A stretch of DNA of 64,000 nucleotides from a virus (taxonomy: Duplodnaviria > Caudoviricetes): IMG/VR virus record IMGVR_UViG_3300024181_000005, positions 706 through 64,705 of that record. The stretch is one strand, 5' to 3'. The position numbers and the translations under genes are program-made. This document shows, piece by piece, positions 1-64,000 of this stretch; the first letter of the stretch is position 1; every line of letters starts with the position of its first letter. The notes beneath the pieces are model-generated. The model made no database searches. It worked only from the letters and a program-made list of their open reading frames with translations, and was not told where the DNA came from.

Positions 1-750
1 ATCGTCAAGCGAATGCGTCACGGTGTACTGACCCGTTGACTGCGGAGTCAGCAGCCGCAACGCGTCCGGGTTCGGGTTGCTGGCCTCGTTCGGCGGGTCC
101 TCTTCCCAGTCGGCCGTGATGTCTGCCGGGGCGTACACCGGGGCAGAGGTGTCCAGGGCTCCGGCCAGCGTCGGTGTGCTGGCCCCCAGGGTATTGACGT
201 TATCGACTTCGGCGAAGTTGTTGGTACCGTTGTTGCGATGGCTCTCGAAGATGAGCTGAAGGTCCACGGCCGTGCTCAGCCAGCTCGGTGCACCGAGCGT
301 ACGCTGGGTGGTCCAGGCAATGCCGTCCGAGGACGTCTGGAACAGGATGTTGGCACCCGACTTCAGGATGCGCATCCAGGCGTGCGTCGTGCTGTTGTAC
401 GTGATGCCGACCGAGGTGGCGTCTACGTACCCGACACGACTGACGCAGTAGAACTTCCCGTCGAACATGTTGATGTAGAAGCCGACGTCGGTGCCGAGTG
501 GCTGGCCAGCACTGTAGAGCACCATCTCCAGATAGCACTCGGTCGTGGCGCTGGCAAGCGCAGGCGGGTACAGCCGCGCGTAGACGTCGCTCCAGGTGTA
601 ATCCGTCGCCGTGGCCAGCGCGCTATATCCGGTGTCACAGGTGATGCGGCTCCGGCCGCCGGTCTCGGTAACCGTGCCGTATCGCCCGGACCAGATCGGT
701 GCGATGACACCGTCGTCAAAGTTGTCAATGAGACTGCTGGTGAGCGCCAT
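1..750 (-). CDS. Minor tail protein, 5' part (runs off window start)
   Basis: Translated by hand: MALTSSLIDNFDDGVIAPIWSGRYG...YTVTHSLDD, open to position 1. ATG overlaps the TGA of the upstream gene (TGATG). Not in the ORF track because it has no stop in the window. Confidence 0.85.
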   Translation of the reverse strand, partial: MALTSSLIDNFDDGVIAPIWSGRYGTVTETGGRSRITCDTGYSALATATDYTWSDVYARLYPPALASATTECYLEMVLYSAGQPLGTDVGFYINMFDGKFYCVSRVGYVDATSVGITYNSTTHAWMRILKSGANILFQTSSDGIAWTTQRTLGAPSWLSTAVDLQLIFESHRNNGTNNFAEVDNVNTLGASTPTLAGALDTSAPVYAPADITADWEEDPPNEASNPNPDALRLLTPQSTGQYTVTHSLDD

Positions 751-1679
751 CAGGCCGTCAGCTCCCTCAGGTTCAGGGCCAGCGAGTCACGGAAGCGGGC
801 CGCGAACGGGACCGAATCGTTCAAGCCGACGATCTCTACTGGCCGGATGCCCGTCCCGGGAGCCCACGTGTTCAGAACCGAGTCCTGCTCGAGCAACGGC
901 TCGTCGATATACAGTGAACCGCCGGTCGTCACGGAGGACCCCGTCACCACCCACAGTGGGCGGACGTAGGCCGCGTTCGATGGGCTGGTCCCGCTCACGC
1001 TCAGGCGCTGCCAGGCTGTCACAGCCGTTGCGCCACTGCTGATCTGCGAACCGATGATGGTACCGGTGATGTCCTGCCACTCCAGCACCATTGCCACCGT
1101 GATCGACGTATCGACGACCCCGTCGGGCTTCAGCCACGAACTGAAGGTGTACGGCAGGCTCGGCGCAACCGGATGGGCGAACCATGAGCGGTACAGCGGC
1201 TGAACCCCGAGCGTCGGGGTGGTGGCCGCCGTCACACTCCACAGCCAGCGAATCGACCGCGTTCCGCCGGTCCGATGGATGTTGGTCGCCACCGAGTTGC
1301 TACTCACCGTGCCGTTCGATCCTCCCGACGTGATGAGGTGGGTTGTGTCCATGCGTAGGTTCGTCGCACTGGCCACATTGGGCGGAAGCAGGTTTGGTGC
1401 GCTCGGGTCGATGAACACGAAGGGGCCGGGACCGTTCATCCCGAGCCAGTATTGCTCGACCCGCGCGTAGGTGTCAGCGTGCAACACTTCCCAGTTCACG
1501 GTGTAGGCCCGAGAGCCATCGACCATAGACGAGACCATGTGCTGACCCGAGCCCGCCACGAAGTCCGACGTGAGTCGCTCGTATGAGCGGTCCATGTCGC
1601 CGCGTGGATAGGGCATCGTGACCAGCGCTCCCGGTCGCCCGAAGTACACGTCGGGCACTTGACGTTCAGAGCGAACCAT
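750..1679 (-). CDS. Minor tail / distal-tail-like protein with carbohydrate-binding-like insert
   Basis: Directly downstream of the tape measure gene; beta-rich central domain (YTFSSWLK...YIDEPLLEQ). Confidence 0.7.
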   Translation of the reverse strand: MVRSERQVPDVYFGRPGALVTMPYPRGDMDRSYERLTSDFVAGSGQHMVSSMVDGSRAYTVNWEVLHADTYARVEQYWLGMNGPGPFVFIDPSAPNLLPPNVASATNLRMDTTHLITSGGSNGTVSSNSVATNIHRTGGTRSIRWLWSVTAATTPTLGVQPLYRSWFAHPVAPSLPYTFSSWLKPDGVVDTSITVAMVLEWQDITGTIIGSQISSGATAVTAWQRLSVSGTSPSNAAYVRPLWVVTGSSVTTGGSLYIDEPLLEQDSVLNTWAPGTGIRPVEIVGLNDSVPFAARFRDSLALNLRELTA

Positions 1680-4600
1680 TATGCTGTCCTTCCCGAACCG
1701 GCCCAGGAGGTCTGCCTAGTGCCTTCAGTGGTTGCCTTAGAGACGACGGTCGGGTTGCCTGTGACTGCGTCCACGATGAACGCCGTGAGCACCTTCCCGT
1801 CAAGAACGAGGTTGTACGGCCCGAACGCTCCTGCGGAGGGAGCGGGTGGGGGAGTCGGTGTCGTCGCGGATACCGTCGCTCCGCCCGAGGTTGTTGCGAG
1901 CGCAGGTAGCGCCACCGTCGGGGCTACCGCAGCGTTCGCGAGGCTCTTCCCCGCGAGCACCACCGCCCGCAGCCCGTTCTTGATGCCGTCCGTGAGACCC
2001 CGGCTGATGAACTCACCGAGTTGGAACATGACCCGCGACGGGCTCTTGATCTTGAGCGCCTTCTTGATGGCCGCTGCCATCTTCTTCGCTATCTGATCCA
2101 TCTGCTTGTCGATAGCTTTCTGCTGGCTCTTCAGGCCGTTCACGAGGCCCTGCGCGGCCCGCACTCCCGCGCCGTACAGCGCATCCGCCGTGGCCTTGCC
2201 AACGCTGTTCGCGGCGGTGCCGAGCTGGCTCTGAAGGCTGTTGAACGTCTTGATGTCCTCGGCGCTCGCCGTCGCCAGCGCCTTCGCCATGACCCCGCCG
2301 TCCGCGACGCCAGCATTAGCAATCTGTGCGATCAGGTCCTTGTTCAGACCGCGCTTCGCGAGCGTCTGGATGTCGGCCGCGAACTGCTTCGCCTGCGCGA
2401 CAGCCTTGGCGAAGCTGGCCTTGACGCTCTCAAGGTTGACGGCCTTCTTACCGGGCTGGATGATACTGAATGAGTCCTTGACCGATTGCGCGGCCTTGGC
2501 CTGTGCGTCGGCGTAACTCTTCTGAACCGCCGTCAGACTGGCCTGCGCAGTCTTGAGCTTGCCTGCTACCGTCACGGCCTTGTTCGAGAGCGCCGTGAGC
2601 TGCTTCGTACCCTTGTTCAGCGTGTTCAGCACGCTGTTCTTCTGGCTCTTCTTGATGACCCGGCTGCTGAACGCATCGTTGACGCTGTTGGCCACCCGGT
2701 TCGCCGCCGCGCGCACCTGCTTGGCGGTACCGGTCAGGCCGTTGATGAGGCCCTGATTGATGAACCGGCCCAGAGTGACCATCACTCGAGACGGGCTGCT
2801 GATATGCAACGTGCTCTTGACGCCGTTGATGACCTGCTTACCGACGGAGGCCGCCGCACTCACCGCAGCCCCGACAGCACCGGAGATACCGCGAGCCAGG
2901 CCCAGCACCACATCGCGGCCTGCTCCCACGAGCAGGCTCCCGAGGTTGCCGACCGCGCTCTTGACTTTGCCAGGCAACGAACGTGCCACGTTCGTGACAC
3001 TGCTGATGCCGGAGTTGAACGCGTTGCGCACCGCGTTCCAGGCTGCGGTCGCCACCGCCACGATCTGGCCCGGGAGCGCGCTGATGGCCGCCCGCGCGCG
3101 GCCTGGCAATGCCTGCGCAAACCCCACCACAGCCGCAATGCCGGTAGCGAATGCTGTGCGCACCGCGTTCCAAGCATTCGTGGCTAGATTGACCAGGGTG
3201 CTGCCCAGAGCCGACAGCGCCGAGGCCACGCGCCCCGGTACCGCAGCCACGAACGAGATAACCAGGCCGATCTCCTGGCCGAACGTGAAGGCCATCGCTT
3301 TGACCGCAGCACTGACCGAGCTGACCAGTGTTCCGGGCAGAGCCGCCAACGCGCCACCGATACGACCGGGCAGGCTGGTGAACCATCCGATGATGGCCGC
3401 GCCTGCGGTCACTACCGCGTTGTACGCCCCGGTGATGGCGCCGGTGAAGCCGGAGATGAGGGCCTGGCCGAAACCGAGGACCGCTCCCACGATTGTAGTG
3501 AGCGCCACCTGCATCTTGACCAGGAACGTGACGACCTTGATACCCACGGTGATGAACTGCACCAGGATGGGCACGAACTGAACGAAGGCGTTGACCAGCA
3601 CCGGGATCAGCGGGATGATGGCCGTGAGACCCTGTTGAAGCGCACCCGAGACCACCGTCGCCAGCTCGGTGAACGCAGGCACGAGCTTCTGCATACTGTC
3701 GAGGAGCTGCGGGAGGACCGGGAGGAGGGCGTCCGCGAAGGTGGTCGCCACCTTCACAATGAGCGGTGCGACCGGTGCGAACGCCTTGGCGATAGCCGAC
3801 CCGAGCTGGGCGGCCAACGGCAGGTTCTGCGCGAACGCCTGCACGACCGGGACCAGCGCCTGGAAGGCCTCGAGCATCGCCCCGCCGAGTACGCCGATAA
3901 CCGGACCCAGCTCCGAGGCGAGTGCGCTCAGCCCGGTAGCGAGCTGCGTGGCGATCAGGCTCACGAGCTGGGCTACCGGCGGGATAAGCGGCGCCACCGC
4001 ACCGAGAATGTCCGCGATCGCCTTAGCTACCGGAGCCAGGGCTGGCGTGAGCGCCTCGACCACCTTCAGGAGCTGCGGCCCCACGGTCTGGGCGATCTGG
4101 CTGAACGCAGGCCCGAGGGCTCCGGCGAGGGCTCCGGCGAGCTTCGTGATGACCGGAGACAGTTGTCCGGCCACCTGCGCGAGCCCCGTGAACAGGCTCG
4201 TGATGGCGCTCTTACCTGCCGCGCTCTTCAGGAACTCGTTGAAGGCGCCGGTGATGCTGGCCAACGTATTGAGCAGCCCACCCCCCGTCCCCGCCGCAGT
4301 AGCGAAGACGGTTTGCAGGATGCCGCCGACGTTCTGAGCGATGGTACCAAGCGTCTTCAGCGTGGCGAGGGCCGTGTCGATCCACGATTGCAGGCGACCA
4401 TCACTCGCCACCGCGCTGAGCCAGATCGTGAACTTTTCGGCCAGCCCGTCAACCGCCACTCCCATCTTCGCGAGCAGCGGCAAGCCCACGTCGCCCACCG
4501 ACCGCAGCGCGCCGAGGAGCGGCACGATGTTGGGCAGCACCTGCGCGAGCGCAGCCTTGAACGTATCGATGGCCCGCGTGAGAAACGCAACGCTATCGGC

Positions 4601-5251
4601 GCTCAGCGCGAAGTTGCTGACTTGTCGGGTGGTCTCTCCGAACAGGCTCGCGAGCCCATTTAGGCTCGGCTTCAGTTGGGCGAGCGCCTTGGTGGCGCGC
4701 GGCACCTGATCGGCAAGATGACTGGCCTCGAAGAAGCTCTGCTGGAGCCCCTGCTGGAATTTCGTCAGCTCGGGCGCCGCAGCCCGGATCGCCTTCGCGA
4801 AGTCCTGGGCTGCGGGGGCCAGGTTCTTGATTGCCTTCTCGAACTTCGCCGGGTCGGTCTCGAACGCGGCTTTGACCGCATCCCCGACACCCGCAAACGC
4901 AGCCTTCATCACACCGACCGCCGCCGCTATCCCGACGAACGCACCGGGGATAGCAGCGGACAGGCTGAGAATGCTCGTCAGGGCTGGCACGATTCCGAGC
5001 AGTTGCACAACCGCGTTCCCGGCCGCCGCCCCGACCTGGATCAGGCCGACACCCAACGCCGAGATCTTGCCGAGGCTGGCCAGGCTCTTGCCCAACTTCT
5101 TGAAGGTGGCCGAGAGCTTCTTGACATCCTTGTCGGTCTTCTTGGAGGACTTACCGACGTCGTCAATGTCGTGCTGGGCCCGGTCGACCTGTTCCTTGCC
5201 GGTGTACTCCAGCTCGATCTTTCCGTGAGCCGTGCCGAGATCGTAAGCCAC
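1679..5251 (-). CDS. Tape measure protein
   Basis: 1190 aa, Ala/Gly/Leu-rich helical; LKIKSPSRVM-type motifs near the C-terminus; follows the tail chaperones. Confidence 0.95.
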   Translation of the reverse strand: MAYDLGTAHGKIELEYTGKEQVDRAQHDIDDVGKSSKKTDKDVKKLSATFKKLGKSLASLGKISALGVGLIQVGAAAGNAVVQLLGIVPALTSILSLSAAIPGAFVGIAAAVGVMKAAFAGVGDAVKAAFETDPAKFEKAIKNLAPAAQDFAKAIRAAAPELTKFQQGLQQSFFEASHLADQVPRATKALAQLKPSLNGLASLFGETTRQVSNFALSADSVAFLTRAIDTFKAALAQVLPNIVPLLGALRSVGDVGLPLLAKMGVAVDGLAEKFTIWLSAVASDGRLQSWIDTALATLKTLGTIAQNVGGILQTVFATAAGTGGGLLNTLASITGAFNEFLKSAAGKSAITSLFTGLAQVAGQLSPVITKLAGALAGALGPAFSQIAQTVGPQLLKVVEALTPALAPVAKAIADILGAVAPLIPPVAQLVSLIATQLATGLSALASELGPVIGVLGGAMLEAFQALVPVVQAFAQNLPLAAQLGSAIAKAFAPVAPLIVKVATTFADALLPVLPQLLDSMQKLVPAFTELATVVSGALQQGLTAIIPLIPVLVNAFVQFVPILVQFITVGIKVVTFLVKMQVALTTIVGAVLGFGQALISGFTGAITGAYNAVVTAGAAIIGWFTSLPGRIGGALAALPGTLVSSVSAAVKAMAFTFGQEIGLVISFVAAVPGRVASALSALGSTLVNLATNAWNAVRTAFATGIAAVVGFAQALPGRARAAISALPGQIVAVATAAWNAVRNAFNSGISSVTNVARSLPGKVKSAVGNLGSLLVGAGRDVVLGLARGISGAVGAAVSAAASVGKQVINGVKSTLHISSPSRVMVTLGRFINQGLINGLTGTAKQVRAAANRVANSVNDAFSSRVIKKSQKNSVLNTLNKGTKQLTALSNKAVTVAGKLKTAQASLTAVQKSYADAQAKAAQSVKDSFSIIQPGKKAVNLESVKASFAKAVAQAKQFAADIQTLAKRGLNKDLIAQIANAGVADGGVMAKALATASAEDIKTFNSLQSQLGTAANSVGKATADALYGAGVRAAQGLVNGLKSQQKAIDKQMDQIAKKMAAAIKKALKIKSPSRVMFQLGEFISRGLTDGIKNGLRAVVLAGKSLANAAVAPTVALPALATTSGGATVSATTPTPPPAPSAGAFGPYNLVLDGKVLTAFIVDAVTGNPTVVSKATTEGTRQTSWAGSGRTA

Positions 5252-5255
5252 AGCC

Positions 5256-5492
5256 CTACTCCCGCTTTCTAGGGTCGGCGTAACGCCGCTCAGATGGCAG
5301 CCAACGCCGGATCACGCGCTGGCGGGCCCGCTCCATGCCGCGAGCGTCTTTCGCGTCGCTGGTGGCATCTGAGAGGGCTGCTTCGAAGCTCACACCCCAC
5401 CGCGTCACCGCGCTATCGAGGGCGTATGCCTCGAGGCTCTCCGGCGGGATCCCGAAGAGCGCGCTGGGTCGGCAGTGCAGGGCGCGGCTCAT
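5256..5492 (-). CDS. Tail assembly chaperone, downstream (frameshift-extension) ORF
   Basis: Between chaperone and tape measure; frame is open upstream into the +1 frame of the chaperone gene. Confidence 0.75.
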   Translation of the reverse strand: MSRALHCRPSALFGIPPESLEAYALDSAVTRWGVSFEAALSDATSDAKDARGMERARQRVIRRWLPSERRYADPRKRE

Positions 5493-5502
5493 GTTCCACG
5501 CG

Positions 5503-6081
5503 TTAGCGAGGCTCTCCGGGCTCCGTGCGAAAGGAGTCGAACGTCCCGACCCCCTGCAACGCCCGGTTCATGATGGCCAGACGGTCCTCGAGGTCGATGC
5601 TGTCCACGTAGATCAGACCGGGGATCTTCATGGCACCCTCGTCGGGGATCATGTGCACCTGCGGCCGAATCACAGCGAGCGGCACGATGACGTTGACGAG
5701 ATCCACCATGACGTTGACCGTGTCGGCGTCCGGCATCTCCTCGACCCTCGCGGGCGGAAGCCCTTCGGCCTTGTCGATGAGCTCCTGCGTGATCCCGGGC
5801 AGGCGCGTCACCTGATCGATGATACCGCGCCGCAGAAGCTCCTCCACGGGAACCTTCTGCATGCGACACAGCGCACCGCTCGGGCAGATGAAGTCGAAGT
5901 CCTGCACAGCCCAGACCTCGGCCGCCGGACGTGCCTGCGGAGCAGAGGGTCGGGAGGGCTGAACGTAGACGGGTTGTCCGAGGCCGGTCTCCTGCTGGAT
6001 GCCCGAGAAGGAGGCCGCGTTCGCAGCCTTCCACTCCTCGAACTGCTGGCCTGTCATCTCGGAGAAGTTCGGTGCTGTCAT
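5503..6081 (-). CDS. Tail assembly chaperone
   Basis: Position between major tail and tape measure genes; candidate slippery site near the 3' end. Confidence 0.8.
   Translation of the reverse strand: MTAPNFSEMTGQQFEEWKAANAASFSGIQQETGLGQPVYVQPSRPSAPQARPAAEVWAVQDFDFICPSGALCRMQKVPVEELLRRGIIDQVTRLPGITQELIDKAEGLPPARVEEMPDADTVNVMVDLVNVIVPLAVIRPQVHMIPDEGAMKIPGLIYVDSIDLEDRLAIMNRALQGVGTFDSFRTEPGEPR
5527..5535 (-). other. Candidate +1 programmed frameshift site UCC_UUU_CGC
   Basis: UUU->UUC slip puts translation in frame with ORF 5256..5492 (…SF-ARSPESLANAWNMSRAL…). Confidence 0.7.
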
Positions 6082-6118
6082 GGCTGCGCTCCTTGGCGTC
6101 TATGAATGATCGGTGAAG

Positions 6119-6168
6119 CCCGAGCCGGGACGCGGGGGTCCCCGGGGGAAGGCACGCCCCGGCTCGGG
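6119..6168 (-). terminator. GC-rich hairpin after the major tail gene
   Basis: 11-bp inverted repeat cccgagccggg / cccggctcggg; no U-tract. Confidence 0.5.
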
Positions 6169-6174
6169 GGTCTA

Positions 6175-6717
6175 CTAGGCGATGGCCGCTGCGGTCTCGT
6201 TCTCGACGAAGGCCCAAACCTTGCCGACGTCCGCCACGGTCAGCGTCGCGATGGCGTTGCCCTCGCAGTGCGTGACCCAGAACTCCTGGTCGGTGTGACT
6301 GCCGGAGACCTGAGTCGCCTTGCAGCGGTACAGGACAAGGTGGCTGTCCCCGCCGGACTCGGCGATCGACTGGCCCTCCATGAAGAAGTCGGGGTAGGCG
6401 TCTGTGCCCATCCGCGTCCACTTCTTCACAATGCTCGGCGTCGTACCGCTGGTCGCGACGGCACCCCCGGCGATGATGACCATGGACTCGAGGCTGTAGC
6501 CACCACCCTCGAGGGTCCAGTCGACCGAGTCGATCGTCACGCGCTGGGCCACGACCTGGTCGTCACCGCGAAGCTCCTGGCTGGAAGTCGACTCCTCGAA
6601 CTCCAGCGTTTGCCCGTTGGGGAAGTCGACCAGAGAGCCCTTGACACCCGCGCTGTCGAGCGTGGCAACCTTGACGTCACGCAGACCGTAGGGGAGGCGA
6701 TTCGTGCTGAGCGCCAT
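6175..6717 (-). CDS. Major tail protein
   Basis: PYGLRDVKV...ELRGDD motif typical of actinophage major tail proteins; strong AAGGAG RBS. Confidence 0.85.
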   Translation of the reverse strand: MALSTNRLPYGLRDVKVATLDSAGVKGSLVDFPNGQTLEFEESTSSQELRGDDQVVAQRVTIDSVDWTLEGGGYSLESMVIIAGGAVATSGTTPSIVKKWTRMGTDAYPDFFMEGQSIAESGGDSHLVLYRCKATQVSGSHTDQEFWVTHCEGNAIATLTVADVGKVWAFVENETAAAIA

Positions 6718-7018
6718 GCGCTTCTCCTTCCTTGCTCGTGAATTCCCGATACCGCTTGGTTCCGAGGAACTCTCCAGTAGTGCTGTTGAAGCGGTGAAGA
6801 ACCACCACCCCCGGCCCCGCCCCGCAGCGCGAGCTACGGCACTTGACCTCGACCGCCTCGGCGATCAGTTCACCGAACTTGATGCCCTGCGGGCACCGAA
6901 GCTCGACGACTACAGGTTTACGACCTGGAACGCCGCGTCCGTCTTGAGGTAGGCCACCGCCTCGCGGCTCAGCGACGACGTCGGCACGAGGAACCGGCCG
7001 TTGGATCCCTTGCGCCAT
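6677..7018 (-). CDS. Small Cys-containing protein (ELRCP...EVKCRSSRCG...VVLHRF), overlapping both neighbours
   Basis: C-terminal half is protein-like; nearest canonical start is ATG 7018, preceded by GGAGGAGG. Confidence 0.5.
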   Translation of the reverse strand: MAQGIQRPVPRADVVAEPRGGGLPQDGRGVPGRKPVVVELRCPQGIKFGELIAEAVEVKCRSSRCGAGPGVVVLHRFNSTTGEFLGTKRYREFTSKEGEAHGAQHESPPLRSA

Positions 7019-7191
7019 ACGGCCTCCTCCGTCCCGAGCTCGATGTTGTGGACCTCGCGCATGTGGTCCGCGCTGATGGTGTGCAGGGACGTGAACTCGG
7101 TGCCGTAGGGCGGCCAGCCGATGAACTCCACGTACTCGTCGGTCTGCGGCTCCGCCGCCGACTCTTCGAACGCCTCGGTGACGTCGCTCAC
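6910..7191 (-). CDS. Hypothetical protein (neck/tail region)
   Basis: 93 aa; GTGA overlap with upstream gene. Confidence 0.65.
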   Translation of the reverse strand: MSDVTEAFEESAAEPQTDEYVEFIGWPPYGTEFTSLHTISADHMREVHNIELGTEEAVWRKGSNGRFLVPTSSLSREAVAYLKTDAAFQVVNL

Positions 7192-7580
7192 AGTCGTACT
7201 CCAATCACTTGCCAGCTCGAGAAGCTGAAGTTAGTGCCGTAGGTGGCGTCTTCCTGGTCTCCGCCCGTGCCGACGAAGTCACATTGGGACAGGCGCCCGT
7301 CCGAGCCGGTGAAGTTGCTCACGGCGTAGAGCACCGGGTAGAGCGCCTTGATGAACTGGTCGATACGCGAGTAGCTACCCCGCACGTCGTGCACATCGAC
7401 GCGCAGTTGGTACAGGTAGCTCTGTTTGGCCGCCCCGGGCACGGGAGCCAGCCATCGCTCGACCACGAACGGCTTCGGCGGATTGTCGACGACCGCGCCT
7501 GCTTGGTAGAACCGGGCCGCAGGCACGATCGCCGTCAGAGAGCTCTGTGCAATGAGCAAGTTGTGCATCGTCGCTCGCAT
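7188..7580 (-). CDS. Tail terminator-like protein
   Basis: Synteny; start re-called at ATG 7580 (MRATMHNLL). Confidence 0.7.
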   Translation of the reverse strand: MRATMHNLLIAQSSLTAIVPAARFYQAGAVVDNPPKPFVVERWLAPVPGAAKQSYLYQLRVDVHDVRGSYSRIDQFIKALYPVLYAVSNFTGSDGRLSQCDFVGTGGDQEDATYGTNFSFSSWQVIGVRL

Positions 7581-7584
7581 GGGA

Positions 7585-7956
7585 TCACCCGAGCCTGTCG
7601 AGGATCTTCGTGAGCGTCGCCATGACCTTCGGCGCATAGATCTTGATCGTCGGCATGATGATCGGACGCGCACTCTTGTACTGCTCGTCTTCGAGATAGA
7701 TGCCGTAGTCCACCGAGTGGCTCAGCACGATGGCGAAGTTGCTAGCCGCGATCGTGCTCCCGCTCTTCTGGGCTACCGCCGTCAGGCCGTTGCGTGCGTT
7801 CGTGGTGCGGTCGGTCCACGGTGCATTGTGCTTCATGTACCGCTCGACTGGCCCGTCCCAGTACTTGACGACCCCGTAGAGCGCGCGCTGGAGCTTGTCC
7901 TCCATGTGCTTCACGCTCTTGAACTTCGAGGTGTCCCACGTAAAGCCACTAGCCAC
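7585..7956 (-). CDS. HK97 gp10-like neck/tail-completion protein
   Basis: APWTDRTTNARNGL...HSVDYGIYLE motif; GTG start at 7956. Confidence 0.75.
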   Translation of the reverse strand: MASGFTWDTSKFKSVKHMEDKLQRALYGVVKYWDGPVERYMKHNAPWTDRTTNARNGLTAVAQKSGSTIAASNFAIVLSHSVDYGIYLEDEQYKSARPIIMPTIKIYAPKVMATLTKILDRLG

Positions 7957-8320
7957 GGTAGAACACCTCCCCCTTTGTCTCGTACTGCCTGCTCTGGTTG
8001 ACGAAGACCACCTCGTAGGTCTTGCCGTCAATCGTGAAGGTATCCCACCGCTCCATGTCGGCGCTGTACACGCCGAGCAGGGCATACGTGGGCTCCACGT
8101 CCTGACCGTCGGCGGTCGTCCGCTGCACACTGCCGACGTCGCGCAGCGGGATCAGTCGCATGGTCTGGGCAGGCAACGGGGCAGGCGTACCCGTGATAGT
8201 GCCACCCGCCCCGTCGCTCGTTCGGGCCGACCGCTCCAGGACAACGCTGAGGCTGTCGGCCCGAATGAAGGCCAGCGTGTTCGCCCGCTGCGCCCGGAGC
8301 TCGAGCGCCGCGATGCTCAC
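7949..8320 (-). CDS. Head-to-tail stopper-like protein
   Basis: Synteny, size (123 aa), C-terminal beta-rich DTFTIDGKTYEV. Confidence 0.7.
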   Translation of the reverse strand: MSIAALELRAQRANTLAFIRADSLSVVLERSARTSDGAGGTITGTPAPLPAQTMRLIPLRDVGSVQRTTADGQDVEPTYALLGVYSADMERWDTFTIDGKTYEVVFVNQSRQYETKGEVFYRG

Positions 8321-8640
8321 GAGAAGCCCCGGCGAATGCGGGAGACGACGGGCACATCAACGACCACGGCAACATCGCTGCTGTCGAGACCCTTGAAGTA
8401 TCCCGCCATCTCCTTAGCATTCTTGAACAGGTCGCCGAGCTTGCGGGAAGAACCGCTCTCGCTGACATCGACCAGTCCGGCGAAGTCCGCCGCCTTGACC
8501 GACCACACCTGACTAGCCGCTGCGTTCACAGTGGTGGCTTCGTCGAGATAGAGACCGAGCTTGACGTCCGACCATCCGTTCTCGTCATCGGGCTCGGCGA
8601 CGAGCCCGCGCAGTTCGAGGATGTCCTCCGGCGAAGCCAT
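8317..8640 (-). CDS. Head-to-tail adaptor-like protein
   Basis: Synteny; ELRGLVAEPD...WSD..L pattern. Confidence 0.7.
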   Translation of the reverse strand: MASPEDILELRGLVAEPDDENGWSDVKLGLYLDEATTVNAAASQVWSVKAADFAGLVDVSESGSSRKLGDLFKNAKEMAGYFKGLDSSDVAVVVDVPVVSRIRRGFS

Positions 8641-8643
8641 GGC

Positions 8644-9174
8644 TTACTCCTGGCTGTCCGCAGCGATCTCGCGGTCGTCTTCCATCAGACGCTCCACGAG
8701 CTCGCTCTTGGTACCGGTGCGGTTGAGGGGCGGCAGGCTGGCCTCAGCCCGCTCCTCGTTGCGCTTGTCGATCTCGGTCTGCAAGGCCGACACCGTCCAG
8801 CGCTTGTCCTCGTATGTTTCGACCGCTGTGCTGGCACCCTCGGGCTTCTCGCCGTTCACCGGCGTGTTGTCCACGATGGTGCCGCCGGTGGAGAAGTCAC
8901 CGCTAAGGGCTACGTTGCGGTTGTCCTCGTCGATCTGTTCCTGCTCGAGGCGGGCCAGCTCGTTCGTCGCATCAGCGATGATCGTGCGCAGGTCCGCCAT
9001 CCGCTCAGCGCGGGACTTCTTGGCGTCCTTGGCTGCCTTGCCGTGCTCGAGGTCGTTCTCCTCGATGCGCTGTCCGATGGTCATACCGTTGCCAGCAGCC
9101 ATGTCCAGGCGCTGCTCTGCCCACGTCCGATCCTCATCGGACAGGGGCTTCGTCCAGTCGATCTGTCGTGCCAT
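8644..9174 (-). CDS. Hypothetical protein with C-terminal SAP/HeH-like motif
   Basis: WTVSALQTEIDKRN...LNRTGTKSELVERL. Confidence 0.6.
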   Translation of the reverse strand: MARQIDWTKPLSDEDRTWAEQRLDMAAGNGMTIGQRIEENDLEHGKAAKDAKKSRAERMADLRTIIADATNELARLEQEQIDEDNRNVALSGDFSTGGTIVDNTPVNGEKPEGASTAVETYEDKRWTVSALQTEIDKRNEERAEASLPPLNRTGTKSELVERLMEDDREIAADSQE

Positions 9175-9257
9175 GACAAGCCTCTCTTCCTGCGGAGGGG
9201 AGGGCGGGGAGGAAGACCGGGACCGCTCCGGCTCCTGTACCCCGCCCTCCGGATCGG

Positions 9258-10529
9258 TTAGGCGTAGACGGCCGGAACGGTGTACGAGCCGGACGCGGTG
9301 ATCTGCATCACGTACGTCGCGCCCCGGTGCCGGACCCCGGTGCCGAAGCCACGCTGCCAGTACGAGTCCTGGAGCGGGTAGTCGTCCTGACGGCTCTTGA
9401 CGAGCCGGAGGCCCCGCAGCTCCGGGCGCGCGTGCTCCCGGATGCCGATCGGGTTCTGGATGTTCTCGGCGCCGCCGGTGACCGAGGTGACGACGTATCC
9501 CGCCGGGAAGTAGTCGTTTTCCAGGATCAGTGCGTCGCCGTACTTGCCGAGCACCTTGAAGCCCCGGTAGGTGTCAGCGGGCTGCGCACCACCGCCGGAG
9601 GTGTTCACGATGAACGTCGCCGGAAGCAGGAAGTTCGGCGTGCCCTGCGCGGGGATGAAGTCCCAGCGCGCCGTTCCGCCGTTCTGCACGCTCTTGAACG
9701 TGCGGATGGTGGTCGACTCCTGCTTGTTCACCAGATGGATCATCGTGTATCCATTGGTGACACCGTACCCGTGCGAGTTCAGGTCATCCTGGGCCTCGTC
9801 GAGGTCACCACTGGTGATGGTGGCCGCGCCGCTGGTCACGAAGTGCTGATGCGTACCCAGGAACGTGTTCGTGGAGTACGGCGGGGGCACCGTGCCGTCG
9901 TTGTTGTAGAAGGTATAGACGTTGTAGTTGGTGTCGCTGATCTCGGCGATACGGTTGGTGTTGCGGTACAGCGTCCGCATGACCTCCGTGAAGACGAGCC
10001 GGTTGTCCGCCTCGATCACGGTGTCGAACACCGAGCGCACCTGCGCAGCGTCGGCCTCCGCGAGGAACTTCCACGTGTACCGCGCGCCGGTGTCATACCA
10101 GTCGAACGCGAAGCCGAGGTTGAAGTAGCTCACGGCCGTCCGGACGGCGACCGGGACACCGAACTCCGAAGCCTTCTCGAAGTTGGCCGAGCTACCCGCC
10201 TGCGGCACCCGCTCGACGGGGCGCGGCACAGTGTAGGTCAGCAGGTCCACCAGCGGCTGGCGCGCAGCGTTCAGACGAGCGAGCACCGCCGTGAATTCCT
10301 GCCACAGCAGGTTCGTGTCGATGGCATCGATGGTCTGGGTGATGACGTCGCCCTCGGTGTGGAAACCCGTGGGGTTCGTCGCACCGAAGGGGGTGGCGTC
10401 TAGGCCGAGTTCCCGGCGGAAGCCGGGGTCCATCAGCAGGTTGATCGCACCGCGCACCTTGCGAGCCGGGTCGACCATGGAGCCCGGGAGGAAGAGCCGC
10501 TCCCGCGTCGGCAGGTTCAGGATCGTCAT
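9258..10529 (-). CDS. Major capsid protein
   Basis: 423 aa after re-calling the start to ATG 10529; follows scaffold and decoration genes. Confidence 0.85.
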   Translation of the reverse strand: MTILNLPTRERLFLPGSMVDPARKVRGAINLLMDPGFRRELGLDATPFGATNPTGFHTEGDVITQTIDAIDTNLLWQEFTAVLARLNAARQPLVDLLTYTVPRPVERVPQAGSSANFEKASEFGVPVAVRTAVSYFNLGFAFDWYDTGARYTWKFLAEADAAQVRSVFDTVIEADNRLVFTEVMRTLYRNTNRIAEISDTNYNVYTFYNNDGTVPPPYSTNTFLGTHQHFVTSGAATITSGDLDEAQDDLNSHGYGVTNGYTMIHLVNKQESTTIRTFKSVQNGGTARWDFIPAQGTPNFLLPATFIVNTSGGGAQPADTYRGFKVLGKYGDALILENDYFPAGYVVTSVTGGAENIQNPIGIREHARPELRGLRLVKSRQDDYPLQDSYWQRGFGTGVRHRGATYVMQITASGSYTVPAVYA

Positions 10530-10530
10530 G

Positions 10531-10920
10531 TTACGCCGTCCCGATAACGTCGCCGGTGACGTTGCAGCGGACGACCATGCGAGTTGCCTCGACCGTCCAC
10601 CCAACCTTCGCCGTGGTGTTCGGAGTGCTGAGCACCCCGTCACCGGAGGTGGGCATGTAGTACTGCGTGCCTGCCGCGAGGCCGGTGAGCTCGGTGACCT
10701 CGCCGTCCTGCATGACGTCGACCACGTCGCCCGCGTAGCGCTTCGTGGTCAGCAGCACGACACCCACGAAGCCGCTCTGGCCCGCCGTGCCCTTGACGAC
10801 CTTGCCACTGGAGTTCAGCGACACACCAACGATCTTGTTGATGTCGGCGTCGAGCCAGTCGGCATTCAGGATCGCGCGGAAACCGCCGGTCAGCGGCTCA
10901 TACTTGTCAATGCGAGCCAT
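10531..10920 (-). CDS. Capsid decoration/cement-like protein
   Basis: 129 aa, Gly/Val/Thr-rich, between scaffold and major capsid genes. Confidence 0.65.
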   Translation of the reverse strand: MARIDKYEPLTGGFRAILNADWLDADINKIVGVSLNSSGKVVKGTAGQSGFVGVVLLTTKRYAGDVVDVMQDGEVTELTGLAAGTQYYMPTSGDGVLSTPNTTAKVGWTVEATRMVVRCNVTGDVIGTA

Positions 10921-10928
10921 CTGCCCTC

Positions 10929-11645
10929 CTATCGATTGAGGATGTGTGAGTACCGGCTCAGGTCCGGACCCTTGTCTGTCTTCTTGCCCTTGCCGCCGAC
11001 GTTGCTACCCGTCGGCACGGCGGTGGTACCCGTACCGGAGGAGTCCGCCTTGTCCGTCTTGACGAGATGCGGGCTGGCCTTCGCCAACTCCTTGAGCTTG
11101 GCCTCGAGCTTCTTGCTGTCGACCGCGCCGTCTTCGCTGACCACCTCGGTGAGGTAGCCCTTACGCTCGGCGAGCGCGAGGGCGTCGCCGGGGTCGTGCC
11201 ACGTGATATCCGTGTTGGCCGTGAGGAAAGCGTTGTGGAGACGCAGGTCGGCAATCTCCTTGGCGGAGGCCGCTTGCGCCTGCTCGAGCTCCGTGACGCG
11301 CTCTGTCGCCTTCGTCAGCTCGTCTTTCTTGCCGTCCTCGATGTCCTTGAGCTTCTTCTGAATGGCCGAGTTGTTCTTGTCGCTGGCCTTCAGTCGTGCC
11401 AGAAGCTTGTCGTAGTCGGCCTGGCTCACCGTGGCCGAGCCGTTGTCCCCCGTCGCGTCCCCGGTGTCGTCTCCGTCTCCGTCGTCATCGGCACTGCCGG
11501 TGTCGTCGTCTCCGTCGTCGTCACCTTCGGCACCGAACACCGGGAAGACGCCCTTGCCCCGCCACGTAAACAGCGGTGCGAGAAGCGCTCCGAGGTTCGG
11601 CTGCTCGTCGGGAGAGCCCTGCTGGTCAATCATGGTCTTCGTCAT
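10929..11645 (-). CDS. Scaffolding protein
   Basis: Acidic N-terminus, coiled coil, upstream of capsid genes. Confidence 0.8.
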   Translation of the reverse strand: MTKTMIDQQGSPDEQPNLGALLAPLFTWRGKGVFPVFGAEGDDDGDDDTGSADDDGDGDDTGDATGDNGSATVSQADYDKLLARLKASDKNNSAIQKKLKDIEDGKKDELTKATERVTELEQAQAASAKEIADLRLHNAFLTANTDITWHDPGDALALAERKGYLTEVVSEDGAVDSKKLEAKLKELAKASPHLVKTDKADSSGTGTTAVPTGSNVGGKGKKTDKGPDLSRYSHILNR

Positions 11646-11785
11646 TGCGGTCTGTTCTCCTTCGGAATGTGGGCCACTCTGTGCCCGGATAGCTGGCCGC
11701 TCTGTGCCGTCGCTGGACGCAGCATACCTGAGCGCGCCGGTGAGTGGCTAAACCTTCCAGGGTAGGCGCATAACTAGGGGCTGCG

Positions 11786-14092
11786 CTAGTCAGACAATAC
11801 GGCCGTTACGACGTCGTCCGCATAACCTCCGGAGAACACCACATCGGGGGCCAGCACGACGACGACCGTGTCGTAGCCGCCCCACGTCGTGTCTGCGGGG
11901 AGCGGGGGTGGTGGAGCGTCACTCGAGAGCACGCGCCATCGAAGGTCTACCGGCCGAGCGGCGAGCTGGCGCACGCGCCAGAGCAGTGCGCTATCGGTAC
12001 TCAGCGCGCTTCTAACGGCCCAGACAGCGCTCAGGCTGCCCAGCACCACCCCTCGCACTGCCCAGACGCTGGTAAGGCTGCCAGCTACCTCGGCCCGAAC
12101 CGCCCAGCGCAGGTCTAGCGCGTCGGTCACGACCCCCGGCGCGGCATCCACCACCCAGCGCACGTCAAGTTCGTCAGTGACCAGCGCCCGAACCACCCAG
12201 CGAAGATCGGCATTGTCAGTGACCACGGCTCGAACGGCCCACCGCAGGTCGTTATCGTCCGAAACCAGGACCCGCACCTGCCAGCGGACATCGAGATCTT
12301 TGGTGGCCAGGTTGCGCACCTGCCAGCGTAGATCGATGTCATCCGACAACGAGCTGCGCACAGCCCATCGCAAATCATTGTCATCGGTGATGATCGACCT
12401 GACCGCCCACCGAAGATCGTTGTCATCGGTCACGATGGATCGGACGGCCCAGCGCAGGTCACAGGTATCGGTCAGTGACGAACGAATGGCCCAACGCAGG
12501 TCGGCATCATCGGTAATGATCGAGCGGACAGCCCATCTGAGGTCGTTGTCATCCGAGATGATGTTCCGCACTTGCCAGCGCAGGTCAGCGTCATCGGTCA
12601 CCAGATGACGAACCACCCAGCGGAGGTCTAGGTCGTCAGTCAGGCTCGACCGCACCGCCCACCGGAAGTCAGCATCATCGGTGATCACACTGCGCACCGC
12701 CCAGCGAAGATCACTGTCGTCCGTGATGATGTTCCGAACCTGCCAGCGTAGATCGCTATCGTCCGTGATGACATTGCGGACCTGCCAGCGTAGGTCCATG
12801 TCATCGGTAATGGTGGTCGTCGGCGCAACGTTGAAGTTGTCGACGTCGTAGAAGTTGTTCGTGCCATTGTTGCGGTTCGTCTCGAAGTTGACGTCCATAT
12901 CCTGCGTCGCCAGCAGCCACGCAGGCGTCGCTATGGTGCGCCGATTGGTCCAGGTACTTCCGTCGGCGCTGGTATCGAACAGAAGGTTGGCCCCACTGAT
13001 GCGCATCCGCACCCACTTGTGGTTCGTGCTGTCGTAAGTGATCGGCGTAGCGCTGGCATCGAAGAACGAGACCCGGCTCACGAAGTAGATCTGGTTGGCG
13101 AAGACGTCGATGTAGAAGCCCACATCAGTACCCGACGCCACCGACGGGCTCTGCACCAACGCCTGTGCGTAGCAACTCACGGTCGCGCTCGCGAGGGCGG
13201 GCGGCGTGAGCTTGCAGAAGAAGCTGTCGAACTTCCACACGCTGGCGCTCTGATAGGCGCTGAAGCCGGTACTGCACGCGATGTGCGCGACGGCACCGGT
13301 TTCCGCGACCGTGCCGTAGTTACCGGCCCACAGCGTCCCGTTGATGCTGTTGTCGTCGAAGTTATCGGTCAGGGTGCTCATCGCCGACCCTGCCGTCGCC
13401 TCCCGCAGGCGCAACGCGGCCACCGCACCGCAGCTCGAAGCCGCCCATGTCAATCCGAGCGTCGGCGCGTTCGTGTTGGCGCCGGTACTGATAAGCGCGT
13501 CCCACGTGAAGACGGTATTGTCGTTGCCGTCGCTGTTGCCGAAGCGACTGCGCGCAGTGACCGTGCCGAACGTAACGCTGGTCTGCGTGATGGTGGGGCT
13601 GGTGATGGCCCCCGTGTCATCGGTGTCCGTCGCATACCCACAGTGGATCATGTCACCGACCGCTGTCACGGTGGCCCACGCCCCGCAGGCTGCGCTCGCG
13701 TTCGTCCCGTGTGTCGCGTCGGAGCCGACCACGCTCACCGGCACCGCCCACGCGCCGACCGTGCCGGAGTAGACGTCCATCACCGCCGTCGTGACTCCGC
13801 CGGTACTGACGACCGACACGCTGCCCGTCTCTGTGCCGTCCAGCACCCGATACCACTTGGCGATGCGGCTGAGCCCGGTGTCGGCCGCGTTCGTGCCCGT
13901 ACCGCCCGTCGCATTCGTAATCGGTATCCAGCCTGTGGGGTCAGTAAACGTGCCCGTGCTCGGCTTACAGGCTGCGGTCAATACCGCCATACGTCCGGCG
14001 GCCACCCCGACGTACGCACAGCTATTGGTCGTGGTCCCCCGAGCGGCGGTCGTAGTGGTTACGCCCGTCGATGCAACTTGACTGATGGTCAC
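11786..14092 (-). CDS. Fibre-like structural protein: N-terminal beta domain, lectin-like domain, ~21 x 14-aa repeats
   Basis: 768 aa; middle domain paralogous to the N-terminus of gene 1..750. Confidence 0.7.
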   Translation of the reverse strand: MTISQVASTGVTTTTAARGTTTNSCAYVGVAAGRMAVLTAACKPSTGTFTDPTGWIPITNATGGTGTNAADTGLSRIAKWYRVLDGTETGSVSVVSTGGVTTAVMDVYSGTVGAWAVPVSVVGSDATHGTNASAACGAWATVTAVGDMIHCGYATDTDDTGAITSPTITQTSVTFGTVTARSRFGNSDGNDNTVFTWDALISTGANTNAPTLGLTWAASSCGAVAALRLREATAGSAMSTLTDNFDDNSINGTLWAGNYGTVAETGAVAHIACSTGFSAYQSASVWKFDSFFCKLTPPALASATVSCYAQALVQSPSVASGTDVGFYIDVFANQIYFVSRVSFFDASATPITYDSTNHKWVRMRISGANLLFDTSADGSTWTNRRTIATPAWLLATQDMDVNFETNRNNGTNNFYDVDNFNVAPTTTITDDMDLRWQVRNVITDDSDLRWQVRNIITDDSDLRWAVRSVITDDADFRWAVRSSLTDDLDLRWVVRHLVTDDADLRWQVRNIISDDNDLRWAVRSIITDDADLRWAIRSSLTDTCDLRWAVRSIVTDDNDLRWAVRSIITDDNDLRWAVRSSLSDDIDLRWQVRNLATKDLDVRWQVRVLVSDDNDLRWAVRAVVTDNADLRWVVRALVTDELDVRWVVDAAPGVVTDALDLRWAVRAEVAGSLTSVWAVRGVVLGSLSAVWAVRSALSTDSALLWRVRQLAARPVDLRWRVLSSDAPPPPLPADTTWGGYDTVVVVLAPDVVFSGGYADDVVTAVLSD
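11920..12805 (-). repeat. Coding tandem repeat, 42-bp / 14-aa unit DDxDLRW(A/Q/V)VRS(I/V)(I/V)T, ~21 copies
   Basis: Read directly from the translation; copies degenerate toward the C-terminus. Confidence 0.95.
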
Positions 14093-14120
14093 TGCGATCG
14101 CCTCTCTGCGGAAGGACGGG

Positions 14121-14648
14121 TCAGGGGAGGGTGTCGCCGGAGACGCGGAGCACGACCCCGTCGGGGTTGAGCGCGCTGGCCCCCGCCGTCACGATGCGCT
14201 TGACCCAGATCCCCTTGACCTGACCTGCGGCGATGTCCCCGATGCTCAGCGGGCCCGCCCCGAAGGTGCCAACGCCGGACGGGGTCGACGTCTCGCTGGC
14301 GATGTTGGCTGCCTGCGCGGAGCCGCTGCCCTTCGCCGTCGGCGCGATGTTGTCGAGGGCGATCGTGATGTCCCCGCCGCCGGAGGTCTGGCTCTGGATG
14401 GTAATGCTGGCCCCGATCAGCGTGAGGCTGGCGTGGTTGTTGTGCACGAAGAAACAGCGGTACTCGGTGGTTCCGGCCGCCGCCTCCGCGCCACTGACCG
14501 TGTCGAACAGGTTGTCCACAGTGGCGTCGGTGATCTGGGTCGTACTGACCTGGTCTCCGAGGCTGGTGGCTGCGGTCCCGGCGGTGGTGTCGCCCGCCGC
14601 CGCACTGACGCTGAACTTGAACAGAATATCGCTGGCGGTGATAGCCAT
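14121..14648 (-). CDS. Putative virion structural protein (Ig/beta-rich)
   Basis: Start at ATG 14648 overlapping TAA; NLFD.VSGAEA..G..EYRCFFVHN motif. Confidence 0.65.
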   Translation of the reverse strand: MAITASDILFKFSVSAAAGDTTAGTAATSLGDQVSTTQITDATVDNLFDTVSGAEAAAGTTEYRCFFVHNNHASLTLIGASITIQSQTSGGGDITIALDNIAPTAKGSGSAQAANIASETSTPSGVGTFGAGPLSIGDIAAGQVKGIWVKRIVTAGASALNPDGVVLRVSGDTLP

Positions 14649-14992
14649 TAGGGCTCCCTTGTCACTGAACCGCTGATACGGACATTGCCTTCGACGATGC
14701 GCCAATCGTCGTTCGCCGTTCCCATGAGGAGAACGTCGTATACCCCCGCGTCGAAGTCGTACGTGCCGGTATCGACACTGGGAATGGTGACGACAACCTG
14801 CCGGTTATCCGCGTCGACCACGATGTCCCCCGGGTCCACCGTCGCCAGTGCGTCCGGCGCGTCCTTGTACTTGCGGATCTGCATCGCCCCGACGTAGTCA
14901 GTCAGGTCTGCGGGACCACCGACCACGTTGACCACCAGCCGGTACGTTCCGCCCTGCGGGATCGTGATGTCCAGCCTAGCTACCGCTGTCAT
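14648..14992 (-). CDS. BppU-N-like fibre adaptor protein
   Basis: ITIPQGGTY...DLTDY.GAMQIR...GVYDVLL...IVEGNVRI pattern. Confidence 0.6.
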   Translation of the reverse strand: MTAVARLDITIPQGGTYRLVVNVVGGPADLTDYVGAMQIRKYKDAPDALATVDPGDIVVDADNRQVVVTIPSVDTGTYDFDAGVYDVLLMGTANDDWRIVEGNVRISGSVTREP

Positions 14993-15110
14993 CGGCCTGC
15001 TCCTTCACCGGCTCGTATCTCCACTTCGGAATGGGCCTACGCGTGCGCGGCTCCCGCAGGATGGGCGGGGTGTAGTTGCCAGCCTGCCTTTCCGCCATCT
15101 TCTTACCCAC
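14976..15110 (-). CDS. Small basic hypothetical protein
   Basis: GTG 15110 with GGAGG RBS; fills the gap and overlaps both neighbours. Confidence 0.4.
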   Translation of the reverse strand: MGKKMAERQAGNYTPPILREPRTRRPIPKWRYEPVKEQADDSGS

Positions 15111-16632
15111 GAATAACCTCCACATCGATGTGCCGCACCCCGTCGGGCGACACCCCATTATCGCGCACCACTCTGAGGCGCAGCCCGCGACGCAGTAGCA
15201 CCTCCGCCTCGGCGTTGAACGGCGAGCCTTCAATGGCCCCGGTACCCTTCGGGACCAGGATGCGCATCAGCACGCTCCCGTTACCACCCTGACCCAGGAA
15301 TGTGCGCGTACGCCGCTCGAGGGCGGTCGTAGACACGTACGCCTCCTCGCGCCACTCCATCCCTGCCAGGTCCCCGAGCATCCGGTCGCCGAACATGGTG
15401 TGCGCATTGACGACCCCGCGATAGACCAGCACCTCCCGCGTCAGCTTCGAATGCCCGAACGCCGGGTCCATGTTTTCGATATGCCGCTCGATCATGTCTC
15501 GATCGTGCTCCTGGGTGGGCTGGCCCCGCAGAAACCTGTTGATCTCACTGAACCACCGACCGGTGTACGCGTTGACCGCGCGGGCCATCTCCCGCGTGAA
15601 CACGACCGGGCGCGGCCGACGCTCCAACCCCAGCGGCGCGGCATCGAGGGCCCCCTGTTCCTTCGCGGCCTTGGCCGTCCGGCGGTCGAAAGCCTTGGCT
15701 GTGTTGACATCCTGGGCAGGCTGCGGCTTCGCCTCGCCGACCTGCTTCGGCGTCAGGCCCAGCTCTTCATCGAGATAGTCGTCGTAATCGCCATTGACCA
15801 TCTTCTCAATGAACGCCTCCTCGCTCTCCTCTAGGGGCGTCTGGTAGCACAGGCAGTTCGGATGACTGTTCGGGCGCGATCCCAGCGGATACCCGCCGGG
15901 CCCCAGCCCGTAGAGGTCTTGTGAGGCGTTCACATTGCACACATCGGTCTTGGGGTGGCTGCGACTCAGGTTCCACGTCATGCCCCGGGTCCACGGCTCT
16001 CCTTCGTATCGCTTCTCCTGCGCGGTCTGGTAGGCCGCGTTAATCTCCGTACGGGCCAGCCGATGCGCGGCATAGCTGACCCCGCCCGCGACCCGGGGGT
16101 TGATGAGCTTCTCCACGCTCTTCGCGATGGCCTTGGCGTTGTTGCCCAGCAGCAGCCCACGATTCACCATGCGGTCAACCTGTCCCGTTGCCAGCGCCTG
16201 CGAGCGGTAGACCGCGCGACTAAGCGGCACACCGTTCGCCGAACGGGCCAGCACTGCTGCGATCCCGGCCTTGGCCTGTTGCAGGTACCCCGCCTCGATG
16301 TCCGTGGTATCTACTCCCCGCGAGCGCAGGGAGGCCGTCAGAACCGACAGGGCGTTGTCGTACGCCTTGGTGGCCGCCGCCTCTACCCCCGTACGCACGA
16401 CGCGCCCCAGCTCGCCCCACAGAGCCGATTGCAAGGCCTTAACCTCGCGCCGCACGAGCAGAAGCTGGGCTGCCTTCGTCTTGCCGGAGCTCTTCTCGAG
16501 CAACTTCGGGAGCAGGCGCTCGATCTCGTCTGCCCCGTCCTTGAGAATGTCATCGAGCTCAGATGCGGCGAGCCCGTAGACGGCGAGCACGTCGAGGAGC
16601 GGCTGATTGGGCTTCGGCTGGCGTTGCGCCAT
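15103..16632 (-). CDS. MuF-like minor head protein fused to VIP2-like ADP-ribosyltransferase
   Basis: MuF motifs RLARTEIN...HPNCLC; C-terminal YTG..INRFLRG, YRGV, STT and EAE (R-S-E triad). Confidence 0.85.
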   Translation of the reverse strand: MAQRQPKPNQPLLDVLAVYGLAASELDDILKDGADEIERLLPKLLEKSSGKTKAAQLLLVRREVKALQSALWGELGRVVRTGVEAAATKAYDNALSVLTASLRSRGVDTTDIEAGYLQQAKAGIAAVLARSANGVPLSRAVYRSQALATGQVDRMVNRGLLLGNNAKAIAKSVEKLINPRVAGGVSYAAHRLARTEINAAYQTAQEKRYEGEPWTRGMTWNLSRSHPKTDVCNVNASQDLYGLGPGGYPLGSRPNSHPNCLCYQTPLEESEEAFIEKMVNGDYDDYLDEELGLTPKQVGEAKPQPAQDVNTAKAFDRRTAKAAKEQGALDAAPLGLERRPRPVVFTREMARAVNAYTGRWFSEINRFLRGQPTQEHDRDMIERHIENMDPAFGHSKLTREVLVYRGVVNAHTMFGDRMLGDLAGMEWREEAYVSTTALERRTRTFLGQGGNGSVLMRILVPKGTGAIEGSPFNAEAEVLLRRGLRLRVVRDNGVSPDGVRHIDVEVIRG

Positions 16633-16729
16633 GGTTCACCCCCTTACAGACGAACGCAGCGATGCGCCAGTCCCACTCGTGCGCAGGGTGGGGCGCAGGA
16701 TTGCGGCACCGACCGTCATTCAGCTTCAT
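16559..16729 (-). CDS. Small Cys/His protein (CRNPAPHPAHEW...CKG)
   Basis: ATG 16729 overlaps the end of the upstream gene; motif-like content. Confidence 0.4.
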   Translation of the reverse strand: MKLNDGRCRNPAPHPAHEWDWRIAAFVCKGVNHGATPAEAQSAAPRRARRLRARRI

Positions 16730-16991
16730 CGTATGTCCGCATCCAGTTGCGAGCCCACTCCACCAGCCCCATCGCCCGGTGCAGGGGCACGTCGTTGCCA
16801 TCGAAGATGATGTTGACCATCGTCGTGCCTTCCTGCTCGGCCTTGTCGTACCCGGTATGACTGGTGACCACAATGAACTCGGTCGGGAAGTACTCTCCCA
16901 TCACGTTGTTCTTGTCGTTGGCCCGGAGCACGCCCTCGATGGCCGAGCGCAGCACCACGAACGCGGCCTCCTGCTCCGGGGTGTTAGGCAC
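16716..16991 (-). CDS. Hypothetical protein
   Basis: GTG 16991 overlaps the portal stop; 91 aa globular-looking. Confidence 0.6.
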   Translation of the reverse strand: MPNTPEQEAAFVVLRSAIEGVLRANDKNNVMGEYFPTEFIVVTSHTGYDKAEQEGTTMVNIIFDGNDVPLHRAMGLVEWARNWMRTYDEAE

Positions 16992-18513
16992 CGGTCGTAC
17001 CCGTCTCGGTGGCCGCCCGATCGCCGAGGGTGGTGTCGCCTGCCTCGGCCGCCGCAACGGCCATCTTCTCGGCCAGGATCAGGTCTCCCTCAGACCCGTC
17101 GAACATGCCGCTGAAGCCCCTCTTGATGAGGTAGTTGCGTGCGCTGGCCGCACTCAGGATGCCACCCAACACCAACCCCTCAACGAGCGCAGCCTCGGCC
17201 GCCCGGTTCACCGGGAGCTTCTCCCCGAGCAGCGGGAGCATCGTGACATCGGTGACGTTCAGCCCCTCGAAGGTCGGGAACCACATCTGGACCAGGTCGT
17301 AGAAGAGCTGGCGATGCACGTCGAGGATGACCTTGTCCTCTATCTCCGCCAGCGCCAGCGTCGGGCCGAGCCGGAGCTGCAAGGCCACGCCGCTTTCGGC
17401 CTCCTGCACCTCGAGACGTCCGCGCGCCGCGTCTGTGGCCCCCGTCGCATCAGCCATGTAGCCCTCCAGACGCGCGAAGTGTTCGCTGTAGGGCTGGACC
17501 GAAGTGATGCCCTCAACCCGACGCAGGCCCTTGGAGTTCTGGAGCACGACACCAGGGTAGAGCAGCCAATCGGTCGCCTGTCCGTCGGGCGTGGTCGGGT
17601 TCCCGGCGGCATCCGTGGCGTACACGCCGAGGCCCATCAGGGCCAACGCTAGATCCTCGTCGGTGTGCCCCTGGTTCATGGCCGACTGGAGGGTCTCGAG
17701 GCCCCGCATGACCGAGCTCCCGAACGGCTCACCGATCGGCTGGTTATGCGGAATGTGATACACCGGAAAGGCCGTGATCTGCGGAGGGAGGGGGGTGGGA
17801 GGGATGAGGGTCTGCTGTGGCGCCTTCTTGTCGTCGTCGAAGCGCCAGAGGTGCCACTCCTCCGGCTTCCACATCGTCAGCGAGCTGTAGATGGTCCCGG
17901 CTTCGTCAACGGTCCGGTCGTAGAGCTGCACGCGCACGAAGGTCTCGTCGCCGACCTGCACGAGCTCCGCGAGGCGTACCTGCGCGATCTTGTCCGGGTC
18001 GCCGCCGTCGATGACCTCGTCCTCGAAAGCCGGGAAGTAGTTCTCCGGCTTGAACGGCACCAGGCTGATCTTCGTCCCCTCGGGCTTGAGCGGGTTGGCC
18101 ATCAGGTGCCAGCCCCAGTCCGCTTTGATGAGACCGTCCCGCTTCGCCGCCGCGTACCGACTGTCGAACCGCTCGCGGGCGAACAGGCTCGCGAACGCCT
18201 GTGTGGCGAGGAGCTGCTGCTCGGGCGTCCCGGTTTCGGGGTCGGGCTCCGCGCGCAGCCCCGGACCGATGTACCGGTTGAGCGTGTTCACAATGATGCG
18301 ACTCGACGGCACGTACAGCGGCTCGTCTGCCTGGTCCAGCCCACGGTTCATCACCTTGTACGTGGTGGCGACGTGGCTCCAGTAGATCTGTTCGTAGACG
18401 GCATAGCTGCCGATACGCGCCTGGTGGGCGGCCGGAACCCAGCTCGGCATCTCCGACCAGCGCTGCACGTTGCTGTACGGCCCGAAAGCGGGGTACTTGA
18501 TGGGGTCTGTCAT
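16984..18513 (-). CDS. Portal protein
   Basis: 509 aa directly after terL; ESGVALQLRLGP motif. Confidence 0.85.
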   Translation of the reverse strand: MTDPIKYPAFGPYSNVQRWSEMPSWVPAAHQARIGSYAVYEQIYWSHVATTYKVMNRGLDQADEPLYVPSSRIIVNTLNRYIGPGLRAEPDPETGTPEQQLLATQAFASLFARERFDSRYAAAKRDGLIKADWGWHLMANPLKPEGTKISLVPFKPENYFPAFEDEVIDGGDPDKIAQVRLAELVQVGDETFVRVQLYDRTVDEAGTIYSSLTMWKPEEWHLWRFDDDKKAPQQTLIPPTPLPPQITAFPVYHIPHNQPIGEPFGSSVMRGLETLQSAMNQGHTDEDLALALMGLGVYATDAAGNPTTPDGQATDWLLYPGVVLQNSKGLRRVEGITSVQPYSEHFARLEGYMADATGATDAARGRLEVQEAESGVALQLRLGPTLALAEIEDKVILDVHRQLFYDLVQMWFPTFEGLNVTDVTMLPLLGEKLPVNRAAEAALVEGLVLGGILSAASARNYLIKRGFSGMFDGSEGDLILAEKMAVAAAEAGDTTLGDRAATETGTTGA

Positions 18514-18541
18514 GGCTCTCCCTTGCTAGCTGGCCTGCATC

Positions 18542-20029
18542 TTACCGGCTGGCCCGCCGACGGCGCCGACCAGGAACCGTGCGCCCGTAGGCGTTACCGA
18601 TGATGACATCACTGTGGTCACTGAGCCCGTGGCCCGCGAAGAAGCGGCCGAGCGCCTCGGGCACGTGGTTGTCCTTGTCTTCCGGGTGCTCGGGCCCCTC
18701 CTTGCTCACCGACTTCTTCTTGTCCGGCCACTTGTACGCGTCCATCTCGTACCGGCTCATGACGCAGGTGCGGTCGAACCGCAGCCACGGCACGCGCTCG
18801 TCGTGGCCCCAGGGCAGATGCGGGTTCTTGAACTTGAGCTTGTTCATGATGCCCTTGAGACGGGGCTTGAGCTCGCCACCCGTCCCGCCGAGCACCGGGA
18901 TGCGCCAGCGCTTCCGGAGTGTCTCCGTGGCACCCGGGTCGGCGGGCTCAGGGTAGAGGCCCTTCGCATACGTCAGCAGACGACTCAGGCGCGCGTCCTT
19001 GAGTACGTCGTCGGCAAACTCCTCGTCCGTCCGGTGCGTGCGATAGTACTCCGCGATGACGTTGATGTCTCCGAACGGTCCCGGCTGAATGAACAGCGCC
19101 ACGTTCGGATCGGTGTACCCGTAGTCGGTCGCCACGTATAGCGGCCACTGTGGGTTGTACGGCAGATCAGCGATGTGGTAGTCCGGATCCCAGTCCTTGA
19201 ACACCCGCCCGACGTGCTCGCTGAAGCTGGCCTCGACTTCCTGTGCGAAGCTCTCAGGCGTGAGGTCCCGGGCCATCGCTATGATCTCAGGATCGACGTT
19301 CAGCGCGACCAGTTCCTCGGGGCTGTGGTCGCTGCGTTGCAGGATCTCCTTCATGGTGTTGACGTCTTGCTGCGTCGTGTGCTTGCGGAAGACGTGGTTG
19401 TTGACCCAGCTCGGATGCCGCCAGCTCTGCCACTCAGGATCGAGGCCCTGCCCTGCCATGAAGATGTCGTAGAACCAATTCTTGCCCTCGGGGGTGGTGT
19501 TCCAGACGCTCTCCCCCACGAAGTCCGCGAGGGTGGGCCGGATGAACCGCTGCCACACCGACTCGCGGAGCTTGGCCGCCTCGCTCATGATGACACCGTG
19601 CAGGCCCTCGCCGACCAGACTCTCGGGGTGCGCTCCGCTCTTGGCGTGCAGGATGAACGCACCCTCCCACAGGCTGACGCTCATGTTGCCTTTGGGGTCG
19701 TAGTACGTCCCCGGCTTGTCGAACGGCATCCCCTTCCGCCGACAGTCGTTGTAGAAGACGCGGAACTCCTTCTCGCTGTCCGTGTAGTTCGGGCCGACGA
19801 TCCAGTACTCCGCGCGGATCCCCAGGTCATCAAGGATAGGCTTGGCCAGCCGCGCCTCGAGAGCCCACGGCATGCACTCCCGACCGCCGCTGTAGCTCTT
19901 GCCCGTCCGGCGGCCCGCGCAGTTGACCCGGTGCCGGGCCCGCGACCGATGCAGCTTCACCTGAGCCGGGTTCGGCCGGTAGTTCAGCTCACCCCACATC
20001 TTGTCCTTGCTCAGGACGACCGTCTTCAC
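18542..20029 (-). CDS. Terminase large subunit
   Basis: AGRRTGKS Walker A, GEGLHGVIMSEAA Walker B, TTPEGKNWFYD, nuclease DYGY.DP and DNH..EA; GTG start with GGAGG. Confidence 0.95.
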   Translation of the reverse strand: MKTVVLSKDKMWGELNYRPNPAQVKLHRSRARHRVNCAGRRTGKSYSGGRECMPWALEARLAKPILDDLGIRAEYWIVGPNYTDSEKEFRVFYNDCRRKGMPFDKPGTYYDPKGNMSVSLWEGAFILHAKSGAHPESLVGEGLHGVIMSEAAKLRESVWQRFIRPTLADFVGESVWNTTPEGKNWFYDIFMAGQGLDPEWQSWRHPSWVNNHVFRKHTTQQDVNTMKEILQRSDHSPEELVALNVDPEIIAMARDLTPESFAQEVEASFSEHVGRVFKDWDPDYHIADLPYNPQWPLYVATDYGYTDPNVALFIQPGPFGDINVIAEYYRTHRTDEEFADDVLKDARLSRLLTYAKGLYPEPADPGATETLRKRWRIPVLGGTGGELKPRLKGIMNKLKFKNPHLPWGHDERVPWLRFDRTCVMSRYEMDAYKWPDKKKSVSKEGPEHPEDKDNHVPEALGRFFAGHGLSDHSDVIIGNAYGRTVPGRRRRRASR

Positions 20030-20142
20030 TGTGACCTCCGGCGGCACACCCGCGAGTGACAGCCGGGGCCGTAGCCAATCCAGCACATCGCGCAGCACGT
20101 CTTCCCGCGCTTGTCCAGCGCCCGACCGCACCGACACCTCAT
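20026..20142 (-). CDS. 38-aa Cys-rich peptide
   Basis: MRCRCGRALDKRGKTCCAMCWIGYGPGCHSRVCRRRSQ; ATGA overlap upstream and GTGA overlap with terL. Confidence 0.5.
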   Translation of the reverse strand: MRCRCGRALDKRGKTCCAMCWIGYGPGCHSRVCRRRSQ

Positions 20143-20207
20143 CGCGTAGCACTCCATCCGAGCGTATAGGCAGCAGCCAACACGATCAGGAAGGCCACCC
20201 AGAACAT
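20139..20207 (-). CDS. 22-aa single-TM peptide
   Basis: MFWVAFLIVLAAAYTLGWSATR; GGAGG upstream; coupled stop/start. Confidence 0.45.
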   Translation of the reverse strand: MFWVAFLIVLAAAYTLGWSATR

Positions 20208-20227
20208 GGCCTCCCGCGCACGCGGGC

Positions 20228-20617
20228 TCACGGGACCACGTCCAGCGGCTCACCGACGAGGATGCCGGGCTCCAGGCACAGCCACGCACTGAGCGTCCAC
20301 CCCGCCTCGCCCTGGTAGGCGATCAGGTAGACCATGCCTGCGTTCAGCGCTCCGACCATGTCGACCTCGCTCGGGTCCGGCTTCCCGTTGGGGTGGCTGT
20401 GATAGAAGGCGATCGGCTCCTCGCCGCGTCGGTCCATCTCGGAGAACTGCTCGCGCATCTCCTGCACGCCCCATTGATACTGGCTGGTCGGCATCGCACT
20501 CTCGTTACGCATCGGGATCACGCGCCCGGTGCTGGCGACCATCCCGCACACCTCGACGTGCGGGAACCGCATCGCCCATTCGATGATGTGATCCCAGGAC
20601 CCCTGCTGTATCTTCAT
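20228..20617 (-). CDS. Stand-alone JAB/MPN (Mov34) metalloprotease, Mec-like
   Basis: EVCG ... YHSHPNGKPDPSEVD: complete E-HxH-S-D JAMM motif. Confidence 0.9.
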   Translation of the reverse strand: MKIQQGSWDHIIEWAMRFPHVEVCGMVASTGRVIPMRNESAMPTSQYQWGVQEMREQFSEMDRRGEEPIAFYHSHPNGKPDPSEVDMVGALNAGMVYLIAYQGEAGWTLSAWLCLEPGILVGEPLDVVP

Positions 20618-20700
20618 CCCCTCGCCTCTCCAGAGCTCGACCCCGCCCGCGTCGTAGCCTTCGCGAGTGGACCGCTAACAGGTCCGGCGGGGTCGAGAGC

Positions 20701-20817
20701 CTAGCAGTGGCCGCGTTTGCGACGCAGCCCGTTGCTGATCTTTGCTGCCTTGGCGGTGCTGTAGCCCTTGCGCTTGAGCGCCTTGTACATCCGAGGGCAC
20801 TTGATGCTGTTGGCCAT
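20701..20817 (-). CDS. 38-aa basic protein (SIK..RMYKALKRKGYS..KAAKISN)
   Basis: GGAGG RBS; resembles small actinobacterial basic proteins. Confidence 0.65.
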   Translation of the reverse strand: MANSIKCPRMYKALKRKGYSTAKAAKISNGLRRKRGHC

Positions 20818-20856
20818 GCCCTCCATCCTACTGCGGAGGAGCGGGGGTCGGGAGGG

Positions 20857-21312
20857 CTATTGCGCGAGCCAGTCCGGACAGTCACGCGACGTGAACCACT
20901 GGCCTTTCTTGAGCGTGACCTGCGGCCGACCGCCCGCCGGGAGCCCGTTCTCGATGATGTGCGACCCCTCGGCATCCGAGCTCTTCAGCCAGTAGCACGA
21001 CTGGCCCTCGAGCACCGGCGTTGCCGCGCGGTACGTCCCGGCGGCCACGTCCTCGCCGACGTGCACGAGGTCATCGCCCTTAATGCTGGGTCGCACGCCC
21101 GGATGCGGCACGAGGCCCTGCGAAGACGGCGATACGCCGTACGTGGTCGGGGCTGTGGCCGACGCTGAGCCGCTCGGGGCCGCGCTCCCCAGGGCGTATA
21201 CCCCCAGCGAGCATAGACCGAGCACAACGGCGACCAGGGCCCCGACAACCCAGGGCCACATCGCCTTGCGCTTCGGGTAGGCGGGCTCGGAGAACGCTGC
21301 GCTTCGAAGCAT
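20857..21312 (-). CDS. Membrane-anchored secreted protein
   Basis: N-terminal TM; GTYR...CYW...IIEN...VTL...F.SRDC..W domain common in actinomycete exported proteins. Confidence 0.8.
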   Translation of the reverse strand: MLRSAAFSEPAYPKRKAMWPWVVGALVAVVLGLCSLGVYALGSAAPSGSASATAPTTYGVSPSSQGLVPHPGVRPSIKGDDLVHVGEDVAAGTYRAATPVLEGQSCYWLKSSDAEGSHIIENGLPAGGRPQVTLKKGQWFTSRDCPDWLAQ

Positions 21313-21314
21313 GG

Positions 21315-22424
21315 TCAGCACCCCTGACTGGCGGAGGGCGTCGGACTCGGCGTGGCCGAAGGCGTGGGGCTGACCGTCGGTGTCGGCGGGACGACCCCAG
21401 CGAGCGCGTTCTTGTAGGCGACTCCGGCGGCCGGAAGCTGGGCTGCGCGCGTGACCCCGCCCGAGCTGTACCGCGTGATGGTGCCCAGCCACCACGAGCC
21501 CGGCTCGTTGAAGTACGACTCGAAGAACGGGACCACCGTGGAGATGCGCGCGAACTCCTTGACCATCTGCTGCACGTACACGACGTTGTCGCTGGCCCCG
21601 TTCGTCCCCGTTCCGCCCCACTCCGGCACGCTGAAGCCCTTGCCCAGCGCGATCGCCCGGTCTTCCCAGTACTTCATGCCGTACGTCTCGTTGTACTTGG
21701 CCGTCCAGCCCGCGACCGTGTTCATGCTGGCATCCCAGTTGTACCAATCGATCCCGAGGATGTCGTAGGCCGTGGGGTAGGTGACACCGCTCAGCGTGTA
21801 CGGGCCAGCCAGGTCGTTCGCCAGTGTGCCGATGTCCGCCAGCCGACCCGACTGCGATGCGCCCTCGTTCGGGTTGAACACGATCTGTGCGTTAGCGCCG
21901 GTTGCGCTGCGCAGGATGGCCGCCGCCCGGCGGAAGTCGAGCACCCACTGTGCCCGGTTGGCCGACGTCACCGACCAGTTGCCAAAGTCGATGTTCATCT
22001 CCCAGCCCAGCCGGATGATGACCTTACCCGCCAGCCCCGCGTTCTTGATGTTCGTGCCCAGCGTGGTGAACATGGACCGGGTGTCCGTGTTGACCGTCTG
22101 ATTGCTGGCCCACAGCGGCACCGACAGCACGATCTTCCCGCCGTTGTCCACGACGCTCTTGGACCCGTAGGCGTCCTCGGCCCACCACATGTCCGTCACG
22201 TTGACCGGGTCGGTGAACGTCTCGGCCAGGTCAACCGCGCGTCCTCGGTCGGTGGCGAACAGTGACACGCTGGCCTTGGTGTTGTCGAAGTACCCGCCGC
22301 TCTGCCACGACAGCCCACTCGGATACGCGCTGGCCGCGTCGGCAGGCTGCGCATTGATCGCGTGCACCGCGACGGCGCCACCCAGCATCAGCAGCGCGCT
22401 CGCGACTGCTATTCGAACCTTCAT
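21315..22424 (-). CDS. Secreted glycoside hydrolase family 26 (beta-mannanase-like)
   Basis: Signal peptide; IRLGWEMN acid/base, DILGIDWY, PEWG nucleophile; Pro/Thr/Ser tail. Confidence 0.85.
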   Translation of the reverse strand: MKVRIAVASALLMLGGAVAVHAINAQPADAASAYPSGLSWQSGGYFDNTKASVSLFATDRGRAVDLAETFTDPVNVTDMWWAEDAYGSKSVVDNGGKIVLSVPLWASNQTVNTDTRSMFTTLGTNIKNAGLAGKVIIRLGWEMNIDFGNWSVTSANRAQWVLDFRRAAAILRSATGANAQIVFNPNEGASQSGRLADIGTLANDLAGPYTLSGVTYPTAYDILGIDWYNWDASMNTVAGWTAKYNETYGMKYWEDRAIALGKGFSVPEWGGTGTNGASDNVVYVQQMVKEFARISTVVPFFESYFNEPGSWWLGTITRYSSGGVTRAAQLPAAGVAYKNALAGVVPPTPTVSPTPSATPSPTPSASQGC

Positions 22425-22505
22425 GCCGATCTCCCTCATTCGATGAACCCCTATCGTCTCAATGGAAAGAGCCCCGCACAAGGCGAGGCCCTCCTCCGGT
22501 CACCC

Positions 22506-22682
22506 TTACCGGCGCACGTAGTGCGCCATCAGGTAGGTCGTCAGCTCGGCCTTGGCCTGCTGCTCGTCGTCGTAGTGGGTGGCGTTCCGCACCTTCGCGA
22601 ACGCCGTGTCCACCGCGCGCTCGAGGTGCGTGTCCACGTACCGCGTCTCCGTGACGACCGGCGCGCTGGCCTCAGTCTCCAT
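22506..22682 (-). CDS. Hypothetical protein
   Basis: 58 aa; GGAGG RBS. Confidence 0.55.
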   Translation of the reverse strand: METEASAPVVTETRYVDTHLERAVDTAFAKVRNATHYDDEQQAKAELTTYLMAHYVRR

Positions 22683-23394
22683 TGTCTGTCCCTCCGCCTT
22701 GTCGTTCCTGATACCCCGAATACCGGCGGGCCCGGTGCTCGGCCATTCCGTCATCACCATCACTCGTGACGTTGACGATCATCTGCTCCCACGGCTGCTC
22801 CTGCGACACCCGGATGTCCTTCGGGATGCCGCCGAAGATGCGCTCCATGGCGTACTGCATCATCTTGGCCCGGTCCTTGACCGGGATGTTGCTATCCTTC
22901 GCCAGCTCGACATACTGCTTGGCGATCCCGATGACCTCGCTACCGAAGATCTCCTCAAACCGGCGCTTCTGATCCCGCTGACAGGCCAGCAGAAACTCCC
23001 GAGGAACGAAGGTAGGTGGACGACCGGTGAACGAGCCATCCTTGGCCCGCAGTTGGCCGCGCGCCAGCTCCTGGTCATCCAGACCCTCGCAGAACTCCGC
23101 CCACGTGTACTCGCCTTCCTTGACGTTACGCACGATCTCGGACCACCGCTGCCCAAGCGCCACCTTCGTCTGATATCTAGACGTGCCGTGCACTCCTGGC
23201 TCGGGCTTCACACCCGTACCTGCGCGCGGGCTGTCTGCTATCGCCTGCACGACGTGCGGGTACAGCTCGGCTTCCTCCTTGGCGACCGTATGCGGGCGGC
23301 GTCGCCTGCGGGCCGGACGGGGGGATGGAGCCTCTGCCGGAGTCGACGAGGCCCCACCGCCGTCTACGTTTGTGGGCTTCCATCCTCTTGCCAT
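22672..23394 (-). CDS. Putative terminase small subunit
   Basis: LDDQELARGQLRAKDGSFTGRPP motif seen in actinophage terS-like genes; upstream of terL. Confidence 0.55.
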   Translation of the reverse strand: MARGWKPTNVDGGGASSTPAEAPSPRPARRRRRPHTVAKEEAELYPHVVQAIADSPRAGTGVKPEPGVHGTSRYQTKVALGQRWSEIVRNVKEGEYTWAEFCEGLDDQELARGQLRAKDGSFTGRPPTFVPREFLLACQRDQKRRFEEIFGSEVIGIAKQYVELAKDSNIPVKDRAKMMQYAMERIFGGIPKDIRVSQEQPWEQMIVNVTSDGDDGMAEHRARRYSGYQERQGGGTDNGD

Positions 23395-23398
23395 GCGC

Positions 23399-23581
23399 TC
23401 AGCTTACCGGACGACACTCCGGTATATGTCTCCTCCAGACCAGCGGCAGATCCGCACACCCATAGGGTCCCGGCTGCTGATACCAGACAACCGGCGGAGG
23501 CGGCGGAACAGACAGCGCCCGAACCTCGACCACCACCCCGCCCACCGCCACCGCCACCGCAGCCGCAATGACTACGCGCAC
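23399..23581 (-). CDS. Small membrane/exported protein
   Basis: Hydrophobic N-terminus; overlapping start. Confidence 0.45.
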   Translation of the reverse strand: MRVVIAAAVAVAVGGVVVEVRALSVPPPPPVVWYQQPGPYGCADLPLVWRRHIPECRPVS

Positions 23582-23694
23582 AACCACAGCGCCAGCGCTC
23601 CGAACACCACCGCCAGCATGAGGAACGTGGCACCCCCGAGAGCCAGCAACCCCGGGTCTTCCGAGGGCGGTTCGTTCTCTAACGAGTTATCCAT
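23572..23694 (-). CDS. 40-aa membrane protein
   Basis: MDNSLENEPPSEDPGLLALGGATFLMLAVVFGALALWLCA; overlaps both neighbours. Confidence 0.5.
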   Translation of the reverse strand: MDNSLENEPPSEDPGLLALGGATFLMLAVVFGALALWLCA

Positions 23695-23884
23695 CGGAGT
23701 CCTCCACAAGACCGTACCGTGGATCGGTCAGCACCCGGTCCACCGTCTCGATGCGCCTGCGCGCACGCTCTACGAGCGGATGACCCTCCGCCAACCCCTG
23801 CGCGAGCAACGACGCCAGCTCTTCCTGATAGCGCTTCTTGTCGCCCTCGAAGTCCTTCCGCGTGAACCCGCGACCCAGGCTCAC
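23687..23884 (-). CDS. Hypothetical protein
   Basis: 65 aa helical; ATGA overlap. Confidence 0.6.
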   Translation of the reverse strand: MSLGRGFTRKDFEGDKKRYQEELASLLAQGLAEGHPLVERARRRIETVDRVLTDPRYGLVEDSDG

Positions 23885-24066
23885 GACGACGTGCGCTGCG
23901 AGGACCGCCCGCCCTTCTGCTGACCCCGCCGTCGCGCTTCGTCCACCGTATCGCTCGCGTCCGCCGGGTCCAGCATGCGATCGAGCCTTGCCTGTTCCAC
24001 CGATGACAGCGGATGCGGGTCCGGCTGAATCGACCCGTCGTCCCCACCAAATTCGCTTGACTTCAT
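23881..24066 (-). CDS. Hypothetical protein
   Basis: 61 aa. Confidence 0.45.
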   Translation of the reverse strand: MKSSEFGGDDGSIQPDPHPLSSVEQARLDRMLDPADASDTVDEARRRGQQKGGRSSQRTSS

Positions 24067-24126
24067 GATGATAAGCACCTGCCTACGATCGATCGTGAAA
24101 AGATTTCGTTGAGATCACTCAGGCCG

Positions 24127-24453
24127 TTACAGCGTACGCCTCTTGCGCCTGCGCTCGGCTCGAACTGCCTTTCGTTTGAGTCGACCTTCCTCGTCTAGCT
24201 CTCCCTTCTCGGCCGCCGTCTTGGCTGGTGCATGGAAACGAGAGGTGGTCATCGGAAAACGTTGGCCTTCGTAATCAGCCCGGGACATATGCGGGGAGTA
24301 CCGATCCCGGTACTGATCGAACAGCATCCCGAAGCCTTCTTTGAGAATGGCATTGTACGCCGAACGCGGCTCGCCATTCTCGACGCGACAGTCCTGGACG
24401 AACTGCAATTGCGCCTCTTCTTCTTTGGTCAGATAGACCTTGCGGTAACCCAT
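24127..24453 (-). CDS. Putative ribbon-helix-helix-like DNA-binding protein
   Basis: N-terminal strand RKVYLT followed by two helices; first gene after intergenic region A. Confidence 0.45.
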   Translation of the reverse strand: MGYRKVYLTKEEEAQLQFVQDCRVENGEPRSAYNAILKEGFGMLFDQYRDRYSPHMSRADYEGQRFPMTTSRFHAPAKTAAEKGELDEEGRLKRKAVRAERRRKRRTL

Positions 24454-24504
24454 GCCTATAACCATAACACGTACGGCCTAGGTACCTCTTAACTACCAAT
24501 CTCT

Positions 24505-24672
24505 CATGTGTGTGTGTTCTCTCTTCTCTCTGATTGAAGACGATGTTGTTAAACAGAGGATTCTCGCAACTTTCGTACCAAGCTTTGTATCCTTCTAGAA
24601 ATGCGAGGCCGCCGCACCCTCCAGCCAAATCGTCCCCTCGCGCTCGCGTGCGCGCACTAGCACGCACGAGGC
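24505..24672 (-). promoter_or_regulatory. Intergenic control region A (twin of region B)
   Basis: CATGTGTG..TCTCTCTTCTCTCT..GATTGA motif plus a 39-bp element with a GTGCGCGCAC palindrome, both repeated at 42944-43161. Confidence 0.6.
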
Positions 24673-24721
24673 AACTATTTTTCCCCCAGGGTTGGCCGGG
24701 GTGGCGAGGGTTCTAGACGCA

Positions 24722-25294
24722 CTACCCGGCCCACCCCGCCCGCTTCTGCACCTCTCGAGAACCGGCGAACTTGCGCAGGTACACGAGACCGTGGCGTTGC
24801 GCGTCCGTGCCGTGACCCAGCCCGGGGAGCCACAGCCCCCACAGCTTCAACCGCTCATCAGTGACCACCTTCCGTTCCCCCGGCATCTGTACCTCCACCC
24901 GGACCCCCGTCTCCCGCAGACGATCCTGCAAGACCGCGAGAAACCGGACCGGCTCCAGCAACGCATAGTCCCGGGACAGCATCTCGAGCGAGAACCCTTC
25001 GCAGCCAATCACCACGACGTCCTCCTCCGCCGCCTTCTCCCAGACAGATCGACACAACGACAGATACGAGTCCACCGCCGCCGACGTTGACACCGACCGA
25101 AACTGACCGATACGCCACCACGTGACCCCGACCGCCCCGACCTGTCCGAGCGACACCAGCACCCGGATCGGCACCCGGTGTATCGACCACCCGGTCGTGA
25201 TCCCCGGGTCGGCCCAGACGACGACGAGCGCGGGCCCCTCCATGACCGCCACGACACCCACGACCCCTTCTCCCTTATCCCGAACCTGCGGCAT
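24722..25294 (-). CDS. RuvC-like Holliday junction resolvase
   Basis: ADPGITTGW, CEGF and DAQRH acidic catalytic pattern. Confidence 0.8.
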   Translation of the reverse strand: MPQVRDKGEGVVGVVAVMEGPALVVVWADPGITTGWSIHRVPIRVLVSLGQVGAVGVTWWRIGQFRSVSTSAAVDSYLSLCRSVWEKAAEEDVVVIGCEGFSLEMLSRDYALLEPVRFLAVLQDRLRETGVRVEVQMPGERKVVTDERLKLWGLWLPGLGHGTDAQRHGLVYLRKFAGSREVQKRAGWAG

Positions 25295-25609
25295 CTAGAC
25301 CCTGCCACCCCTACGAGGCCGCCCTACACCCATACTGAGCCCGCTACGGCCAAACCACACCCGATATCGGCCCCTCCTAGACCAGTCCTGCCACCACCGC
25401 ACCCGGCGTGGCCCCTCCGGCACCGGATCCGCCCGCAGCGCCGACCCGAACCCGACGGTGACCCACGCGCCCGACGTCCACACCACGACCTGTGCGCGGT
25501 GACCCTGACCACACCACCGATGCTCGAGCCGGAACGCGTCCTCTCCGGACGCGGCGGGGCGTACGGACCCCTCGACCCGTACGCCCCAGACAGAGCCGCC
25601 GTCACGCAC
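25295..25609 (-). CDS. Hypothetical protein
   Basis: Stop abuts the resolvase ATG; frame choice uncertain. Confidence 0.4.
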   Translation of the reverse strand: MRDGGSVWGVRVEGSVRPAASGEDAFRLEHRWCGQGHRAQVVVWTSGAWVTVGFGSALRADPVPEGPRRVRWWQDWSRRGRYRVWFGRSGLSMGVGRPRRGGRV

Positions 25610-26504
25610 GGTCGTACGCCGCCGCGATCTCGTCAGCCAACGCCTCGAGACCGAGCCCGTACCATCCGCCCCACGTCACCAGGACGCAGCGCTCGAGGGT
25701 CCCCGGCACGATCCAGGACTCCACCGAGAAGGTCTCGCCGACCTGTCCCAGCGACCGGAGGAGCTCCTCGACGTTGTCGTGCCACTCGTACTTGTTCCCG
25801 ACGATGAACTTCCGTACCGGCCACGGTCCGGACAGCACCTGTCCGACGGAGAACCCCAGCGCTTCGACCGCGTCCTGCCAGGCCATCCGAACACTGCTTC
25901 CGCCGTCGACCGCAGAACCATCCCCCTTCCCGGTAATCCCGTCCTCGCGCGTGCTCGTGCGCTCGCCCACAGACGCGCTCTCGTACACACCCGAGCCCGC
26001 GCGCTCGCTCGTACGGGCGTGCGCCTGATCGTGCGCACCGGCGCGCTCGCCCACGGGCGCACTCGCGCGCGCGCGAGGCAAACCCTGGTCACCGAGCACT
26101 TCTGCGGCCAATTTGTCCAGCGTTGCCTCGCTGATTCGGGCGTCAGCGTCCTCATCGGGCGGGCGGATCGCCTTGGAGGCGTGCCAGGCTGCGCGCACCA
26201 CCGAGCCCAGCCCGACCGAAATGACCTGATCGACAGCCGACGCCTCGTGCACCGGCGACCCGAGATCGCCACAGCAGACGCCCGACGCGGCCCCTTCTTG
26301 GAGGTGCCACGAGCATTCCATCGGGAACTCGGCCCCCGGCGCGAACGGGTGATCGGCGTCGCTGTAGTGCACGGCCCGTCCGTACGGCTCCATACACACG
26401 TTCTCACCGGAGAAACCCTCGGCTGAACCGCAGGCATCGGAGAGCGTATACCCGCCGAACCGGTGTCGGGGCAGGCGGACAGGCTCAGTGGTCATGCCGC
26501 TCAC
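25602..26504 (-). CDS. Hypothetical protein with low-complexity central insert
   Basis: 300 aa ORF. Confidence 0.55.
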   Translation of the reverse strand: MSGMTTEPVRLPRHRFGGYTLSDACGSAEGFSGENVCMEPYGRAVHYSDADHPFAPGAEFPMECSWHLQEGAASGVCCGDLGSPVHEASAVDQVISVGLGSVVRAAWHASKAIRPPDEDADARISEATLDKLAAEVLGDQGLPRARASAPVGERAGAHDQAHARTSERAGSGVYESASVGERTSTREDGITGKGDGSAVDGGSSVRMAWQDAVEALGFSVGQVLSGPWPVRKFIVGNKYEWHDNVEELLRSLGQVGETFSVESWIVPGTLERCVLVTWGGWYGLGLEALADEIAAAYDRA

Positions 26505-26603
26505 CCTTCCCAGACCCCGACCCCTTCTCCGCAGACCGCACGACGACGCCGCACAGCGTCACCAGCACAATCCACACGGTGATCTGCCACCACAACATCC
26601 AGC

Positions 26604-26840
26604 TCACTTCAACCTCCGGGCCTCGTTATTGTCCACCGCAGCGGCGTGCGCACGGGAGTACGACGCGGCCTTGAGGACGGCTTGCTCGATGATGTCGGAC
26701 ACGGGGCCCTTCACACTGCTCCGCTGAAACGCCGCGCGGGTCGAGTACTCGCCGACGAGCGACCCACCCGAGCCCGTCCCGTCGGCCAGCACCCGCACGC
26801 GCACCTCGACCTCAACGGTGTACTGCTGCATCGCGGCCAT
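26604..26840 (-). CDS. Hypothetical protein
   Basis: 78 aa; coupled to upstream stop. Confidence 0.6.
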   Translation of the reverse strand: MAAMQQYTVEVEVRVRVLADGTGSGGSLVGEYSTRAAFQRSSVKGPVSDIIEQAVLKAASYSRAHAAAVDNNEARRLK

Positions 26841-27157
26841 CAGGTCCGCTCCCCTCGTTCGCGCGTCTGACGGATGCGCTCAGCCGTACCGGCTTCCTGC
26901 GGGGGAACGGGGTGGGCGGGCGCAGCCACGACCGGCTCGTACTCATCGCGGAGCAGGTGCACACACAGCGCAGCCATCTCGCAGATAAGCGAAGACGGAA
27001 CCGCGTTGTTCCTCGCTACCATCCGCGCCACGCGTTCGCAGTGCGCCCCGAGCTCCCGCAGAGCCTCCAGATGCGGCACCCGAGGCCGTTCGCTGTTCGG
27101 CTCCTCGTACATCCGGACCATCGCCAGCACTGCCTCGAGGGCCTGCTGCTTGTTCAT
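26840..27157 (-). CDS. Hypothetical protein (helical, MazG-like?)
   Basis: 105 aa; ATGA overlap. Confidence 0.55.
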   Translation of the reverse strand: MNKQQALEAVLAMVRMYEEPNSERPRVPHLEALRELGAHCERVARMVARNNAVPSSLICEMAALCVHLLRDEYEPVVAAPAHPVPPQEAGTAERIRQTRERGERT

Positions 27158-27414
27158 CCCTCGACCTCGTCGTCTTCTTCTAGATGCGCGTACGGCCTGC
27201 GCTGATTCTGTTCGCCCGGCATCAGGGCCCGTGCGTCGCGGTCGGCTTGCTCCGCCTTCGCCAGCCCGATCGCCTTCGACAGGGCCACGTCAACGTTCGG
27301 CGCCGACACCACCACCAGCACCTCGGACTGCGCCTTGTCCTCGGTCGCCGTGTTCGACGACACCCGCCGACCCGGGACCATCTGGTCCACCCGCAGGGTT
27401 ACACGGTAGATCAT
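27154..27414 (-). CDS. Hypothetical protein (probable paralog of 27411..27641)
   Basis: YRVTLRV...VVVSAPNVDVALSKA. Confidence 0.65.
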   Translation of the reverse strand: MIYRVTLRVDQMVPGRRVSSNTATEDKAQSEVLVVVSAPNVDVALSKAIGLAKAEQADRDARALMPGEQNQRRPYAHLEEDDEVEG

Positions 27415-27641
27415 GACACACCCTCCACATCGAGCAGCGCCTTGGCCTTCTCCAGGGCCGCATCTTTCGTGTTGCCCTTCGTCGTCACAACCATCAGTTG
27501 CTCGACCTCGCGGACGGTCTCGTCGTGCGCGGCCTGCATTGGACCGCCGCTGTGCTTCTTGACCTTCCTGGTGACCTCCTCGACCTTCACGTGCACGACG
27601 TAGTGCACCTCGGGAGCCTCGTCTTGCTTGACGTACGCCAT
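27411..27641 (-). CDS. Hypothetical protein
   Basis: ATG 27641 with GAGGAG RBS; YVVHVKV...VVTTKGNTKDAALEKA. Confidence 0.65.
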   Translation of the reverse strand: MAYVKQDEAPEVHYVVHVKVEEVTRKVKKHSGGPMQAAHDETVREVEQLMVVTTKGNTKDAALEKAKALLDVEGVS

Positions 27642-27729
27642 TACCTTCTCCTCATCCTGTTGTGCAGCCACCAGCGCCAGCCCACCCGGCGCACCACGCA
27701 CCGAGCCTGGCCGATGCGGTAGAGGACCC

Positions 27730-27972
27730 TCACAGCAGCCCGTATCCGTGCAGTAGCCATCCCCCGACCAGCACCGCCACCGTGAGCGGCACCCCGAAGA
27801 AGATACCGAAGACGATGCCGAGCTGCGGGTTGGTGGCACTGCTGCTGCTCTTGTGCGGCGTACCGCTGCCCCGCCCGCTGGTCCGGTACCCCGGGCCGGG
27901 TCCGGTACCCCCGCGACCCCGCCGACCCGGGGGCCGACCGCCGCTCGGACGCTGACGATTGCTTCGTGCCAT
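27730..27972 (-). CDS. Membrane protein with Arg/Gly-rich N-terminus
   Basis: C-terminal TM helix. Confidence 0.6.
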   Translation of the reverse strand: MARSNRQRPSGGRPPGRRGRGGTGPGPGYRTSGRGSGTPHKSSSSATNPQLGIVFGIFFGVPLTVAVLVGGWLLHGYGLL

Positions 27973-27974
27973 CG

Positions 27975-29264
27975 TTACTCTCCTGTCACTCGTGCTGCTG
28001 ACGGGTCCGCCGCCCATTCGGCGGGGTCGATACGCCACGGTCGAGGTTCTCCACCGTCTTCGGGGTCCTGCGGCATGTCCTTCTGCATCCGGCCCCAGTG
28101 CTCCGAGCCGATCCCCTCGCGGGCGAACGCGTCAACGCGCGAGCGGATGGTGCAGCCCCGGTCGAACTTCGCCATGAAGCCGCACGACCCGGTCTGATAG
28201 CAGACGGGTCGGATGGCGTCCGCGAACAGCTCGTACTGCCAACCGTCACTGGGCCAGACCTCAGCGTCGGCGGGTACATACACGTTCACTCGGAGTTCTC
28301 CGGCCCGCTCGCGCAGCGCCTTCGCGACCCCGCCGAACAGCACACGCCAGTCGAACTGCGCCTGCGTGCAGGTGCGCTTCCCGGCCTCCATGATCAGGGT
28401 CCGCAACGACACTGTCCAGTACAGCCGCGTCGTGATCGCGTGCGGGAGCACCCCCCGCGCTTCCTCCGCAGGCAAGCCTGCCGCCACGAGCGCGGCGTAG
28501 CTGTCTTCGGCCGCGTTCAACGACTTGAGCCAGATGCGGACGCGCGGGTCGTCATCCTTGAGGCAAGCCAGCGCGGGCGGGAGGGGGACTTCCTGCGCCC
28601 AGTCCTCCGCGACGGCGAAGCGCAGCGATTCCTGTGCAAAGAACGAGAAGCGGTTGCGCACCATCTGATGCGTGATGCCTCGCGACACGCCCTCGATGAG
28701 GAACGTGAACTGCACCGCCTCGAGCGGCCCCGACAGCACGGTCGCCATCATCGCCTCATACGCCTCGCGGCGCTCCGCGTCGGTCACCTCGCTCTTGGCT
28801 CGGCGCACCTTCCCCTCGTACATCCCGCAGAGCACCGCGAGCGTCCCGAGCGGGTCCGTAGGCGCATCGATGAGCGTGACCGTGATGCCCTTCCGCGCAT
28901 CCTCGGGCATCGGGGCCCGAGCATACTGGGCCACGTCTGCCACCCGAACCGGTAGATGCCTGCGCGTGAAGCCTGCGTGCTCGGCCTCGGGGTACCCGCA
29001 GCGACGCAGGTCGTTACCCACCCCCGGATACAGGTCCGTGTCGTTCACAGTGAACGAGCAGTGCCCGGTCCCGTCGTCCTCGAACAGGTGCAGCACGGTA
29101 TTGATGAGATGCGTACGGTTCGCCTCCGGCCCGGGGTTGGCGTGCTCCCGGCTCGGCCGGTTGCAGAACTCGAAGCCGTTTACCGTTAGATGCCGAGCTG
29201 CACACAGCGTGCGGACCCCGTCGTCCTCGTACGTGTGGTCGAGGATGAGTTCGTCATCGGGCAT
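27975..29264 (-). CDS. thyX: ThyX-family flavin-dependent thymidylate synthase-like protein with Cys/His-repeat N-terminal extension
   Basis: FLIEGVSRGITHQMVRNRFSFFAQESLRF (RHRx7SxR motif with H->N); ARGVLP. Confidence 0.85.
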   Translation of the reverse strand: MPDDELILDHTYEDDGVRTLCAARHLTVNGFEFCNRPSREHANPGPEANRTHLINTVLHLFEDDGTGHCSFTVNDTDLYPGVGNDLRRCGYPEAEHAGFTRRHLPVRVADVAQYARAPMPEDARKGITVTLIDAPTDPLGTLAVLCGMYEGKVRRAKSEVTDAERREAYEAMMATVLSGPLEAVQFTFLIEGVSRGITHQMVRNRFSFFAQESLRFAVAEDWAQEVPLPPALACLKDDDPRVRIWLKSLNAAEDSYAALVAAGLPAEEARGVLPHAITTRLYWTVSLRTLIMEAGKRTCTQAQFDWRVLFGGVAKALRERAGELRVNVYVPADAEVWPSDGWQYELFADAIRPVCYQTGSCGFMAKFDRGCTIRSRVDAFAREGIGSEHWGRMQKDMPQDPEDGGEPRPWRIDPAEWAADPSAARVTGE

Positions 29265-29403
29265 TGTACTTGACCCCTCCGTGATTGAGGCACGTCTGAC
29301 GCCCCTCGTTGGGCTGCTTGGTACCGTCGGCGCACAGCACCTTGTCCCCACAGCCTGCCAGCAGACCGACGACCAGCGCCAGCACTACCGCCGTCCTCTT
29401 CAT
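29254..29403 (-). CDS. 49-aa lipoprotein (DUF3761-like C.DGT...C..HGGV motif)
   Basis: MKRTAVVLALVVGLLAGC lipobox; ATGA overlap; absent from ORF track. Confidence 0.75.
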   Translation of the reverse strand: MKRTAVVLALVVGLLAGCGDKVLCADGTKQPNEGRQTCLNHGGVKYNAR

Positions 29404-29696
29404 GAGATGTCCATCCTGATCCTCTTGACGATCGGGTACGCAGCCAGGTTGGGCCGCATCAGAGCGTCGGGCTTATAGAACACGTACACCACGACCGGGT
29501 GCTCGAGGTCACGACGGCCGAACACCACCGTAGAGGCCCGGTACCCGCGCTCGGCCGCCGCCGCATAGACGTACCCACGAAACGACTCGGCCTCGCACAG
29601 GAACTCGGAGCCTCGCTGGGCCCGGTACGCCTTCCCGGGCTCGAGGGGCTGCACATTGCCCAGCAGCCATCCGTACTTGCTGTTCTGCCACTTCAT
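29400..29696 (-). CDS. Hypothetical protein (possible small DNA-binding fold)
   Basis: 98 aa; preceded by the ACTCGGCCGGGAGG start-associated motif. Confidence 0.7.
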   Translation of the reverse strand: MKWQNSKYGWLLGNVQPLEPGKAYRAQRGSEFLCEAESFRGYVYAAAAERGYRASTVVFGRRDLEHPVVVYVFYKPDALMRPNLAAYPIVKRIRMDIS

Positions 29697-29742
29697 CGCA
29701 GCCTCCCGGCCGAGTGGCCCGGCTTCTCCTCCGGACCGTGCG

Positions 29743-29827
29743 CCACCTAGGTAGGACTCGAACCTACGCCTTCCCGGCTACCCGATGCGTGACACGGGTG
29801 ATGGTCTCCTGTCAGAGACACTAGGTG
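29743..29827 (-). ncRNA. tRNA-like element 1 (atypical 85-nt cloverleaf)
   Basis: Acceptor CACCTAG/CTAGGTG, T-arm GTAGG-TTCGAGT-CCTAC, short D arm, 10-nt anticodon-type loop, variable stem; trailer G-CGCA. Confidence 0.65.
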
Positions 29828-29892
29828 ACCCTCCGCCCACTACTGCGGAGAGGCGGGGCGGGAGATGCCGGGTTCTCACCGCCCCTGCAAAG

Positions 29893-30072
29893 CTACTTCT
29901 TCTTCAGAGCCTTGACGATCTTGCCGAACAGGCCCTCTTTCTTCGGCTGTCCTACCGGCTTCCCGTCGCGTACGGCGCGGCGGTCAGAGCCCTTCGCGTA
30001 GCGCGGTCCGTTCGGCCCGGTCCGGCCTTCTCGACGCCACTGCGGGAGCATGTCGTCCCAGTCATTCGGCAC
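29893..30072 (-). CDS. 59-aa basic protein
   Basis: GTG with GAAAGG RBS; ends in amphipathic GLFGKIVKALKKK. Confidence 0.55.
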   Translation of the reverse strand: MPNDWDDMLPQWRREGRTGPNGPRYAKGSDRRAVRDGKPVGQPKKEGLFGKIVKALKKK

Positions 30073-30154
30073 CCCAGCACCTTTCTCTCGACCCCACTAC
30101 CTAACCGTACCCCTACCACCGAACGCAACCCCCGCAGCGCTCCAGACCCGCCTA

Positions 30155-30856
30155 CTACAGCTCGTCGGCGTCGTACGGGATGCGTGAGCCCGACAAGGCG
30201 ACCCCGCGCGACAGGTTCGCCACGATGAGTTCGGCGAGCCCGCGTACCGACAGCCCTCGAGCAGCCTCGCCCTGCATACGCGTGAGGGGCCCTGAGAACG
30301 CCGCTGCGGCATCAGCAGTCATCGGGGTACCCGCCAGCAGCCCCGGCTCGTAGACGTACGCGAGCAGCCCCTCGCGGGCCCGCAACGACTCGCGGGCCTC
30401 GCACCGCACCGCCATCGAGAGCGCAGCCTTTGACGCGCAGTACGCGGCCGAGCCGGTACGCGGGATGTGCGCCGAGTTCGAGCTGATCGCCACGAAGTGC
30501 GCGTAGCCCTGCGTCTCGCCCCACCCACCCCGCTCCCTCCGCAGGAGAGCCCGATACGCAGCCAGCAGCCGCAGGTTCCCGGTGACGTTACCGTCGAAGT
30601 GCGCGGCCCACCACGAGGCTGTCGAACCCACCCAGTCTCCCTGCGGGATGTTGACGCCAGCCGTGCTCACAATGAACCGAGGGAGGACCGGGAGCAGCAC
30701 GGAATCCATTGGATCGCTGTCTGTGAGGTCCAGGTACACCGGTTCGCCACTCACGCCTGCGCACACAGGCTCCATCCCGACACGCAGCACCTCGTCGCGA
30801 ACCGCCTCCCCGAGGCTTCCGGCCCGAGCCCCGACAATCAGCACGCGGGCGGTCAT
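30155..30856 (-). CDS. Short-chain dehydrogenase/reductase (SDR)
   Basis: GARAGSLG Rossmann, STAGVN, ISSNSA, YCASK catalytic motif. Confidence 0.9.
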   Translation of the reverse strand: MTARVLIVGARAGSLGEAVRDEVLRVGMEPVCAGVSGEPVYLDLTDSDPMDSVLLPVLPRFIVSTAGVNIPQGDWVGSTASWWAAHFDGNVTGNLRLLAAYRALLRRERGGWGETQGYAHFVAISSNSAHIPRTGSAAYCASKAALSMAVRCEARESLRAREGLLAYVYEPGLLAGTPMTADAAAAFSGPLTRMQGEAARGLSVRGLAELIVANLSRGVALSGSRIPYDADEL

Positions 30857-31524
30857 GCCTCGTCCCGCAGGTTCACACGCGGCTTCAGGTAGATCTGTCG
30901 CATGGTGTCGTTGCCCAGGAAGTACCCGAACACGCCGTACTGACTCTGGCAGGTCATCGTGTGCAGGCAGGCGACGTCGTGCATGTGCTGCACGGCCGAG
31001 CTGTACGCGCCTCGCAGGGTCTGCTCGGGCTGCACCTTCACGGCCTTAAAGCTCAGATGTGGGATGGGGTAGCGCGAGACCGGCAGGCCGTTCCAGCTCT
31101 GGCCGCTCGGCTGCCAGAGCGCCTGATGCAGCGGGCTGAAGCCCATGATGCCTGCGGCGTCCGAGCTCAGCATCATGACCTCCAGCCGGTACCCGTAGTC
31201 GGGGTGGCTGAAGAATCGGTAGTCGACACAGTACCGGGTGCCGAACGGGCTCGTGGAGACCACGTCGCGGTCCTCGTTGAACGCGGTCCAGCCGTTCGCC
31301 TCGAGGTAGATCGACAGCTCGCCCCGGTGCCAGGGATCGGGCACGAGGATGGCCGCCTCATCGATGAAGGCGTCTTTGGGGAGCCGGTTCTGATAGTGCG
31401 CGATCCAGGTGCTGATGGCCAGCGTGTTCGCGGTCATGTCGGCTTCGGTGTTGAACACGACCGGTCGCCGGAACGCAGGCACGTTCTCGACCATGTCGTT
31501 GAGCTGAAAGTCGTTGTCCAGCAT
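30853..31524 (-). CDS. Hypothetical enzyme, possibly VOC/glyoxalase-like
   Basis: Start ATG 31524; LEVMM, HLSFK, YLKPRVNLR segments; fold assignment is inference. Confidence 0.5.
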   Translation of the reverse strand: MLDNDFQLNDMVENVPAFRRPVVFNTEADMTANTLAISTWIAHYQNRLPKDAFIDEAAILVPDPWHRGELSIYLEANGWTAFNEDRDVVSTSPFGTRYCVDYRFFSHPDYGYRLEVMMLSSDAAGIMGFSPLHQALWQPSGQSWNGLPVSRYPIPHLSFKAVKVQPEQTLRGAYSSAVQHMHDVACLHTMTCQSQYGVFGYFLGNDTMRQIYLKPRVNLRDEA

Positions 31525-31526
31525 GG

Positions 31527-34500
31527 TTACTCCGAGGGTGTCAGGATGTGTATTTCCTTGGCGGTGATGGCCCGCCGGTACTCGGCTCGCTTGTAGCCCC
31601 GGACCAGCACGAGGTCTCTCTTGAGGTCGATGTCCCAGATGTCGTCCTTGTGTTTGTCGTAGAATCCGTCCCAACGCGGGACCGTGATGACCAGCGGCCC
31701 GGTCTCGTCCTCCCCCGTGATGACGACATAGTTGACGTACTGCGGTTGCTTCACCTTCTTCGGGTCGAGCTCCTCGCCGGTTCGTGACCGGTGCAGCTCG
31801 TAGATGTCCTTCATGTTGAGCAGCGTCACCCGACCGATCCAGGTGTGCTCGCCTGGCTTCGCCTCGTACGGAACGTCCTCGCTGCGGGAGGAGGGGTACG
31901 GGAGGGAGAAGCGTTCGCCGTTGTCGTTCAGCCACCGCCGCATCTTCGTGAGCTGCTTCGTGAGCGTGTAGATGCCGAAGGGGTCTGCCTGCGCGGCGAA
32001 CTCCTGCACCTTGACCAGGGTGGCCGCGCCGACGCCCTTGACGCCCCGGCCCGTCTTCGGGTCGCTCTGGTAGTCGACCCATTCCATGTCAGCGGGGTCA
32101 ACGCGCGCGGCGGCAATCTCGTTCTCGCGCCATTCCACCATCAGGCCAGCCGTCTTCTCGCCGATGCCCGGGACCTGCACGAGGCCCGCCCGCAGGCCCT
32201 CACCCTCAATCGACCACTGAATCTGACTCGCTCCCGGATCCGGCGGTAGAACCGCGAGGCCCGTGGCCGCAACCTCCTTCAGGATGTCCAATGCCTTCTC
32301 CTTGTGTGAAGGGCCGCTGAACTGCTGCAAACTCGCGCAATAGAAAGCCAACGGGTGATGCACCTTGAGCCACATCGTCCAGTAGGCCAGCATCCCATAG
32401 GAGACACAGTGGGCAGCATTGAAGGCGTACGCACCAGCCGTGACGAGTTGTTTCCACACACGGGCAGCAACAGCCTCACGCACCCCGCGCTCGGTGCACC
32501 CCGCCAAGAACTTCCCCTGAAGTCTGTTGAAGGCTTGCTCGCCTTGCTTTTTCGAGATGAGCTTCCTGACGAGCGCGGCTTCCTCCCATGTGAACCCTCC
32601 CAGCTCCCGCACCGTCCGCAGGATCTGCTCCTGATAGACGATCTGGCCTTGTGTCGTTTCGGTTATCTCGGAAACTACGGGGTGGAGTTTCTCGACGATC
32701 TTCTTCTTATGCTTGGCCATGATGTACTCAGCCGCAGCCCCAGAGTGCAGCGGGCCCGGCCGAGCGAGAGCGTTAATGTCACAGACTTCGGCGAATGTGT
32801 CCGGCTTGACCTCACGATTGACGCTGCGCATCGCGCGGCCATCAAATTGAAAGATACCGATGACACGGTTAGCTCGGAACCCCTCGTACACCTTCTCGTC
32901 ATCCAGAGGTACCGCATACAGCTCCTCCAAGCTCATCCCGATGTACTCGAGAGCGATAGCGATGATGCCCATGGTGGTCAGGCCCAGCGCATCAATCTTG
33001 AGCACGTTCAGATACTCGGCGTCGTACTTGTCGATAGACAGTACCTCGCCGATCTTCTTGCCACGTCCTTCCTGCGCCTTCTTCGCGGTCTCGTAGCGCA
33101 CATAGACAGCCAGGTTATCGGTCAGCCGACCATTCGCCACCACGAGGCCCGCCGCATGCACCGAGAACCCCTTCAAGTTCCCCTCGAGGCGCTGCGCGTC
33201 CTTCAGCTTGGGATACTTCTCGAACGCGTCGCGTACCTTCGGGAACAGCGCGATGCTGTCCTCGATGGTCTGGCCTGCGCGCAGGTCACCCGAAGACCGT
33301 ACGAGGATGGAATCCTTGACGCTCTCTGCCACGCCGTACGGGATCTCATGCACGCGGGCCACATCATCGATGCTGTTCTTGCCCTTGTACATCGTGAAGG
33401 TACCGATGTTGCCGACGTGGTCCGCCCCGTACATGTCAACGAGGTGCTCGCGCACCCGGTAGCGCTGGCGGTCGTCGAAGTCCAGGTCGATGTCCGGTAG
33501 GTCGTGCCGGTTGATATCGATGAACCTCTCGAATATTAGGTTGGGGAACAGCATCGGGTTGACTTCGGTGATGCGCAGCAGCCAGCACACGAGCGAGGCC
33601 GCCGCCGAGCCTCGGGCGGGCCCGACGGGGATGCCGTTCGTCTTGCTCCACACCACCATTTCCGAGATGACCAGGAAGTAGTCGACGAACTGCTTGAGGA
33701 TGATGAGGTCAGCCTCGCGCTTAAGCCGGGCCAGGCACCGCCTGCGCTCCTCGCGGCCGAGGTGTTGCAGACCGCGATACGACCAACCTTCCCGCAGCCA
33801 TCGGTGGAACAGCTCTACCGAGGGTATCTCGCCCGGAAACACGAGGTCCTTCAGCTTGGGCAGCGTGACGGAGCAACGATCGGCTATCTCCAGTGACGTT
33901 CCGATGGCACGCTCCGCCACCGAGCGGCGTAGCCCGGTCTCCAGTAGTCCCTCGTATACGGCATCACCCGTCTGGTGAGCCAGCAGGATGCCATACTCCC
34001 AGCTCTGCGCCTGAGCCTCGACCGTGTTCTTGTTTCCTCGCCGGTCAATAGCGTGCAGGAGCGGGTAGATGTCCTGGTCCTTGGCCGTCGGATAATGCAC
34101 GTCTCCCGTGACGACGAGTGGAATGGCGAGGCGGCCTCCAATGCGTTCGAGCGCAACATTGTACGCACGCTGCTTTTCGAGCAATGGGTGCGCTTGTACT
34201 TCCAGGTAGTATCGATCTCCGAATATCTCTCGGAACTGACTGGCCACACGCATACCCGCACGCAGATCCGCCGCATGTTCCGCTTCCCCCTTCCCTCCCA
34301 TCACCGCAGTAGCGAGCCGCCCACCCAGGCAGCCCGACAACACGATGAGCCCGTCGCTGTGGTTGGCCAGCATCTCCCCCGTCGTGGTCGGCTTGTAGTG
34401 GTGGTTCTCCCACGATTCGGAGACCACGCCGTACAGGTTCGAAAGCCCGCGCTGGTCGGCGGCCAGCACGGTCAGGTGGTGCTTCGTCTGGCCCCGAGCA

Positions 34501-34721
34501 TCGCCGGTATCGCAGTACAGCTCGCAGCCCTTGATGTCCTTGATACCGGTCTTGGCCGCCGCCTGTTCTGCCTTCACGTGCGGCGACACGTTCCCATGCT
34601 CGGTGAAAGCCCGAGCCACGATTCCCATGTCGGCGCATGCCTCCATGTGGTCGATAGGCATCATGAACCCATCGCCGGGGCTGAACGTCGTATGGGCATG
34701 CAGCTCGGCGCGCTTCCTCAT
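31527..34721 (-). CDS. dnaE: DNA polymerase III alpha subunit (DnaE-type) with PHP domain
   Basis: LHAHTTFS..DG, GPARGSAAASLV, DLPDIDLDF, KIDALGL; start fixed by ATGA overlap. Confidence 0.95.
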   Translation of the reverse strand: MRKRAELHAHTTFSPGDGFMMPIDHMEACADMGIVARAFTEHGNVSPHVKAEQAAAKTGIKDIKGCELYCDTGDARGQTKHHLTVLAADQRGLSNLYGVVSESWENHHYKPTTTGEMLANHSDGLIVLSGCLGGRLATAVMGGKGEAEHAADLRAGMRVASQFREIFGDRYYLEVQAHPLLEKQRAYNVALERIGGRLAIPLVVTGDVHYPTAKDQDIYPLLHAIDRRGNKNTVEAQAQSWEYGILLAHQTGDAVYEGLLETGLRRSVAERAIGTSLEIADRCSVTLPKLKDLVFPGEIPSVELFHRWLREGWSYRGLQHLGREERRRCLARLKREADLIILKQFVDYFLVISEMVVWSKTNGIPVGPARGSAAASLVCWLLRITEVNPMLFPNLIFERFIDINRHDLPDIDLDFDDRQRYRVREHLVDMYGADHVGNIGTFTMYKGKNSIDDVARVHEIPYGVAESVKDSILVRSSGDLRAGQTIEDSIALFPKVRDAFEKYPKLKDAQRLEGNLKGFSVHAAGLVVANGRLTDNLAVYVRYETAKKAQEGRGKKIGEVLSIDKYDAEYLNVLKIDALGLTTMGIIAIALEYIGMSLEELYAVPLDDEKVYEGFRANRVIGIFQFDGRAMRSVNREVKPDTFAEVCDINALARPGPLHSGAAAEYIMAKHKKKIVEKLHPVVSEITETTQGQIVYQEQILRTVRELGGFTWEEAALVRKLISKKQGEQAFNRLQGKFLAGCTERGVREAVAARVWKQLVTAGAYAFNAAHCVSYGMLAYWTMWLKVHHPLAFYCASLQQFSGPSHKEKALDILKEVAATGLAVLPPDPGASQIQWSIEGEGLRAGLVQVPGIGEKTAGLMVEWRENEIAAARVDPADMEWVDYQSDPKTGRGVKGVGAATLVKVQEFAAQADPFGIYTLTKQLTKMRRWLNDNGERFSLPYPSSRSEDVPYEAKPGEHTWIGRVTLLNMKDIYELHRSRTGEELDPKKVKQPQYVNYVVITGEDETGPLVITVPRWDGFYDKHKDDIWDIDLKRDLVLVRGYKRAEYRRAITAKEIHILTPSE

Positions 34722-34984
34722 GAGGCCCACCACATCCATACCGGGCGGGCCCCGTCGGTATTCTCGCCGCACGGTATCTCCCTGCTACTGCCAGGGATCT
34801 TATACATCCAGCCCCTCTCAGGGACGAAAGATCGGACCACCGCTCCCTGTCTCGTCGCGGACCAGAAGAGCTGCCCGTGAAAGGCCTCAAGCGCTCCAGG
34901 TGCGCAGAGATGCTCGACACGGAATATCGATGTTTCCCATTCGGTCTCCCAGCCCATCCGGGGGACCGCCACATACATCTGCAT
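34718..34984 (-). CDS. Hypothetical Trp-rich protein
   Basis: 88 aa; coupled to dcd stop (TGATG) and to dnaE start. Confidence 0.55.
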   Translation of the reverse strand: MQMYVAVPRMGWETEWETSIFRVEHLCAPGALEAFHGQLFWSATRQGAVVRSFVPERGWMYKIPGSSREIPCGENTDGARPVWMWWAS

Positions 34985-35508
34985 CACTGAGCCGCCGGGG
35001 TGGCCTTTACCTGGCCCTGGTAGTGCGAGTTGAGTTCGGGGTGCCCGTAGGGGCGGGTGGCGGGCCAGTCCAGCCGCTCGAAGGTAATCTGGCAGATCGG
35101 CATGCCTGCGGTGAGGGGGATGGGTCCGGGCGACAGGTTCACGAGCTCGAGGGTGAGCGTTCCTTCGAAGCCGGGGTCCACCAGGCCAGCGCACTCGACC
35201 TGCAAGCCGAGCCGGGCCAGCGTGCTCTTGCCGTACACCTGGCCGACATAGCCCCGGTCGAGCCTGACGTGCTCCTGGGTGGCGCCGAGCACGAACCGAC
35301 CGGGCTGCAAGACGTAGTCGGAGGTGTTGAGCCACCCGATGTCGCGATGGTCGGCTGGCTTGTGCATGGCCGAGAACGGCACGTAGAAGCTGCGGCTGAG
35401 CCGAAGATCCACGCTGCACGGCTGGAAGGCGCGGTCCAGCGGATACGGTTCGATGGCCAGCTCGCTCTTGTCGAGCAGGGCCCGGATGGTGCCGTCGCTG
35501 AGCTTCAT
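34984..35508 (-). CDS. dcd: dCTP deaminase
   Basis: QPCSVDLRL, GKSTLARLGL, AGLVDPGFEG.LTLE, ICQI.F. Confidence 0.95.
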   Translation of the reverse strand: MKLSDGTIRALLDKSELAIEPYPLDRAFQPCSVDLRLSRSFYVPFSAMHKPADHRDIGWLNTSDYVLQPGRFVLGATQEHVRLDRGYVGQVYGKSTLARLGLQVECAGLVDPGFEGTLTLELVNLSPGPIPLTAGMPICQITFERLDWPATRPYGHPELNSHYQGQVKATPAAQ

Positions 35509-36110
35509 GGCTTCCCCTTCACGAACGCATCGACTTCCAGGAGAGCCTGAAAGTGTTCGAACAGCAACGGCCGGTTCCGCTGCTGATACAGCCCGTAGGC
35601 CGGATGGTGCAGCGGCAACAACGGCGTGTCACCGAGCCAGCACCATTCGCCTACAGTCATCTTGGCGTTGGGCAGGTACAGGTACTCGGGCAAGAGCGAG
35701 GCTGCGCGCTTGGCGTGCTTGCCGAGCACCACCATAGGCGGTCGGCCGAGGATGGCCCACTCCTTGCGGAGAAACGGAATGCTGACGAACAGCTCCGCAT
35801 CAGTGGGCGGTCGGTTGCGCCGATTGTCGTCGACCGGCCGGTACTTGACCGTGTTCGTGATGAACACGTCCGTGCGCAGCAGCCCGACCGACGCCAGCAG
35901 CTCTTCGAGGAAGCGACCGGAGGCACCGATGAACGGCAATCCGAGCTTGTCTTCGTTCTGCCCCGGCGCCTCGCCGACGAACATGAACCGGGGCCGCACG
36001 GGGCCCGCACCGCGCACGAGACGCGAGCCTGCGGCCCGCATATGCGCCAGCCCGTCTTCGGCCTCGTACTCGGCGTACAGCCGGTTCAACAGCACCCTAC
36101 GATGGGTCAT
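35505..36110 (-). CDS. Uracil-DNA glycosylase family 4-like, lacking Fe-S cysteines
   Basis: VGEAPG, PFIGASG, TNTVKYRP, HHPAY. Confidence 0.9.
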   Translation of the reverse strand: MTHRRVLLNRLYAEYEAEDGLAHMRAAGSRLVRGAGPVRPRFMFVGEAPGQNEDKLGLPFIGASGRFLEELLASVGLLRTDVFITNTVKYRPVDDNRRNRPPTDAELFVSIPFLRKEWAILGRPPMVVLGKHAKRAASLLPEYLYLPNAKMTVGEWCWLGDTPLLPLHHPAYGLYQQRNRPLLFEHFQALLEVDAFVKGKP

Positions 36111-36507
36111 GGTCGGTCACGGCCAGCAGCGGCCCGCCTTTCTTGCGAATCAGCGGGTACACCCGGTCGACACCATCCCCCGTCCGCACCCGCAGAACGG
36201 TCGCCGAGCCGCGCTCACCCATCTCGTCGACGATGACCCCGAGCCCTTCCTCGGCCAGCCAGCCCAGAATGACCTTGTGGTGGCGTGCTTCTGGATCTGA
36301 CCCCATAAAGTGGGCTAGCGGCACCCGCACGGTCAGCTCAACAAACGGCTCAAGAGGCGGGATGCCATCACACCACGTCTGTCCAACCTGCACGCGTCGA
36401 CCCGAAGCCGAGACAGGTACGAACTCCCCAACGCTGGCATGCCGCTCATGCAGCTCGACGTTCCCGCAGTGCTTGTTCGGGCCCTGCGGGATCACTGACG
36501 TCCCCAT
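36097..36507 (-). CDS. Hypothetical protein with Cys/His motif
   Basis: CGNVELHERH...WCDG. Confidence 0.55.
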   Translation of the reverse strand: MGTSVIPQGPNKHCGNVELHERHASVGEFVPVSASGRRVQVGQTWCDGIPPLEPFVELTVRVPLAHFMGSDPEARHHKVILGWLAEEGLGVIVDEMGERGSATVLRVRTGDGVDRVYPLIRKKGGPLLAVTDHDPS

Positions 36508-36956
36508 CGGTTCCCCTCGTCTAGGTTGGCGATCATGAATGCGCAGAGCGCGCCGAGGTCTTGCAACGTGTCCATGGCGGCCTCGCCGCCGTCAATCTGC
36601 GCGGTCTCCAGCGTGTAGTCCCGCCAGAGCATGTTCTCGAGCCGTGCAGCCTTGCTGAGGATGCGAGCGAGGTTGCCCATATAGCCCTGCTGCTGCCAGG
36701 CATCCCCGTAGCCCGCGCTCTTCTTGATGATAAGGTCGCGCACCTGAGCGGTGAACGCATCCCATGCCTGCACGGCCGGGATGGTGTCGGTAGCGTGGAC
36801 CGGCCGACCCGCCGCGGAGAACACGGGCTCGTCGAGAATGAGATCCTTCAGGATGGGGCGGGGGTTGGAGTGGTTCGGGCTGGACTGCGGCTGGCCACAG
36901 CCGGGCCTCCCGCAGCGCGAGCCAATGACGTCGAGGAAAGCGTGCTGGCTCACCAT
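36492..36956 (-). CDS. Nucleotide-modification-associated domain 1 (DUF1599-like, all-alpha NTP pyrophosphatase fold)
   Basis: KKSAGYGDAW...RILSKAARLEN...DTLQDLG. Confidence 0.75.
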   Translation of the reverse strand: MVSQHAFLDVIGSRCGRPGCGQPQSSPNHSNPRPILKDLILDEPVFSAAGRPVHATDTIPAVQAWDAFTAQVRDLIIKKSAGYGDAWQQQGYMGNLARILSKAARLENMLWRDYTLETAQIDGGEAAMDTLQDLGALCAFMIANLDEGNRWGRQ

Positions 36957-37474
36957 GACCAGACCACCATCACAAGCTTGGCCACGACCAGCAACGCTCC
37001 GACCGCCAGCGACCACGTGAGCACGTCGAGCGCCGTGTGCTTGACCGCGAAGTGCCAAGCCGGATCCATCAGCCGGTTGGGGCGCACCTCTTCAGCATCG
37101 CCCTTCTGCGAGACGAGCCACTGCTCGTGTTCCATGTCCTCGGTCATCGCGGCGAACTCCTCGTCGACGTGGCGGTCGGTCAGGTCAATCGTGGGCTGCG
37201 CGGCTAGCTCGGCAAACGCGTCATCGCGCGCCAGTGCCGCCAGCCCCTCGCGCACTTCGAGGTCTTCGAGGCGCTTGTATAGATCCGGTGTCGACTGACC
37301 CGCGACACGGTTCTTGTTCCTGCTCCACCAGCGAGGCCGCCGGTGAGCCTTCGGACCGATCATTGCCCTGCCCTCTCTATTCACGGTCACATAATGCGGG
37401 CGACCATTGATGGTGTCAATGCGTACCGGCGACCCGAAGCTGGCCGCCATCTGAAACTCTTCGAGCGTGTTCAC
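36950..37474 (-). CDS. Hypothetical protein with C-terminal TM helix
   Basis: GTGA overlap start at 37474. Confidence 0.55.
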   Translation of the reverse strand: MNTLEEFQMAASFGSPVRIDTINGRPHYVTVNREGRAMIGPKAHRRPRWWSRNKNRVAGQSTPDLYKRLEDLEVREGLAALARDDAFAELAAQPTIDLTDRHVDEEFAAMTEDMEHEQWLVSQKGDAEEVRPNRLMDPAWHFAVKHTALDVLTWSLAVGALLVVAKLVMVVWSW

Positions 37475-38124
37475 TGCGCATCCTTCCATTCGTCCAGCCA
37501 ATGCCGGAACACGGTCAACGTGTCCTGTTCGTCGGAGACACCCGGAACGCCAACCATGTCGCCGTGACGCAATTCCGCCCACTGCGTCATGTTGTGGTCT
37601 CGAACCGCGAACGCTGTCCGCAACCCGAGGCCGAGAGCCTGCTGGCACATCTCGGGGAGATCATCGAGAACCCCTACAATGCGTTGCTTGCCGATGGTGC
37701 GCACGAGCTCACGGTACTTGTGTTCGCCCCAGATGACACCCTGATAGACCACTCCATTGCGTCGGAGATTGTGTCTAGTGGCATCATCGACTTGGTCGTG
37801 GGACAGGTACGGGCGGGTCGTGCAGAGCCACACATCGCAGCCCCACCGACGCAGGGTTCGCGTCAGGTCGTCCGCCTGCGGATAGGGGGGCCGGAGGAGC
37901 GGTAGTGAGCGCTTCAGCTCGCCGCGCCGGTAGGCAAGCTTGCACTTGCGATACGACACCTTGGACACCTTGAGGTAGGTGTGCAGCGGCACCCGCGCGT
38001 CGTACTCGTAATACGACGGCTCCGAAGGATCCCAGGTCCCGAAGTAGTCCGCTGCGAACCGCAGGAAGTGTCGATAGTAATCGAGCAACGTCCCATCGAT
38101 GTCCAACGCCATCACCGGCTTCAT
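37471..38124 (-). CDS. HAD-superfamily 5'-nucleotidase-like phosphatase
   Basis: ALDIDGTL, CTTRP, K, VLDDLP motifs I-IV. Confidence 0.85.
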   Translation of the reverse strand: MKPVMALDIDGTLLDYYRHFLRFAADYFGTWDPSEPSYYEYDARVPLHTYLKVSKVSYRKCKLAYRRGELKRSLPLLRPPYPQADDLTRTLRRWGCDVWLCTTRPYLSHDQVDDATRHNLRRNGVVYQGVIWGEHKYRELVRTIGKQRIVGVLDDLPEMCQQALGLGLRTAFAVRDHNMTQWAELRHGDMVGVPGVSDEQDTLTVFRHWLDEWKDAQ

Positions 38125-38999
38125 ACCTCGCCCCTTGCCATGGCTGCATACAGACCTGTCGGAGTACGCCACGGACCCGGGAGATGGGCCATGAGAGTGC
38201 GCCCCATCGTCTCGGCGAACATAGTGTCCCCTCGGTGTAGGTTCGTCGGCTTGTCCCGCACGGGAAACGTACGGTTGAAGTGCGAGTCGTAGGCAAGCCA
38301 CACCGGCTCTTTCAACCGAGGGGTATTGACGTCCCGCCAGTGCGTCCCGCGAAAGGCTTGTCGCATGGCAGGCGAGCGATACGGCACCCGGACTTGGACG
38401 CCAATCTCCTTGCCCAGAGCCACGAGCGCCTGACTGCACGACCGGTCTTCCTCCCAGTAGATGCGGCGAAGTTCGTCGATGCGCTGGCTGTCCCGGTCCT
38501 CGCTCACGGGCTTCCGCTGCGGCCCGGGGACACCGTGAGCCCGGTCATAGTTGCGTGCCATCCAATTGTTGTTGATGTAGTACCCGTCGGCCTGGTCTCC
38601 GGTGTACAAGATGCTCACCCCCGCTCTGTCCGCAGCCCGCAACACCCCCAGCATCGGGGCCAGACACTCGACCTGGAGCTTGGTCTTATACCCGCGCTTC
38701 GTGAGCACCTGCGCATCGTGCTTCAAGCTATGCACGTCCATGGGCACCACCGCAGACACGAACGTCAGGCCGCAAGCCTCCGACGTCTGCTCGGCATACT
38801 GATGGTCGATGGTGTCGTGCGTGTCTGGTCTATAGCTGACGACTACCGGTACGATGCCATTGTCCAGCAGCGCACCGAGCACACTGCACGAGTCTACGCC
38901 ACCACTGAGCGCGATACCGATGCGACCACCATTGCGCTGACTGGTCTCCTTTGCCAGGCATTCTCGGAGCTGTCGCGCCACGCCTGCGGCCACGCTCAT
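38121..38999 (-). CDS. Asparagine-synthase-like ATP-dependent ligase domain (no glutaminase domain)
   Basis: ALSGGVDS PP-loop, TGDQADGYY, RVPY, LKEP..L. Confidence 0.85.
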   Translation of the reverse strand: MSVAAGVARQLRECLAKETSQRNGGRIGIALSGGVDSCSVLGALLDNGIVPVVVSYRPDTHDTIDHQYAEQTSEACGLTFVSAVVPMDVHSLKHDAQVLTKRGYKTKLQVECLAPMLGVLRAADRAGVSILYTGDQADGYYINNNWMARNYDRAHGVPGPQRKPVSEDRDSQRIDELRRIYWEEDRSCSQALVALGKEIGVQVRVPYRSPAMRQAFRGTHWRDVNTPRLKEPVWLAYDSHFNRTFPVRDKPTNLHRGDTMFAETMGRTLMAHLPGPWRTPTGLYAAMARGEV

Positions 39000-39793
39000 C
39001 GCAGCACCTCGAGCGCGTCGGAGTAGGCAGTGTGGACCAGGACACCCTTCTGCCACTTTCCGTAGCGACCGAGGCGGTGCCAGCGACCCGAGCTTGTCCG
39101 GCAGTCGCAATCGGTCTTCAGCGGCTTCTCAACGCGCACGACACCCGCAACCGGGGGTTTGACGCCCTGCGGCCATTCGAGGGTGCTGTGGCCGAACACC
39201 GTGGCCGCGCGGTACCACCGAGGCGCCTCGTGGGCATTGCACCACACTGTATTCGGCGAGGCAACATAGGGCAGCGCGTTCCCCGGCGCCGAGCCCATGG
39301 CCCAGACCATCTGCGTGTCGAACGCGTGCTGTGGGTTGCGGCAGATGACGTTCGCCGGGATGGTCGACAGCACGATGCATGACCGGTCAACGAAGAGCTG
39401 CTCAACGTTGCTGGCGTTCAACAACGCGGGCTTGATCAGGGGCAGCCAGCTCTGCCAGAGCGCGTCGTAGGCTGCGCGCAGGTCCCAGGCGAGGTGTGGC
39501 TCTTCGGGTCCGAACTCGTCCGGGCTGACTCGACCCTGCCAGCCTCCGCCGTACACCTTGTATCGATAGTCCTCGGGGGAGCCGTCCAGCACATACGACA
39601 CGGGGGTGCCGTCGCCTTCGGTGATCCCCGGGATGGCCGCGTGCAGGTACTGGCACCCGTAGAGCTGGCTCTTGCGGGGCTGTCCGCTCGGGCCGGGAGC
39701 CGTGAGTACGTACACCTCATAGCCTTGCTTGCTCGCTGCATGCGCGGCCAGCAGACCCGCCGGACCCGCACCCAGCACGACGACCGTACGCAT
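38996..39793 (-). CDS. FAD-dependent oxidoreductase (loosely UDP-galactopyranose-mutase-like layout)
   Basis: VVLGAGPAGL dinucleotide motif, G..YLH, C-terminal LGRYGKW. Confidence 0.8.
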   Translation of the reverse strand: MRTVVVLGAGPAGLLAAHAASKQGYEVYVLTAPGPSGQPRKSQLYGCQYLHAAIPGITEGDGTPVSYVLDGSPEDYRYKVYGGGWQGRVSPDEFGPEEPHLAWDLRAAYDALWQSWLPLIKPALLNASNVEQLFVDRSCIVLSTIPANVICRNPQHAFDTQMVWAMGSAPGNALPYVASPNTVWCNAHEAPRWYRAATVFGHSTLEWPQGVKPPVAGVVRVEKPLKTDCDCRTSSGRWHRLGRYGKWQKGVLVHTAYSDALEVLR

Positions 39794-39807
39794 TCTCCGT
39801 CGAAATA

Positions 39808-42663
39808 TCATTCTTCCTCCATGTCTCTCACAATGCGAATCAGTTCGGGCGTCATGTTGATGTAGCCCTTACTGCGGCGGCGGACCATGCCCATGCGCAG
39901 CAGCTCGCCGACGGCTTGGCTGGCCATCTCTCTATCCATGCTCCCGAACTCTTCGAAGTCCCGGGCTCGGAACTGCGTGTCGTTAATCGCGGTAGCCAGC
40001 GTCTTCAAGACGCCTTCGTGGGCCGCGAGGAAATGCCGACACTGCTCGCTGTACCGCTCCGCGTTGGCCTTAGCCCGAATCTCCTTCTTGCTGTGGTCAC
40101 CGTACCCGAACCACCGTTTGCCGTACAGCTCATCGAGAAGCTGGACCGCCGTGTCAACATGCTCGCTCTTCACCAGCACCGACAGCCCTTCGCCCTCGTG
40201 GCTAAAGAGCCTGGCCGCCACCGCTACTGACAGGCGTGCGAGCTTCACGCGCACGTTCTCTGGCTGAATCAGAGGCGGGTCCGCGACGTACCTCCCACCC
40301 AGCTCCTCCGCCGCAGACAAGACTCGGCGCTCGGCACCCCGACCCCAGAGCACCTGTTCGGGCGTGCGACTCCAGGCCCATGTGACCAGGGCAGAACACA
40401 GGCCCTGCGTGGCGCGTGGCGGAGCCTTCGGCGGCGTGGCACTGTTGATGATGCTGGACTGCACGTCGTCCTGGGCGGCCACCATCGCGAAGTCGAACCG
40501 CGCGACGTCCTCGGGGTTGGTGATGAGCTTCTGAATGGCGTCGATGGCCCCATTGTTGGTCGCTTGAATCGGTCGACCGTCCGGGGGATTGCTAATCCAG
40601 ATCGTCCGGGTACGGGCGAACGTTTCCTGCTGCACGACCTTCGTGACCTGCGCGCGCCCCGAGCTGCGCACCGCGCTCATCTGCTCGATGATGTTCTTGT
40701 CGCTGATGCCGGACACCTCGTCGAGAATGACAAGCCTGCGGTCTTGCAGGGGAATGGTACCCCAGGTGATCACCCAGGAGTTCCCGATCTGTTGCGCACC
40801 ACCCACGAGCCCGGCGAGCGTCGCACCCTCGCAGCTCTTGAGCACGCCACACTGATAGTGGTGCCGGAGACGCTCCGCAGCCTCGCTCTTTCCGGTACGG
40901 GTGTCTCCCATGACAAGGAGCTCCAGCCAGCCCTTACCGAGACGATTACCCCGGAAGGGAAAGTCCAGCACGGAATGCCAGACCAGATCGTAGGCAATGT
41001 GCAGCTCGGGGCGTCCGTAGATATGCGTGACGTTGGCGGCCAGGTCCCGAGCCAACTCAGATAGCTTGTCCATGGGAGTTTGGCTGGGTCCGGGTTGGAA
41101 GACATCCTCTAGGGCACCCCGCAATTCTTCCGTCATCTCGAATCTATCGAGACTGGTTTTGGTCTCCTCGCATTGCCAGCTCTGGAAGACCATGTGCCCG
41201 CTCTTCGGGGAGGCGGTCGAGACCCCGGTCAGGCGGGCGGTGGTATTGACGGGCGTGAGCTTGCCGGACTCTGTGACGTTGAACACGCGCCGCAGTACCT
41301 GCTCGCCCTCACCCTCGTTCGGGTCGTCAACATTCGGGATCACCGCCAGCTCATCAACGCGCCATTGATCATGTGGCGTGATCTCCACACGAGGGCAGGT
41401 TGCCGGGATCTCCAATGCGCGCAGCATTTCTGACGTGCGTTCCTTGTCAGCCATGTCGAGCATCTTCAGGAGCAGGCGATCGTCAGCCGGTATCTCGTGC
41501 TTGTGCTCGCCGCCCCACATGGTCTCCATAGGGCAATTGCTGCACTTCGTCTTCTGCCAATCCTGCCCACAGTGCAACTCGAACCTGCGGAGGAGGGCGG
41601 TAGGGGTGGCGCTGCGTCCGCTGATCGTGGCCACCATGGCGATCGGCTTGTCCAGCAGCGCGGGGTCGAAGCTGTTGCGCATACGGATGTCAGGTACGTC
41701 ACCCGCCACAACCGCGCGCTCGCGGCTCAGCTTGCGTTCGCGGTACGGCGGGGTGGCCTTGCACAGGTCGATGAAGCTCTGCCTGCCGTAGCCTTGGTTG
41801 ACGAAGTAGTCGGTGAAGTCGTTACCCCGCACCGTGAGCGGCAACTTGACGATGTAGATAGCCTCGGCGGTACGCCGCAGGTGGTTGGCGACCTTCCTGG
41901 ACCCCGCGTCGCCCTGGTCGTCAACGTCGTACACAATGTAGACGATCTTGCCGATGAACAGCCCGTCCCATTCTCCCATCCAGGTCCCGGCACCTGCGGT
42001 GGCGGAGAGGGTGGGGAAACGGTATTGCCGACCGATCAGCTTGTCCATCTCACCCTCGGTCAGAAACACTCGCTTCTGTGTGAGAGCATCGAGGCCGTAC
42101 AACGCGGCATCGCCATAGCCAGGCCAGTTCACCATCTTGTTCGCCTTGAGGCCCATGCCGTACCGGCGCACGTTGACCAGCTCGCCCTCGGCGCTGAACA
42201 CCGGGATGGTGATGCGCTCTCCGTCCCAGCCGAGCCGGTACCGCGCGATAGTGCTACGCTGCAATCCCCGACGGGTCAACAGGTCTTTCATCACATCGGC
42301 CTTGCCCAGCAGGCGGGCCGACCAGGCGTTCAACTGCTCGTCGTCGGGGAGCGCCACCGTGAGGCCCTCGGCACGCTGCTTGCGGCGCCTGCGGGCCCCT
42401 ACCTCGTCGAGGGGCTTGCCGTCGGTACGCCGCTCCGGGAGCATGCCCTTGTCAACGATCGACCAGAGCTGGCCGAGGCTGTAACCCCCGCAGCGGCTGA
42501 AGCAGTTGAACGTGCCCTTGTCGAAGTTGAAGCTGGCACTGGGTGTGCTGCTGCTCTCCGGGTCTTCGTGTGCAGGGCAGTAGCCCCGCGTCTCGCCGTC
42601 GGCCTCATCTCGGACGACCCATTTATGGAATCGTCGTCGCCAGCCAGCCCCGGATGTCCCCAT
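39808..42663 (-). CDS. Primase-helicase fusion: Zn finger + TOPRIM + MCM-type AAA+ helicase
   Basis: CPAHED...FNCFSRCG; TEGEMD, YDVDDQG; GDTRTGKS, GLVGG, ILDEVS, VARFD. Confidence 0.85.
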   Translation of the reverse strand: MGTSGAGWRRRFHKWVVRDEADGETRGYCPAHEDPESSSTPSASFNFDKGTFNCFSRCGGYSLGQLWSIVDKGMLPERRTDGKPLDEVGARRRRKQRAEGLTVALPDDEQLNAWSARLLGKADVMKDLLTRRGLQRSTIARYRLGWDGERITIPVFSAEGELVNVRRYGMGLKANKMVNWPGYGDAALYGLDALTQKRVFLTEGEMDKLIGRQYRFPTLSATAGAGTWMGEWDGLFIGKIVYIVYDVDDQGDAGSRKVANHLRRTAEAIYIVKLPLTVRGNDFTDYFVNQGYGRQSFIDLCKATPPYRERKLSRERAVVAGDVPDIRMRNSFDPALLDKPIAMVATISGRSATPTALLRRFELHCGQDWQKTKCSNCPMETMWGGEHKHEIPADDRLLLKMLDMADKERTSEMLRALEIPATCPRVEITPHDQWRVDELAVIPNVDDPNEGEGEQVLRRVFNVTESGKLTPVNTTARLTGVSTASPKSGHMVFQSWQCEETKTSLDRFEMTEELRGALEDVFQPGPSQTPMDKLSELARDLAANVTHIYGRPELHIAYDLVWHSVLDFPFRGNRLGKGWLELLVMGDTRTGKSEAAERLRHHYQCGVLKSCEGATLAGLVGGAQQIGNSWVITWGTIPLQDRRLVILDEVSGISDKNIIEQMSAVRSSGRAQVTKVVQQETFARTRTIWISNPPDGRPIQATNNGAIDAIQKLITNPEDVARFDFAMVAAQDDVQSSIINSATPPKAPPRATQGLCSALVTWAWSRTPEQVLWGRGAERRVLSAAEELGGRYVADPPLIQPENVRVKLARLSVAVAARLFSHEGEGLSVLVKSEHVDTAVQLLDELYGKRWFGYGDHSKKEIRAKANAERYSEQCRHFLAAHEGVLKTLATAINDTQFRARDFEEFGSMDREMASQAVGELLRMGMVRRRSKGYINMTPELIRIVRDMEEE

Positions 42664-42666
42664 GTG

Positions 42667-42924
42667 TTACCTGTCCTCATATTCGTTCAGCTTCCCGGTA
42701 CGCAAGCAGCTTGCGGCGTACTCGGCATACGCCATGATGCGGACATCCTCCGGCCAGCCGTTGGCAGCCATGCCGTCACAGAGCAGTCGACGCACGGTCG
42801 CCATACCGGCCTCGCCATTCTTGGCCAGCGATGCCAGGCAGAACCGTTCCTGCGCAGCCATCTTCGTTTTCACGATGGTACTGCGCTGGAAGCCGTAACC
42901 CTGCGAAAGGGTGTCGTCTGTCAT
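42667..42924 (-). CDS. Putative RHH-like DNA-binding protein
   Basis: Strand TIVKTKM plus two helices; GGAGGAGG RBS; first gene after region B. Confidence 0.5.
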   Translation of the reverse strand: MTDDTLSQGYGFQRSTIVKTKMAAQERFCLASLAKNGEAGMATVRRLLCDGMAANGWPEDVRIMAYAEYAASCLRTGKLNEYEDR

Positions 42925-42943
42925 AACCCTCCTCCCTGAACTA

Positions 42944-43161
42944 CATGTGTGACTCTCTCTTCTCTCTCTTGAGATTGACAGAGCTACACAGCGAGTGCTG
43001 CGGGGCGTTGGCGCAGCCCGGTAACCGTACCGTACCGAGGGCTTCCCCGGGGGTCTTTTCCCAGGTCCCCCTTTGGGCTTTCCTCTCCCCCGGCCTCCGT
43101 CGGGCTGGCCGGGGGTTTCAGGCCCCTCGCGTACGCGTGCGCGCACGGGCACCTGCGAGGC
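42944..43161 (-). promoter_or_regulatory. Intergenic control region B (twin of region A)
   Basis: Same two motifs, same order and orientation as 24505-24672. Confidence 0.6.
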
Positions 43162-43303
43162 CCACACCACCACCCGCCCGGCGCCGGGGCGGCCTCGTTC
43201 TAGAAGTCGACGCAGCCGAGTCAGAAATGCGCACCCCGCCGCCTCTGCCCTCCCACCCCTCCGACCCCGCAGAAGTCATCTGGGTGCCGATGCCGGGGCA
43301 CGC

Positions 43304-43328
43304 AAAAAGGCCACCCCGAAGGGTGGCC
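43304..43328 (-). terminator. Rho-independent terminator
   Basis: GGCCACCC-TTCG-GGGTGGCC followed by TTTTT. Confidence 0.9.
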
Positions 43329-43343
43329 CTGGTAGTGCTGGCT

Positions 43344-43484
43344 TCAGGCGGCGTTCCAGAACTGACCAACCCACCACATCTGCATGCCAGCGATCTTGCG
43401 GATACCCCAGTGCCAACCGGGCTGGGCCGGGGTCTGCTGGATGGCGGAGAAGTGCGCGATGGCGGCGGAGTGGTTGGTGAACAT
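43344..43484 (-). CDS. 46-aa Trp-rich protein in its own cassette
   Basis: Promoter, CCGGGAGG RBS and terminator flank it. Confidence 0.7.
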   Translation of the reverse strand: MFTNHSAAIAHFSAIQQTPAQPGWHWGIRKIAGMQMWWVGQFWNAA

Positions 43485-43527
43485 TTGGGGGCCTCCCGGC
43501 TGAGTGGTGTGCCTTGCTGATGTGAGA

Positions 43528-43557
43528 ACACTATCACGGCCGTCTCATCCAACGCAA
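43528..43557 (-). promoter_or_regulatory. SigmaA-like promoter
   Basis: TTGCGT-N18-TAGTGT-TTCTC. Confidence 0.75.
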
Positions 43558-43635
43558 GAGGGTCGACCAAAGTTTCTCAGCCGACCCTCCCTGATGCGCG
43601 GTTACCGTGTCCCGCGTGTTAGCCCTCGGCGGGCA

Positions 43636-44499
43636 TCAGCCCCGACGGCGCCGGGTCGTGGTGGCCGCCGCCGCCTTGGCGGGAGCAGCCTTCGCAGGTG
43701 CAGGCGTGGCCTTGGCCGCGCGGCCTCGCCGAGCACGCGGGGCGGGCTCAGGCTCGGGCTCCTCGGCCGATTCGTCGGCCGCATCCTCGAAGCCGTCCTC
43801 GAACTCCGCCGCGCCACCCTCGTCGGCGCCGTCCTCGGCCGTGTCGGGTTCGTCGTCGGGGTCCTGCTCGTCAAGGATCATGTTGACGAGCTGCTCCTTG
43901 TATGCGTCGGCGCTCTGCCGACGGCCCTTCTTTGGCACGTCGGCCTCGGCGTACTCGAACTCCTCGACCAGGATCTCCGCCAGTTCCTCGGCGGGCATGG
44001 CCTCGAGCTCGTCCTGCGTGTAGTCCTCGACCGTGTCGTCCTCGGCGTCGTCGGGCTCTGCGGACGGGGCGGGGGCCGGAGCGGCCTTGCCCGTGCCGAC
44101 GGCCTCGAGCAGCGGCCGAACCTTGCGGATGCGGATCTTGTCGTTGTACTCCTCGGTCTGGAAGCGGATCGTCTTCTGCTTCTTGAGCCAGTTGGCGACC
44201 GCCGTCTCGTTCTCCCAGTCGAGGGTCACCGGAGCGGCCTTGCCCTGGAGAGCCTTCAGCATCTCCTGGAGCTTCCACTTGACGTTGCCCTCGAACGGGC
44301 CGTAGTAGCCCCGGGTCCAACCGGCGTAGTCCGCGTGGTCGACGACCGAAACGAAGAAGACGACCTGGTCGTCCTCCTCGTCGTACCGGGCCCGCACGAC
44401 CTTGCCGTTGAGCCACATCCCCGGGCGGGGGTCATCCCCGGTGTACTCGTCCCACTCTTGCTCTTTATAGTCGCTGAAGTCGACGGTGCGCTTAGCCAC
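43636..44499 (-). CDS. Single-stranded DNA-binding-like protein (OB-type core, acidic then basic tail)
   Basis: Follows Sak4-like ATPase; GTG 44499; long Asp/Glu-rich tail. Confidence 0.65.
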   Translation of the reverse strand: MAKRTVDFSDYKEQEWDEYTGDDPRPGMWLNGKVVRARYDEEDDQVVFFVSVVDHADYAGWTRGYYGPFEGNVKWKLQEMLKALQGKAAPVTLDWENETAVANWLKKQKTIRFQTEEYNDKIRIRKVRPLLEAVGTGKAAPAPAPSAEPDDAEDDTVEDYTQDELEAMPAEELAEILVEEFEYAEADVPKKGRRQSADAYKEQLVNMILDEQDPDDEPDTAEDGADEGGAAEFEDGFEDAADESAEEPEPEPAPRARRGRAAKATPAPAKAAPAKAAAATTTRRRRG

Positions 44500-45340
44500 G
44501 TGCTCTTCTCCTTCTGGGTGCGGTCCCTGCACTTGCGGTTGGTGCACTGGCCATCTTAGCCAGCAAACCGGGAATGGTGGGGTTGGTAACCCCGGGTCCG
44601 AGGCTGTTGGAGCGGTCCTTCGCGACCCAACGTGGTCCGGACTGCGTGAGGAGCTGGCGCTGGATCTGCCCACCTTCCTCGGTGACCTCGCGCATGTAGC
44701 CCACGAGGCCCATCTGCGCGCACATGTACGAGCTGAGGTCCCCGCGCTTCGTACTGCCCATCTGCGGCATCGCCACGGTGACCGTGTCCTCGCCGTCCTC
44801 GGTCTCCCGATCGAGGCGCATCACGTGGGCCAGCAGCAGCACGTTCATCGGCGCCCGGTTCAGCGCCATCAACTGTTCCTTGACCTTCTTCCAGACGACG
44901 GGGTAGTCACCCTTGTTCGGCTGGTATTTGCTGGCCCGCTTGAGGTCCTCGCTGACGAGCTGATTGAGCCAGCACAGCTCTTCGAGCTCATCAACCGTGT
45001 CAACGATGACCCAGTCAAACTCCTTGTGCGCGTCCCCCCGGACGACCCAGTCCGCATAATCGAGGAACTGGTCCCAGTCGTTGACCTGGAGCTCCTTCGC
45101 GGTACTGCCGAACGCTCGGGCGCTCTCCGTGCCCTCAACGTCGGCCGTGAGGAACAGCGCGTTAGGCGCGGTGCCTGCCAGCACGGTCTTGCCCACCCCA
45201 CTCTGTCCGTACACCATCATCTTCTTGCGACGAGGTGCGGCGGGGTCTTGCAGACTGACGATAGCCGTCGGCCTGCGGGGTGCGGCGGAAGTCGGGGCGC
45301 TCCTAGCCCCGGTCCGTCTCACCGGTCGTTGAACCGTCAT
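44492..45340 (-). CDS. Sak4/AAA_24-like recombination ATPase
   Basis: VYGQSGVGKT Walker A, VIVDT Walker B, LLLAH, AKDRS. Confidence 0.85.
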   Translation of the reverse strand: MTVQRPVRRTGARSAPTSAAPRRPTAIVSLQDPAAPRRKKMMVYGQSGVGKTVLAGTAPNALFLTADVEGTESARAFGSTAKELQVNDWDQFLDYADWVVRGDAHKEFDWVIVDTVDELEELCWLNQLVSEDLKRASKYQPNKGDYPVVWKKVKEQLMALNRAPMNVLLLAHVMRLDRETEDGEDTVTVAMPQMGSTKRGDLSSYMCAQMGLVGYMREVTEEGGQIQRQLLTQSGPRWVAKDRSNSLGPGVTNPTIPGLLAKMASAPTASAGTAPRRRRARG

Positions 45341-45348
45341 GCCTCTCC

Positions 45349-46503
45349 TTACTTGACTTCGAAGCCGTTGCCCTGCATGGCTTCGCGGTGGTCTGCGTAC
45401 GGGTCGTTCTTGACGAGCATCGTAGCCGCGTACTCCTGGGCCTCGTGCTTGTCGAGCTCGTCTAGTTGGCAGAAGTCGAACAATGGACAGCGGACGCAAT
45501 CCTCCGTGGGGTGCTTCAGGAGGGGTAGCTTACCCCGCCGTACGAGGTCCATGTGCCTGGCCTCATCGATCACCTTCTGGCCCTGGTTGACACGCTGTTC
45601 GAGCCCGCGTCGGGTCGTGTACCGCTCAAACACCGGGCTCGGCTGGACCGCGCGCGGCTCACCGTTAACGGTGAGCCCGAGCTTGCTCGCGATGTCCTTG
45701 AGCATCGGCAGGCTCTCTTTGCCGGTGAGCGCAGGCCCGACCCACGAGCCCGCAGGACCCGGTGCGGGCATCTTCTGGCGCTCCGCCTCGATGGCCTCCT
45801 CGTAGTGCTTGCGCTTCGGCAGGTTGTACCGGATGCCGTCCTCGGCGGTGGGCTGCGGCAGAGCCTTGCGCAGCATGTTGAAGATGATGCCGTCGATGTG
45901 GTCGCGCTTGCCGAGCAACCCCATGTGCCGCAACACTTCTGGCGCGACCCACAGGTACGACCCACCCTGGTCGTTCAGATCGTAGAAGGACCAGTCCTTC
46001 TTGAACTGGGCCCGCGTCTTGTGGTCAACCAGCCGGTACACCTTGTCGACCTTGTCCCAGACGAACAGGTCCCAGGTACCGCAGTAGACGGCAATCAATC
46101 GGCCCGTCTGTGGGTGCCGTACGTCGATCTGAAAAGGCTGCTCGGTGTGCAACACGTGCCAGTGCTGATCAAGGCCGTAGTGCTGCACATAGCCCTTCAG
46201 CATGGCGATGCCCAGCTCGGTCGCATCGTGCACCTCGACGTCGTCGAGTTCGCCGCCCTGCTCGTAGATGCGCCCGGTGTGCTCGCCCACAGCCTCGGTG
46301 AACGCATCGAGCACGTCCGCGATACCTCCGCGCTTGTCCCCGACCGGGTAGCGCACCTCGAGGGCTCTGTGGATGGCGCTCCCAAACCACGACCACGTCG
46401 GCGAACGCTGGCCGCTCAGACCATTGACCCAGTGGTGATACCAGAAGAACTGACACGACTTGAAGTCCGAGCGCTCACTCGTCCTGATCAGCGGGATGGC
46501 CAC
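45349..46503 (-). CDS. Cas4/RecB-like PD-(D/E)xK exonuclease
   Basis: SERSDFKSC, FGSAIHRALE, GTWD...LVDHKT, Q..SY, CVRCPLFDFC. Confidence 0.85.
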   Translation of the reverse strand: MAIPLIRTSERSDFKSCQFFWYHHWVNGLSGQRSPTWSWFGSAIHRALEVRYPVGDKRGGIADVLDAFTEAVGEHTGRIYEQGGELDDVEVHDATELGIAMLKGYVQHYGLDQHWHVLHTEQPFQIDVRHPQTGRLIAVYCGTWDLFVWDKVDKVYRLVDHKTRAQFKKDWSFYDLNDQGGSYLWVAPEVLRHMGLLGKRDHIDGIIFNMLRKALPQPTAEDGIRYNLPKRKHYEEAIEAERQKMPAPGPAGSWVGPALTGKESLPMLKDIASKLGLTVNGEPRAVQPSPVFERYTTRRGLEQRVNQGQKVIDEARHMDLVRRGKLPLLKHPTEDCVRCPLFDFCQLDELDKHEAQEYAATMLVKNDPYADHREAMQGNGFEVK

Positions 46504-46793
46504 GAGGCCCTCACCGGGTCGGTCATGACTTCGTACGTGCTTTCGTCGGACGCGTGCATGAGCCTGCTCTCGGCTCGCGGCAACGTCTGTGCGGTGATGG
46601 TCTGCACCAACCCGCCCGGCATCACCCAGGCGCCATACCACCGCATCGGTACTTCTCGTGCTCGTGCTCGCATAGCTTCTCCTCCATGCGCATAGGGAGA
46701 GGGCCAGCTCGCCCGTCCGCCTGTGGGGTCGGACGTGTGGATGACGCGCTGGCCCTCTTCGCACCGGACCGTGGGTGCCCCGACAGCAGTCAT
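46488..46793 (-). CDS. Hypothetical protein
   Basis: Start uncertain (46793 or 46673). Confidence 0.4.
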   Translation of the reverse strand: MTAVGAPTVRCEEGQRVIHTSDPTGGRASWPSPYAHGGEAMRARAREVPMRWYGAWVMPGGLVQTITAQTLPRAESRLMHASDESTYEVMTDPVRASWPSR

Positions 46794-46868
46794 GGTTCAG
46801 GGCTCCAGCCGTGGAGCGTACGAGACGCGCACGGGACACGACCTACCGCTCTTGGCCTTGCTGCTGCG

Positions 46869-46944
46869 AGGTGGAGGTTGGACTTGAACCAACTGTCTCA
46901 GGCTCCCTGCGCCTGCGCATGACCAAGATCATGCTTTCCCCACC
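46869..46944 (-). ncRNA. tRNA-like element 2 (76-nt cloverleaf, non-canonical D arm and anticodon loop)
   Basis: GGTGGGG/CTCCACC acceptor; GCATGA-TCTTGG-TCATGC; CAGGC-GCAGGGA-GCCTG; AGACA; GTTGG-TTCAAGT-CCAAC; trailer T-CGCA. Confidence 0.75.
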
Positions 46945-46947
46945 GTG

Positions 46948-46970
46948 CCGGGAAGCCTTGCGGCTCCCGG
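46948..46970 (-). terminator. Hairpin terminator with GCAA loop
   Basis: CCGGGAGCC-GCAA-GGCTTCCCGG just after gene 46976..47503. Confidence 0.65.
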
Positions 46971-46975
46971 TTCTA

Positions 46976-47503
46976 TCAGAAGGGCGCCTTGCGGGAGCGC
47001 GTCGGCTTGGCCTCCGCCGGGGCGGCCTCGGGCTCGGCCGCCGGAGTGGTCGCTGCGGTACCGCGCCGACGCGACCGGGTACGGGTGGTCTCGACCGGGG
47101 CCTCGGTCTCCTGAACCGGCTCGGCCGCCGCCTTGGCCGCCCGGGTACGCCGCGCGGGCTTCGCCTCGGGCTCGGCCGCCGCCGGGGCGGGCTCGGCTGC
47201 CTTGGCCGCCGCACGAGCGCTGGCCCGCTCGGCCTTGTCGGCGTCGGCCTTCTCGCGAGCGGCCTCCTGCCGGTCGAGCGCGTCCTGGTAGTCCTGGCTG
47301 GCCCGGAACTCCCGACGCGTGGTCTGTGCGAGGTACAGGGCCTCGGGGTCGATGGTGACGTTGTATTCGGCCTTGATCCACGCGGCGTGGGCCAGGCTGA
47401 GCTCCGAGGGGCCCCGCTTCTGCGAGACGGTTTCCTCGGCCTGCACGGGCTCCGGCTCCGGCGTGGGGACCGGGGCTGCGGTCCGACGGGTACGTGCGGG
47501 CAT
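46976..47503 (-). CDS. Ala/Pro/Arg-rich protein (possible nucleoid/DNA-binding)
   Basis: Short helical core plus low-complexity basic tails; AAGGAG RBS. Confidence 0.7.
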   Translation of the reverse strand: MPARTRRTAAPVPTPEPEPVQAEETVSQKRGPSELSLAHAAWIKAEYNVTIDPEALYLAQTTRREFRASQDYQDALDRQEAAREKADADKAERASARAAAKAAEPAPAAAEPEAKPARRTRAAKAAAEPVQETEAPVETTRTRSRRRGTAATTPAAEPEAAPAEAKPTRSRKAPF

Positions 47504-47599
47504 GTCTTCTCCTTGATCGGTGTGCTGTGCGACCTGACCATCATGTCAGGTCACTGCGGTGATTGCCTTACGCTCTCGGTCTTTCTTGTCGTCCAGTCA

Positions 47600-47854
47600 C
47601 TAGATGCGGCGACCGCGCACCCGACGGCGCCCCGGCGCCATCGCCCCGAACCGCACGCGGCCCAGCACGGGCCCGTCCTGCGGAGGAGAGGGGGTCGGAG
47701 GTTCGGGGGTCACCATCGGTGGCCACAGCGCGGGCTCGGTGGCTGTGTGCCCTTGTGCTCGGCGTAGAGCCAGCCACCACCGCAGGCCAGCCGTAACGCC
47801 CAGAAACAGCGCAGGCGTCGTCATGAGGCCCGCAACATACGCCGCTACGACCAT
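47600..47854 (-). CDS. Membrane protein
   Basis: N-terminal TM, Pro-rich tail. Confidence 0.55.
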   Translation of the reverse strand: MVVAAYVAGLMTTPALFLGVTAGLRWWLALRRAQGHTATEPALWPPMVTPEPPTPSPPQDGPVLGRVRFGAMAPGRRRVRGRRI

Positions 47855-48147
47855 GACCCGAACACCCCGTATCGCTTCTGCCCACAGGCACACATGTCAG
47901 TGTGTGCGAGACCGCGCATAATGCTGCACACCTGCGGTCGGTGGACGTGCAGGCCATTGCTGTGCGAGGCGTCCTGCCGATGCCACACCACGTTGCCGTT
48001 GTGAATCTCGTACAGCTCCCACCGACCGTCGTGAAGCTGCGGGTCGTGATACTTCGGCCGCCAGTTGGCGTCGGCCCATGCGAGGGCGCCGAACACGCTG
48101 AGCACGACCAGTGCGAGTCCCCCGAGGACCCCGGTTACCACGATCAT
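47845..48147 (-). CDS. Membrane protein
   Basis: N-terminal TM; C-terminal H..R...C...C.CG. Confidence 0.6.
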   Translation of the reverse strand: MIVVTGVLGGLALVVLSVFGALAWADANWRPKYHDPQLHDGRWELYEIHNGNVVWHRQDASHSNGLHVHRPQVCSIMRGLAHTDMCACGQKRYGVFGSWS

Positions 48148-48446
48148 GACCGAAGCATCTCCTTGGCCGCCCTCTCAGCCTGCACGACACCGCTCAGCAT
48201 GGTCACCTTGTCACGCCACCACTGCGCCCCGCTCAGGGCGCCAGCCAGCCGCAGGTTCTCCCGCTTGATCTTGTCGCGCTGGACCACGTCCGTGATGTTG
48301 CTGCGGTCGAGCCACACGTCAAGCTCGTCATTGGCATCGTTCCGCTTCTTGTCGAACTTGCGAAACTCCACCAGGGCCAGCCGCATATCGCGGAGCACCC
48401 CGAGCAGATAGTCGTTGCCTGGCTGGACGTACGTTTCTCCCGACAT
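48144..48446 (-). CDS. Hypothetical helical protein
   Basis: 100 aa; start at ATG 48446. Confidence 0.65.
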   Translation of the reverse strand: MSGETYVQPGNDYLLGVLRDMRLALVEFRKFDKKRNDANDELDVWLDRSNITDVVQRDKIKRENLRLAGALSGAQWWRDKVTMLSGVVQAERAAKEMLRS

Positions 48447-48447
48447 C

Positions 48448-50484
48448 TCATTCACCTTCCCAGGTGCAGTCGCCGATGTGCCACTGGTGGCGGACCACGC
48501 CACACTCCCGGCATTTGCGGATTTTGCCGTGCGGTCCGCCCTTGAATGACACCTGCGGTTCTGTGCCCTCCGGGCGGTAGAGAGCAAAGTCGCGAACCGT
48601 CTCTAGACCCCGTCGTCCGTCCAACACCTTCAACTGTGCGGCGAGCCCGGCCTCCACATTCTCCGTGATATGCTCGTCGATCGTACCCATGGTCTCGTAC
48701 AGGTAGAACAGCACCTCGTGCGCGCGACCCCGCCGGAAGATGCGACCCCACAACTGCGTGTTCGCCTCGGGCGGGTACATGCGATCGAGCTGGTGCATTT
48801 CCTCGGCCGCGTCGAGCGTGATGCTGACTCCGCCTGCCTGGCTGTTGAGCAGGAACAGCCGGGGTCGCTGGGCCAGGCACCGACCACCGTGCGGCTTGCC
48901 TCGGCCGGTCTGGCAGCCCCGGCAGGTGACGTCGGGCCCGTAGAACACCGGGTCACCCTGAAAGGCGCCCATCATGGCTTCGCGGGCTGTGTCGCTGGTC
49001 TTGCCGTCAAGCCGGTAGTACGTGCGGTTCTCCTTGTCGAGCCTGGCCTCGACCGCATCCAGGAACTCGTTGTACTGGCTCGTGATGACAACCTTGCGGT
49101 CGGGGTCGAGTTGGTCGAGGTGGGCGATGAGCCTGTCGATCTTGCAGGACTCGCCGGTATAGACAACCCTCCCGCCCTCTTTCCGCAGGTGCCCGTTCGC
49201 CAGTTGGCGACACCGGATCATGAAGTCGAGCGGCCCGACCGCGCTGATGATCCCGCCGTCCACCACAAGCTCGGCATTGTCGGCAAACGTCGTGTAGTCC
49301 TTGGCCTGCTTGTATTCCATCTCGCAGGCCACCGTGATCCAGTTCTTGAGGCCTCGGTGTTGCGGGCTGACCTCCTCCATGGTGCGCCGCAGCACACGCG
49401 GGCCCAGCTCGGCGAAGAAGGTAGCCTCGGTGATGCCAGGCTTGAGCCCGCCGACCCGGCGTACCTGCTTCGTCATGCCGCGACCGCCCTTGACGAACAC
49501 CTTGTCGCTCGTAACCTCGAAGAACTTCTCCAGCCAGGCCCATTTGCCCGGGAACTCGTCCGGCCACAGCCAGTGCAGCGTGCCGAACAGAGCGTCGATG
49601 CGGCCACCGTGCCCGAAGGGGGTGGCACTCACGGCCAGCTTGAGGCGGTGCGGCGCGTAGACCAGACTGCGCAGGCCCTCGGCGGCCAGGTTGCCCCTGA
49701 CGACGTCCATGCTGCCCAGCAGTTTGTGACTCTCGTCAACGACAACGGCCGACCATTCTACGTCGTAGAGCTCGGGGTACTCGTACCCGAGGAACTCCTC
49801 CATGCGGCCCCGGGACCGCAGGGCCTTCACCCGCAGCATCTCGGCCACGATGACGAGCGCTTTCCAGGGGCTGCGGTCAGCCATGAAGCCGTCGATGGCC
49901 GCCTCGCGCCGACGACGGGCTCCTCGGGCCAGGTATACCGGCACGTCGGGAGCGTGCTGGGCGAACTCGCGACCCCAGACACTCTTGACGCTGATCTTCG
50001 GGCAGATGATCAATGTCGGGCCGGTGACCTCGGCCTCGATGAGGCCAGCCACCACACCCACGGTCTTACCTGTACCCACCTCATCGGCCAGTAGGCCACC
50101 GCCCCGGTAGGCGTTGCCCATCCAGGCCGCTGTGACCCGCTGGTCGCCGAACAGGTATGCGTTCAGCTCGGGGTATAGGCGAGGCAGCACCCGCAGCTCT
50201 GCGTCGGTCTGAGTGCCGATAGCGGCCTGCGCGCGGGCTTTCGGTAGAGCCTGCCGATACCAGGCACCCAGGTTCTTGTGCACCTGGAGGGTGTCGGCCC
50301 ATACCTCACGCATCTCACGGCACTTGTCGACGGTCAGGGGATACGTCGCTGCGGGCCACTGGTCGCCAGCCTGCCACCGTACCTTGCGACTCGCGCTCAC
50401 CTCTTTCGCAGTCGCGTACCCGTTGTCGTCTCCGACGAACACGACCTTGATCTTCTGGTCGGGCTCCGACAAGAACGCCTGCAT
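48448..50484 (-). CDS. SNF2-family helicase
   Basis: LADEVGTGKT, VVVDESH, SATPF, RLDG, Q..GRIFRRG. Confidence 0.9.
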   Translation of the reverse strand: MQAFLSEPDQKIKVVFVGDDNGYATAKEVSASRKVRWQAGDQWPAATYPLTVDKCREMREVWADTLQVHKNLGAWYRQALPKARAQAAIGTQTDAELRVLPRLYPELNAYLFGDQRVTAAWMGNAYRGGGLLADEVGTGKTVGVVAGLIEAEVTGPTLIICPKISVKSVWGREFAQHAPDVPVYLARGARRRREAAIDGFMADRSPWKALVIVAEMLRVKALRSRGRMEEFLGYEYPELYDVEWSAVVVDESHKLLGSMDVVRGNLAAEGLRSLVYAPHRLKLAVSATPFGHGGRIDALFGTLHWLWPDEFPGKWAWLEKFFEVTSDKVFVKGGRGMTKQVRRVGGLKPGITEATFFAELGPRVLRRTMEEVSPQHRGLKNWITVACEMEYKQAKDYTTFADNAELVVDGGIISAVGPLDFMIRCRQLANGHLRKEGGRVVYTGESCKIDRLIAHLDQLDPDRKVVITSQYNEFLDAVEARLDKENRTYYRLDGKTSDTAREAMMGAFQGDPVFYGPDVTCRGCQTGRGKPHGGRCLAQRPRLFLLNSQAGGVSITLDAAEEMHQLDRMYPPEANTQLWGRIFRRGRAHEVLFYLYETMGTIDEHITENVEAGLAAQLKVLDGRRGLETVRDFALYRPEGTEPQVSFKGGPHGKIRKCRECGVVRHQWHIGDCTWEGE

Positions 50485-50512
50485 GGTAACCTCCCGGCTA
50501 GTAGTGGTGAGA

Positions 50513-50541
50513 ACGCTAGCCCAATGCACCGATGGTCGCAA
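50513..50541 (-). promoter_or_regulatory. SigmaA-like promoter
   Basis: TTGCGA-N17-TAGCGT-TCTC; -35 in GGTC/GACC hairpin loop. Confidence 0.7.
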
Positions 50542-50567
50542 GACCTGCGATGCACTGGAGAGCGTGC

Positions 50568-51326
50568 TCAGCGAATCGTATAGATGGCGTCGACCCGCAC
50601 ACAGCGCGTCGGCCCGCTCATGTTGCGGCCCTCTTTGTCCCGCCCGCCGTACTCGCGGAAGTACAGCACGCGGTCTTTGCCTTCCTCGATGCGGTCCACC
50701 ACGCGCACCCATTGCGGGTCGACGTGCACGCGGGCCTCCTGCTTGACCCAGCGGCCTTCGCCCCACGTCGCGGGGTCCGTCTCGGTCAGACGAGCCATGT
50801 CGATAGCCCACTCGATGGTGCGGCCGACGACCATGGCTTCGACCTCTTCGTCGGTCATGTCGCGCGGAATGACGTGGCCCTCGTTGACCAGCATCTCCTT
50901 GCGGCTCACCACACTCCCGCTGCGCCCGGGGCCCTGCGGCTTCGGTGTGCTGCCCTTGCGCGGCGCGTGACTACGCGGGACCTCGCCTCGGTTGGCCGCC
51001 GCGTACAGGCTGCGTGCCTTGCTGGCCCCACGCTTCGCCTCGGGCTCGCTAGCGCTGGCCGCAGGCCCTGCCAGCCCCAGTTCCTGCCCGATAATCCACC
51101 ATGCCTTGCCCTGGTCGCGCAGGTGCTTCACCCTCGGGCCCAGCTCCTGCGGAGAGGGGGTCGGGGAGGGCTTGCCGACGATGGTGTCGACGTGCGCCTG
51201 GAGCTTGCTCGCGTCGCCTCGGCGAGTACCCGCGATCACACGCTCGGTGGCCTGCGTCACGATGGTCTCAGCCTGCTGGGCGGCTAGCTTGGCGCGGCGT
51301 TGCCTGCGCATCTCGCCGACGCTCAT
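50568..51326 (-). CDS. HTH-containing protein
   Basis: VKHLRDQGKAWWIIGQELGL helix-turn-helix. Confidence 0.7.
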   Translation of the reverse strand: MSVGEMRRQRRAKLAAQQAETIVTQATERVIAGTRRGDASKLQAHVDTIVGKPSPTPSPQELGPRVKHLRDQGKAWWIIGQELGLAGPAASASEPEAKRGASKARSLYAAANRGEVPRSHAPRKGSTPKPQGPGRSGSVVSRKEMLVNEGHVIPRDMTDEEVEAMVVGRTIEWAIDMARLTETDPATWGEGRWVKQEARVHVDPQWVRVVDRIEEGKDRVLYFREYGGRDKEGRNMSGPTRCVRVDAIYTIR

Positions 51327-51559
51327 CGGGTGCTCGCCACGGCAACGCTCACGAGGTACACGACGCCATCGACGGTAACCCGGAAGCTGTCGAGCCCGGT
51401 GTCGAAGTGGGTGAAGCAGTCGGTGACCGACTCGACCTTCTTCTCGATCAGGGTGTCTCCGTCGTACGCCTGCACAACCTCTTCGGTCTCCCGCAGGTCA
51501 TCTAGGTGGTCGGCCAGCTCTTGTGCGAGGCCCTCGGCGATGTACTTCATTGCGGTCAC
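51323..51559 (-). CDS. Hypothetical acidic protein
   Basis: Preceded by ACTACCCGGGAGG motif. Confidence 0.7.
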   Translation of the reverse strand: MTAMKYIAEGLAQELADHLDDLRETEEVVQAYDGDTLIEKKVESVTDCFTHFDTGLDSFRVTVDGVVYLVSVAVASTR

Positions 51560-51588
51560 CCTCCCGGGTAGTAGGTACTGCGGTCAGC

Positions 51589-51942
51589 TTACTCGATGCC
51601 TGTCTCGGTCGCAAGGCGACGGCGGAAAGCGGGAGACTCTTCGTCGTATTCGGACTGCCCGGGATACTCGTCGCCCCAGTGCAGCTCGCCCCGGTACGCA
51701 GGCGGCTCGTGCATGTCGCCTGCGGGACGTCGGCCCTTCGGCTTCACCAGGGGCCGCACGAACCTGTTCTCCTTGTCGCACCGCACGAAGCCCTCCGGCG
51801 TCCGTCGGCGCCACGCCTCGGTGAGCTCGAAGCGCTCGTGGCGATGGCCGAGCGCAGGCTGGCGTCGGCAGACCAGGCACAGTGTGCACCGACCGTACCG
51901 GCGCCCCTTCAAGATGAGGTTCAGGCACCGCGCGTCACGCAT
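51589..51942 (-). CDS. Cys/His-containing hypothetical protein
   Basis: Start re-called at ATG 51942 (ATGCGTGA overlap). Confidence 0.5.
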   Translation of the reverse strand: MRDARCLNLILKGRRYGRCTLCLVCRRQPALGHRHERFELTEAWRRRTPEGFVRCDKENRFVRPLVKPKGRRPAGDMHEPPAYRGELHWGDEYPGQSEYDEESPAFRRRLATETGIE

Positions 51943-52102
51943 CTCTGGCCTGTTCCTGCTCGGCTGTCGGCCCCTGCCAGTGATTGCCAGACCGGTCCAG
52001 GTGGTTGTCATCCTCGTGTTCGGGATGCACGCATCGAGCCGTATAGGGCCACCTACCGGGGTTGTGGCGTGCAGTGCACCGGCCCTCGTTTTTGTCACGC
52101 AT
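51935..52102 (-). CDS. 55-aa Cys/His protein
   Basis: MRDKNEGRCTARH...RCVHPEHEDDNHLDRSGNHW; same ATGCGTGA junction at both ends. Confidence 0.6.
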   Translation of the reverse strand: MRDKNEGRCTARHNPGRWPYTARCVHPEHEDDNHLDRSGNHWQGPTAEQEQARDA

Positions 52103-52628
52103 CGGGGTTCTCCTCTTCCCATCGGTCCATCACCTGCGTACGAACGTCCTCCACGTTCGGTCGGTACGGATTCTGAATCATGGCCAGGATGTAGGCGATG
52201 GCCCGCGCGGCGCCGACATCGTCTTCGGCCGCTGTGTCGGTCATGAGGCGGTCAGTTACCGCCATCATCTCGTCCCAGATCATCTCGTACAGGCTCTTAC
52301 CCCCGCAGGCGCTACCCCCGCTGTTCGCGTAGGCCGCGCGCAGCAGGTCGCTCATCTGGTTAGCCTCTTCCGGGTTGAGCGCACCCAGCTCGATAGCGTG
52401 ATGGCCCGTGCGGTTCACCCCGGCGTACATCGTGCGCTGCTGGCCCGGCTTGCCCTGGGTGCGCACGAACAGCGCACCCGCTTCGTAGAGAGCGCCGGTT
52501 CGCGTCTCGGTGCGCTTCACCTTCGTATATCTCGACATTGCCTGGCCTCTCGCTGTTAGCACATCGCACCCACGTTCGGTCTTCAGGCGGACGGCACACG
52601 CGACGGGGTCCGCCAGCCAGTTACTCAC
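52095..52628 (-). CDS. Hypothetical protein
   Basis: 177 aa ORF; start could be ATG 52538. Confidence 0.6.
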   Translation of the reverse strand: MSNWLADPVACAVRLKTERGCDVLTARGQAMSRYTKVKRTETRTGALYEAGALFVRTQGKPGQQRTMYAGVNRTGHHAIELGALNPEEANQMSDLLRAAYANSGGSACGGKSLYEMIWDEMMAVTDRLMTDTAAEDDVGAARAIAYILAMIQNPYRPNVEDVRTQVMDRWEEENPDA

Positions 52629-52842
52629 CGTACAACTCCCGCCGTCCGAACTCGCGCTCGAAGCACGACGGGTGGTAGAACTCGATGGTGTTGTCGAGCC
52701 GGGCCACCCGCTCGTACTCCTGGCCCGGCAGGATGGTGCCTGCGCCGATCGGGCACTCCTCGCTGCGGCACGAGCGATCGCTGCTCGTACTCGTTCGGGT
52801 GGTCACACCCAGAATGTCCACGGTCCCTGGCTGATGCGCCAT
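52621..52842 (-). CDS. Small zinc-finger-like protein
   Basis: C..EECPI...I.PG..Y...YHPSC; AAGGAGG RBS. Confidence 0.65.
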   Translation of the reverse strand: MAHQPGTVDILGVTTRTSTSSDRSCRSEECPIGAGTILPGQEYERVARLDNTIEFYHPSCFEREFGRRELYGE

Positions 52843-52984
52843 GGCGAGACACCTCCTTCGTCTAGTCGGGGCTGTGTGCTGAGCCTGCCTGCCTAGCCTA
52901 CCCTCGACAGCCCTACGGGCGTGTTCGGGGCTGTACGGGCCAGCCAGGAGGCCCAGACGCTGTGCCTGAGCCTCCCGCTGCATG

Positions 52985-53965
52985 TCAGTTACCAACCTGA
53001 CCGGTGTACGTGCCCCGACCGAGGTTGACGGCGCGTGCCGCTGCGGCCCCGCTCTCGCGACCCCGCTCAGCCGCTGCGCTGTAGTAGTCCCGACCCTTCG
53101 GACGACGACCCATCACGACGCGGTGCTCGCGGCACTTGCCGCTCGACGCCTTGGCGCACTTCGGGCAGGGTGCCTCGGGCGCGGCAGGCTCGACCGCAGC
53201 CTTGGGCCGCATGTCCGGGAAGCGCAGGTAGAACGCCTCGCTGATGCGGTCTTCGCGGCCAGCCAAGACCAGACCCCCGCCCGCCTTCCCCGCAGCATCG
53301 CGTGCCTGGCGAAGCCGCGAGGCGAAGGTCCAGACGAACTGCTCGGAGTATTGCTCGCGGTACGCCGCACCGGTCACGCCCCGCCCGCTGAGCGCAGGCT
53401 GCTCGCCCCGGCTGGCGCACTCGGCCTTGTACAGCCGACCGACGCGAGCCATGAACACCTTGTCGGTGTTCCCCCACATGATGTCGGAGATGCGGACACG
53501 CTCCATGCCCGACGAGCGCAGGCGGTACACGTTCTCCTGGTCGCTCAGCTCGGGGTTGATCTTCGGCTCGAGGCGCTCGGCAAACACCATGCGCGCCTGC
53601 GTGAACAGGAGCTCGGCGTACGCGATGTCGCTCTCATAGCCAACGCCCCGAGCGACCACCGTGCGGCCGAAGTCGACGTTGCTGTAGGAGTACTCGTAGC
53701 GGACCCGGATCCCGGTGTGCGCAGCGATGTTGCCGAACATGGTGAGGTACTGCGCCATGTACGGGCTGGCCCCGCACAGCGTGATGTCGTACGGCATCGG
53801 CAGGACAGCGGTCTCATCCTTGGCGATGAGGTCTTCCTCTTCGATGCGGTACTTGACCATCAGCTCCTCGGCCTTGGCCCGGTACGCGGCCTCCTCGGCG
53901 GGGAACGTGGTGGCCTCGGCCTTGTCGAGCAGCGCGCGAACAGTGGCCATCTTCGATGAAGTCAT
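52985..53965 (-). CDS. DUF2786-domain protein
   Basis: VRALLDKAEATTFPAEEAAYRAKAEELMVKYRI N-terminus. Confidence 0.8.
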   Translation of the reverse strand: MTSSKMATVRALLDKAEATTFPAEEAAYRAKAEELMVKYRIEEEDLIAKDETAVLPMPYDITLCGASPYMAQYLTMFGNIAAHTGIRVRYEYSYSNVDFGRTVVARGVGYESDIAYAELLFTQARMVFAERLEPKINPELSDQENVYRLRSSGMERVRISDIMWGNTDKVFMARVGRLYKAECASRGEQPALSGRGVTGAAYREQYSEQFVWTFASRLRQARDAAGKAGGGLVLAGREDRISEAFYLRFPDMRPKAAVEPAAPEAPCPKCAKASSGKCREHRVVMGRRPKGRDYYSAAAERGRESGAAAARAVNLGRGTYTGQVGN

Positions 53966-54002
53966 TGCGACCCTCCCGGGTAGTGGTTGTGCTGTTGAGA
54001 GA

Positions 54003-54032
54003 ACTCTAGCAGAGCAGGGTGCCCCGGGGTAA
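54003..54032 (-). promoter_or_regulatory. SigmaA-like promoter within hairpin
   Basis: TTACCC-N18-TAGAGT-TCTC; 9-bp stem GCCCCGGGG/CCCCGGGGC around the -35. Confidence 0.65.
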
Positions 54033-54051
54033 CCCCCGGGGCCTCCCGAAA

Positions 54052-54735
54052 TCAGCCGAGGTACTTCGGGCCGCAGTCCGGACCGGCACCCAGGGCCTTG
54101 TACGGGTTGTTCTCGTCAGTGAGGTCTTTGTGGCAGAACCGGCAGTTACCGATGAGCTGGCCGTACAGCGCTCCGGCCAACTTGTCGTTCGCAGCCAGCC
54201 ACTTCATGATCTGTGCCCGGCGAGCACCGCGCACGGGGTACAGGCTGTTGCTGGCCTTCTCGTCCAGGTACTGGAAACCGGTGCCCGGGGCCTTCTTAAC
54301 ACGGAAGAAGTGCGGCTTGTCGAAGCCCAGCTCCCCGGCCGGAATGGCGTAGTAGCCATACCCGCGCTTGCCCACGGGGAGCAGGGGCACGGTGTGCGTC
54401 CGGCCTCCCTGCGGAGAGGGGGTCGGGAGGGAGGTGGCCTTCGGCTGCGCCTTCAGCCAGTTGATGACCGTGCCGCCCTGCGCGAAGGTGGTCGGCCGCG
54501 CCGGGAACTGGGCGAGCAGCTGGGCGGCAGTGATGCCGCGCTCCGCCATCATGGTCTTGATCAGGTCAGCCTGACGCTCGCTGAACGGGCGAGTGTCGGT
54601 GCGGGTCTCCCAGCGAGGGCGGCTGTCGCGAGCGGTAGTGGCAGCGGCACAGGAAGCGCCGTAGCGGTGGAATCCCCGGCACTCGAGGCAGCGGGCCTCG
54701 CGGGTGGCAGGAGCGTCGCTGGCGTAGGTGTTCAT
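54052..54735 (-). CDS. DUF6011-like zinc-finger protein
   Basis: C-terminal CRFCHKDLTD...GAGPDCG. Confidence 0.75.
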   Translation of the reverse strand: MNTYASDAPATREARCLECRGFHRYGASCAAATTARDSRPRWETRTDTRPFSERQADLIKTMMAERGITAAQLLAQFPARPTTFAQGGTVINWLKAQPKATSLPTPSPQGGRTHTVPLLPVGKRGYGYYAIPAGELGFDKPHFFRVKKAPGTGFQYLDEKASNSLYPVRGARRAQIMKWLAANDKLAGALYGQLIGNCRFCHKDLTDENNPYKALGAGPDCGPKYLG

Positions 54736-54777
54736 GGTGACCTCCCGGTCGAGTGGTTGTGCGTGCCGAACAAGAGA

Positions 54778-54807
54778 ACTCTATCAGGGGTAGAACCGGG
54801 GCCGCAA
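54778..54807 (-). promoter_or_regulatory. SigmaA-like promoter
   Basis: TTGCGG-N18-TAGAGT-TCTC. Confidence 0.75.
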
Positions 54808-54826
54808 GGACCCCGGCTCGACAATC

Positions 54827-54985
54827 TCAGACCAGGTCGTACTCGCGACGCCAGGCCGCGCGCTCGATGCGGCGGACGCGCTTGCGCAGGTAGCGGGCTC
54901 CGCCGTCGGCGCTGACCTCGTCGCGCCAGTAGTGCTTCCCGCTCGCGCGGTTGCGGAGCATGACGCCTCGGCTGTGCTTGCTCAT
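54827..54985 (-). CDS. 52-aa basic protein
   Basis: Own promoter and CAGCCGGGAGG RBS. Confidence 0.7.
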   Translation of the reverse strand: MSKHSRGVMLRNRASGKHYWRDEVSADGGARYLRKRVRRIERAAWRREYDLV

Positions 54986-55017
54986 TGCTGGCCTCCCGGC
55001 TGAGTGATGATGCGGTA

Positions 55018-55046
55018 ACGCTATCAGCGTACCGGGGGCCCCGCAA
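55018..55046 (-). promoter_or_regulatory. SigmaA-like promoter
   Basis: TTGCGG-N17-TAGCGT. Confidence 0.7.
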
Positions 55047-55063
55047 GACCCCCGGCATGCCAT

Positions 55064-55693
55064 TCACGCCATGATTCCCAGGCCCCGCGCAGTGAACTTC
55101 TTCACCGGCTTGGCCGCCTTCATCTGGTTGATCACGCCGCCCTTCGGGCCGCGCGGGGCGACGGTCCAGGTGATGGGCTTGGCTACCGGCTTGCCCGAGG
55201 CGTCGCACTGGTAGTCCCAGGCCACCATCGCGGCGGCCATCTGCTGGTCGGTGGAGACGTTGGCGACCGGGGTCAGGCTGGCCCAGAACGCCTCCTTGCA
55301 GGCCCTGCGGGCTGCGCTGGTGGCCGGGTGGCTGTGGCCCTTGTGGTTGAGCTGCTGGCGCCGCGTGAAGCCCGCAACGCTGCTGTTGCGCTGGTCCTGC
55401 ACCTTCGTGCTCTTCTGGGTCTGCGCGAGGTTGAGCTCCGGGTGGCAGATCCAGCAGGACTGCATGAAGCCCTCCCACTCGGACTTTTCCCAGTCGGTCA
55501 GCTCGGTGGTGAAGCCGTCGGCGGCCTCCACCCGGGCGTTGATGGCATGGTGGCCGTTGTCGCTGTGCCCGTTCTCCATGCCTCCCTCTTCGAAGCAGTA
55601 GTTGCACATGTCGTGGTGCGGGCTGGTCTCGGTGCCTTTGGTGCCTGTCTGGCCCCGACGCTTGCCACAGACGTTGCACATGACCTGCTTCAT
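55064..55693 (-). CDS. Multi-Cys/His (zinc-binding) hypothetical protein
   Basis: CNVC, CNYC..E.G..NGH...GH, CWICHP, HKGHSH...RRAC. Confidence 0.75.
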   Translation of the reverse strand: MKQVMCNVCGKRRGQTGTKGTETSPHHDMCNYCFEEGGMENGHSDNGHHAINARVEAADGFTTELTDWEKSEWEGFMQSCWICHPELNLAQTQKSTKVQDQRNSSVAGFTRRQQLNHKGHSHPATSAARRACKEAFWASLTPVANVSTDQQMAAAMVAWDYQCDASGKPVAKPITWTVAPRGPKGGVINQMKAAKPVKKFTARGLGIMA

Positions 55694-55735
55694 GATGCCC
55701 TCCCGGGTAGTGGTTGCTGACTTGCTGATGAGAGA

Positions 55736-55765
55736 ACCCTACCAGAGTCAGCAAGACAGCCGCAA
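55736..55765 (-). promoter_or_regulatory. SigmaA-like promoter
   Basis: TTGCGG-N18-TAGGGT-TCTCTCATCAGCAAG. Confidence 0.75.
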
Positions 55766-55768
55766 CCC

Positions 55769-56065
55769 CTACGCCGCGAGAACCTTCACTGCGATCCGCG
55801 TGGCCTCCGCTCCCACCCGCCCCTCGTCCCGCAGGTCGGCCGTGGACCAGGAGAGGTGCACGTCTTCCACCTCGCGCATGATCACGTGCTTGGCCTGGTC
55901 AAAGTCGGCGCTGTACAGCAGGTCCGCCGTCATGGCTGCGCTGTGGCAGAAGGCCGAGATGCGTCCAGCGAAGAAGCTGTTGTCGCGGCTGTGCGGGGTG
56001 ACCTTCTTACCCGTGCTGATCGCCTTACCGATCAGGTTGACCAACAGGTCGTGTGTGCCTGCCAT
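55769..56065 (-). CDS. Hypothetical protein
   Basis: AAGGAGG RBS; 98 aa. Confidence 0.7.
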   Translation of the reverse strand: MAGTHDLLVNLIGKAISTGKKVTPHSRDNSFFAGRISAFCHSAAMTADLLYSADFDQAKHVIMREVEDVHLSWSTADLRDEGRVGAEATRIAVKVLAA

Positions 56066-56091
56066 CGTGTGCCCTCCTTGGCTTGACTGCG

Positions 56092-56131
56092 TGCCCTGCG
56101 CGGGAGTCGAACCCACGTACACCTACAGGAC
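56092..56131 (-). ncRNA. tRNA-like element 3 (40-nt acceptor+T-arm minihelix)
   Basis: GTCCTG/CAGGGC stem + CGTGGG-TTCGACT-CCCGCG; trailer A-CGCA. Confidence 0.55.
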
Positions 56132-56137
56132 GGGAGA

Positions 56138-56157
56138 GGGGCGCCCGTAGGCGCCCC
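56138..56157 (-). terminator. Hairpin terminator
   Basis: GGGGCGCC-TACG-GGCGCCCC just after gene 56165. Confidence 0.7.
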
Positions 56158-56164
56158 TGCGGCC

Positions 56165-56548
56165 TCAGACCGCCTCGGTGGTGTCTTCCTCCTGTGCACC
56201 GAGCCAGAGGGCCTCAAGCTCGTCCTGGTCGGCCTCTTCGAGCTCCTCGGTGATAGCCAGGTCGATCAGGATGCGACGCACCTGCGCGATGCTGACGTGG
56301 ATCTCCTCGGAGATGCTCTTCATGCTACGCGGGGTGATGGCCTCGACGCCCTCGGCCTCGTCCGCGTCCTGGCCCTCGCGCTGCGCCCGGACCCACTCGG
56401 CGTCCGCCCGCTCGGTGGTGCCGTCGGCGAGGAAGTGGCGACGACGCAGGGTGCCATCCTCGCGCTCGTTGTGCACCTTCGCGGTACCGGCGACCAGGGC
56501 CGCGAGCAGGTCGGTGGTGGGGGTGGCAGAGGTGATGACGATGTTCAT
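56165..56548 (-). CDS. HTH DNA-binding protein
   Basis: SMKSISEEIHVSIAQVRRIL; start ATG 56548. Confidence 0.75.
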   Translation of the reverse strand: MNIVITSATPTTDLLAALVAGTAKVHNEREDGTLRRRHFLADGTTERADAEWVRAQREGQDADEAEGVEAITPRSMKSISEEIHVSIAQVRRILIDLAITEELEEADQDELEALWLGAQEEDTTEAV

Positions 56549-56586
56549 GGTGACCCTCCCGGGTAGTTGGCCTTGCTGATGTGAGA

Positions 56587-56616
56587 ACACTATCACGGAC
56601 TGAGCGTCCTGTGCAA
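56587..56616 (-). promoter_or_regulatory. SigmaA-like promoter
   Basis: TTGCAC-N18-TAGTGT-TCTCACATCAGCAAG. Confidence 0.8.
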
Positions 56617-56650
56617 GGAGCTGTGCGAGACAGCTCTCCACACTCCGGGC

Positions 56651-56761
56651 TCAGGCAGTCTTGCGCCAGTTCTTGGCGCGACGGTCCTTGCGAACCTGCG
56701 CGGCCTTGGTGCGACGGCTGGCAACAGATAGGTTGAGCTTGATCTGACGCTTACCCTTCAT
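56651..56761 (-). CDS. 36-aa highly basic peptide
   Basis: MKGKRQIKLNLSVASRRTKAAQVRKDRRAKNWRKTA; CCGGGAGG RBS. Confidence 0.7.
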   Translation of the reverse strand: MKGKRQIKLNLSVASRRTKAAQVRKDRRAKNWRKTA

Positions 56762-56776
56762 GCTGGGCCTCCCGGC

Positions 56777-56905
56777 TCAGGCGGAGCGAACGACGGCGAT
56801 GTTGGCCTTGGCAACGAACCGGTTCATGGCGGACCAGTTCTTGAAAGTCTTGACCTTCTTGGCAGTGGTGGCCGAGTTGAGGTCGATGTAGGTGATGGTC
56901 CACAT
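56777..56905 (-). CDS. 42-aa basic protein
   Basis: MWTITYIDLNSATTAKKVKTFKNWSAMNRF...; own promoter and RBS. Confidence 0.7.
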   Translation of the reverse strand: MWTITYIDLNSATTAKKVKTFKNWSAMNRFVAKANIAVVRSA

Positions 56906-56947
56906 GGTGCGCCTCCCGGCTGAGTGTGCTGACTTGCTGATGAGAGA

Positions 56948-56977
56948 ACACTATCACCGAGGTGGAGCGGGTCACAA
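56948..56977 (-). promoter_or_regulatory. SigmaA-like promoter, -35 in hairpin loop
   Basis: TTGTGA-N18-TAGTGT; 7-bp stem GCGGGTC/GACCCGC. Confidence 0.8.
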
Positions 56978-56996
56978 GGACCCGCCCCGAACTTTC

Positions 56997-57467
56997 TCAG
57001 ACAGCCTTGAGCTTGCGGGCCGGGGCGGTGGTGGCCTTGGCTGCGGGCTTCCTGCGGACGACGGGGGTCGGGGTGCGGTGGTTCATGGCTGCACGCGAGA
57101 TGGCCATGAGCACGTCCACGGTGAGCGGCATGCAGTACAGCGCGACCATGTCGGTGACGCCAGCCTCGCTCAGCACGTGTACGAGGTGCCAGTAGCTGAC
57201 CCAGCCAGCGATCGCGGCTAGGAAGCCGATGGCCCCAAGGCGCACCCATCCCACCCTCCCTTTCGCAGGCATGCGTTCGAGCAGCTCGAGGCTCAGGAAG
57301 AAGGCTACGGGGGTCCACAGCCCCACCAGCACCCCAATCGGGGTGTGCTGGCTGGCGTACACGTTGGCGGCCGTCGTGGCGGTAGCGGCTACGTAGAAGG
57401 TGCTGCCTGCCGTCCTCTTCAGGTTGCGTGCCTTGCGCGCAGCGGGGGTCAGCTTCTTGCAGGTCAT
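56997..57467 (-). CDS. DUF2637-like multi-pass membrane protein
   Basis: SYWHL...AG....ALYCMPLTVDVLMA motif; basic tail. Confidence 0.75.
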   Translation of the reverse strand: MTCKKLTPAARKARNLKRTAGSTFYVAATATTAANVYASQHTPIGVLVGLWTPVAFFLSLELLERMPAKGRVGWVRLGAIGFLAAIAGWVSYWHLVHVLSEAGVTDMVALYCMPLTVDVLMAISRAAMNHRTPTPVVRRKPAAKATTAPARKLKAV

Positions 57468-57633
57468 GTGCGCTCTCCCGAGCTAGTAGGTGCGGAACAC
57501 AACAGCGGGCAGAGGCTGTGCTTGTCATCATCAGTTTGCCCGAAGGCTCCCGCATATACACCACTGGCACTTGTTATCCGTATGGCTTTTGCTAAACAAG
57601 CTTTGCGCTTACCCGCTGTTGTGTTGTGAGAGA

Positions 57634-57664
57634 ACTCTACCATGGTGACCGGGGCTCGGCGCAA
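57634..57664 (-). promoter_or_regulatory. SigmaA-like promoter
   Basis: TTGCGC-N19-TAGAGT-TCTCTCA. Confidence 0.6.
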
Positions 57665-57787
57665 GGACGATCTCGGATGGTCTTGGTAGATCCGATTGTC
57701 CACCAGACCTATTCTCTCATCTCCGTCGAGATGATCGCAAGGAGACCCGCCGAAGTTTCTCGACGGGCCTCGCGTGCGGGTGCGCGG

Positions 57788-58555
57788 CTACGGGCAGGAT
57801 CCGTCTCCGCCGAAGCGGAACGTGCGGGTGGTCACGGCTGTGTAGGTGTACTTGGCTGTGTTCGTGGCCGACATGGTCAGGTTGGCCGTCGTGCCGTCGC
57901 CGTAGGACAGCGTGGAGAACTTGGCCGCACTCGTGTCCGACGAGCACAGGCCGTTGCCCATCTGCGTGGTCGGGTTGGCCACGTTCGCGGCCACCTCGCC
58001 CCATGCCTTCACCTGTCCGCTCTGGGTGAACGTCGGCGAGGTCCAGTCACCGGCCGGGAAGTATCCGACAGGCTGAAGATTGTAGTAGACCCACCAGTTG
58101 TTCGGGGTACCGCCGTAGGCGATGGTGAGCTGCTTCAGGGTGCCGATGTCACCCGCGACGCTCGTACCCCGGTTCACGGTGGTGTTCGGAGCGTAGTCGA
58201 CCCAGGTGGCGTCGCTGTATCCGCCCGCAACGCCGTTCGTGTAGCGGTGCGAGAAGAAGTGCGGATTATTGTCCCCGTACAGCCCGGGGTTGACCATCAC
58301 GCCAGCCTCGACAACCTGCTGGCCGTTGGCCGATAGCATCGCGATCTCGCCGAGCGAATGGAAGTCGCCTGCGGTCACAGTGGGCTGCGTGATGGTGAGC
58401 AGAACAGCGGCCTGGGTGTCGACGTGGTTCTCGGCACCGACGACATAGAAGTACGTGAGCGCAGCCTGCGCGGGGGTGGCCGCCAAGCCGAGGCCCGTGA
58501 GGGCGGTCAGTAGTGCGATGGTGCCTGCGATCAAGCGTCGCTTGAACGGGTGCAT
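57788..58555 (-). CDS. Secreted neprosin-family (glutamic) peptidase
   Basis: Signal peptide ending AQA; HSLGEIA, VVEAG, NPGLYGD, WWVYY...GYFP, WGEV, MGNG, FGGDG; start ATG 58555 with GAAAGG RBS. Confidence 0.8.
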   Translation of the reverse strand: MHPFKRRLIAGTIALLTALTGLGLAATPAQAALTYFYVVGAENHVDTQAAVLLTITQPTVTAGDFHSLGEIAMLSANGQQVVEAGVMVNPGLYGDNNPHFFSHRYTNGVAGGYSDATWVDYAPNTTVNRGTSVAGDIGTLKQLTIAYGGTPNNWWVYYNLQPVGYFPAGDWTSPTFTQSGQVKAWGEVAANVANPTTQMGNGLCSSDTSAAKFSTLSYGDGTTANLTMSATNTAKYTYTAVTTRTFRFGGDGSCP

Positions 58556-58692
58556 GGGCGGTCCTTTCTGGAAGACTCCTCCTGTTCGCAATCTGACCCC
58601 GCCGAGGGGTCGGTAGCTCGGCGAGGCCAGATCACATTCCGTGCAGGTAAGCAGGGAGAAGGGCTGCCACCGTGGGGCCCAGCTTACCAGGG

Positions 58693-59088
58693 CTACAGGG
58701 CGACAGGGGCATCCGACCCGGCAGTTACCTGCACTCCCGCCCGCACGCTCGCAGCGGGGGCCAGCGTGACCCCAATGGCGACCAGGAACGCGCTGACGAT
58801 CATCATCAGGTTGTTCGGGTCCGACCAGTCGCTGCCATTCACGATGACCACCTGCGCAACGGCCAGTGCGGCGAGCAGCGCGTTGACCACACTCTTGACA
58901 CCGCCGAAAGCCTTGCTGAGCGGCACGATGAACACGATGAGATTGTTGCCGATGGCCAGGGCGATGATGATGCCCTCGGATGCGTCGATGTGGTGATCCC
59001 CGGTGAACAGCGGGAGAACGACCGCAATGATCGCATAGAGGAAGGCAACAATGCTCTTCCCGTATTTCTCCCAGACCGTGAGATTCAT
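58693..59088 (-). CDS. Holin (multi-TM)
   Basis: About 4 hydrophobic segments; KYGKSIVA N-terminus; in the lysis cassette. Confidence 0.75.
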   Translation of the reverse strand: MNLTVWEKYGKSIVAFLYAIIAVVLPLFTGDHHIDASEGIIIALAIGNNLIVFIVPLSKAFGGVKSVVNALLAALAVAQVVIVNGSDWSDPNNLMMIVSAFLVAIGVTLAPAASVRAGVQVTAGSDAPVAL

Positions 59089-59103
59089 GGTGACCCCTTT
59101 CTG

Positions 59104-59421
59104 TCAGCGCCGGATGGGCTGACATTGCGACAACTTATACAGGTCCAGGAATTTGGCCTGTAGGTTACGCCCCGCCCTCGACGTAGGCGGAGTCTCTTCG
59201 AACGTATCCAGGTACGCACTGAGCCACCCGCACACTACCCGCCGAGACTCCACCGCCGAGGCTGCTGCTGCCCGTTCTTGTTCTTGTCGAGCGTGTTCTG
59301 CTTGATTGGCGGATATCTGAACCGCAGCGAATATGGAGAGAATGGGAGACAGCAACACCGTCGCTATCCCCACGACAATCCAGTAGACCGGGAGGGGCTT
59401 CGGTTCCAGAACCCGCTTCAT
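59104..59421 (-). CDS. Membrane protein (lysis cassette)
   Basis: One TM, coiled segment, two Cys. Confidence 0.65.
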   Translation of the reverse strand: MKRVLEPKPLPVYWIVVGIATVLLSPILSIFAAVQISANQAEHARQEQERAAAASAVESRRVVCGWLSAYLDTFEETPPTSRAGRNLQAKFLDLYKLSQCQPIRR

Positions 59422-59458
59422 CACCCCGCAGCCACCCCCTTCACAATGATGAGAACTA

Positions 59459-59722
59459 TCACCGCGAGACCGGAGGCTCCACTGGCGACGAGGGCGATTC
59501 GGGCGTACCAACCCGACGTAGGCTGAGGGCTTCCAGCACTGAGGCTGCTCCCACGGCGAACCCGGGTATACCGATCGCCGCCCCGCCGACCAGCAGAACC
59601 GCGAGGCGGATGTCCTGCCGCTGCACCTCCAAGAAGATGAGCGCCCACCCGCCCAGGAACGACAGGATGTCCCGCATGAGAATCCATGTTCCAGGTAGCC
59701 GCTCCGTGCCTCGCCTGCTCAC
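59459..59722 (-). CDS. Two-TM membrane protein (lysis cassette)
   Basis: RDILSFLGGWALIF...LLVGGAAIGIPG. Confidence 0.65.
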   Translation of the reverse strand: MSRRGTERLPGTWILMRDILSFLGGWALIFLEVQRQDIRLAVLLVGGAAIGIPGFAVGAASVLEALSLRRVGTPESPSSPVEPPVSR

Positions 59723-59798
59723 TCATGTTCCGCCTTTCCATTCCCCGGCATCAAAGAGCCCGGCTTATGACGACTGACAGGGGCTAGATCAGTCGCGC

Positions 59799-60062
59799 TT
59801 ACGTCGTCAGGTCTGCCGGATCGATGCTCTGGTCGATAGGTAGTTCGATACCGTTCTTGGTGAGCAGCGCGGACTGAGCACGAATGTAACGCTGCATGTC
59901 CGTCCGCTGTTGGTTCACGATGATATGAACGGCATCAACCTTCTGACCCGTCCTACGCGCGGCAACCGCTCCGATCGTGACGACGACAGCCGTGGCCAAC
60001 GTGAACAGAGCCGTGAACATGCCTGCCAGCGTTGACCCCGGCATGTCAGCCGCGAGCATCAT
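59799..60062 (-). CDS. Membrane protein (lysis cassette)
   Basis: One TM, then VDAVHIIVNQQRTDM. Confidence 0.65.
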   Translation of the reverse strand: MMLAADMPGSTLAGMFTALFTLATAVVVTIGAVAARRTGQKVDAVHIIVNQQRTDMQRYIRAQSALLTKNGIELPIDQSIDPADLTT

Positions 60063-60063
60063 G

Positions 60064-60912
60064 TCAGCCGCCGCTCGTCGGTGCCTGGACTGCGGTCTTG
60101 ACAGCCGCAACGTCAGCCTTGAGCTGGGTGGTGTCGCTCCGCAACACGGAGATTCCACCGCCGTTACTCTTGGACTGAGAGTCGATGACCGCCAGCTTGC
60201 CGGGGGTCTGGAGCAACTGACCCATCGGAGAGCTCGGGCTGAGCGGGTTGGCCGCCGCACCGCCGGTGTCTCCGACCTCGTGGTCCCGCAGGGCCCACAG
60301 GTCCTTGATGAACTGCCGCAGCGCACGGGTCGGGCGGTCCTTGTAGCCGACGGCGGTGTCGAGAACGGCCGTAGCGATCGCGGCCTTGCCGTCGGTGCTC
60401 TTGGCCCAACTGGTCATGAACTTGTTGAACGTGGCCTGGTCCACCGGGAAGTCTCCCACTTCTCCTAGTCGGAAATCGAACGTCGTGTTGTTGTCAGCGG
60501 CCTGGCTGTACGCGCCGCTCACGTGCAGGTGCTCGGTGTGTGGGCTCGGGCCGGTATACGCCTCGGCCTTCCATCCGTTGCTCGCCCGGTAGATCTTACG
60601 ATTCAAGATCAGATACCGGAACACCTTCTCAATGCCCGGAAGCTTGATGAGGTGATCGACGAGCATTTGCGTGTCGCAACCTGCCTCGCGCAGGTCGCTA
60701 TCCATGTCGAAGGCGCGGACCTCGTTCAGCGTGTCGCCGTCCCTGTACTCGGCCTTCCCGGTGATGTCGGGATTGTGGCCGCTGGACGACTCTGCCTGGT
60801 GAGCCAGGTCACCGATGGTGCCGTCGCTCGCCTTGTCACGATTCGGCCAACGACGATTCACCGAATCACGGAAATGCGACAGGCCCTTCGTGAGCACCCA
60901 TGCCGTAGCCAT
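60064..60912 (-). CDS. Endolysin, M15-like Zn peptidase
   Basis: DGTIGD.AH, SGHNPD, RAFD, HTEHLHVS zinc-ligand pattern. Confidence 0.85.
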   Translation of the reverse strand: MATAWVLTKGLSHFRDSVNRRWPNRDKASDGTIGDLAHQAESSSGHNPDITGKAEYRDGDTLNEVRAFDMDSDLREAGCDTQMLVDHLIKLPGIEKVFRYLILNRKIYRASNGWKAEAYTGPSPHTEHLHVSGAYSQAADNNTTFDFRLGEVGDFPVDQATFNKFMTSWAKSTDGKAAIATAVLDTAVGYKDRPTRALRQFIKDLWALRDHEVGDTGGAAANPLSPSSPMGQLLQTPGKLAVIDSQSKSNGGGISVLRSDTTQLKADVAAVKTAVQAPTSGG

Positions 60913-61001
60913 TCTCTCCCCCTTTCTGCGGTCGGGAGGGTCGGGGAGGACCCTCGGTCCATATTGTACCCGATTCGGGCTTGAAGCAGCCCGCAGGGCG
61001 T

Positions 61002-61589
61002 TTAGAGGTCAACTCCGGTATCTCCGGGATCTGCTCCAGCAAACTCGACCGTGAGGTCGAAAGGCTCACCGGCGGAGGCGAAGAACTGGAAGGTACCCGT
61101 GCCGACGACCCGGGCTCCCGAAACGAGGATAGAGATGAACCCCGACGTATCGGCGAAGTAGAAGCCAGAGATAGGGATCAGGTTGGACTGAGCGTTGTTG
61201 TCCTGCACGTTGCGGCATTGCGCGAACTGGGTGCCGTTGGCCACTGTGCACGCAGAGCCGGTCGTGGCGCTGAAGAAGAAGCGCAGGCGGGCGAACATCA
61301 CGTCGTTGTCGACCGTGCTGTCAAGATTCACGTTAGAGCTCATGATACGGTAGCCGACGCCTGCGATAACCGGAATGTCATCGAGGCGCATGTAGGGGGT
61401 TTCCGTACTGACAGCGCCGATAGACAATGCCGAGGTGCGACGACCGCGCTTGATGATCTTCTGGTTGTTGGCCTCGAGCGAAAGGACGCGGCTGTCCAGA
61501 TCGTTAATCGCATCCCGCACGGGAGTGCCGTAGAGCGAAGACGAGAGAGGCTGCCCGGGAACCGGGGTCTGAATCGTATAGCTGGCCAT
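61002..61589 (-). CDS. Minor tail / fibre protein
   Basis: Follows the tail-tip gene; short coiled segment then beta-sandwich. Confidence 0.65.
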   Translation of the reverse strand: MASYTIQTPVPGQPLSSSLYGTPVRDAINDLDSRVLSLEANNQKIIKRGRRTSALSIGAVSTETPYMRLDDIPVIAGVGYRIMSSNVNLDSTVDNDVMFARLRFFFSATTGSACTVANGTQFAQCRNVQDNNAQSNLIPISGFYFADTSGFISILVSGARVVGTGTFQFFASAGEPFDLTVEFAGADPGDTGVDL

Positions 61590-61590
61590 C

Positions 61591-64000
61591 TTAGATCCCC
61601 CAAGATTCTTCGTCCCAGCCAGGCTCGCCGTCCCACATTCCTACCGGGAGTTGGCGGACCAAAGCGAGATCCTGTGTGTATTCTGGACCATCTGCATTAT
61701 GCACCACTGACAGCACTCTCCAGTTGCCGTCGGCCTGAGTGTCAACCGCGTCGGCAATCGTGACAAGCTGGCCCGGCTTGCGCCGGGGATCACCCATCAC
61801 CGTGACGCTCAGTTCGGGACGGGGCCGCGCCATGATCGACACGAGCCAGTTAGCCACCGTCGTCGCATCCTCGCGATTGTCCACCCACGGAATCTGTGTA
61901 GAGAGGGCTCGCTCCCTGCGCGTGGCCACCGAGCCCGCATCGCGAGCGGTCACGTATGACGTGGCCTTCGTCACGGCGTTCCCTCGGATCACCATGAACG
62001 GGATGGCGTCGCCGTCGTTGGCCAGCCAGGCTGACCGCAGCAGCAGGTTCGTGAATCGAACCGTGACTGTGCTCGAGGTGTACGACATCACGCGTGCCTT
62101 GACCTGAGACCAACTCACATTAATGCCGGTTGCATCGGGCTCAGTGTTCACGGTCATGTAGTGACCGATACCCGTGGGCGGCACGGTGCCGTCAATCTCT
62201 GAATCGCTCAGATTCCAGAGCGTCCAGTTTCCCGCTGTGTCGGAGCCCGGGAGGGGCTTGCCGTACAGCTCGGATGTCGGCGTGTCCAGCGTGAACGTGA
62301 CCGTGCTTACGCCACGCGGGATCTCCATAGCCTGACTGATCGTGAGCACCGGAACGGCCATCGTGCTGACGCTGACCTCGTCGTATTCCACGGTGATAAC
62401 GTTGCGCATCTTGGTGGGGTCCAGCGTGACATTCAGCTCCGAGGCGTTCACCTCAGTATCCACGATCTCCGTCGGCGTCATCTGCTCGGCCTCGCCGAAG
62501 TAGGTCAGCGGCAGGAAGTTAAGGTTGTCATTCTCATCAGCCCGATAGGCCGACAGGGTAGCCCGTGCTAGCTCGGCCAGAGTAGCCCACCCCGTTATCG
62601 GGGTCACCTCGGCTAGACCTGTCAGCGTGAGCCCTGTCGGCCGCGTAATGGCGTTCTGGCTCGGCGCGGCAGGCGTCGGGTAATGCACGGCGAAGGTGTC
62701 GGAGAACGGCTGGCCTGCCTCAATCTGCACATCGGACAATGGCAGATGCGTCTCGAGGAAGTTGTTGATGGGGTCACTGTCACTCGTGCCGCTCTTCACC
62801 CTATCGCGGTCGTGCACAGGCCAGAGTGCCGGGTTGAGCGGCAGGTTGACCTGCCAGTAATTGTTCGAGGTGGTCGTGCCATCCATGAACACTTTCGCGA
62901 CCCCGGTACCGAGGTCCCAGGCCAGGCTGACGAAGTGCCAGGCGCCGTCCGTCGGTAGAGCCCCGACCGAGGCATAGAGCAGCGTCTGATACCCCGTTGA
63001 ATCGCTGCCCATCGTGACCTGCCACTGACGGTTGCTCGACAAGCACTTGAACTGGAGATACCCGAGCACACCCGTATGTGCCGCGTTGTAGAGCTGGAGG
63101 GTATATCTGAAGATGAAATCCTTGTCCGTATTGCTCGTATCGATCAGGTACTGCGGATTGCTCGTGACCGCATCACCCCTAATCCAGAAAGAGATACGAC
63201 CGACAGAGTTCGTCTGGCTGAACTGGTCATTGAGCTGCGCCGTGCCACTCAAGAACGGCAGGGCTTCCGTGGTTGGATACAGCTCCAGGTTGACGCCCTC
63301 GACATGCGTGGCATCCTGGCAGGCGAACACGCCCGTATGGAAGGGACCCGGGACGAACGTGGGGCGGGGTGTCGGTCCCGGCCATGCCGGTCCGATGCCA
63401 CCCGCATCGTAGTCCTCGCGATAGGTGAAGTTCGGACCCTCGGTGACGATGAAGCTATCCGCATCCAGGAAGGCATGCGTTGACCCGTACATCGGGTTCC
63501 AGTAGATCGTATAGGGCGTCGGTGCTGGGCCCGCGAACTGACCGCCCCGGGCCGCGATCCACAACGCCACCCAGTCCGGCGTCATGCCCTCGCGCTGGCC
63601 CCAGACCTCCGGGAGCACGAGCGAACGGTCGAGATCTAGTCGCGTCTTGCTCACGGCCTTCATCTGGGCCTGGCCGCCCTCAGCGAGCACAATGTCCGCC
63701 ATCTGACCCCGATGGATGGTGGTCGGGATGGGCCCGCCTGCACCCAGCACGTTGAAGTCGATGCGGGTGGCTGCGGTGTCCCGCTCTCGGCCGTACACCG
63801 GGCTGTTGCGGTTGAAGGGCGAGAAGAACTCCCGGGCACCCATCCTCTTGCGATCGACCACCATCACCGGTATGGCGATCATCGTGGCAATCGAAATGCT
63901 GGAAGCCGAGGTACCCGTCACGACCTGCGCACCCTCGGCCCGGTACGCCGTAGAACTGATCATGATGTCCATCGTCGAGCTAGCCTCGTTCAGCTCGGTT
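61591..64000 (-). CDS. Minor tail (tail-tip/hub) protein, 3' part, with LamG-like domain
   Basis: Frame open to the window end; DGAWHFV motif; C-terminal GDPRRKPGQLVTI...WRVLSV. Confidence 0.85.
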   Translation of the reverse strand, partial: TELNEASSTMDIMISSTAYRAEGAQVVTGTSASSISIATMIAIPVMVVDRKRMGAREFFSPFNRNSPVYGRERDTAATRIDFNVLGAGGPIPTTIHRGQMADIVLAEGGQAQMKAVSKTRLDLDRSLVLPEVWGQREGMTPDWVALWIAARGGQFAGPAPTPYTIYWNPMYGSTHAFLDADSFIVTEGPNFTYREDYDAGGIGPAWPGPTPRPTFVPGPFHTGVFACQDATHVEGVNLELYPTTEALPFLSGTAQLNDQFSQTNSVGRISFWIRGDAVTSNPQYLIDTSNTDKDFIFRYTLQLYNAAHTGVLGYLQFKCLSSNRQWQVTMGSDSTGYQTLLYASVGALPTDGAWHFVSLAWDLGTGVAKVFMDGTTTSNNYWQVNLPLNPALWPVHDRDRVKSGTSDSDPINNFLETHLPLSDVQIEAGQPFSDTFAVHYPTPAAPSQNAITRPTGLTLTGLAEVTPITGWATLAELARATLSAYRADENDNLNFLPLTYFGEAEQMTPTEIVDTEVNASELNVTLDPTKMRNVITVEYDEVSVSTMAVPVLTISQAMEIPRGVSTVTFTLDTPTSELYGKPLPGSDTAGNWTLWNLSDSEIDGTVPPTGIGHYMTVNTEPDATGINVSWSQVKARVMSYTSSTVTVRFTNLLLRSAWLANDGDAIPFMVIRGNAVTKATSYVTARDAGSVATRRERALSTQIPWVDNREDATTVANWLVSIMARPRPELSVTVMGDPRRKPGQLVTIADAVDTQADGNWRVLSVVHNADGPEYTQDLALVRQLPVGMWDGEPGWDEESWGI

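Follow-up and report, generated by a model that had tools for sequence, protein, structure and literature searches.

The module described here lies in a 64,000-nt window (positions 706 to 64,705 of IMG/VR record IMGVR_UViG_3300024181_000005) of a complete (100%), 65-kb, actinophage-like virus. It surrounds the DnaE gene and spans positions 27975-42663 of the window, entirely on the minus strand (all coordinates below refer to that strand). The ORF list, GC3 frame plot, and start choice that define it also recover every gene named in an earlier, sequence-only reading of the locus, at or near the coordinates first assigned. From 42663 down, the gene order is primase-helicase, OR (a two-domain flavoenzyme-fold protein), CmoY-like ligase, HAD-superfamily phosphatase, g5, g6, g7, uracil-DNA glycosylase (UDG), dCTP deaminase, DnaE, g11, short-chain dehydrogenase/reductase (SDR), g14, and a long ThyX-family protein. 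Neighboring genes overlap by 4 to 16 bases from the primase through the dCTP deaminase, and DnaE, g11, and SDR are abutted or overlapping; as to the description of the locus as one coupled operon, 211 bp separate DnaE from the gene preceding it and 458 bp follow SDR.

The primase-helicase (951 aa; 39808..42663), the stop of which overlaps the start of its neighbor OR, has a weak MCM P-loop match and is 36-75% identical to the primase/helicase preceding OR in all related loci. The DnaE-type DNA polymerase III alpha (1081 aa; 31527..34772) carries PHP, pol3_alpha, finger, and HHH domains (Pfam E values down to 4e-60 for the first three) and shares 44-46% identity with DnaE from Streptomyces, Arthrobacter, and Microbacterium phages.

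At the far end of the module, a long and divergent ThyX-family protein (458 aa; 27975..29351) matches Thy1 (E = 1e-30) and, with 81.4 bits, falls under the TIGR02170 cut-off of 87.9. Its ThyX core is flanked by an N-terminal extension of ~135 aa and a Cys-bearing C-terminal extension. Alignment to Thermotoga maritima ThyX shows R78, R80, S88, R90, R147, and R174 kept, with H53 changed to L, H79 to N, and H178 to Q; throughout the family, the same three His changes occur, plus four co-varying Cys. As judged from this alignment, all dUMP-binding residues are kept, whereas the three His of the flavin/folate/NADPH site are lost. The ThyX-like proteins of Microbacterium and Arthrobacter phages have none of the four Cys, and OR is still present there. 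The dCTP deaminase (174 aa; 34984..35508; PF22769, E = 8e-36) occurs only in the three closest relatives (loci L006, L007, and L024), a dCMP deaminase taking its place in relatives. The family-4-type UDG (201 aa; 35505..36110; PF03167, E = 4e-28) has GEAPG and HPA motifs, scores under the TIGR00758 cut-off (111 versus 125 bits), and, having one Cys only, lacks the 4-Cys Fe-S site, as had been noted; it is present in some relatives only (the closest three, L008, and L022). The kept dUMP-binding residues fit, together with the dCTP deaminase and UDG, the earlier suggestion of a pyrimidine target, which would here probably be at the thymine position.

OR (271 aa; 38996..39811) belongs to the phage-specific phrog_8720 (E = 1.6e-75). 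It has a Rossmann GAGPAG motif, the second strand of which is not followed by the customary acidic residue, and its invariant columns include five Cys and many basic and aromatic residues. Homologues number 477, and among the 120 matches listed, none lies on a contig of >66 kb. The AF2 model (pLDDT 94.5) predicts a GR2-type two-domain flavoenzyme fold: its best match is a UDP-galactopyranose mutase (UGM; 4dsg, Z 14.6 over 250/271 residues), and Foldseek likewise ranks UGMs best (E = 7e-9). Group-A monooxygenases are also among the best structural matches, and the fold is not that of known flavin reductases. UGMs (365-470 aa) have a helical nucleotide-binding domain that OR lacks. The initial label of FAD oxidoreductase is supported as to the modeled flavoenzyme fold; the cofactor is putative, and the closest fold is that of a non-redox mutase. 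A GR2-fold FAD oxidase acting on flipped-out modified thymidine in DNA is described as PaMx11 gp47 (PMC11472151).

The next gene encodes a CmoY-like, putatively ATP-dependent amide ligase (292 aa; 38121..38999) with an Asn_synthase match and an SGGVDS PP-loop motif. It is predicted to be an AMP-forming AsnB-type PP-loop synthetase domain alone, as the sequence-only reading had recognized, since 292 aa leave no room for a glutaminase domain. The AF2 model (pLDDT 94.5) matches ASNS/AsnB in Foldseek (TMq 0.67-0.70) and also the synthetase domain of CarA, and the same three proteins are matched by its profile in the PDB. By hhalign, full-length homology links the ligase to SpCmoY (probability 99.1%, E = 4e-19) as well as to CmoA-linked homologues from Erwinia, Dickeya, and Staphylococcus phages (Erwinia: probability 99.9%, E = 1.5e-35); all of these proteins have PHROG 26038 as their best match. 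In tblastn, full-length matches (23-29%) are to phages only, and CmoA adjoins the ligase gene in those phages (TIGR00740, E = 1e-33 to 1e-49; annotation). The 55 homologues include none on a contig of >67 kb.

CmoY is a phage ligase for 5-carboxymethylcytosine in DNA, the carboxyl of which it adenylates and links to glycine (Nat Commun 2025; PMC12783734); the activity of SpCmoY on DNA is an experimental result, and the enzyme acts post-replication (PMC12783734). A purely pre-replicative scheme, as first proposed, is therefore disfavored for the ligase step, for which CmoY is the only precedent. In CmoY systems, CmoA and the C5-methyltransferase-like CmoX supply the carboxyl-bearing base, whereas this genome has the ligase without either: the 100%-complete genome matches neither PF00145 nor TIGR00740, and tblastn gives no match to CmoA or CmoX in 17 sequences at E values up to 1 or in nine metagenome loci at E values up to 1e-4. 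The earlier statement that no known marker set is present needs amending for the ligase, a CmoY homologue, but is correct for its partners. The conserved set of nucleotide enzymes around DnaE, together with a CmoY relative without its usual base-making partners, suggests that the DNA probably carries a chemical modification. At 25% identity to CmoY, the ligase may have another kind of acyl substrate (a free nucleotide or a small molecule). Upstream of DnaE, approximately nine lineages carry the ligase among or next to OR, HAD, and g6; their GC content ranges from 44 to 65%, and the identity of the ligases falls as low as 38%. In sister lineages, the ligase is replaced by a small-molecule-type SAM methyltransferase (Methyltransf_11; best PDB matches to sterol, glucose, and lipid methyltransferases); no examined locus has both, and these loci represent few, related lineages.

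The HAD-superfamily phosphatase (217 aa; 37471..38124), a core member of the module, falls under the Pfam cut-off but matches phrog_415, the phosphatase part of polynucleotide kinase (E = 7e-17), and 12 relatives share its DIDGT, TTRP, K136, and DD motifs without variation. It is present in 83 GenBank actinophages under varying annotations (phosphatase, nucleotidase, PNK), and the earlier label of nucleotidase is a putative one. The helical g6 (154 aa; 36492..36956; motif K-x3-YG-x8-G-x2-G-x7-K-x3-L-x4-W ... DL) is found by jackhmmer in every OR-bearing locus, including PBI1 gp61, Xenia2 gp71, Dryad gp58, Krampus gp54, and Wollypog gp55. Its proposed kinship to DUF1599/NMAD1 is possible, given a weak ESM-Atlas lead to DUF1599 clusters (score 0.89, 192/256 features, TM 0.51), although Pfam gives no match; its casting as a pool-sanitizing pyrophosphatase is unsupported, as MazG-like proteins from related phages prove unrelated to g6 in hhalign. 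Two neighbors, g5 (174 aa; 36950..37474; hydrophobic C-terminal segment) and g7 (136 aa; 36097..36507), have homologues only in the three closest relatives (27-35% and 38-45%, respectively); g5 has no match in Pfam, PHROG, or NCBIfam, and g7 has no family match.

Downstream of DnaE, g11 (223 aa; 30853..31524) has no match in Pfam, PHROG, NCBIfam, or PDB profiles, but its family alignment contains invariant E115, H133, and H156, a possible 2-His-1-Glu metal site. The suggestion that it is VOC-like has a weak structural lead (TM 0.44-0.47 to VOC/HPPD clusters) derived from a poor Atlas model (pLDDT 0.39). It occurs in L006, L007, L008, L017, L022, L028, L032, and L037, and within this clade it is accompanied in every case by the SDR, downstream of DnaE. 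The SDR (233 aa; 30155..30856) is of the classical type (PF00106, E = 3e-9; YCASK motif; FabG-like phrog_3142) with homologues in PBI1, Xenia2 (as a "FabG-like reductase"), and most metagenomic relatives; its label, like those of DnaE, the dCTP deaminase, and the ThyX variant, is borne out by its Pfam match. Between SDR and ThyX, g14 (98 aa; 29400..29696) has no family match and no homologue in any fetched locus. At its position, relatives have instead a gene for a deoxyribosyltransferase-like DUF4406 protein (E = 4e-21 in L022, L008, and L017; also in L028, L031, and L032), and they also have MazG-like genes; accessory genes of these kinds are typical of nucleotide-pool handling.

Metagenomic relatives keep the entire chain in synteny at protein identities of 27-79%, so the arrangement is not due to chance: the module around DnaE is conserved and its genes are inherited together, the co-occurrence on which the sequence-only reading had staked its proposal. 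A core of OR, HAD, g6, DnaE, and long ThyX is common to very distant actinophages, among them cultured Mycobacterium cluster D, Gordonia DV, Microbacterium, Arthrobacter, and Streptomyces phages, and the minimal form (L010 and L011) consists of this core plus the primase. OR is present in 126 GenBank actinophages, and full-length relatives of the long ThyX come from the same phage groups, in equal numbers for Gordonia (46), Microbacterium (36), and Arthrobacter (2) and with 28 long ThyX versus 32 OR in Mycobacterium. Pseudomonas PB1-like phages have a canonical short ThyX adjoining a DnaE, with no OR, HAD, or g6 nearby. The genome contains no other recognizable DNA-modification gene, no modified-dNMP kinase, no glycosyl- or amino-acid:DNA transferase, and no tRNA gene, and the literature searched reports modified DNA for none of the cultured relatives.

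We propose, with a probability slightly below one-half (about 0.45), that the module carries out a thymine-position DNA hypermodification ending in an ATP-dependent amide, with the carboxyl handle arising by a route other than CmoA/CmoX. The dCTP deaminase (or, in relatives, the dCMP deaminase) would enlarge the dU nucleotide pool, and the ThyX-like enzyme would add a one-carbon unit to C5 of dUMP, yielding a product other than, or besides, dTMP that DnaE would incorporate, with stray uracil removed by the UDG. OR, g11 (as a possible metal enzyme), and SDR might then create a carboxylate by oxidizing or extending the side chain, and the ligase would, as the last step and on the DNA-borne base, couple ammonia or an amino acid to this carboxylate to give an amide cap; the methyltransferase of sister lineages could instead turn the same handle into a methyl ester. 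Nucleotide intermediates, or the competing canonical nucleotide, may be the substrates of HAD and g6. For OR, g11, SDR, HAD, and g6, these roles are guessed solely from the class of fold. The original idea of a modification pathway is partly supported, by the conserved module, by a ligase whose relative acts on modified DNA, and by the signs of a pyrimidine target; its markers, pre-replicative scheme, and labels needed correction.

Ordinary dTMP supply, a serious though less probable rival, would make the long ThyX a working thymidylate synthase fed by the dCTP deaminase, with the UDG keeping uracil out of normal T-containing DNA, HAD and g6 recycling nucleotides like the T5 5'-deoxynucleotidase, OR serving as a redox helper (e.g., a reductase for a ThyX without its own NADPH site), and the ligase, g11, and SDR as unrelated accessories. 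The complete set of dUMP-binding residues and the confinement of the His losses to the flavin/folate/NADPH site agree with this, as do the nearly one-to-one co-occurrence of OR and long ThyX and the four co-varying Cys, which suggest a metal or Fe-S center that could accept a partner's electrons; however, the Microbacterium and Arthrobacter proteins lack all four Cys and keep OR, the fold of which is unlike known flavin reductases, and the short ThyX of PB1-like phages sits by DnaE without OR, HAD, or g6. That dCTP deaminase and UDG are common in canonical-DNA phages, and that no modified-dNMP kinase or transferase is seen, also speaks for dTMP supply, which nevertheless leaves unexplained why a CmoY-family ligase is kept in the module across approximately nine deep lineages and why DUF4406, the methyltransferase, and SDR plus g11 were recruited to the same place.

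A module that makes or alters a small molecule (a nucleotide sugar, cofactor, or signaling nucleotide) for host takeover or counter-defense is improbable. In this reading, OR would act as a UGM-like flavoenzyme beside the SDR, g11 as a possible metal enzyme of the VOC type, and HAD as a phosphatase for sugars or nucleotides, joined by an amidoligase or a methyltransferase and by a protein resembling deoxyribosyltransferases. SDR, HAD, and VOC are classic folds of sugar-nucleotide tailoring, UGMs are the best structural matches of OR, the sister-clade methyltransferase is of a small-molecule class, and the ligase weakly matches the sugar amidotransferase WbuX (E = 0.07). Yet the genome has no nucleotidyltransferase or glycosyltransferase, OR is missing the UGM nucleotide-binding domain, the sole characterized relative of the ligase acts on DNA (PMC12783734), and the module lies invariably between primase and DnaE, tied to a dUMP-binding ThyX-like enzyme. 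Least credible is the modification of RNA, either in host tRNA or in phage transcripts: both CmoA chemistry and the flavin/folate-dependent modification of U (TrmFO, MnmG) do stem from tRNA biology (background; PMC12783734, discussion), but this phage has no tRNA genes, the ThyX fold binds a mononucleotide, and the genes reside in a DNA replication operon with a UDG and a dCTP deaminase.

At positions 38121-38999 on the minus strand, the DnaE operon encodes a 292-aa ligase that has both the SGGxDS loop and the synthetase-domain fold of AsnB-type PP-loop synthetases. Its pyrophosphate loop (SGGVDS, residues 32 to 37) is invariant in 41 sequences, and its AF2 model (pLDDT 94.5) matches the synthetase domain of asparagine synthetase from human and E. 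coli (Foldseek TMq 0.67 to 0.70). The N-terminal Ntn glutaminase domain is absent: the protein has only 292 aa, its start overlaps the stop of OR, the two-domain flavoenzyme-fold protein encoded next to it (ATGA), and the model aligns solely to the C-terminal domain of 500-aa enzymes. A single-sequence search of the PDB returned no match, and a profile of the 41 sequences matched carbapenam synthetase and asparagine synthetases. The 55 homologs recovered (42 to 80% identity) include none on a contig larger than 67 kb, and a pattern-limited scan of 185,579 prokaryote species, with one genome each, found no relative.

Among GenBank phages, tblastn with the ligase matched no actinophage and returned full-length matches of 23 to 29% identity in Erwinia and Dickeya jumbo phages, a Yersinia phage, Staphylococcus phage vB-SscS-F1, and Synechococcus phages S-B05 and S-B43. 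In all four phages inspected, the ligase homolog is directly adjoined by CmoA (annotated as "methyltransferase," with NCBIfam carboxy-SAM synthase matches at E 1e-33 to 1e-49), and in S-B43 and the Staphylococcus phage a DNA cytosine methyltransferase homolog adjoins it as well. The S-B43 homolog is SpCmoY, which ligates glycine to 5-carboxymethylcytosine in DNA in an ATP-dependent reaction shown in vivo and in vitro (PMC12783734) and belongs to the CmoA–CmoX–CmoY system leading from 5-carboxymethylcytosine to 5-glycyl-carboxymethylcytosine (Yang et al., Nat Commun 2025, PMC12783734). The window ligase family aligns with SpCmoY at an hhalign probability of 99.1% (E 4e-19, 215 columns) and with the Erwinia homolog at 99.9% (E 1.5e-35, 268 columns), and PHROG 26038 is the best PHROG for all five proteins (the window ligase, SpCmoY, and the CmoA-linked homologs). 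By these profile comparisons the window ligase is a full-length homolog of CmoY, and by analogy it would adenylate a carboxylate and join an amine.

The remainder of the CmoA–CmoX–CmoY gene set is missing. In the complete genome, neither TIGR00740 (CmoA) nor PF00145 (CmoX) gave a match at E up to 1, and both searches were positive in control genomes. No CmoA was found by tblastn either, whether with four phage queries (17 sequences, E cut-off 1) or with three of these (9 metagenome loci, E cut-off 1e-4); CmoX, taken as a C5-cytosine-methyltransferase homolog with the SPPC motif and R350, was likewise without a tblastn match in the genome or any related locus when two CmoX proteins served as queries. 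The window ligase thus shares with CmoY the form of a stand-alone AsnB-type PP-loop synthetase lacking a glutaminase domain and the same PHROG, but the genome and related loci have neither CmoA (the Cx-SAM synthase) nor CmoX, its neighbors are OR, a HAD protein, and g6 (a protein without family assignment), it is only ~25% identical to SpCmoY, and a dU derivative is a likelier target base than cytosine. Because searches for two of the three genes that define CmoA–CmoX–CmoY came back negative, the window system is not a member of it; judged by analogy, it resembles the last step of that system in its working and stands outside it. To our knowledge, carboxyl handles on phage DNA were first described in late 2025, in each case together with CmoA/CmoX. 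The fixed place of a CmoY-type ligase in another set of enzymes, itself deeply conserved, implies either a second way to a carboxyl handle or a new substrate for the ligase family.

The window spans 64,000 of the 64,705 bases of a virus record rated 100% complete by CheckV, has a GC content of 62 to 68%, and carries nearly all genes on the minus strand. Actinobacteriophages (infecting Streptomyces, Arthrobacter, Microbacterium, Mycobacterium, Gordonia, and Nocardia) provide the best protein matches of both DnaE and OR, at 37 to 46% identity, and megablast found no nucleotide-level match of the region among GenBank phages. The gene chain was defined from an ORF list, a GC3 plot by frame, and inspection of start codons, which confirmed the genes named in the sequence-only reading. 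It lies entirely on the minus strand and runs from a primase-helicase (39808-42663, 951 aa) through OR, the ligase, HAD, g5 (36950-37474, 174 aa), g6, g7 (36097-36507, 136 aa), UDG, dCTP deaminase (34984-35508, 174 aa), DnaE (31527-34772, 1,081 aa), g11, SDR, and g14 (29400-29696, 98 aa) to a long ThyX-like protein. The genes had been described as one coupled operon. Start and stop codons overlap at every junction from the primase to the dCTP deaminase, and DnaE, g11, and SDR abut; DnaE is preceded by a gap of 211 bp, and another of 458 bp follows SDR. These two gaps (34773-34983 and 29697-30154) are non-coding stretches in an otherwise tightly packed operon. A tRNA-like element had been placed in the latter; ARAGORN detected neither tRNA nor tmRNA there, nor anywhere else in the window. 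Candidate promoters and terminators in the operon are no more numerous than in shuffled sequences. Pfam, NCBIfam, and PHROGs confirmed DnaE, dCTP deaminase, UDG, SDR, and the Thy1 domain and gave weak family matches for OR (Rossmann N terminus), the ligase (Asn_synthase), and HAD. The other ORFs of the genome matched solely structural, lysis, recombination, and helicase families in Pfam, and no other recognizable modification enzyme appeared in these scans.

Scans of IMG/VR and metagenomes with the ligase profile recovered loci from about nine distinguishable lineages, and in every locus mapped with window proteins the ligase lies inside the same module. Two gene orders occur: primase–OR–ligase–HAD–(g5)–g6–(g7)–(UDG)–(dCTP deaminase)–DnaE–g11–SDR–(DUF4406)–ThyX, and a second form with the ligase after g6 (loci L022, L031, L032, and L035). 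This context is kept down to 38% ligase identity and at 44.5% GC. The metagenome contigs at that GC content (L031 and L032) encode primase, OR, HAD, g6, ligase, DnaE, a g11-like protein, SDR, a MazG-like protein, and DUF4406; as such, the module is not confined to high-GC actinophage-like genomes. g11 and SDR follow DnaE in the ligase clade, and several relatives have DUF4406 (deoxyribosyltransferase-like, E 4e-21) between SDR and ThyX, plus a MazG-like gene.

The same neighborhood is present in annotated regions of phages Dryad, PBI1, Xenia2, Krampus, and Wollypog, and iterative searches found g6 in all five as well as in all metagenomic loci. The smallest module (L010 and L011) comprises primase, OR, HAD, g6, DnaE, and long ThyX. 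OR occurs in 126 GenBank phages (46 of Gordonia, 36 of Microbacterium, 32 of Mycobacterium, 9 of Streptomyces, 2 of Arthrobacter, and 1 of Nocardia), and HAD in 83 GenBank records. Full-length relatives of the long ThyX equal OR in number for Gordonia (46), Microbacterium (36), and Arthrobacter (2), with 28 versus 32 for Mycobacterium; the Streptomyces group has a more divergent long ThyX. The genome announcement of Xenia2 lists the same phams, under generic names only, as common to clusters AE, BN, D, DG, DV, and EF (PMC11385102). Pseudomonas PB1-like phages, in which a canonical short ThyX adjoins DnaE, have no OR, HAD, or g6 nearby. In PBI1, Xenia2, and L012, a small-molecule-type SAM methyltransferase lies between g6 and SDR and there is no ligase; this methyltransferase occurs in no ligase locus examined. 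The mutual exclusivity of the two is only suggestive, since the sample is small and its members are related. As a candidate CmoA, the methyltransferase was rejected: it has no NCBIfam match, and the PDB yields generic small-molecule methyltransferases alone.

OR (38996-39811, minus strand, 271 aa) falls in phrog_8720 (E 1.6e-75); of its 477 homologs, the 120 listed include none on a contig larger than 66 kb. Five Cys and several Arg, Lys, Tyr, and His residues are invariant. Its single-sequence matches in the PDB are at the Rossmann motif alone, and its AF2 model (pLDDT 94.5) shows a minimal two-domain GR2-type flavoenzyme fold. UDP-galactopyranose mutases (UGM, Glf) are the top structural matches both in Foldseek and in an independent search (4dsg, Z 14.6, rmsd 3.6 Å over 250 residues), followed at Z 11 to 13 by group-A monooxygenases, protoporphyrinogen and amine oxidases, and D-amino-acid oxidase. 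OR departs from the three-domain architecture of UGM: the two shared domains match (Z 14.6), but OR has 271 aa versus 365 to 470 aa (~100 to 200 residues fewer), no helical nucleotide-binding domain, no GLF among its Pfam matches, and 9 to 15% identity, and group-A monooxygenases and amine oxidases score nearly as well. The GRYGKW motif of OR presumably resembles a C-terminal motif of UGM. The modeled fold fails to separate oxidase from mutase, and the acidic residue that usually closes the second Rossmann strand is missing, which leaves even the cofactor uncertain. A GR2-fold FAD oxidase, PaMx11 gp47 (NGTO), acts on modified thymidine flipped out of DNA (PMC11472151); OR displays no specific sequence similarity to it, 8Z2O not being among the 60 best of 180 profile matches.

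The ThyX-like protein (27975-29351, minus strand, 458 aa) matches PF02511 (Thy1) at E 1e-30 and scores 81.4 bits against the NCBIfam model TIGR02170, under the equivalog cut-off of 87.9. Like canonical ThyX (T. maritima 1O26, M. tuberculosis 2AF6), it has the Thy1 domain and the Arg/Ser set that holds dUMP: by alignment and across the family, the equivalents of R78, R80, S88, R90, R147, and R174 (T. maritima numbering) are kept, and the substrate is therefore probably still dUMP. It differs from canonical ThyX in carrying Leu at H53, Gln at H178, a Cys following R174, N- and C-terminal extensions, and, instead of the RHR-x7-S motif, RNR-x7-S (RQR or RSR in relatives, so that H79 is replaced by Asn, Gln, or Ser across the family). 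In ThyX, the histidines in question lie in the flavin/folate/NADPH pocket. As far as the aligned residues indicate, the whole family has an altered cofactor side of the active site. Three more Cys lie in the C-terminal extension (within residues 350 to 458), and the four occur as a set (the Microbacterium and Arthrobacter forms have none of them); this covariation suggests a metal or Fe-S site. The N-terminal ~135 aa, found in L006 and missing in cluster D/DV relatives, include a pair of similar stretches that bear Cys/His, YEDDGVRTLCAARH and FEDDGTGHCSF.

The remaining module proteins vary in how far they can be assigned. UDG (35505-36110, minus strand, 201 aa) matches PF03167 (E 4e-28) and has the GEAPG and HHPA motifs of family 4; its description as Fe-S-less was right, as there is one Cys in 201 residues rather than the four of a [4Fe-4S] site, and its TIGR00758 score (111 bits) lies below the cut-off of 125. 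SDR (30155-30856, minus strand, 233 aa) is of the classical type (PF00106, E 3e-9; VGARAGSLG and YCASK). HAD (37471-38124, minus strand, 217 aa) has motifs I to IV, with D8, D10, T102, K136, and D154-D155 invariant in 12 sequences, and its profile gives only marginal generic HAD matches in the PDB. Neither g6 (36492-36956, minus strand, 154 aa) nor g11 (30853-31524, minus strand, 223 aa) has a family match in Pfam, NCBIfam, or PHROGs, or a profile match in the PDB. The earlier labels for these two survive only as look-alikes in the ESM Atlas. For g6, proposed to be DUF1599/NMAD1-like, the nearest Atlas clusters carry PF07659 in 32 to 55% of members (score 0.89, 192/256 features, TM 0.51; a lead only), but none of 13 family members matched Pfam, PF07659 included, at E up to 1; a search of the literature on DUF1599/NMAD1 yielded nothing useful. 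The further label of pyrophosphatase was dropped, because g6 has no detectable relation to the MazG-like proteins of related phages: as a candidate MazG-type NTP pyrophosphohydrolase it reached an hhalign probability of 0.07% against the MazG-like family of the same phages and has only one invariant acidic residue. For g11, proposed to be VOC-like, a low-confidence Atlas model resembles VOC/HPPD clusters (TM 0.44 to 0.47), but Pfam and PDB profiles lend no match, and kinship with the VOC-like proteins of L009/L012 was rejected (hhalign probability 0.2%). Its invariant E115, H133, and H156 would fit a metal site.

We favor, at a probability of roughly 45%, the reading that the DnaE operon directs thymine-position DNA hypermodification with a final amide. 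The ligase homology, the absence of CmoA and CmoX, the synteny, and the ThyX residue pattern are the only parts demonstrated; every chemical step given here is inferred. Deamination of dC nucleotides would feed dUMP, on whose C5 the ThyX-like enzyme would place a one-carbon unit that is not (or not only) finished as a methyl group. DnaE would incorporate the product and UDG would clear uracil; OR, g11, and SDR would then build or oxidize the side chain to a carboxylate, which the CmoY-like ligase would adenylate and convert to an amide. HAD and g6 may act on nucleotide intermediates or on the competing canonical nucleotide. A broader version, in which the ThyX-family flavoenzyme, the phage-specific mini-flavoprotein OR, HAD, and g6 constitute a new route to a carboxyl-bearing thymidine analog in DNA, independent of ThyA, TET, and CmoA and common to over 120 actinophages in culture (Mycobacterium cluster D among them), is one we consider unlikely in full; there, caps would vary by lineage, from an amide made by the CmoY-like ligase (window clade) to a methyl ester made by the SAM methyltransferase (clusters D and DV) or none.

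A thymidylate synthase with a redox helper, the remaining genes being unrelated passengers, would also suit a ThyX-like protein that retains its dUMP site and lacks the NADPH-side histidines. This explanation, a serious rival though less probable than the favored reading, does not account for how deeply the ligase and other genes of tailoring type are linked to the core. The enzymes might instead form a small-molecule or nucleotide-sugar pathway, as the UGM-like fold of OR, the SDR, the HAD, and the methyltransferase could indicate; the lack of nucleotidyl- and glycosyltransferases and the constant position of the module beside DnaE speak against such a pathway, which we regard as distinctly improbable. 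That the enzymes modify RNA is very unlikely.

Thymidine hypermodification derived from 5-hydroxymethyl-dU is established in SPO1, PhiW-14, SP10, ViI, M6, and PaMx11 (PMC8989533, PMC11472151). The favored hypermodification reading shares with these pathways C5 chemistry that starts from dUMP, uracil hygiene next to the replicase, tailoring enzymes that act on DNA, and, in PaMx11 gp47, an enzyme of the same fold class as OR. In contrast, the C5 enzyme of the window is ThyX-type rather than ThyA-type. The families of the ThyA-type dUMP hydroxymethylase, 5-hmdU DNA kinase, and aGPT-Pplase (amino-acid:DNA transferase) were not seen in the Pfam scan of ORFs, and no radical SAM or PLP enzyme was recognized among the window ORFs. 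The window system would resemble thymidine hypermodification in its logic, with a ThyX-type enzyme and none of the signature enzymes recognized in these scans. A chemical analogy, and only that, exists with the MnmE/MnmG–MnmC route to cmnm5U/nm5U in tRNA, in which a flavin/methylene-folate enzyme adds a methylene to uridine C5, glycine traps it to leave a side chain ending in a carboxylate, and a GR2-fold FAD oxidase then trims that side chain; the substrate there is RNA, the proteins are unrelated, and the window has no recognized MnmE/MnmG homolog. Overall, we rate the window system as putative DNA hypermodification via a carboxyl handle and an amide ligase, a known kind with a varied gene set; should the core prove to be a ThyX-based pathway, it could exceed a variant of known hypermodification.

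A search of the literature for modified DNA in actinophages with the ThyX-like protein yielded nothing useful. The core adjoins the replicase in well over a hundred phages already in culture collections, which are used in teaching and in mycobacterial phage therapy research. If the DNA of these phages is modified, this would bear on restriction evasion, sequencing artifacts, host range, and phage engineering and would give DNA hypermodification a flavin-dependent point of entry; if it is not, the module still defines a two-component or helper-dependent form of ThyX that is unexplained.

Several further features were observed. In the structural half of the genome (750-27839), a Pfam scan of 31 ORFs, which does not specify the matching ORF, returned an ADP-ribosyltransferase exoenzyme domain in one (E 3e-17) and a prokaryotic JAB domain in another (E 5e-13), in accord with the placements of the sequence-only reading at 15103-16632 and 20228-20617. 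In the jumbo phage AD1 of Dickeya, a DgcN-like N-acetyltransferase (DUF1611; NF041892, E 6e-84; L015 5968-7023) lies between CmoA and the CmoY-like ligase, a possible sign of one more tailoring step there. In Streptomyces phage Dryad (gp58; L001 12352-13368), the g6 domain is the N-terminal portion of a larger protein (338 aa) whose C-terminal extension is long and charged, and extensions after the g6 core also occur in Wollypog, Krampus, and PBI1. Finally, DnaE is a single ORF in the window and is in two pieces in several relatives (L007 12574-15958, L004 14222-17573, and L005 14580-18456): the halves are separated by an HNH endonuclease gene plus a small ORF in Wollypog and by a short gap in Krampus and L007.

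Follow-up and report, generated by a model that had tools for sequence, protein, structure and literature searches.

The window analysed here is a stretch of 64,000 nucleotides and covers nearly all of a 64.7-kb IMG/VR record that is rated 100% complete. Its G+C content is 65%, and essentially all of its genes are on the minus strand. The region from 27 to 58 kb forms a replication and nucleotide-metabolism module encoding ThyX, a DnaE-type polymerase, a primase, a helicase, a Cas4-type exonuclease (the Cas4 label comes from synteny with the annotated genome of phage Wentworth), a dCTP deaminase and UDG. A DnaE search identified 16 related phage genomes, and exonuclease and helicase protein queries against viral contigs returned almost no relatives. 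The isolated phages nearest by DnaE are Streptomyces, Arthrobacter and Microbacterium phages (~45% identity), and because of the hosts of these isolates, the host of this phage is most likely an actinobacterium. These phages have no canonical tRNA gene. The phage encodes no CCA-adding enzyme, and no tRNA-related family was found among 30 non-structural proteins scanned against Pfam; any processing of tRNA-like transcripts must thus fall to host enzymes.

Three tRNA-like elements had been predicted in this window, and all three were recovered, on the minus strand (Table 1). They are intergenic, located 31–65 nt past a stop codon and 26–75 nt ahead of the next start, which agrees with the predicted position 5' of a gene. 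The 98-aa products encoded downstream of elements 1 and 3 gave no family match.

Table 1 Positions of the tRNA-like elements and their neighbouring features in the window.
Feature	Position	Strand	Remarks
tRNA-like element 1, 85 nt	29743..29827	-	free MFE fold cloverleaf-like, z -2.9
CGCA trailer of element 1	29739..29742	-	putative 3' cleavage site between G73 and C74
Two hairpins before element 1, GGGGCGG...CCGCCCC and CCTCTCCGC...GCGGAGGG	29829..29885	-	stop codon 29893-29895
Gene downstream of element 1, 98 aa	29400..29696	-	ATG 46 nt past element, GGGAGG leader
tRNA-like element 2, 76 nt, full cloverleaf	46869..46944	-	RF00005 23.8 bits; z -3.0
CGCA trailer of element 2	46865..46868	-	
Hairpin before element 2, CCGGGAGCC-GCAA-GGCTTCCCGG	46948..46970	-	z -1.2; stop codon 46976-46978
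Small conserved ORF MTAVGAPTVRC..., between element 2 and Cas4-type exonuclease	46488..46793	-	
tRNA-like minihelix, element 3, 40 nt	56092..56131	-	assigned by sequence, fold and synteny
CGCA trailer of element 3	56088..56091	-	
GC-rich hairpin before element 3, GGGGCGCC-TACG-GGCGCCCC	56138..56157	-	z -4.1; stop codon 56165-56167
Gene downstream of element 3, 98 aa	55769..56065	-	AAGGAGGG Shine-Dalgarno; ATG 26 nt past element

The three elements have a common 3' end, consisting of a 5-bp T-stem, a 7-nt TTCRANT loop, the 7-nt 3' strand of the acceptor, a discriminator and CGCA. The predicted 12-bp helix of acceptor and T-stem is formed by each of them as 7 + 5 bp, and that of element 3 can be read either as a 7-bp acceptor with a 5-bp T-stem or as 6 + 6. 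The unconstrained fold of element 2 is a cloverleaf (-33.6 kcal/mol) with the long D-stem and C33-containing loop that had been described. It has a 7-bp acceptor, a 6–7-bp D-stem closed by a 4–6-nt loop with GG, a 5-bp anticodon stem with the loop GCAGGGA (C33, G37), a 5-nt variable loop, the T-arm GTTGG/TTCAAGT/CCAAC and the discriminator T. Element 1 combines the acceptor CACCTAG/CTAGGTG, the T-arm GTAGG-TTCGAGT-CCTAC and the discriminator G with a D-like hairpin, a 3-bp variable arm and an extended "anticodon" hairpin that closes to a 3-nt loop and has no 7-nt loop. In element 3, the acceptor GTCCTGT/GCAGGGC (including two G-U pairs) and the T-arm GTGGG-TTCGACT-CCCGC precede the discriminator A, and an 8-nt linker, AGGTGTAC, replaces both the D-arm and the anticodon arm. 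The core motif GGTTCRANTCC occurs three times in the window, always on the minus strand, versus 0.27 expected occurrences, and when N11-CGCA is appended there are still three occurrences versus 0.01 expected. All three elements fold better on the sense strand than on the antisense strand. This, together with the G-U pairs, points to elements that work as RNA.

A decoding tRNA is expected to have a 7-bp acceptor on a 5-bp T-stem with a TTCRANY loop and G53-C61, to reach the Rfam gathering score of 29 bits or be called by a tRNA finder, and to carry a 5-bp anticodon stem and 7-nt loop with U33, a purine at position 37 and an anticodon conserved in orthologues. The acceptor and T-arm features are present. 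None of the three window elements reaches the Rfam gathering score or is called by ARAGORN at default settings, so ordinary tRNA scores were not seen for them; seven copies in relatives do pass the Rfam tRNA model, with 35–54 bits. Element 2 aligns to this model end to end (model positions 1–71) at 23.8 bits, element 1 has no tRNA match and aligns to Rfam models only by its acceptor and T-arm, and the sole Rfam match of element 3 is to 18 nt of the tmRNA 3' end (11 bits). The expected set of anticodon-arm features is not found. Lowering the ARAGORN threshold to 87% recovered elements 1 and 2 only among 13 mostly spurious calls, which is no evidence either way.

Conservation of the elements was assessed with a strict scan for the T-loop, a T-stem paired at 5/5 positions with G53-C61, and a 5' acceptor strand complementary at 7/7 positions no more than 200 nt away. 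In six related genomes, 12 elements were found, all on the coding strand, versus ~0.4 in shuffled genomes. When slightly imperfect members are counted, the family grows from the predicted three to ~19 elements, most of them intergenic at syntenic positions, spread over six related phages of 60 kb; two members, one each in G004 and G008, are doubtful. DnaE identity among the phages bearing elements is 58–74%. A blastn search of isolated phages with the element 2 region gave no match, and the coding strand of phage Wentworth near DnaE contains no such element. In the better-preserved members, a D-arm consensus, TAGCTCAG..GG..AGAGC, directly follows the 5' acceptor strand.

Covariation was counted over the acceptor, D and T helices in an alignment of ten elements that is good at both ends; a mixed-length set aligned with MAFFT had misaligned 5' halves and was not used for pairing counts. 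Paired cells amount to 96%, versus 70% in shuffled alignments and 37–48% with slid partners, in counts that are biased toward structure because the 5' ends of some elements were picked by complementarity. Changes on both sides were observed in 11 of 16 pairs, and covariation is seen at each of the seven pairs of the acceptor. The columns without variation are T-loop bases and the C-G that opens the trailer. The D-arm consensus and the Rfam alignments support the element boundaries independently of the complementarity search.

Comparison of syntenic copies shows which parts of the elements are free to change. Counterparts of element 1 are found as syntenic T-arm elements downstream of DnaE in G001, G002 and G003. 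Element 2 lies between an ORF ending in ...KAPF-stop and the small ORF MTAVGAPTVRC..., a boundary that is also occupied in the same three genomes; in G004 and G008 the element is found just upstream of the exonuclease, after an ORF ending in ...AAF-stop. These five orthologues score 46–54 bits and differ in their "anticodon" arms. At this site, the acceptor drifts by compensated steps (GGTGGGG, GGTGGGA, GGCGGGT, GGTGGAG), and the "anticodon" region is variously the loop GCAGGGA, the loop CCTTCGC on a 4-bp stem, or an insert of 21, 35 or 46 nt that folds as an extended hairpin. An intron reading of these inserts was rejected, as the extended hairpins are continuous and their excision leaves no canonical stem and loop. 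At the site syntenic to that of element 3, G001 carries an 88-nt element (31506–31593, 36.5 bits) and G003 a 69-nt element (50236–50168, 42.1 bits), which have the acceptor GCCCCTG/CAGGGGC in common; these partners keep the D and anticodon arms that the window copy has lost. In another syntenic pair, a GAAA tetraloop in G003 corresponds to a 7-bp stem in G001. A possible splitting of the exonuclease by the element in G001 was also considered and discarded, since in every genome the GAPTVRC peptide is encoded by a small ORF of its own; G001 has a 496-aa ORF whose first ~100 codons are without counterpart in relatives.

Divergence of the lower arms with retention of the top half is as expected under selection by factors that recognise the upper half of tRNA alone, and fits neither decoding, nor introns, nor neutral decay. 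The acceptor, the T-arm and usually the D-arm are kept by compensatory change, and the anticodon arms are wholly different among relatives. These comparisons make it well supported that the elements are tRNA mimics and not decoders, in line with the original prediction, and they almost certainly descend from canonical phage tRNA genes. The tRNA genes of phages are generally viewed either as supplementing the codon supply or as replacing tRNAs that host defences cleave. Here, a phage lineage without a working tRNA keeps several tRNA-shaped RNAs, of which only the half recognised by enzymes is under selection.

The CGCA trailer had been taken as a mark of these elements in place of CCA. It is present in all three; however, it is not peculiar to them. 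Among the 21 tRNA genes of Mycobacterium phage Bxz1, an isolated actinophage that serves as an unbiased sample, the discriminator is followed by C in 20, by CG in 11 and by CCA in one. Likewise, among 523 ARAGORN-called tRNAs in viral contigs, a set that excludes those selected by the T-arm/trailer pattern, C comes first after the discriminator in 93% and CGCA is the second commonest 4-mer. C-G is thus usual after the discriminator in actinophage tRNA genes, and the trailer is no mark of mimicry. It is, on this comparison, the presumptive 3'-processing signature of genuine tRNA genes in such phages, which the elements have retained. Mycobacterial RNase E cleaves immediately 5' of cytidines, at RN↓CNU (PMC10641625), a preference that would put the cut exactly between the discriminator and C74 of the elements.

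The transcript context of the elements was examined with consensus scans and with the early-promoter motif of the phage itself. Nine nearly identical early promoters (TTGCG-N17-19-TAGnGTTCTC(T/A)CA) are found on the minus strand between 57.7 and 43.6 kb. Measured upstream to the closest of these promoters, the distance is 455 nt for element 3, 3.6 kb for element 2 and 13.7 kb for element 1, so that none occurs within 450 nt upstream of any element in the window; the picture in relatives is mostly similar. Near the elements, the scans revealed neither a sigma-70 promoter nor a U-tailed terminator. The lack of a promoter or terminator close by suggests that the elements are probably internal to polycistronic RNAs. 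Family elements fill short gaps, typically with 24–46 nt to the next start codon, which is preceded by a Shine-Dalgarno sequence or a "start-associated" leader. The upstream hairpins that had been described as terminators are indeed present and GC-rich in the window, but they have no U-tails, and the hairpin before element 3 received no terminator call. Their z-scores, calculated against random 45-mers of the genome, vary, being modest ahead of element 1 (-1.1) and element 2 and marking a very strong hairpin ahead of element 3. Across the family, a strong hairpin precedes about half of the elements (mean z -1.3).

Other structures can occupy the same boundaries. In more distant relatives, the gap corresponding to that of element 2 contains long plain hairpins with no T-loop. 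A gene in the window has its own promoter at 54032, and its counterparts in G001 and G003 have a homologous, weaker-looking promoter together with a tRNA-like element. Promoter-homologous sequence lies directly upstream of the elements at G001 34942 and G003 46845. The occurrence of a hairpin, a promoter or a tRNA-like element at equivalent boundaries suggests that these devices are interchangeable there. The two promoter-adjacent cases additionally indicate that an element can be near the 5' end of a transcript, a position that punctuation by itself leaves unexplained.

In mitochondrial tRNA punctuation and in the MALAT1/mascRNA module, RNase P and RNase Z excise a tRNA or tRNA-like fold from a long transcript, which yields a small tRNA-like RNA and an upstream RNA with a protective structure at its end. 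Both systems are eukaryotic; mascRNA is CCA-tailed and exported, and its upstream partner is protected by a triple helix, in contrast to the plain hairpin of the phage elements. Plant mitochondrial t-elements are non-canonical cloverleaves with the T-arm motif GGTTCRANYCC that lie in long transcripts beside coding regions (PMC1920247, Forner et al. 2007; see also Hanic-Joyce et al. 1990, as cited in PMC1920247). For some of them it has been demonstrated, and for others proposed, that they guide cleavage by RNase P and RNase Z, which creates mRNA 5' and 3' ends and releases a small t-element RNA (PMC1920247). Like t-elements, the phage elements keep the acceptor and T-arm above degenerate lower arms, are found by the same motif and are intergenic on the coding strand, with cleavage predicted by analogy. 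Unlike t-elements, they reside in a phage genome and would be served by bacterial enzymes (an RNA-based RNase P, and RNase Z or RNase E), their C-G trailer does not vary, and they are conserved at syntenic positions within a lineage of phages.

The elements also resemble canonical phage tRNA genes (RF00005; the Bxz1 cluster) in acceptor/T geometry, T-loop, discriminator, C-G trailer and, in relatives, the D-arm consensus. They differ from them in lacking U33 and any conserved anticodon arm made of a 5-bp stem and a 7-nt loop, and in being scattered singly between replication genes, whereas the Bxz1 tRNA genes are clustered. Bxz1 also carries one annotated "tRNA-like product". The tRNA-like domain of tmRNA likewise keeps acceptor and T features without decoding. 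This domain has G3:U70 and the pattern 5' GGGGCUG...UUCGAC; the elements have U3-A70 in one case and C3-G70 in the other two, and tmRNA identity (RF00023) was rejected, given the absence of G3:U70 and the single short match in element 3. ARAGORN called no tmRNA in the window. YrlA and other bacterial Y RNAs also keep tRNA elbow features without decoding. YrlA, however, is circularly permuted, closed at the acceptor end and works with Ro, and the elements end at the acceptor stem as in tRNA. With unpermuted ends, no Ro/TROVE in five genomes (G000–G004) and no Rfam match at gathering score, the Y-RNA-like role that had been suggested is not supported. In a structured-RNA screen of IMG/VR, "tRNAs or tRNA-like structures" are named but not analysed further (Fremin et al. 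2023, PMC10690425); the screen describes no anatomy of forms lacking an anticodon, draws no connection to punctuation of operons and proposes no function.

These observations are best explained if the elements are cis-acting, tRNA-like processing modules within polycistronic early and replication transcripts, a reading that combines sequence comparison with analogy and that we regard as an even call. The acceptor/T coaxial helix, the T-loop, the D-arm elbow (in most members) and the C-G trailer would be retained for the enzymes that mature tRNA ends. The first cut, by host RNase P, would fall at the 5' end of the acceptor and leave the upstream message to end in the GC-rich hairpin that is often present. 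A host 3' endonuclease, either RNase Z or actinobacterial RNase E, would cut after the discriminator, and this second cut would free the downstream message with a short leader of 25–45 nt before the ribosome-binding site. The by-product would be a tRNA-shaped RNA of 40–130 nt, perhaps with a use of its own. Both cleavages, and their effect on expression, are what we infer from the enrichment, covariation, freely varying anticodon arm, position and trailer of the elements, from the lack of a phage-encoded partner and the interchangeability of devices, and from the precedent of plant mitochondrial t-elements. Several points count against cis processing. Elements are found at just three of the ~40 gene boundaries of the region, so punctuation is not general, and most early genes have their own promoter. 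Where an element is at the very 5' end of a transcript, as may be the case at G001 34942 and G003 46845, no separation of cistrons is needed. A cut by RNase Z or RNase E also leaves a 5'-monophosphate, which usually accelerates decay of the downstream message. Finally, in most relatives the D-arm and elbow are better preserved than a minimal RNase P substrate would require, a hint that the released RNA has a role.

If the elements are cut sites, these phages exploit host tRNA maturation to shape their own operon transcripts, which would explain both the misses by standard annotation and the conserved intergenic gaps in actinophage replication modules. Cutting at tRNA-like structures is established as a principle for mitochondria and a few eukaryotic long RNAs; a full-text search of one literature library returned no description of it in phages, nor of anticodon-less tRNA-like elements as operon punctuation. 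The elements constitute a compact, portable candidate module for directing a cut. The family can thus be described as putative tRNA-like processing signals of a phage lineage, with clear comparative support.

Other explanations account for parts of this evidence. The elements could remain uncleaved and serve as structural insulators or stabilisers, either by obstructing exonucleases or 5'-end-dependent RNase E scanning or by uncoupling translation of neighbouring genes; their tRNA shape would then be no more than a stable fold of convenience that came from an ancestral tRNA gene. The ordinary long hairpins in the same gap of distant relatives and the hairpins accompanying many elements are consistent with such a role. 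Stability alone, however, requires no invariant GGTTCRANTCC, 7 + 5 geometry, discriminator or C-G trailer, all of them features recognised by tRNA enzymes, and we consider this improbable. Neutral drift of decaying pseudogenes, the relics of a former phage tRNA set, would suit phages that have no canonical tRNA, the lower scores of the window copies (23.8 bits or unscored) relative to the 35–54 bits of relatives, and the resemblance of element 3 to a deletion derivative. It is hard to reconcile with compensatory changes that hold every acceptor pair and most T-stem pairs across 58–74% DnaE identity, with a T-loop and C-G trailer that are invariant in otherwise unalignable intergenic DNA, and with decay restricted to the anticodon arm, and it appears quite improbable. 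Still less probable are working but odd tRNAs (element 2 being, for example, tRNA-Pro(AGG)) that decode, suppress, frameshift or evade anticodon nucleases. Element 2 does have a 5-bp stem and a 7-nt loop, ARAGORN assigns anticodons to some of the relatives' copies, and phage tRNAs with altered anticodon loops are among those described in PMC10264068. Nevertheless, element 2 has C33 and G37, A34 in a Pro anticodon does not follow the bacterial pattern, and the orthologues of element 2 show large inserts or "anticodons" unrelated to its own. A 7-nt loop is absent from elements 1 and 3, a GAAA tetraloop is found in one member of the family, and all three window elements are under the ARAGORN and Rfam thresholds. 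A role at the DNA level, as attP cores derived from host tRNA 3' ends or as replication or packaging signals, is scarcely credible. Phage attP sites often include the 3' part of a tRNA gene, which speaks for such an origin. The genome, however, encodes no tyrosine or serine integrase (PF00589, PF00239), the 5' acceptor strands are present and covary with the 3' strands, the G-U pairs work in the sense RNA only, and there are several copies per genome; on the grounds of integrase and acceptor strands, an attP tRNA fragment was rejected.

Compatible with cis processing, and rather unlikely as a main function, is that the elements are released by normal tRNA processing, perhaps CCA-tailed, and act in trans as mimics of the tRNA top half that titrate or decoy a host factor which recognises the acceptor/T/D elbow. 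Proposed targets are tRNA toxins of defence systems that act on the acceptor end (nucleotidyltransferases of the AbiEii/MenT type), RNase P, the CCA-adding enzyme and T-loop modification enzymes. Most members keep a GG-bearing D-arm together with the T-loop, more than a minimal RNase P substrate needs, and the promoter-like sequence right upstream in two relatives and the several copies per genome in the early region are also consistent with action in trans. On the other hand, the phage encodes no partner protein, element 3 has no elbow, and the variable arm differs even between syntenic copies, with no evident guide or bait sequence. Decoys for anticodon nucleases, as had been proposed, are unlikely, since the anticodon loop alone among the parts has not been conserved. 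More speculatively, and with distinctly low probability, the excised top-half mimics of 40–130 nt could be an RNA counter-defence that is early, multi-copy and provided with host-added CCA ends. Their acceptor, T and elbow surfaces would absorb factors that attack or monitor acceptor ends, such as AbiEii/MenT-type toxins and acceptor-stem nucleases, and without anticodon loops they would neither disturb translation nor be cleaved by anticodon nucleases. Released RNAs that act in trans would make up a new class of small RNA in phages, and if counter-defence is their role, anticodon-less forms across GC contents would mark a widespread, undescribed class of phage decoy RNAs. A search of viral contigs for the T-arm followed by ACGCA bears on this, with 70 canonical tRNAs and 25 non-canonical forms among the 114 matches listed. 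Non-canonical forms thus make up about a quarter of the matches listed and occur in phages that vary widely in GC content, a pattern that suggests a general use and argues for action in trans; non-canonical tRNA-like RNAs look widespread in phages. The 25 forms, among the 114 matches listed, have a perfect acceptor and lengths of 41–163 nt, and one of the 25 is a 41-nt minihelix, built like element 3, in a low-GC phage.

The gap upstream of the Cas4-type exonuclease gene carries element 2, a tRNA-like RNA, in the window's clade, and in three more distant relatives (G005, G010 and G011; L173 for G010, L170 and L172 for G005 and G011) the same gap is occupied by long perfect hairpins of 20-25 bp, with no T-loop found there. 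A structured RNA of one type or another seems to be required at this boundary. In the related genome G001, a second tRNA-like element of 128 nt, which has no counterpart in the window, is inserted after the small GAPTVRC ORF and ahead of the exonuclease gene; it begins canonically (CGCGGGA-TAGCTCA...), and its central insert is large.

The exonuclease gene may begin elsewhere than at its assigned start. In the 496-aa "exonuclease" ORF (GTG at 46839, minus strand), the initial ~100 codons lack a counterpart in relatives, whose homology begins at residue 98-115. A separate 101-aa ORF (MTAVGAPTVRC...) in a different frame holds a peptide conserved in three related genomes (G001-G003), and a frameshift between the two ORFs is possible.

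Downstream of element 1, a small hairpin lies between this tRNA-like RNA and a start-associated leader, and its loop exposes a Shine-Dalgarno-like GGAGGAGAAG. G002 has a hairpin of this type as well (see table), and G003 has a different one at this spot.

Reduced tRNA-like RNAs were also observed in other viral contigs. The architecture of element 3, a 40-nt minihelix, is that of a 41-nt minihelix seen in two low-GC (38-40%) contigs, in which a 7-bp acceptor is followed by an 8-nt linker (AAGGTTTA), the T-arm and then A-CGCA; the linker in element 3 is AGGTGTAC. A 60-nt element housed in a phage tRNA/tmRNA cluster consists of acceptor, canonical D-arm and T-arm without an anticodon arm, and scores 44.5 bits on the Rfam tRNA model. 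In addition, RNAs of ~80 nt reach 47-63 bits on the Rfam tmRNA model, which passes its gathering score, with alignment only to the two ends of that model: they comprise the tRNA-like domain of tmRNA with G3:U70, and a short hairpin replaces the whole mRNA-like and pseudoknot part.

The nucleotides following the discriminator were assessed in the tRNA genes of Mycobacterium phage Bxz1 (L175, 88001-101000). C comes directly after the discriminator in 20 of 21 genes and CG in 11/21, and only one encodes CCA; in a viral-contig sample, C is likewise first in 93% of 523 tRNAs. For actinophage tRNA genes, the rule looks like an encoded C74 without the remainder of CCA.

Nearly all genes of this phage (window 1-64000), structural and replication alike, share a single coding strand. 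A lytic lifestyle would fit the finding of no integrase. Nine near-identical early promoters, spanning 43557-57664 on the minus strand, share the motif TTGCG-N17-19-(GA)TAGnGTTCTC(T/A)CA(T)CAGC, for which the plus strand of the window holds a single weak match.

Coordinates of the RNA elements, promoters and ORF in the window and in related or other viral sequences
Feature	Location	Strand	Details
41-nt minihelix	L067, around 1386-1411	minus	
41-nt minihelix	L113, around 3279-3304	minus	
60-nt anticodon-less element	L090:5434-5493		
~80-nt tmRNA-like RNAs	L073:1022-1104, L080:1579-1660, L082:1844-1924		
Second tRNA-like element, G001	L035:2599-2726 (G001 42599-42726)		128 nt
Hairpin after element 1, window	29700-29738	minus	CCGG-AGGAGAAG-CCGG
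Hairpin after element 1, G002	L039:18971-19010		CACGG-AGGAGAAGG-CCGTG
101-aa ORF, window	within 46488-46839	minus	ATG at 46793
Early promoters, window	57664, 56977, 56616, 55765, 55046, 54807, 54032, 50541, 43557	minus	-35 starts
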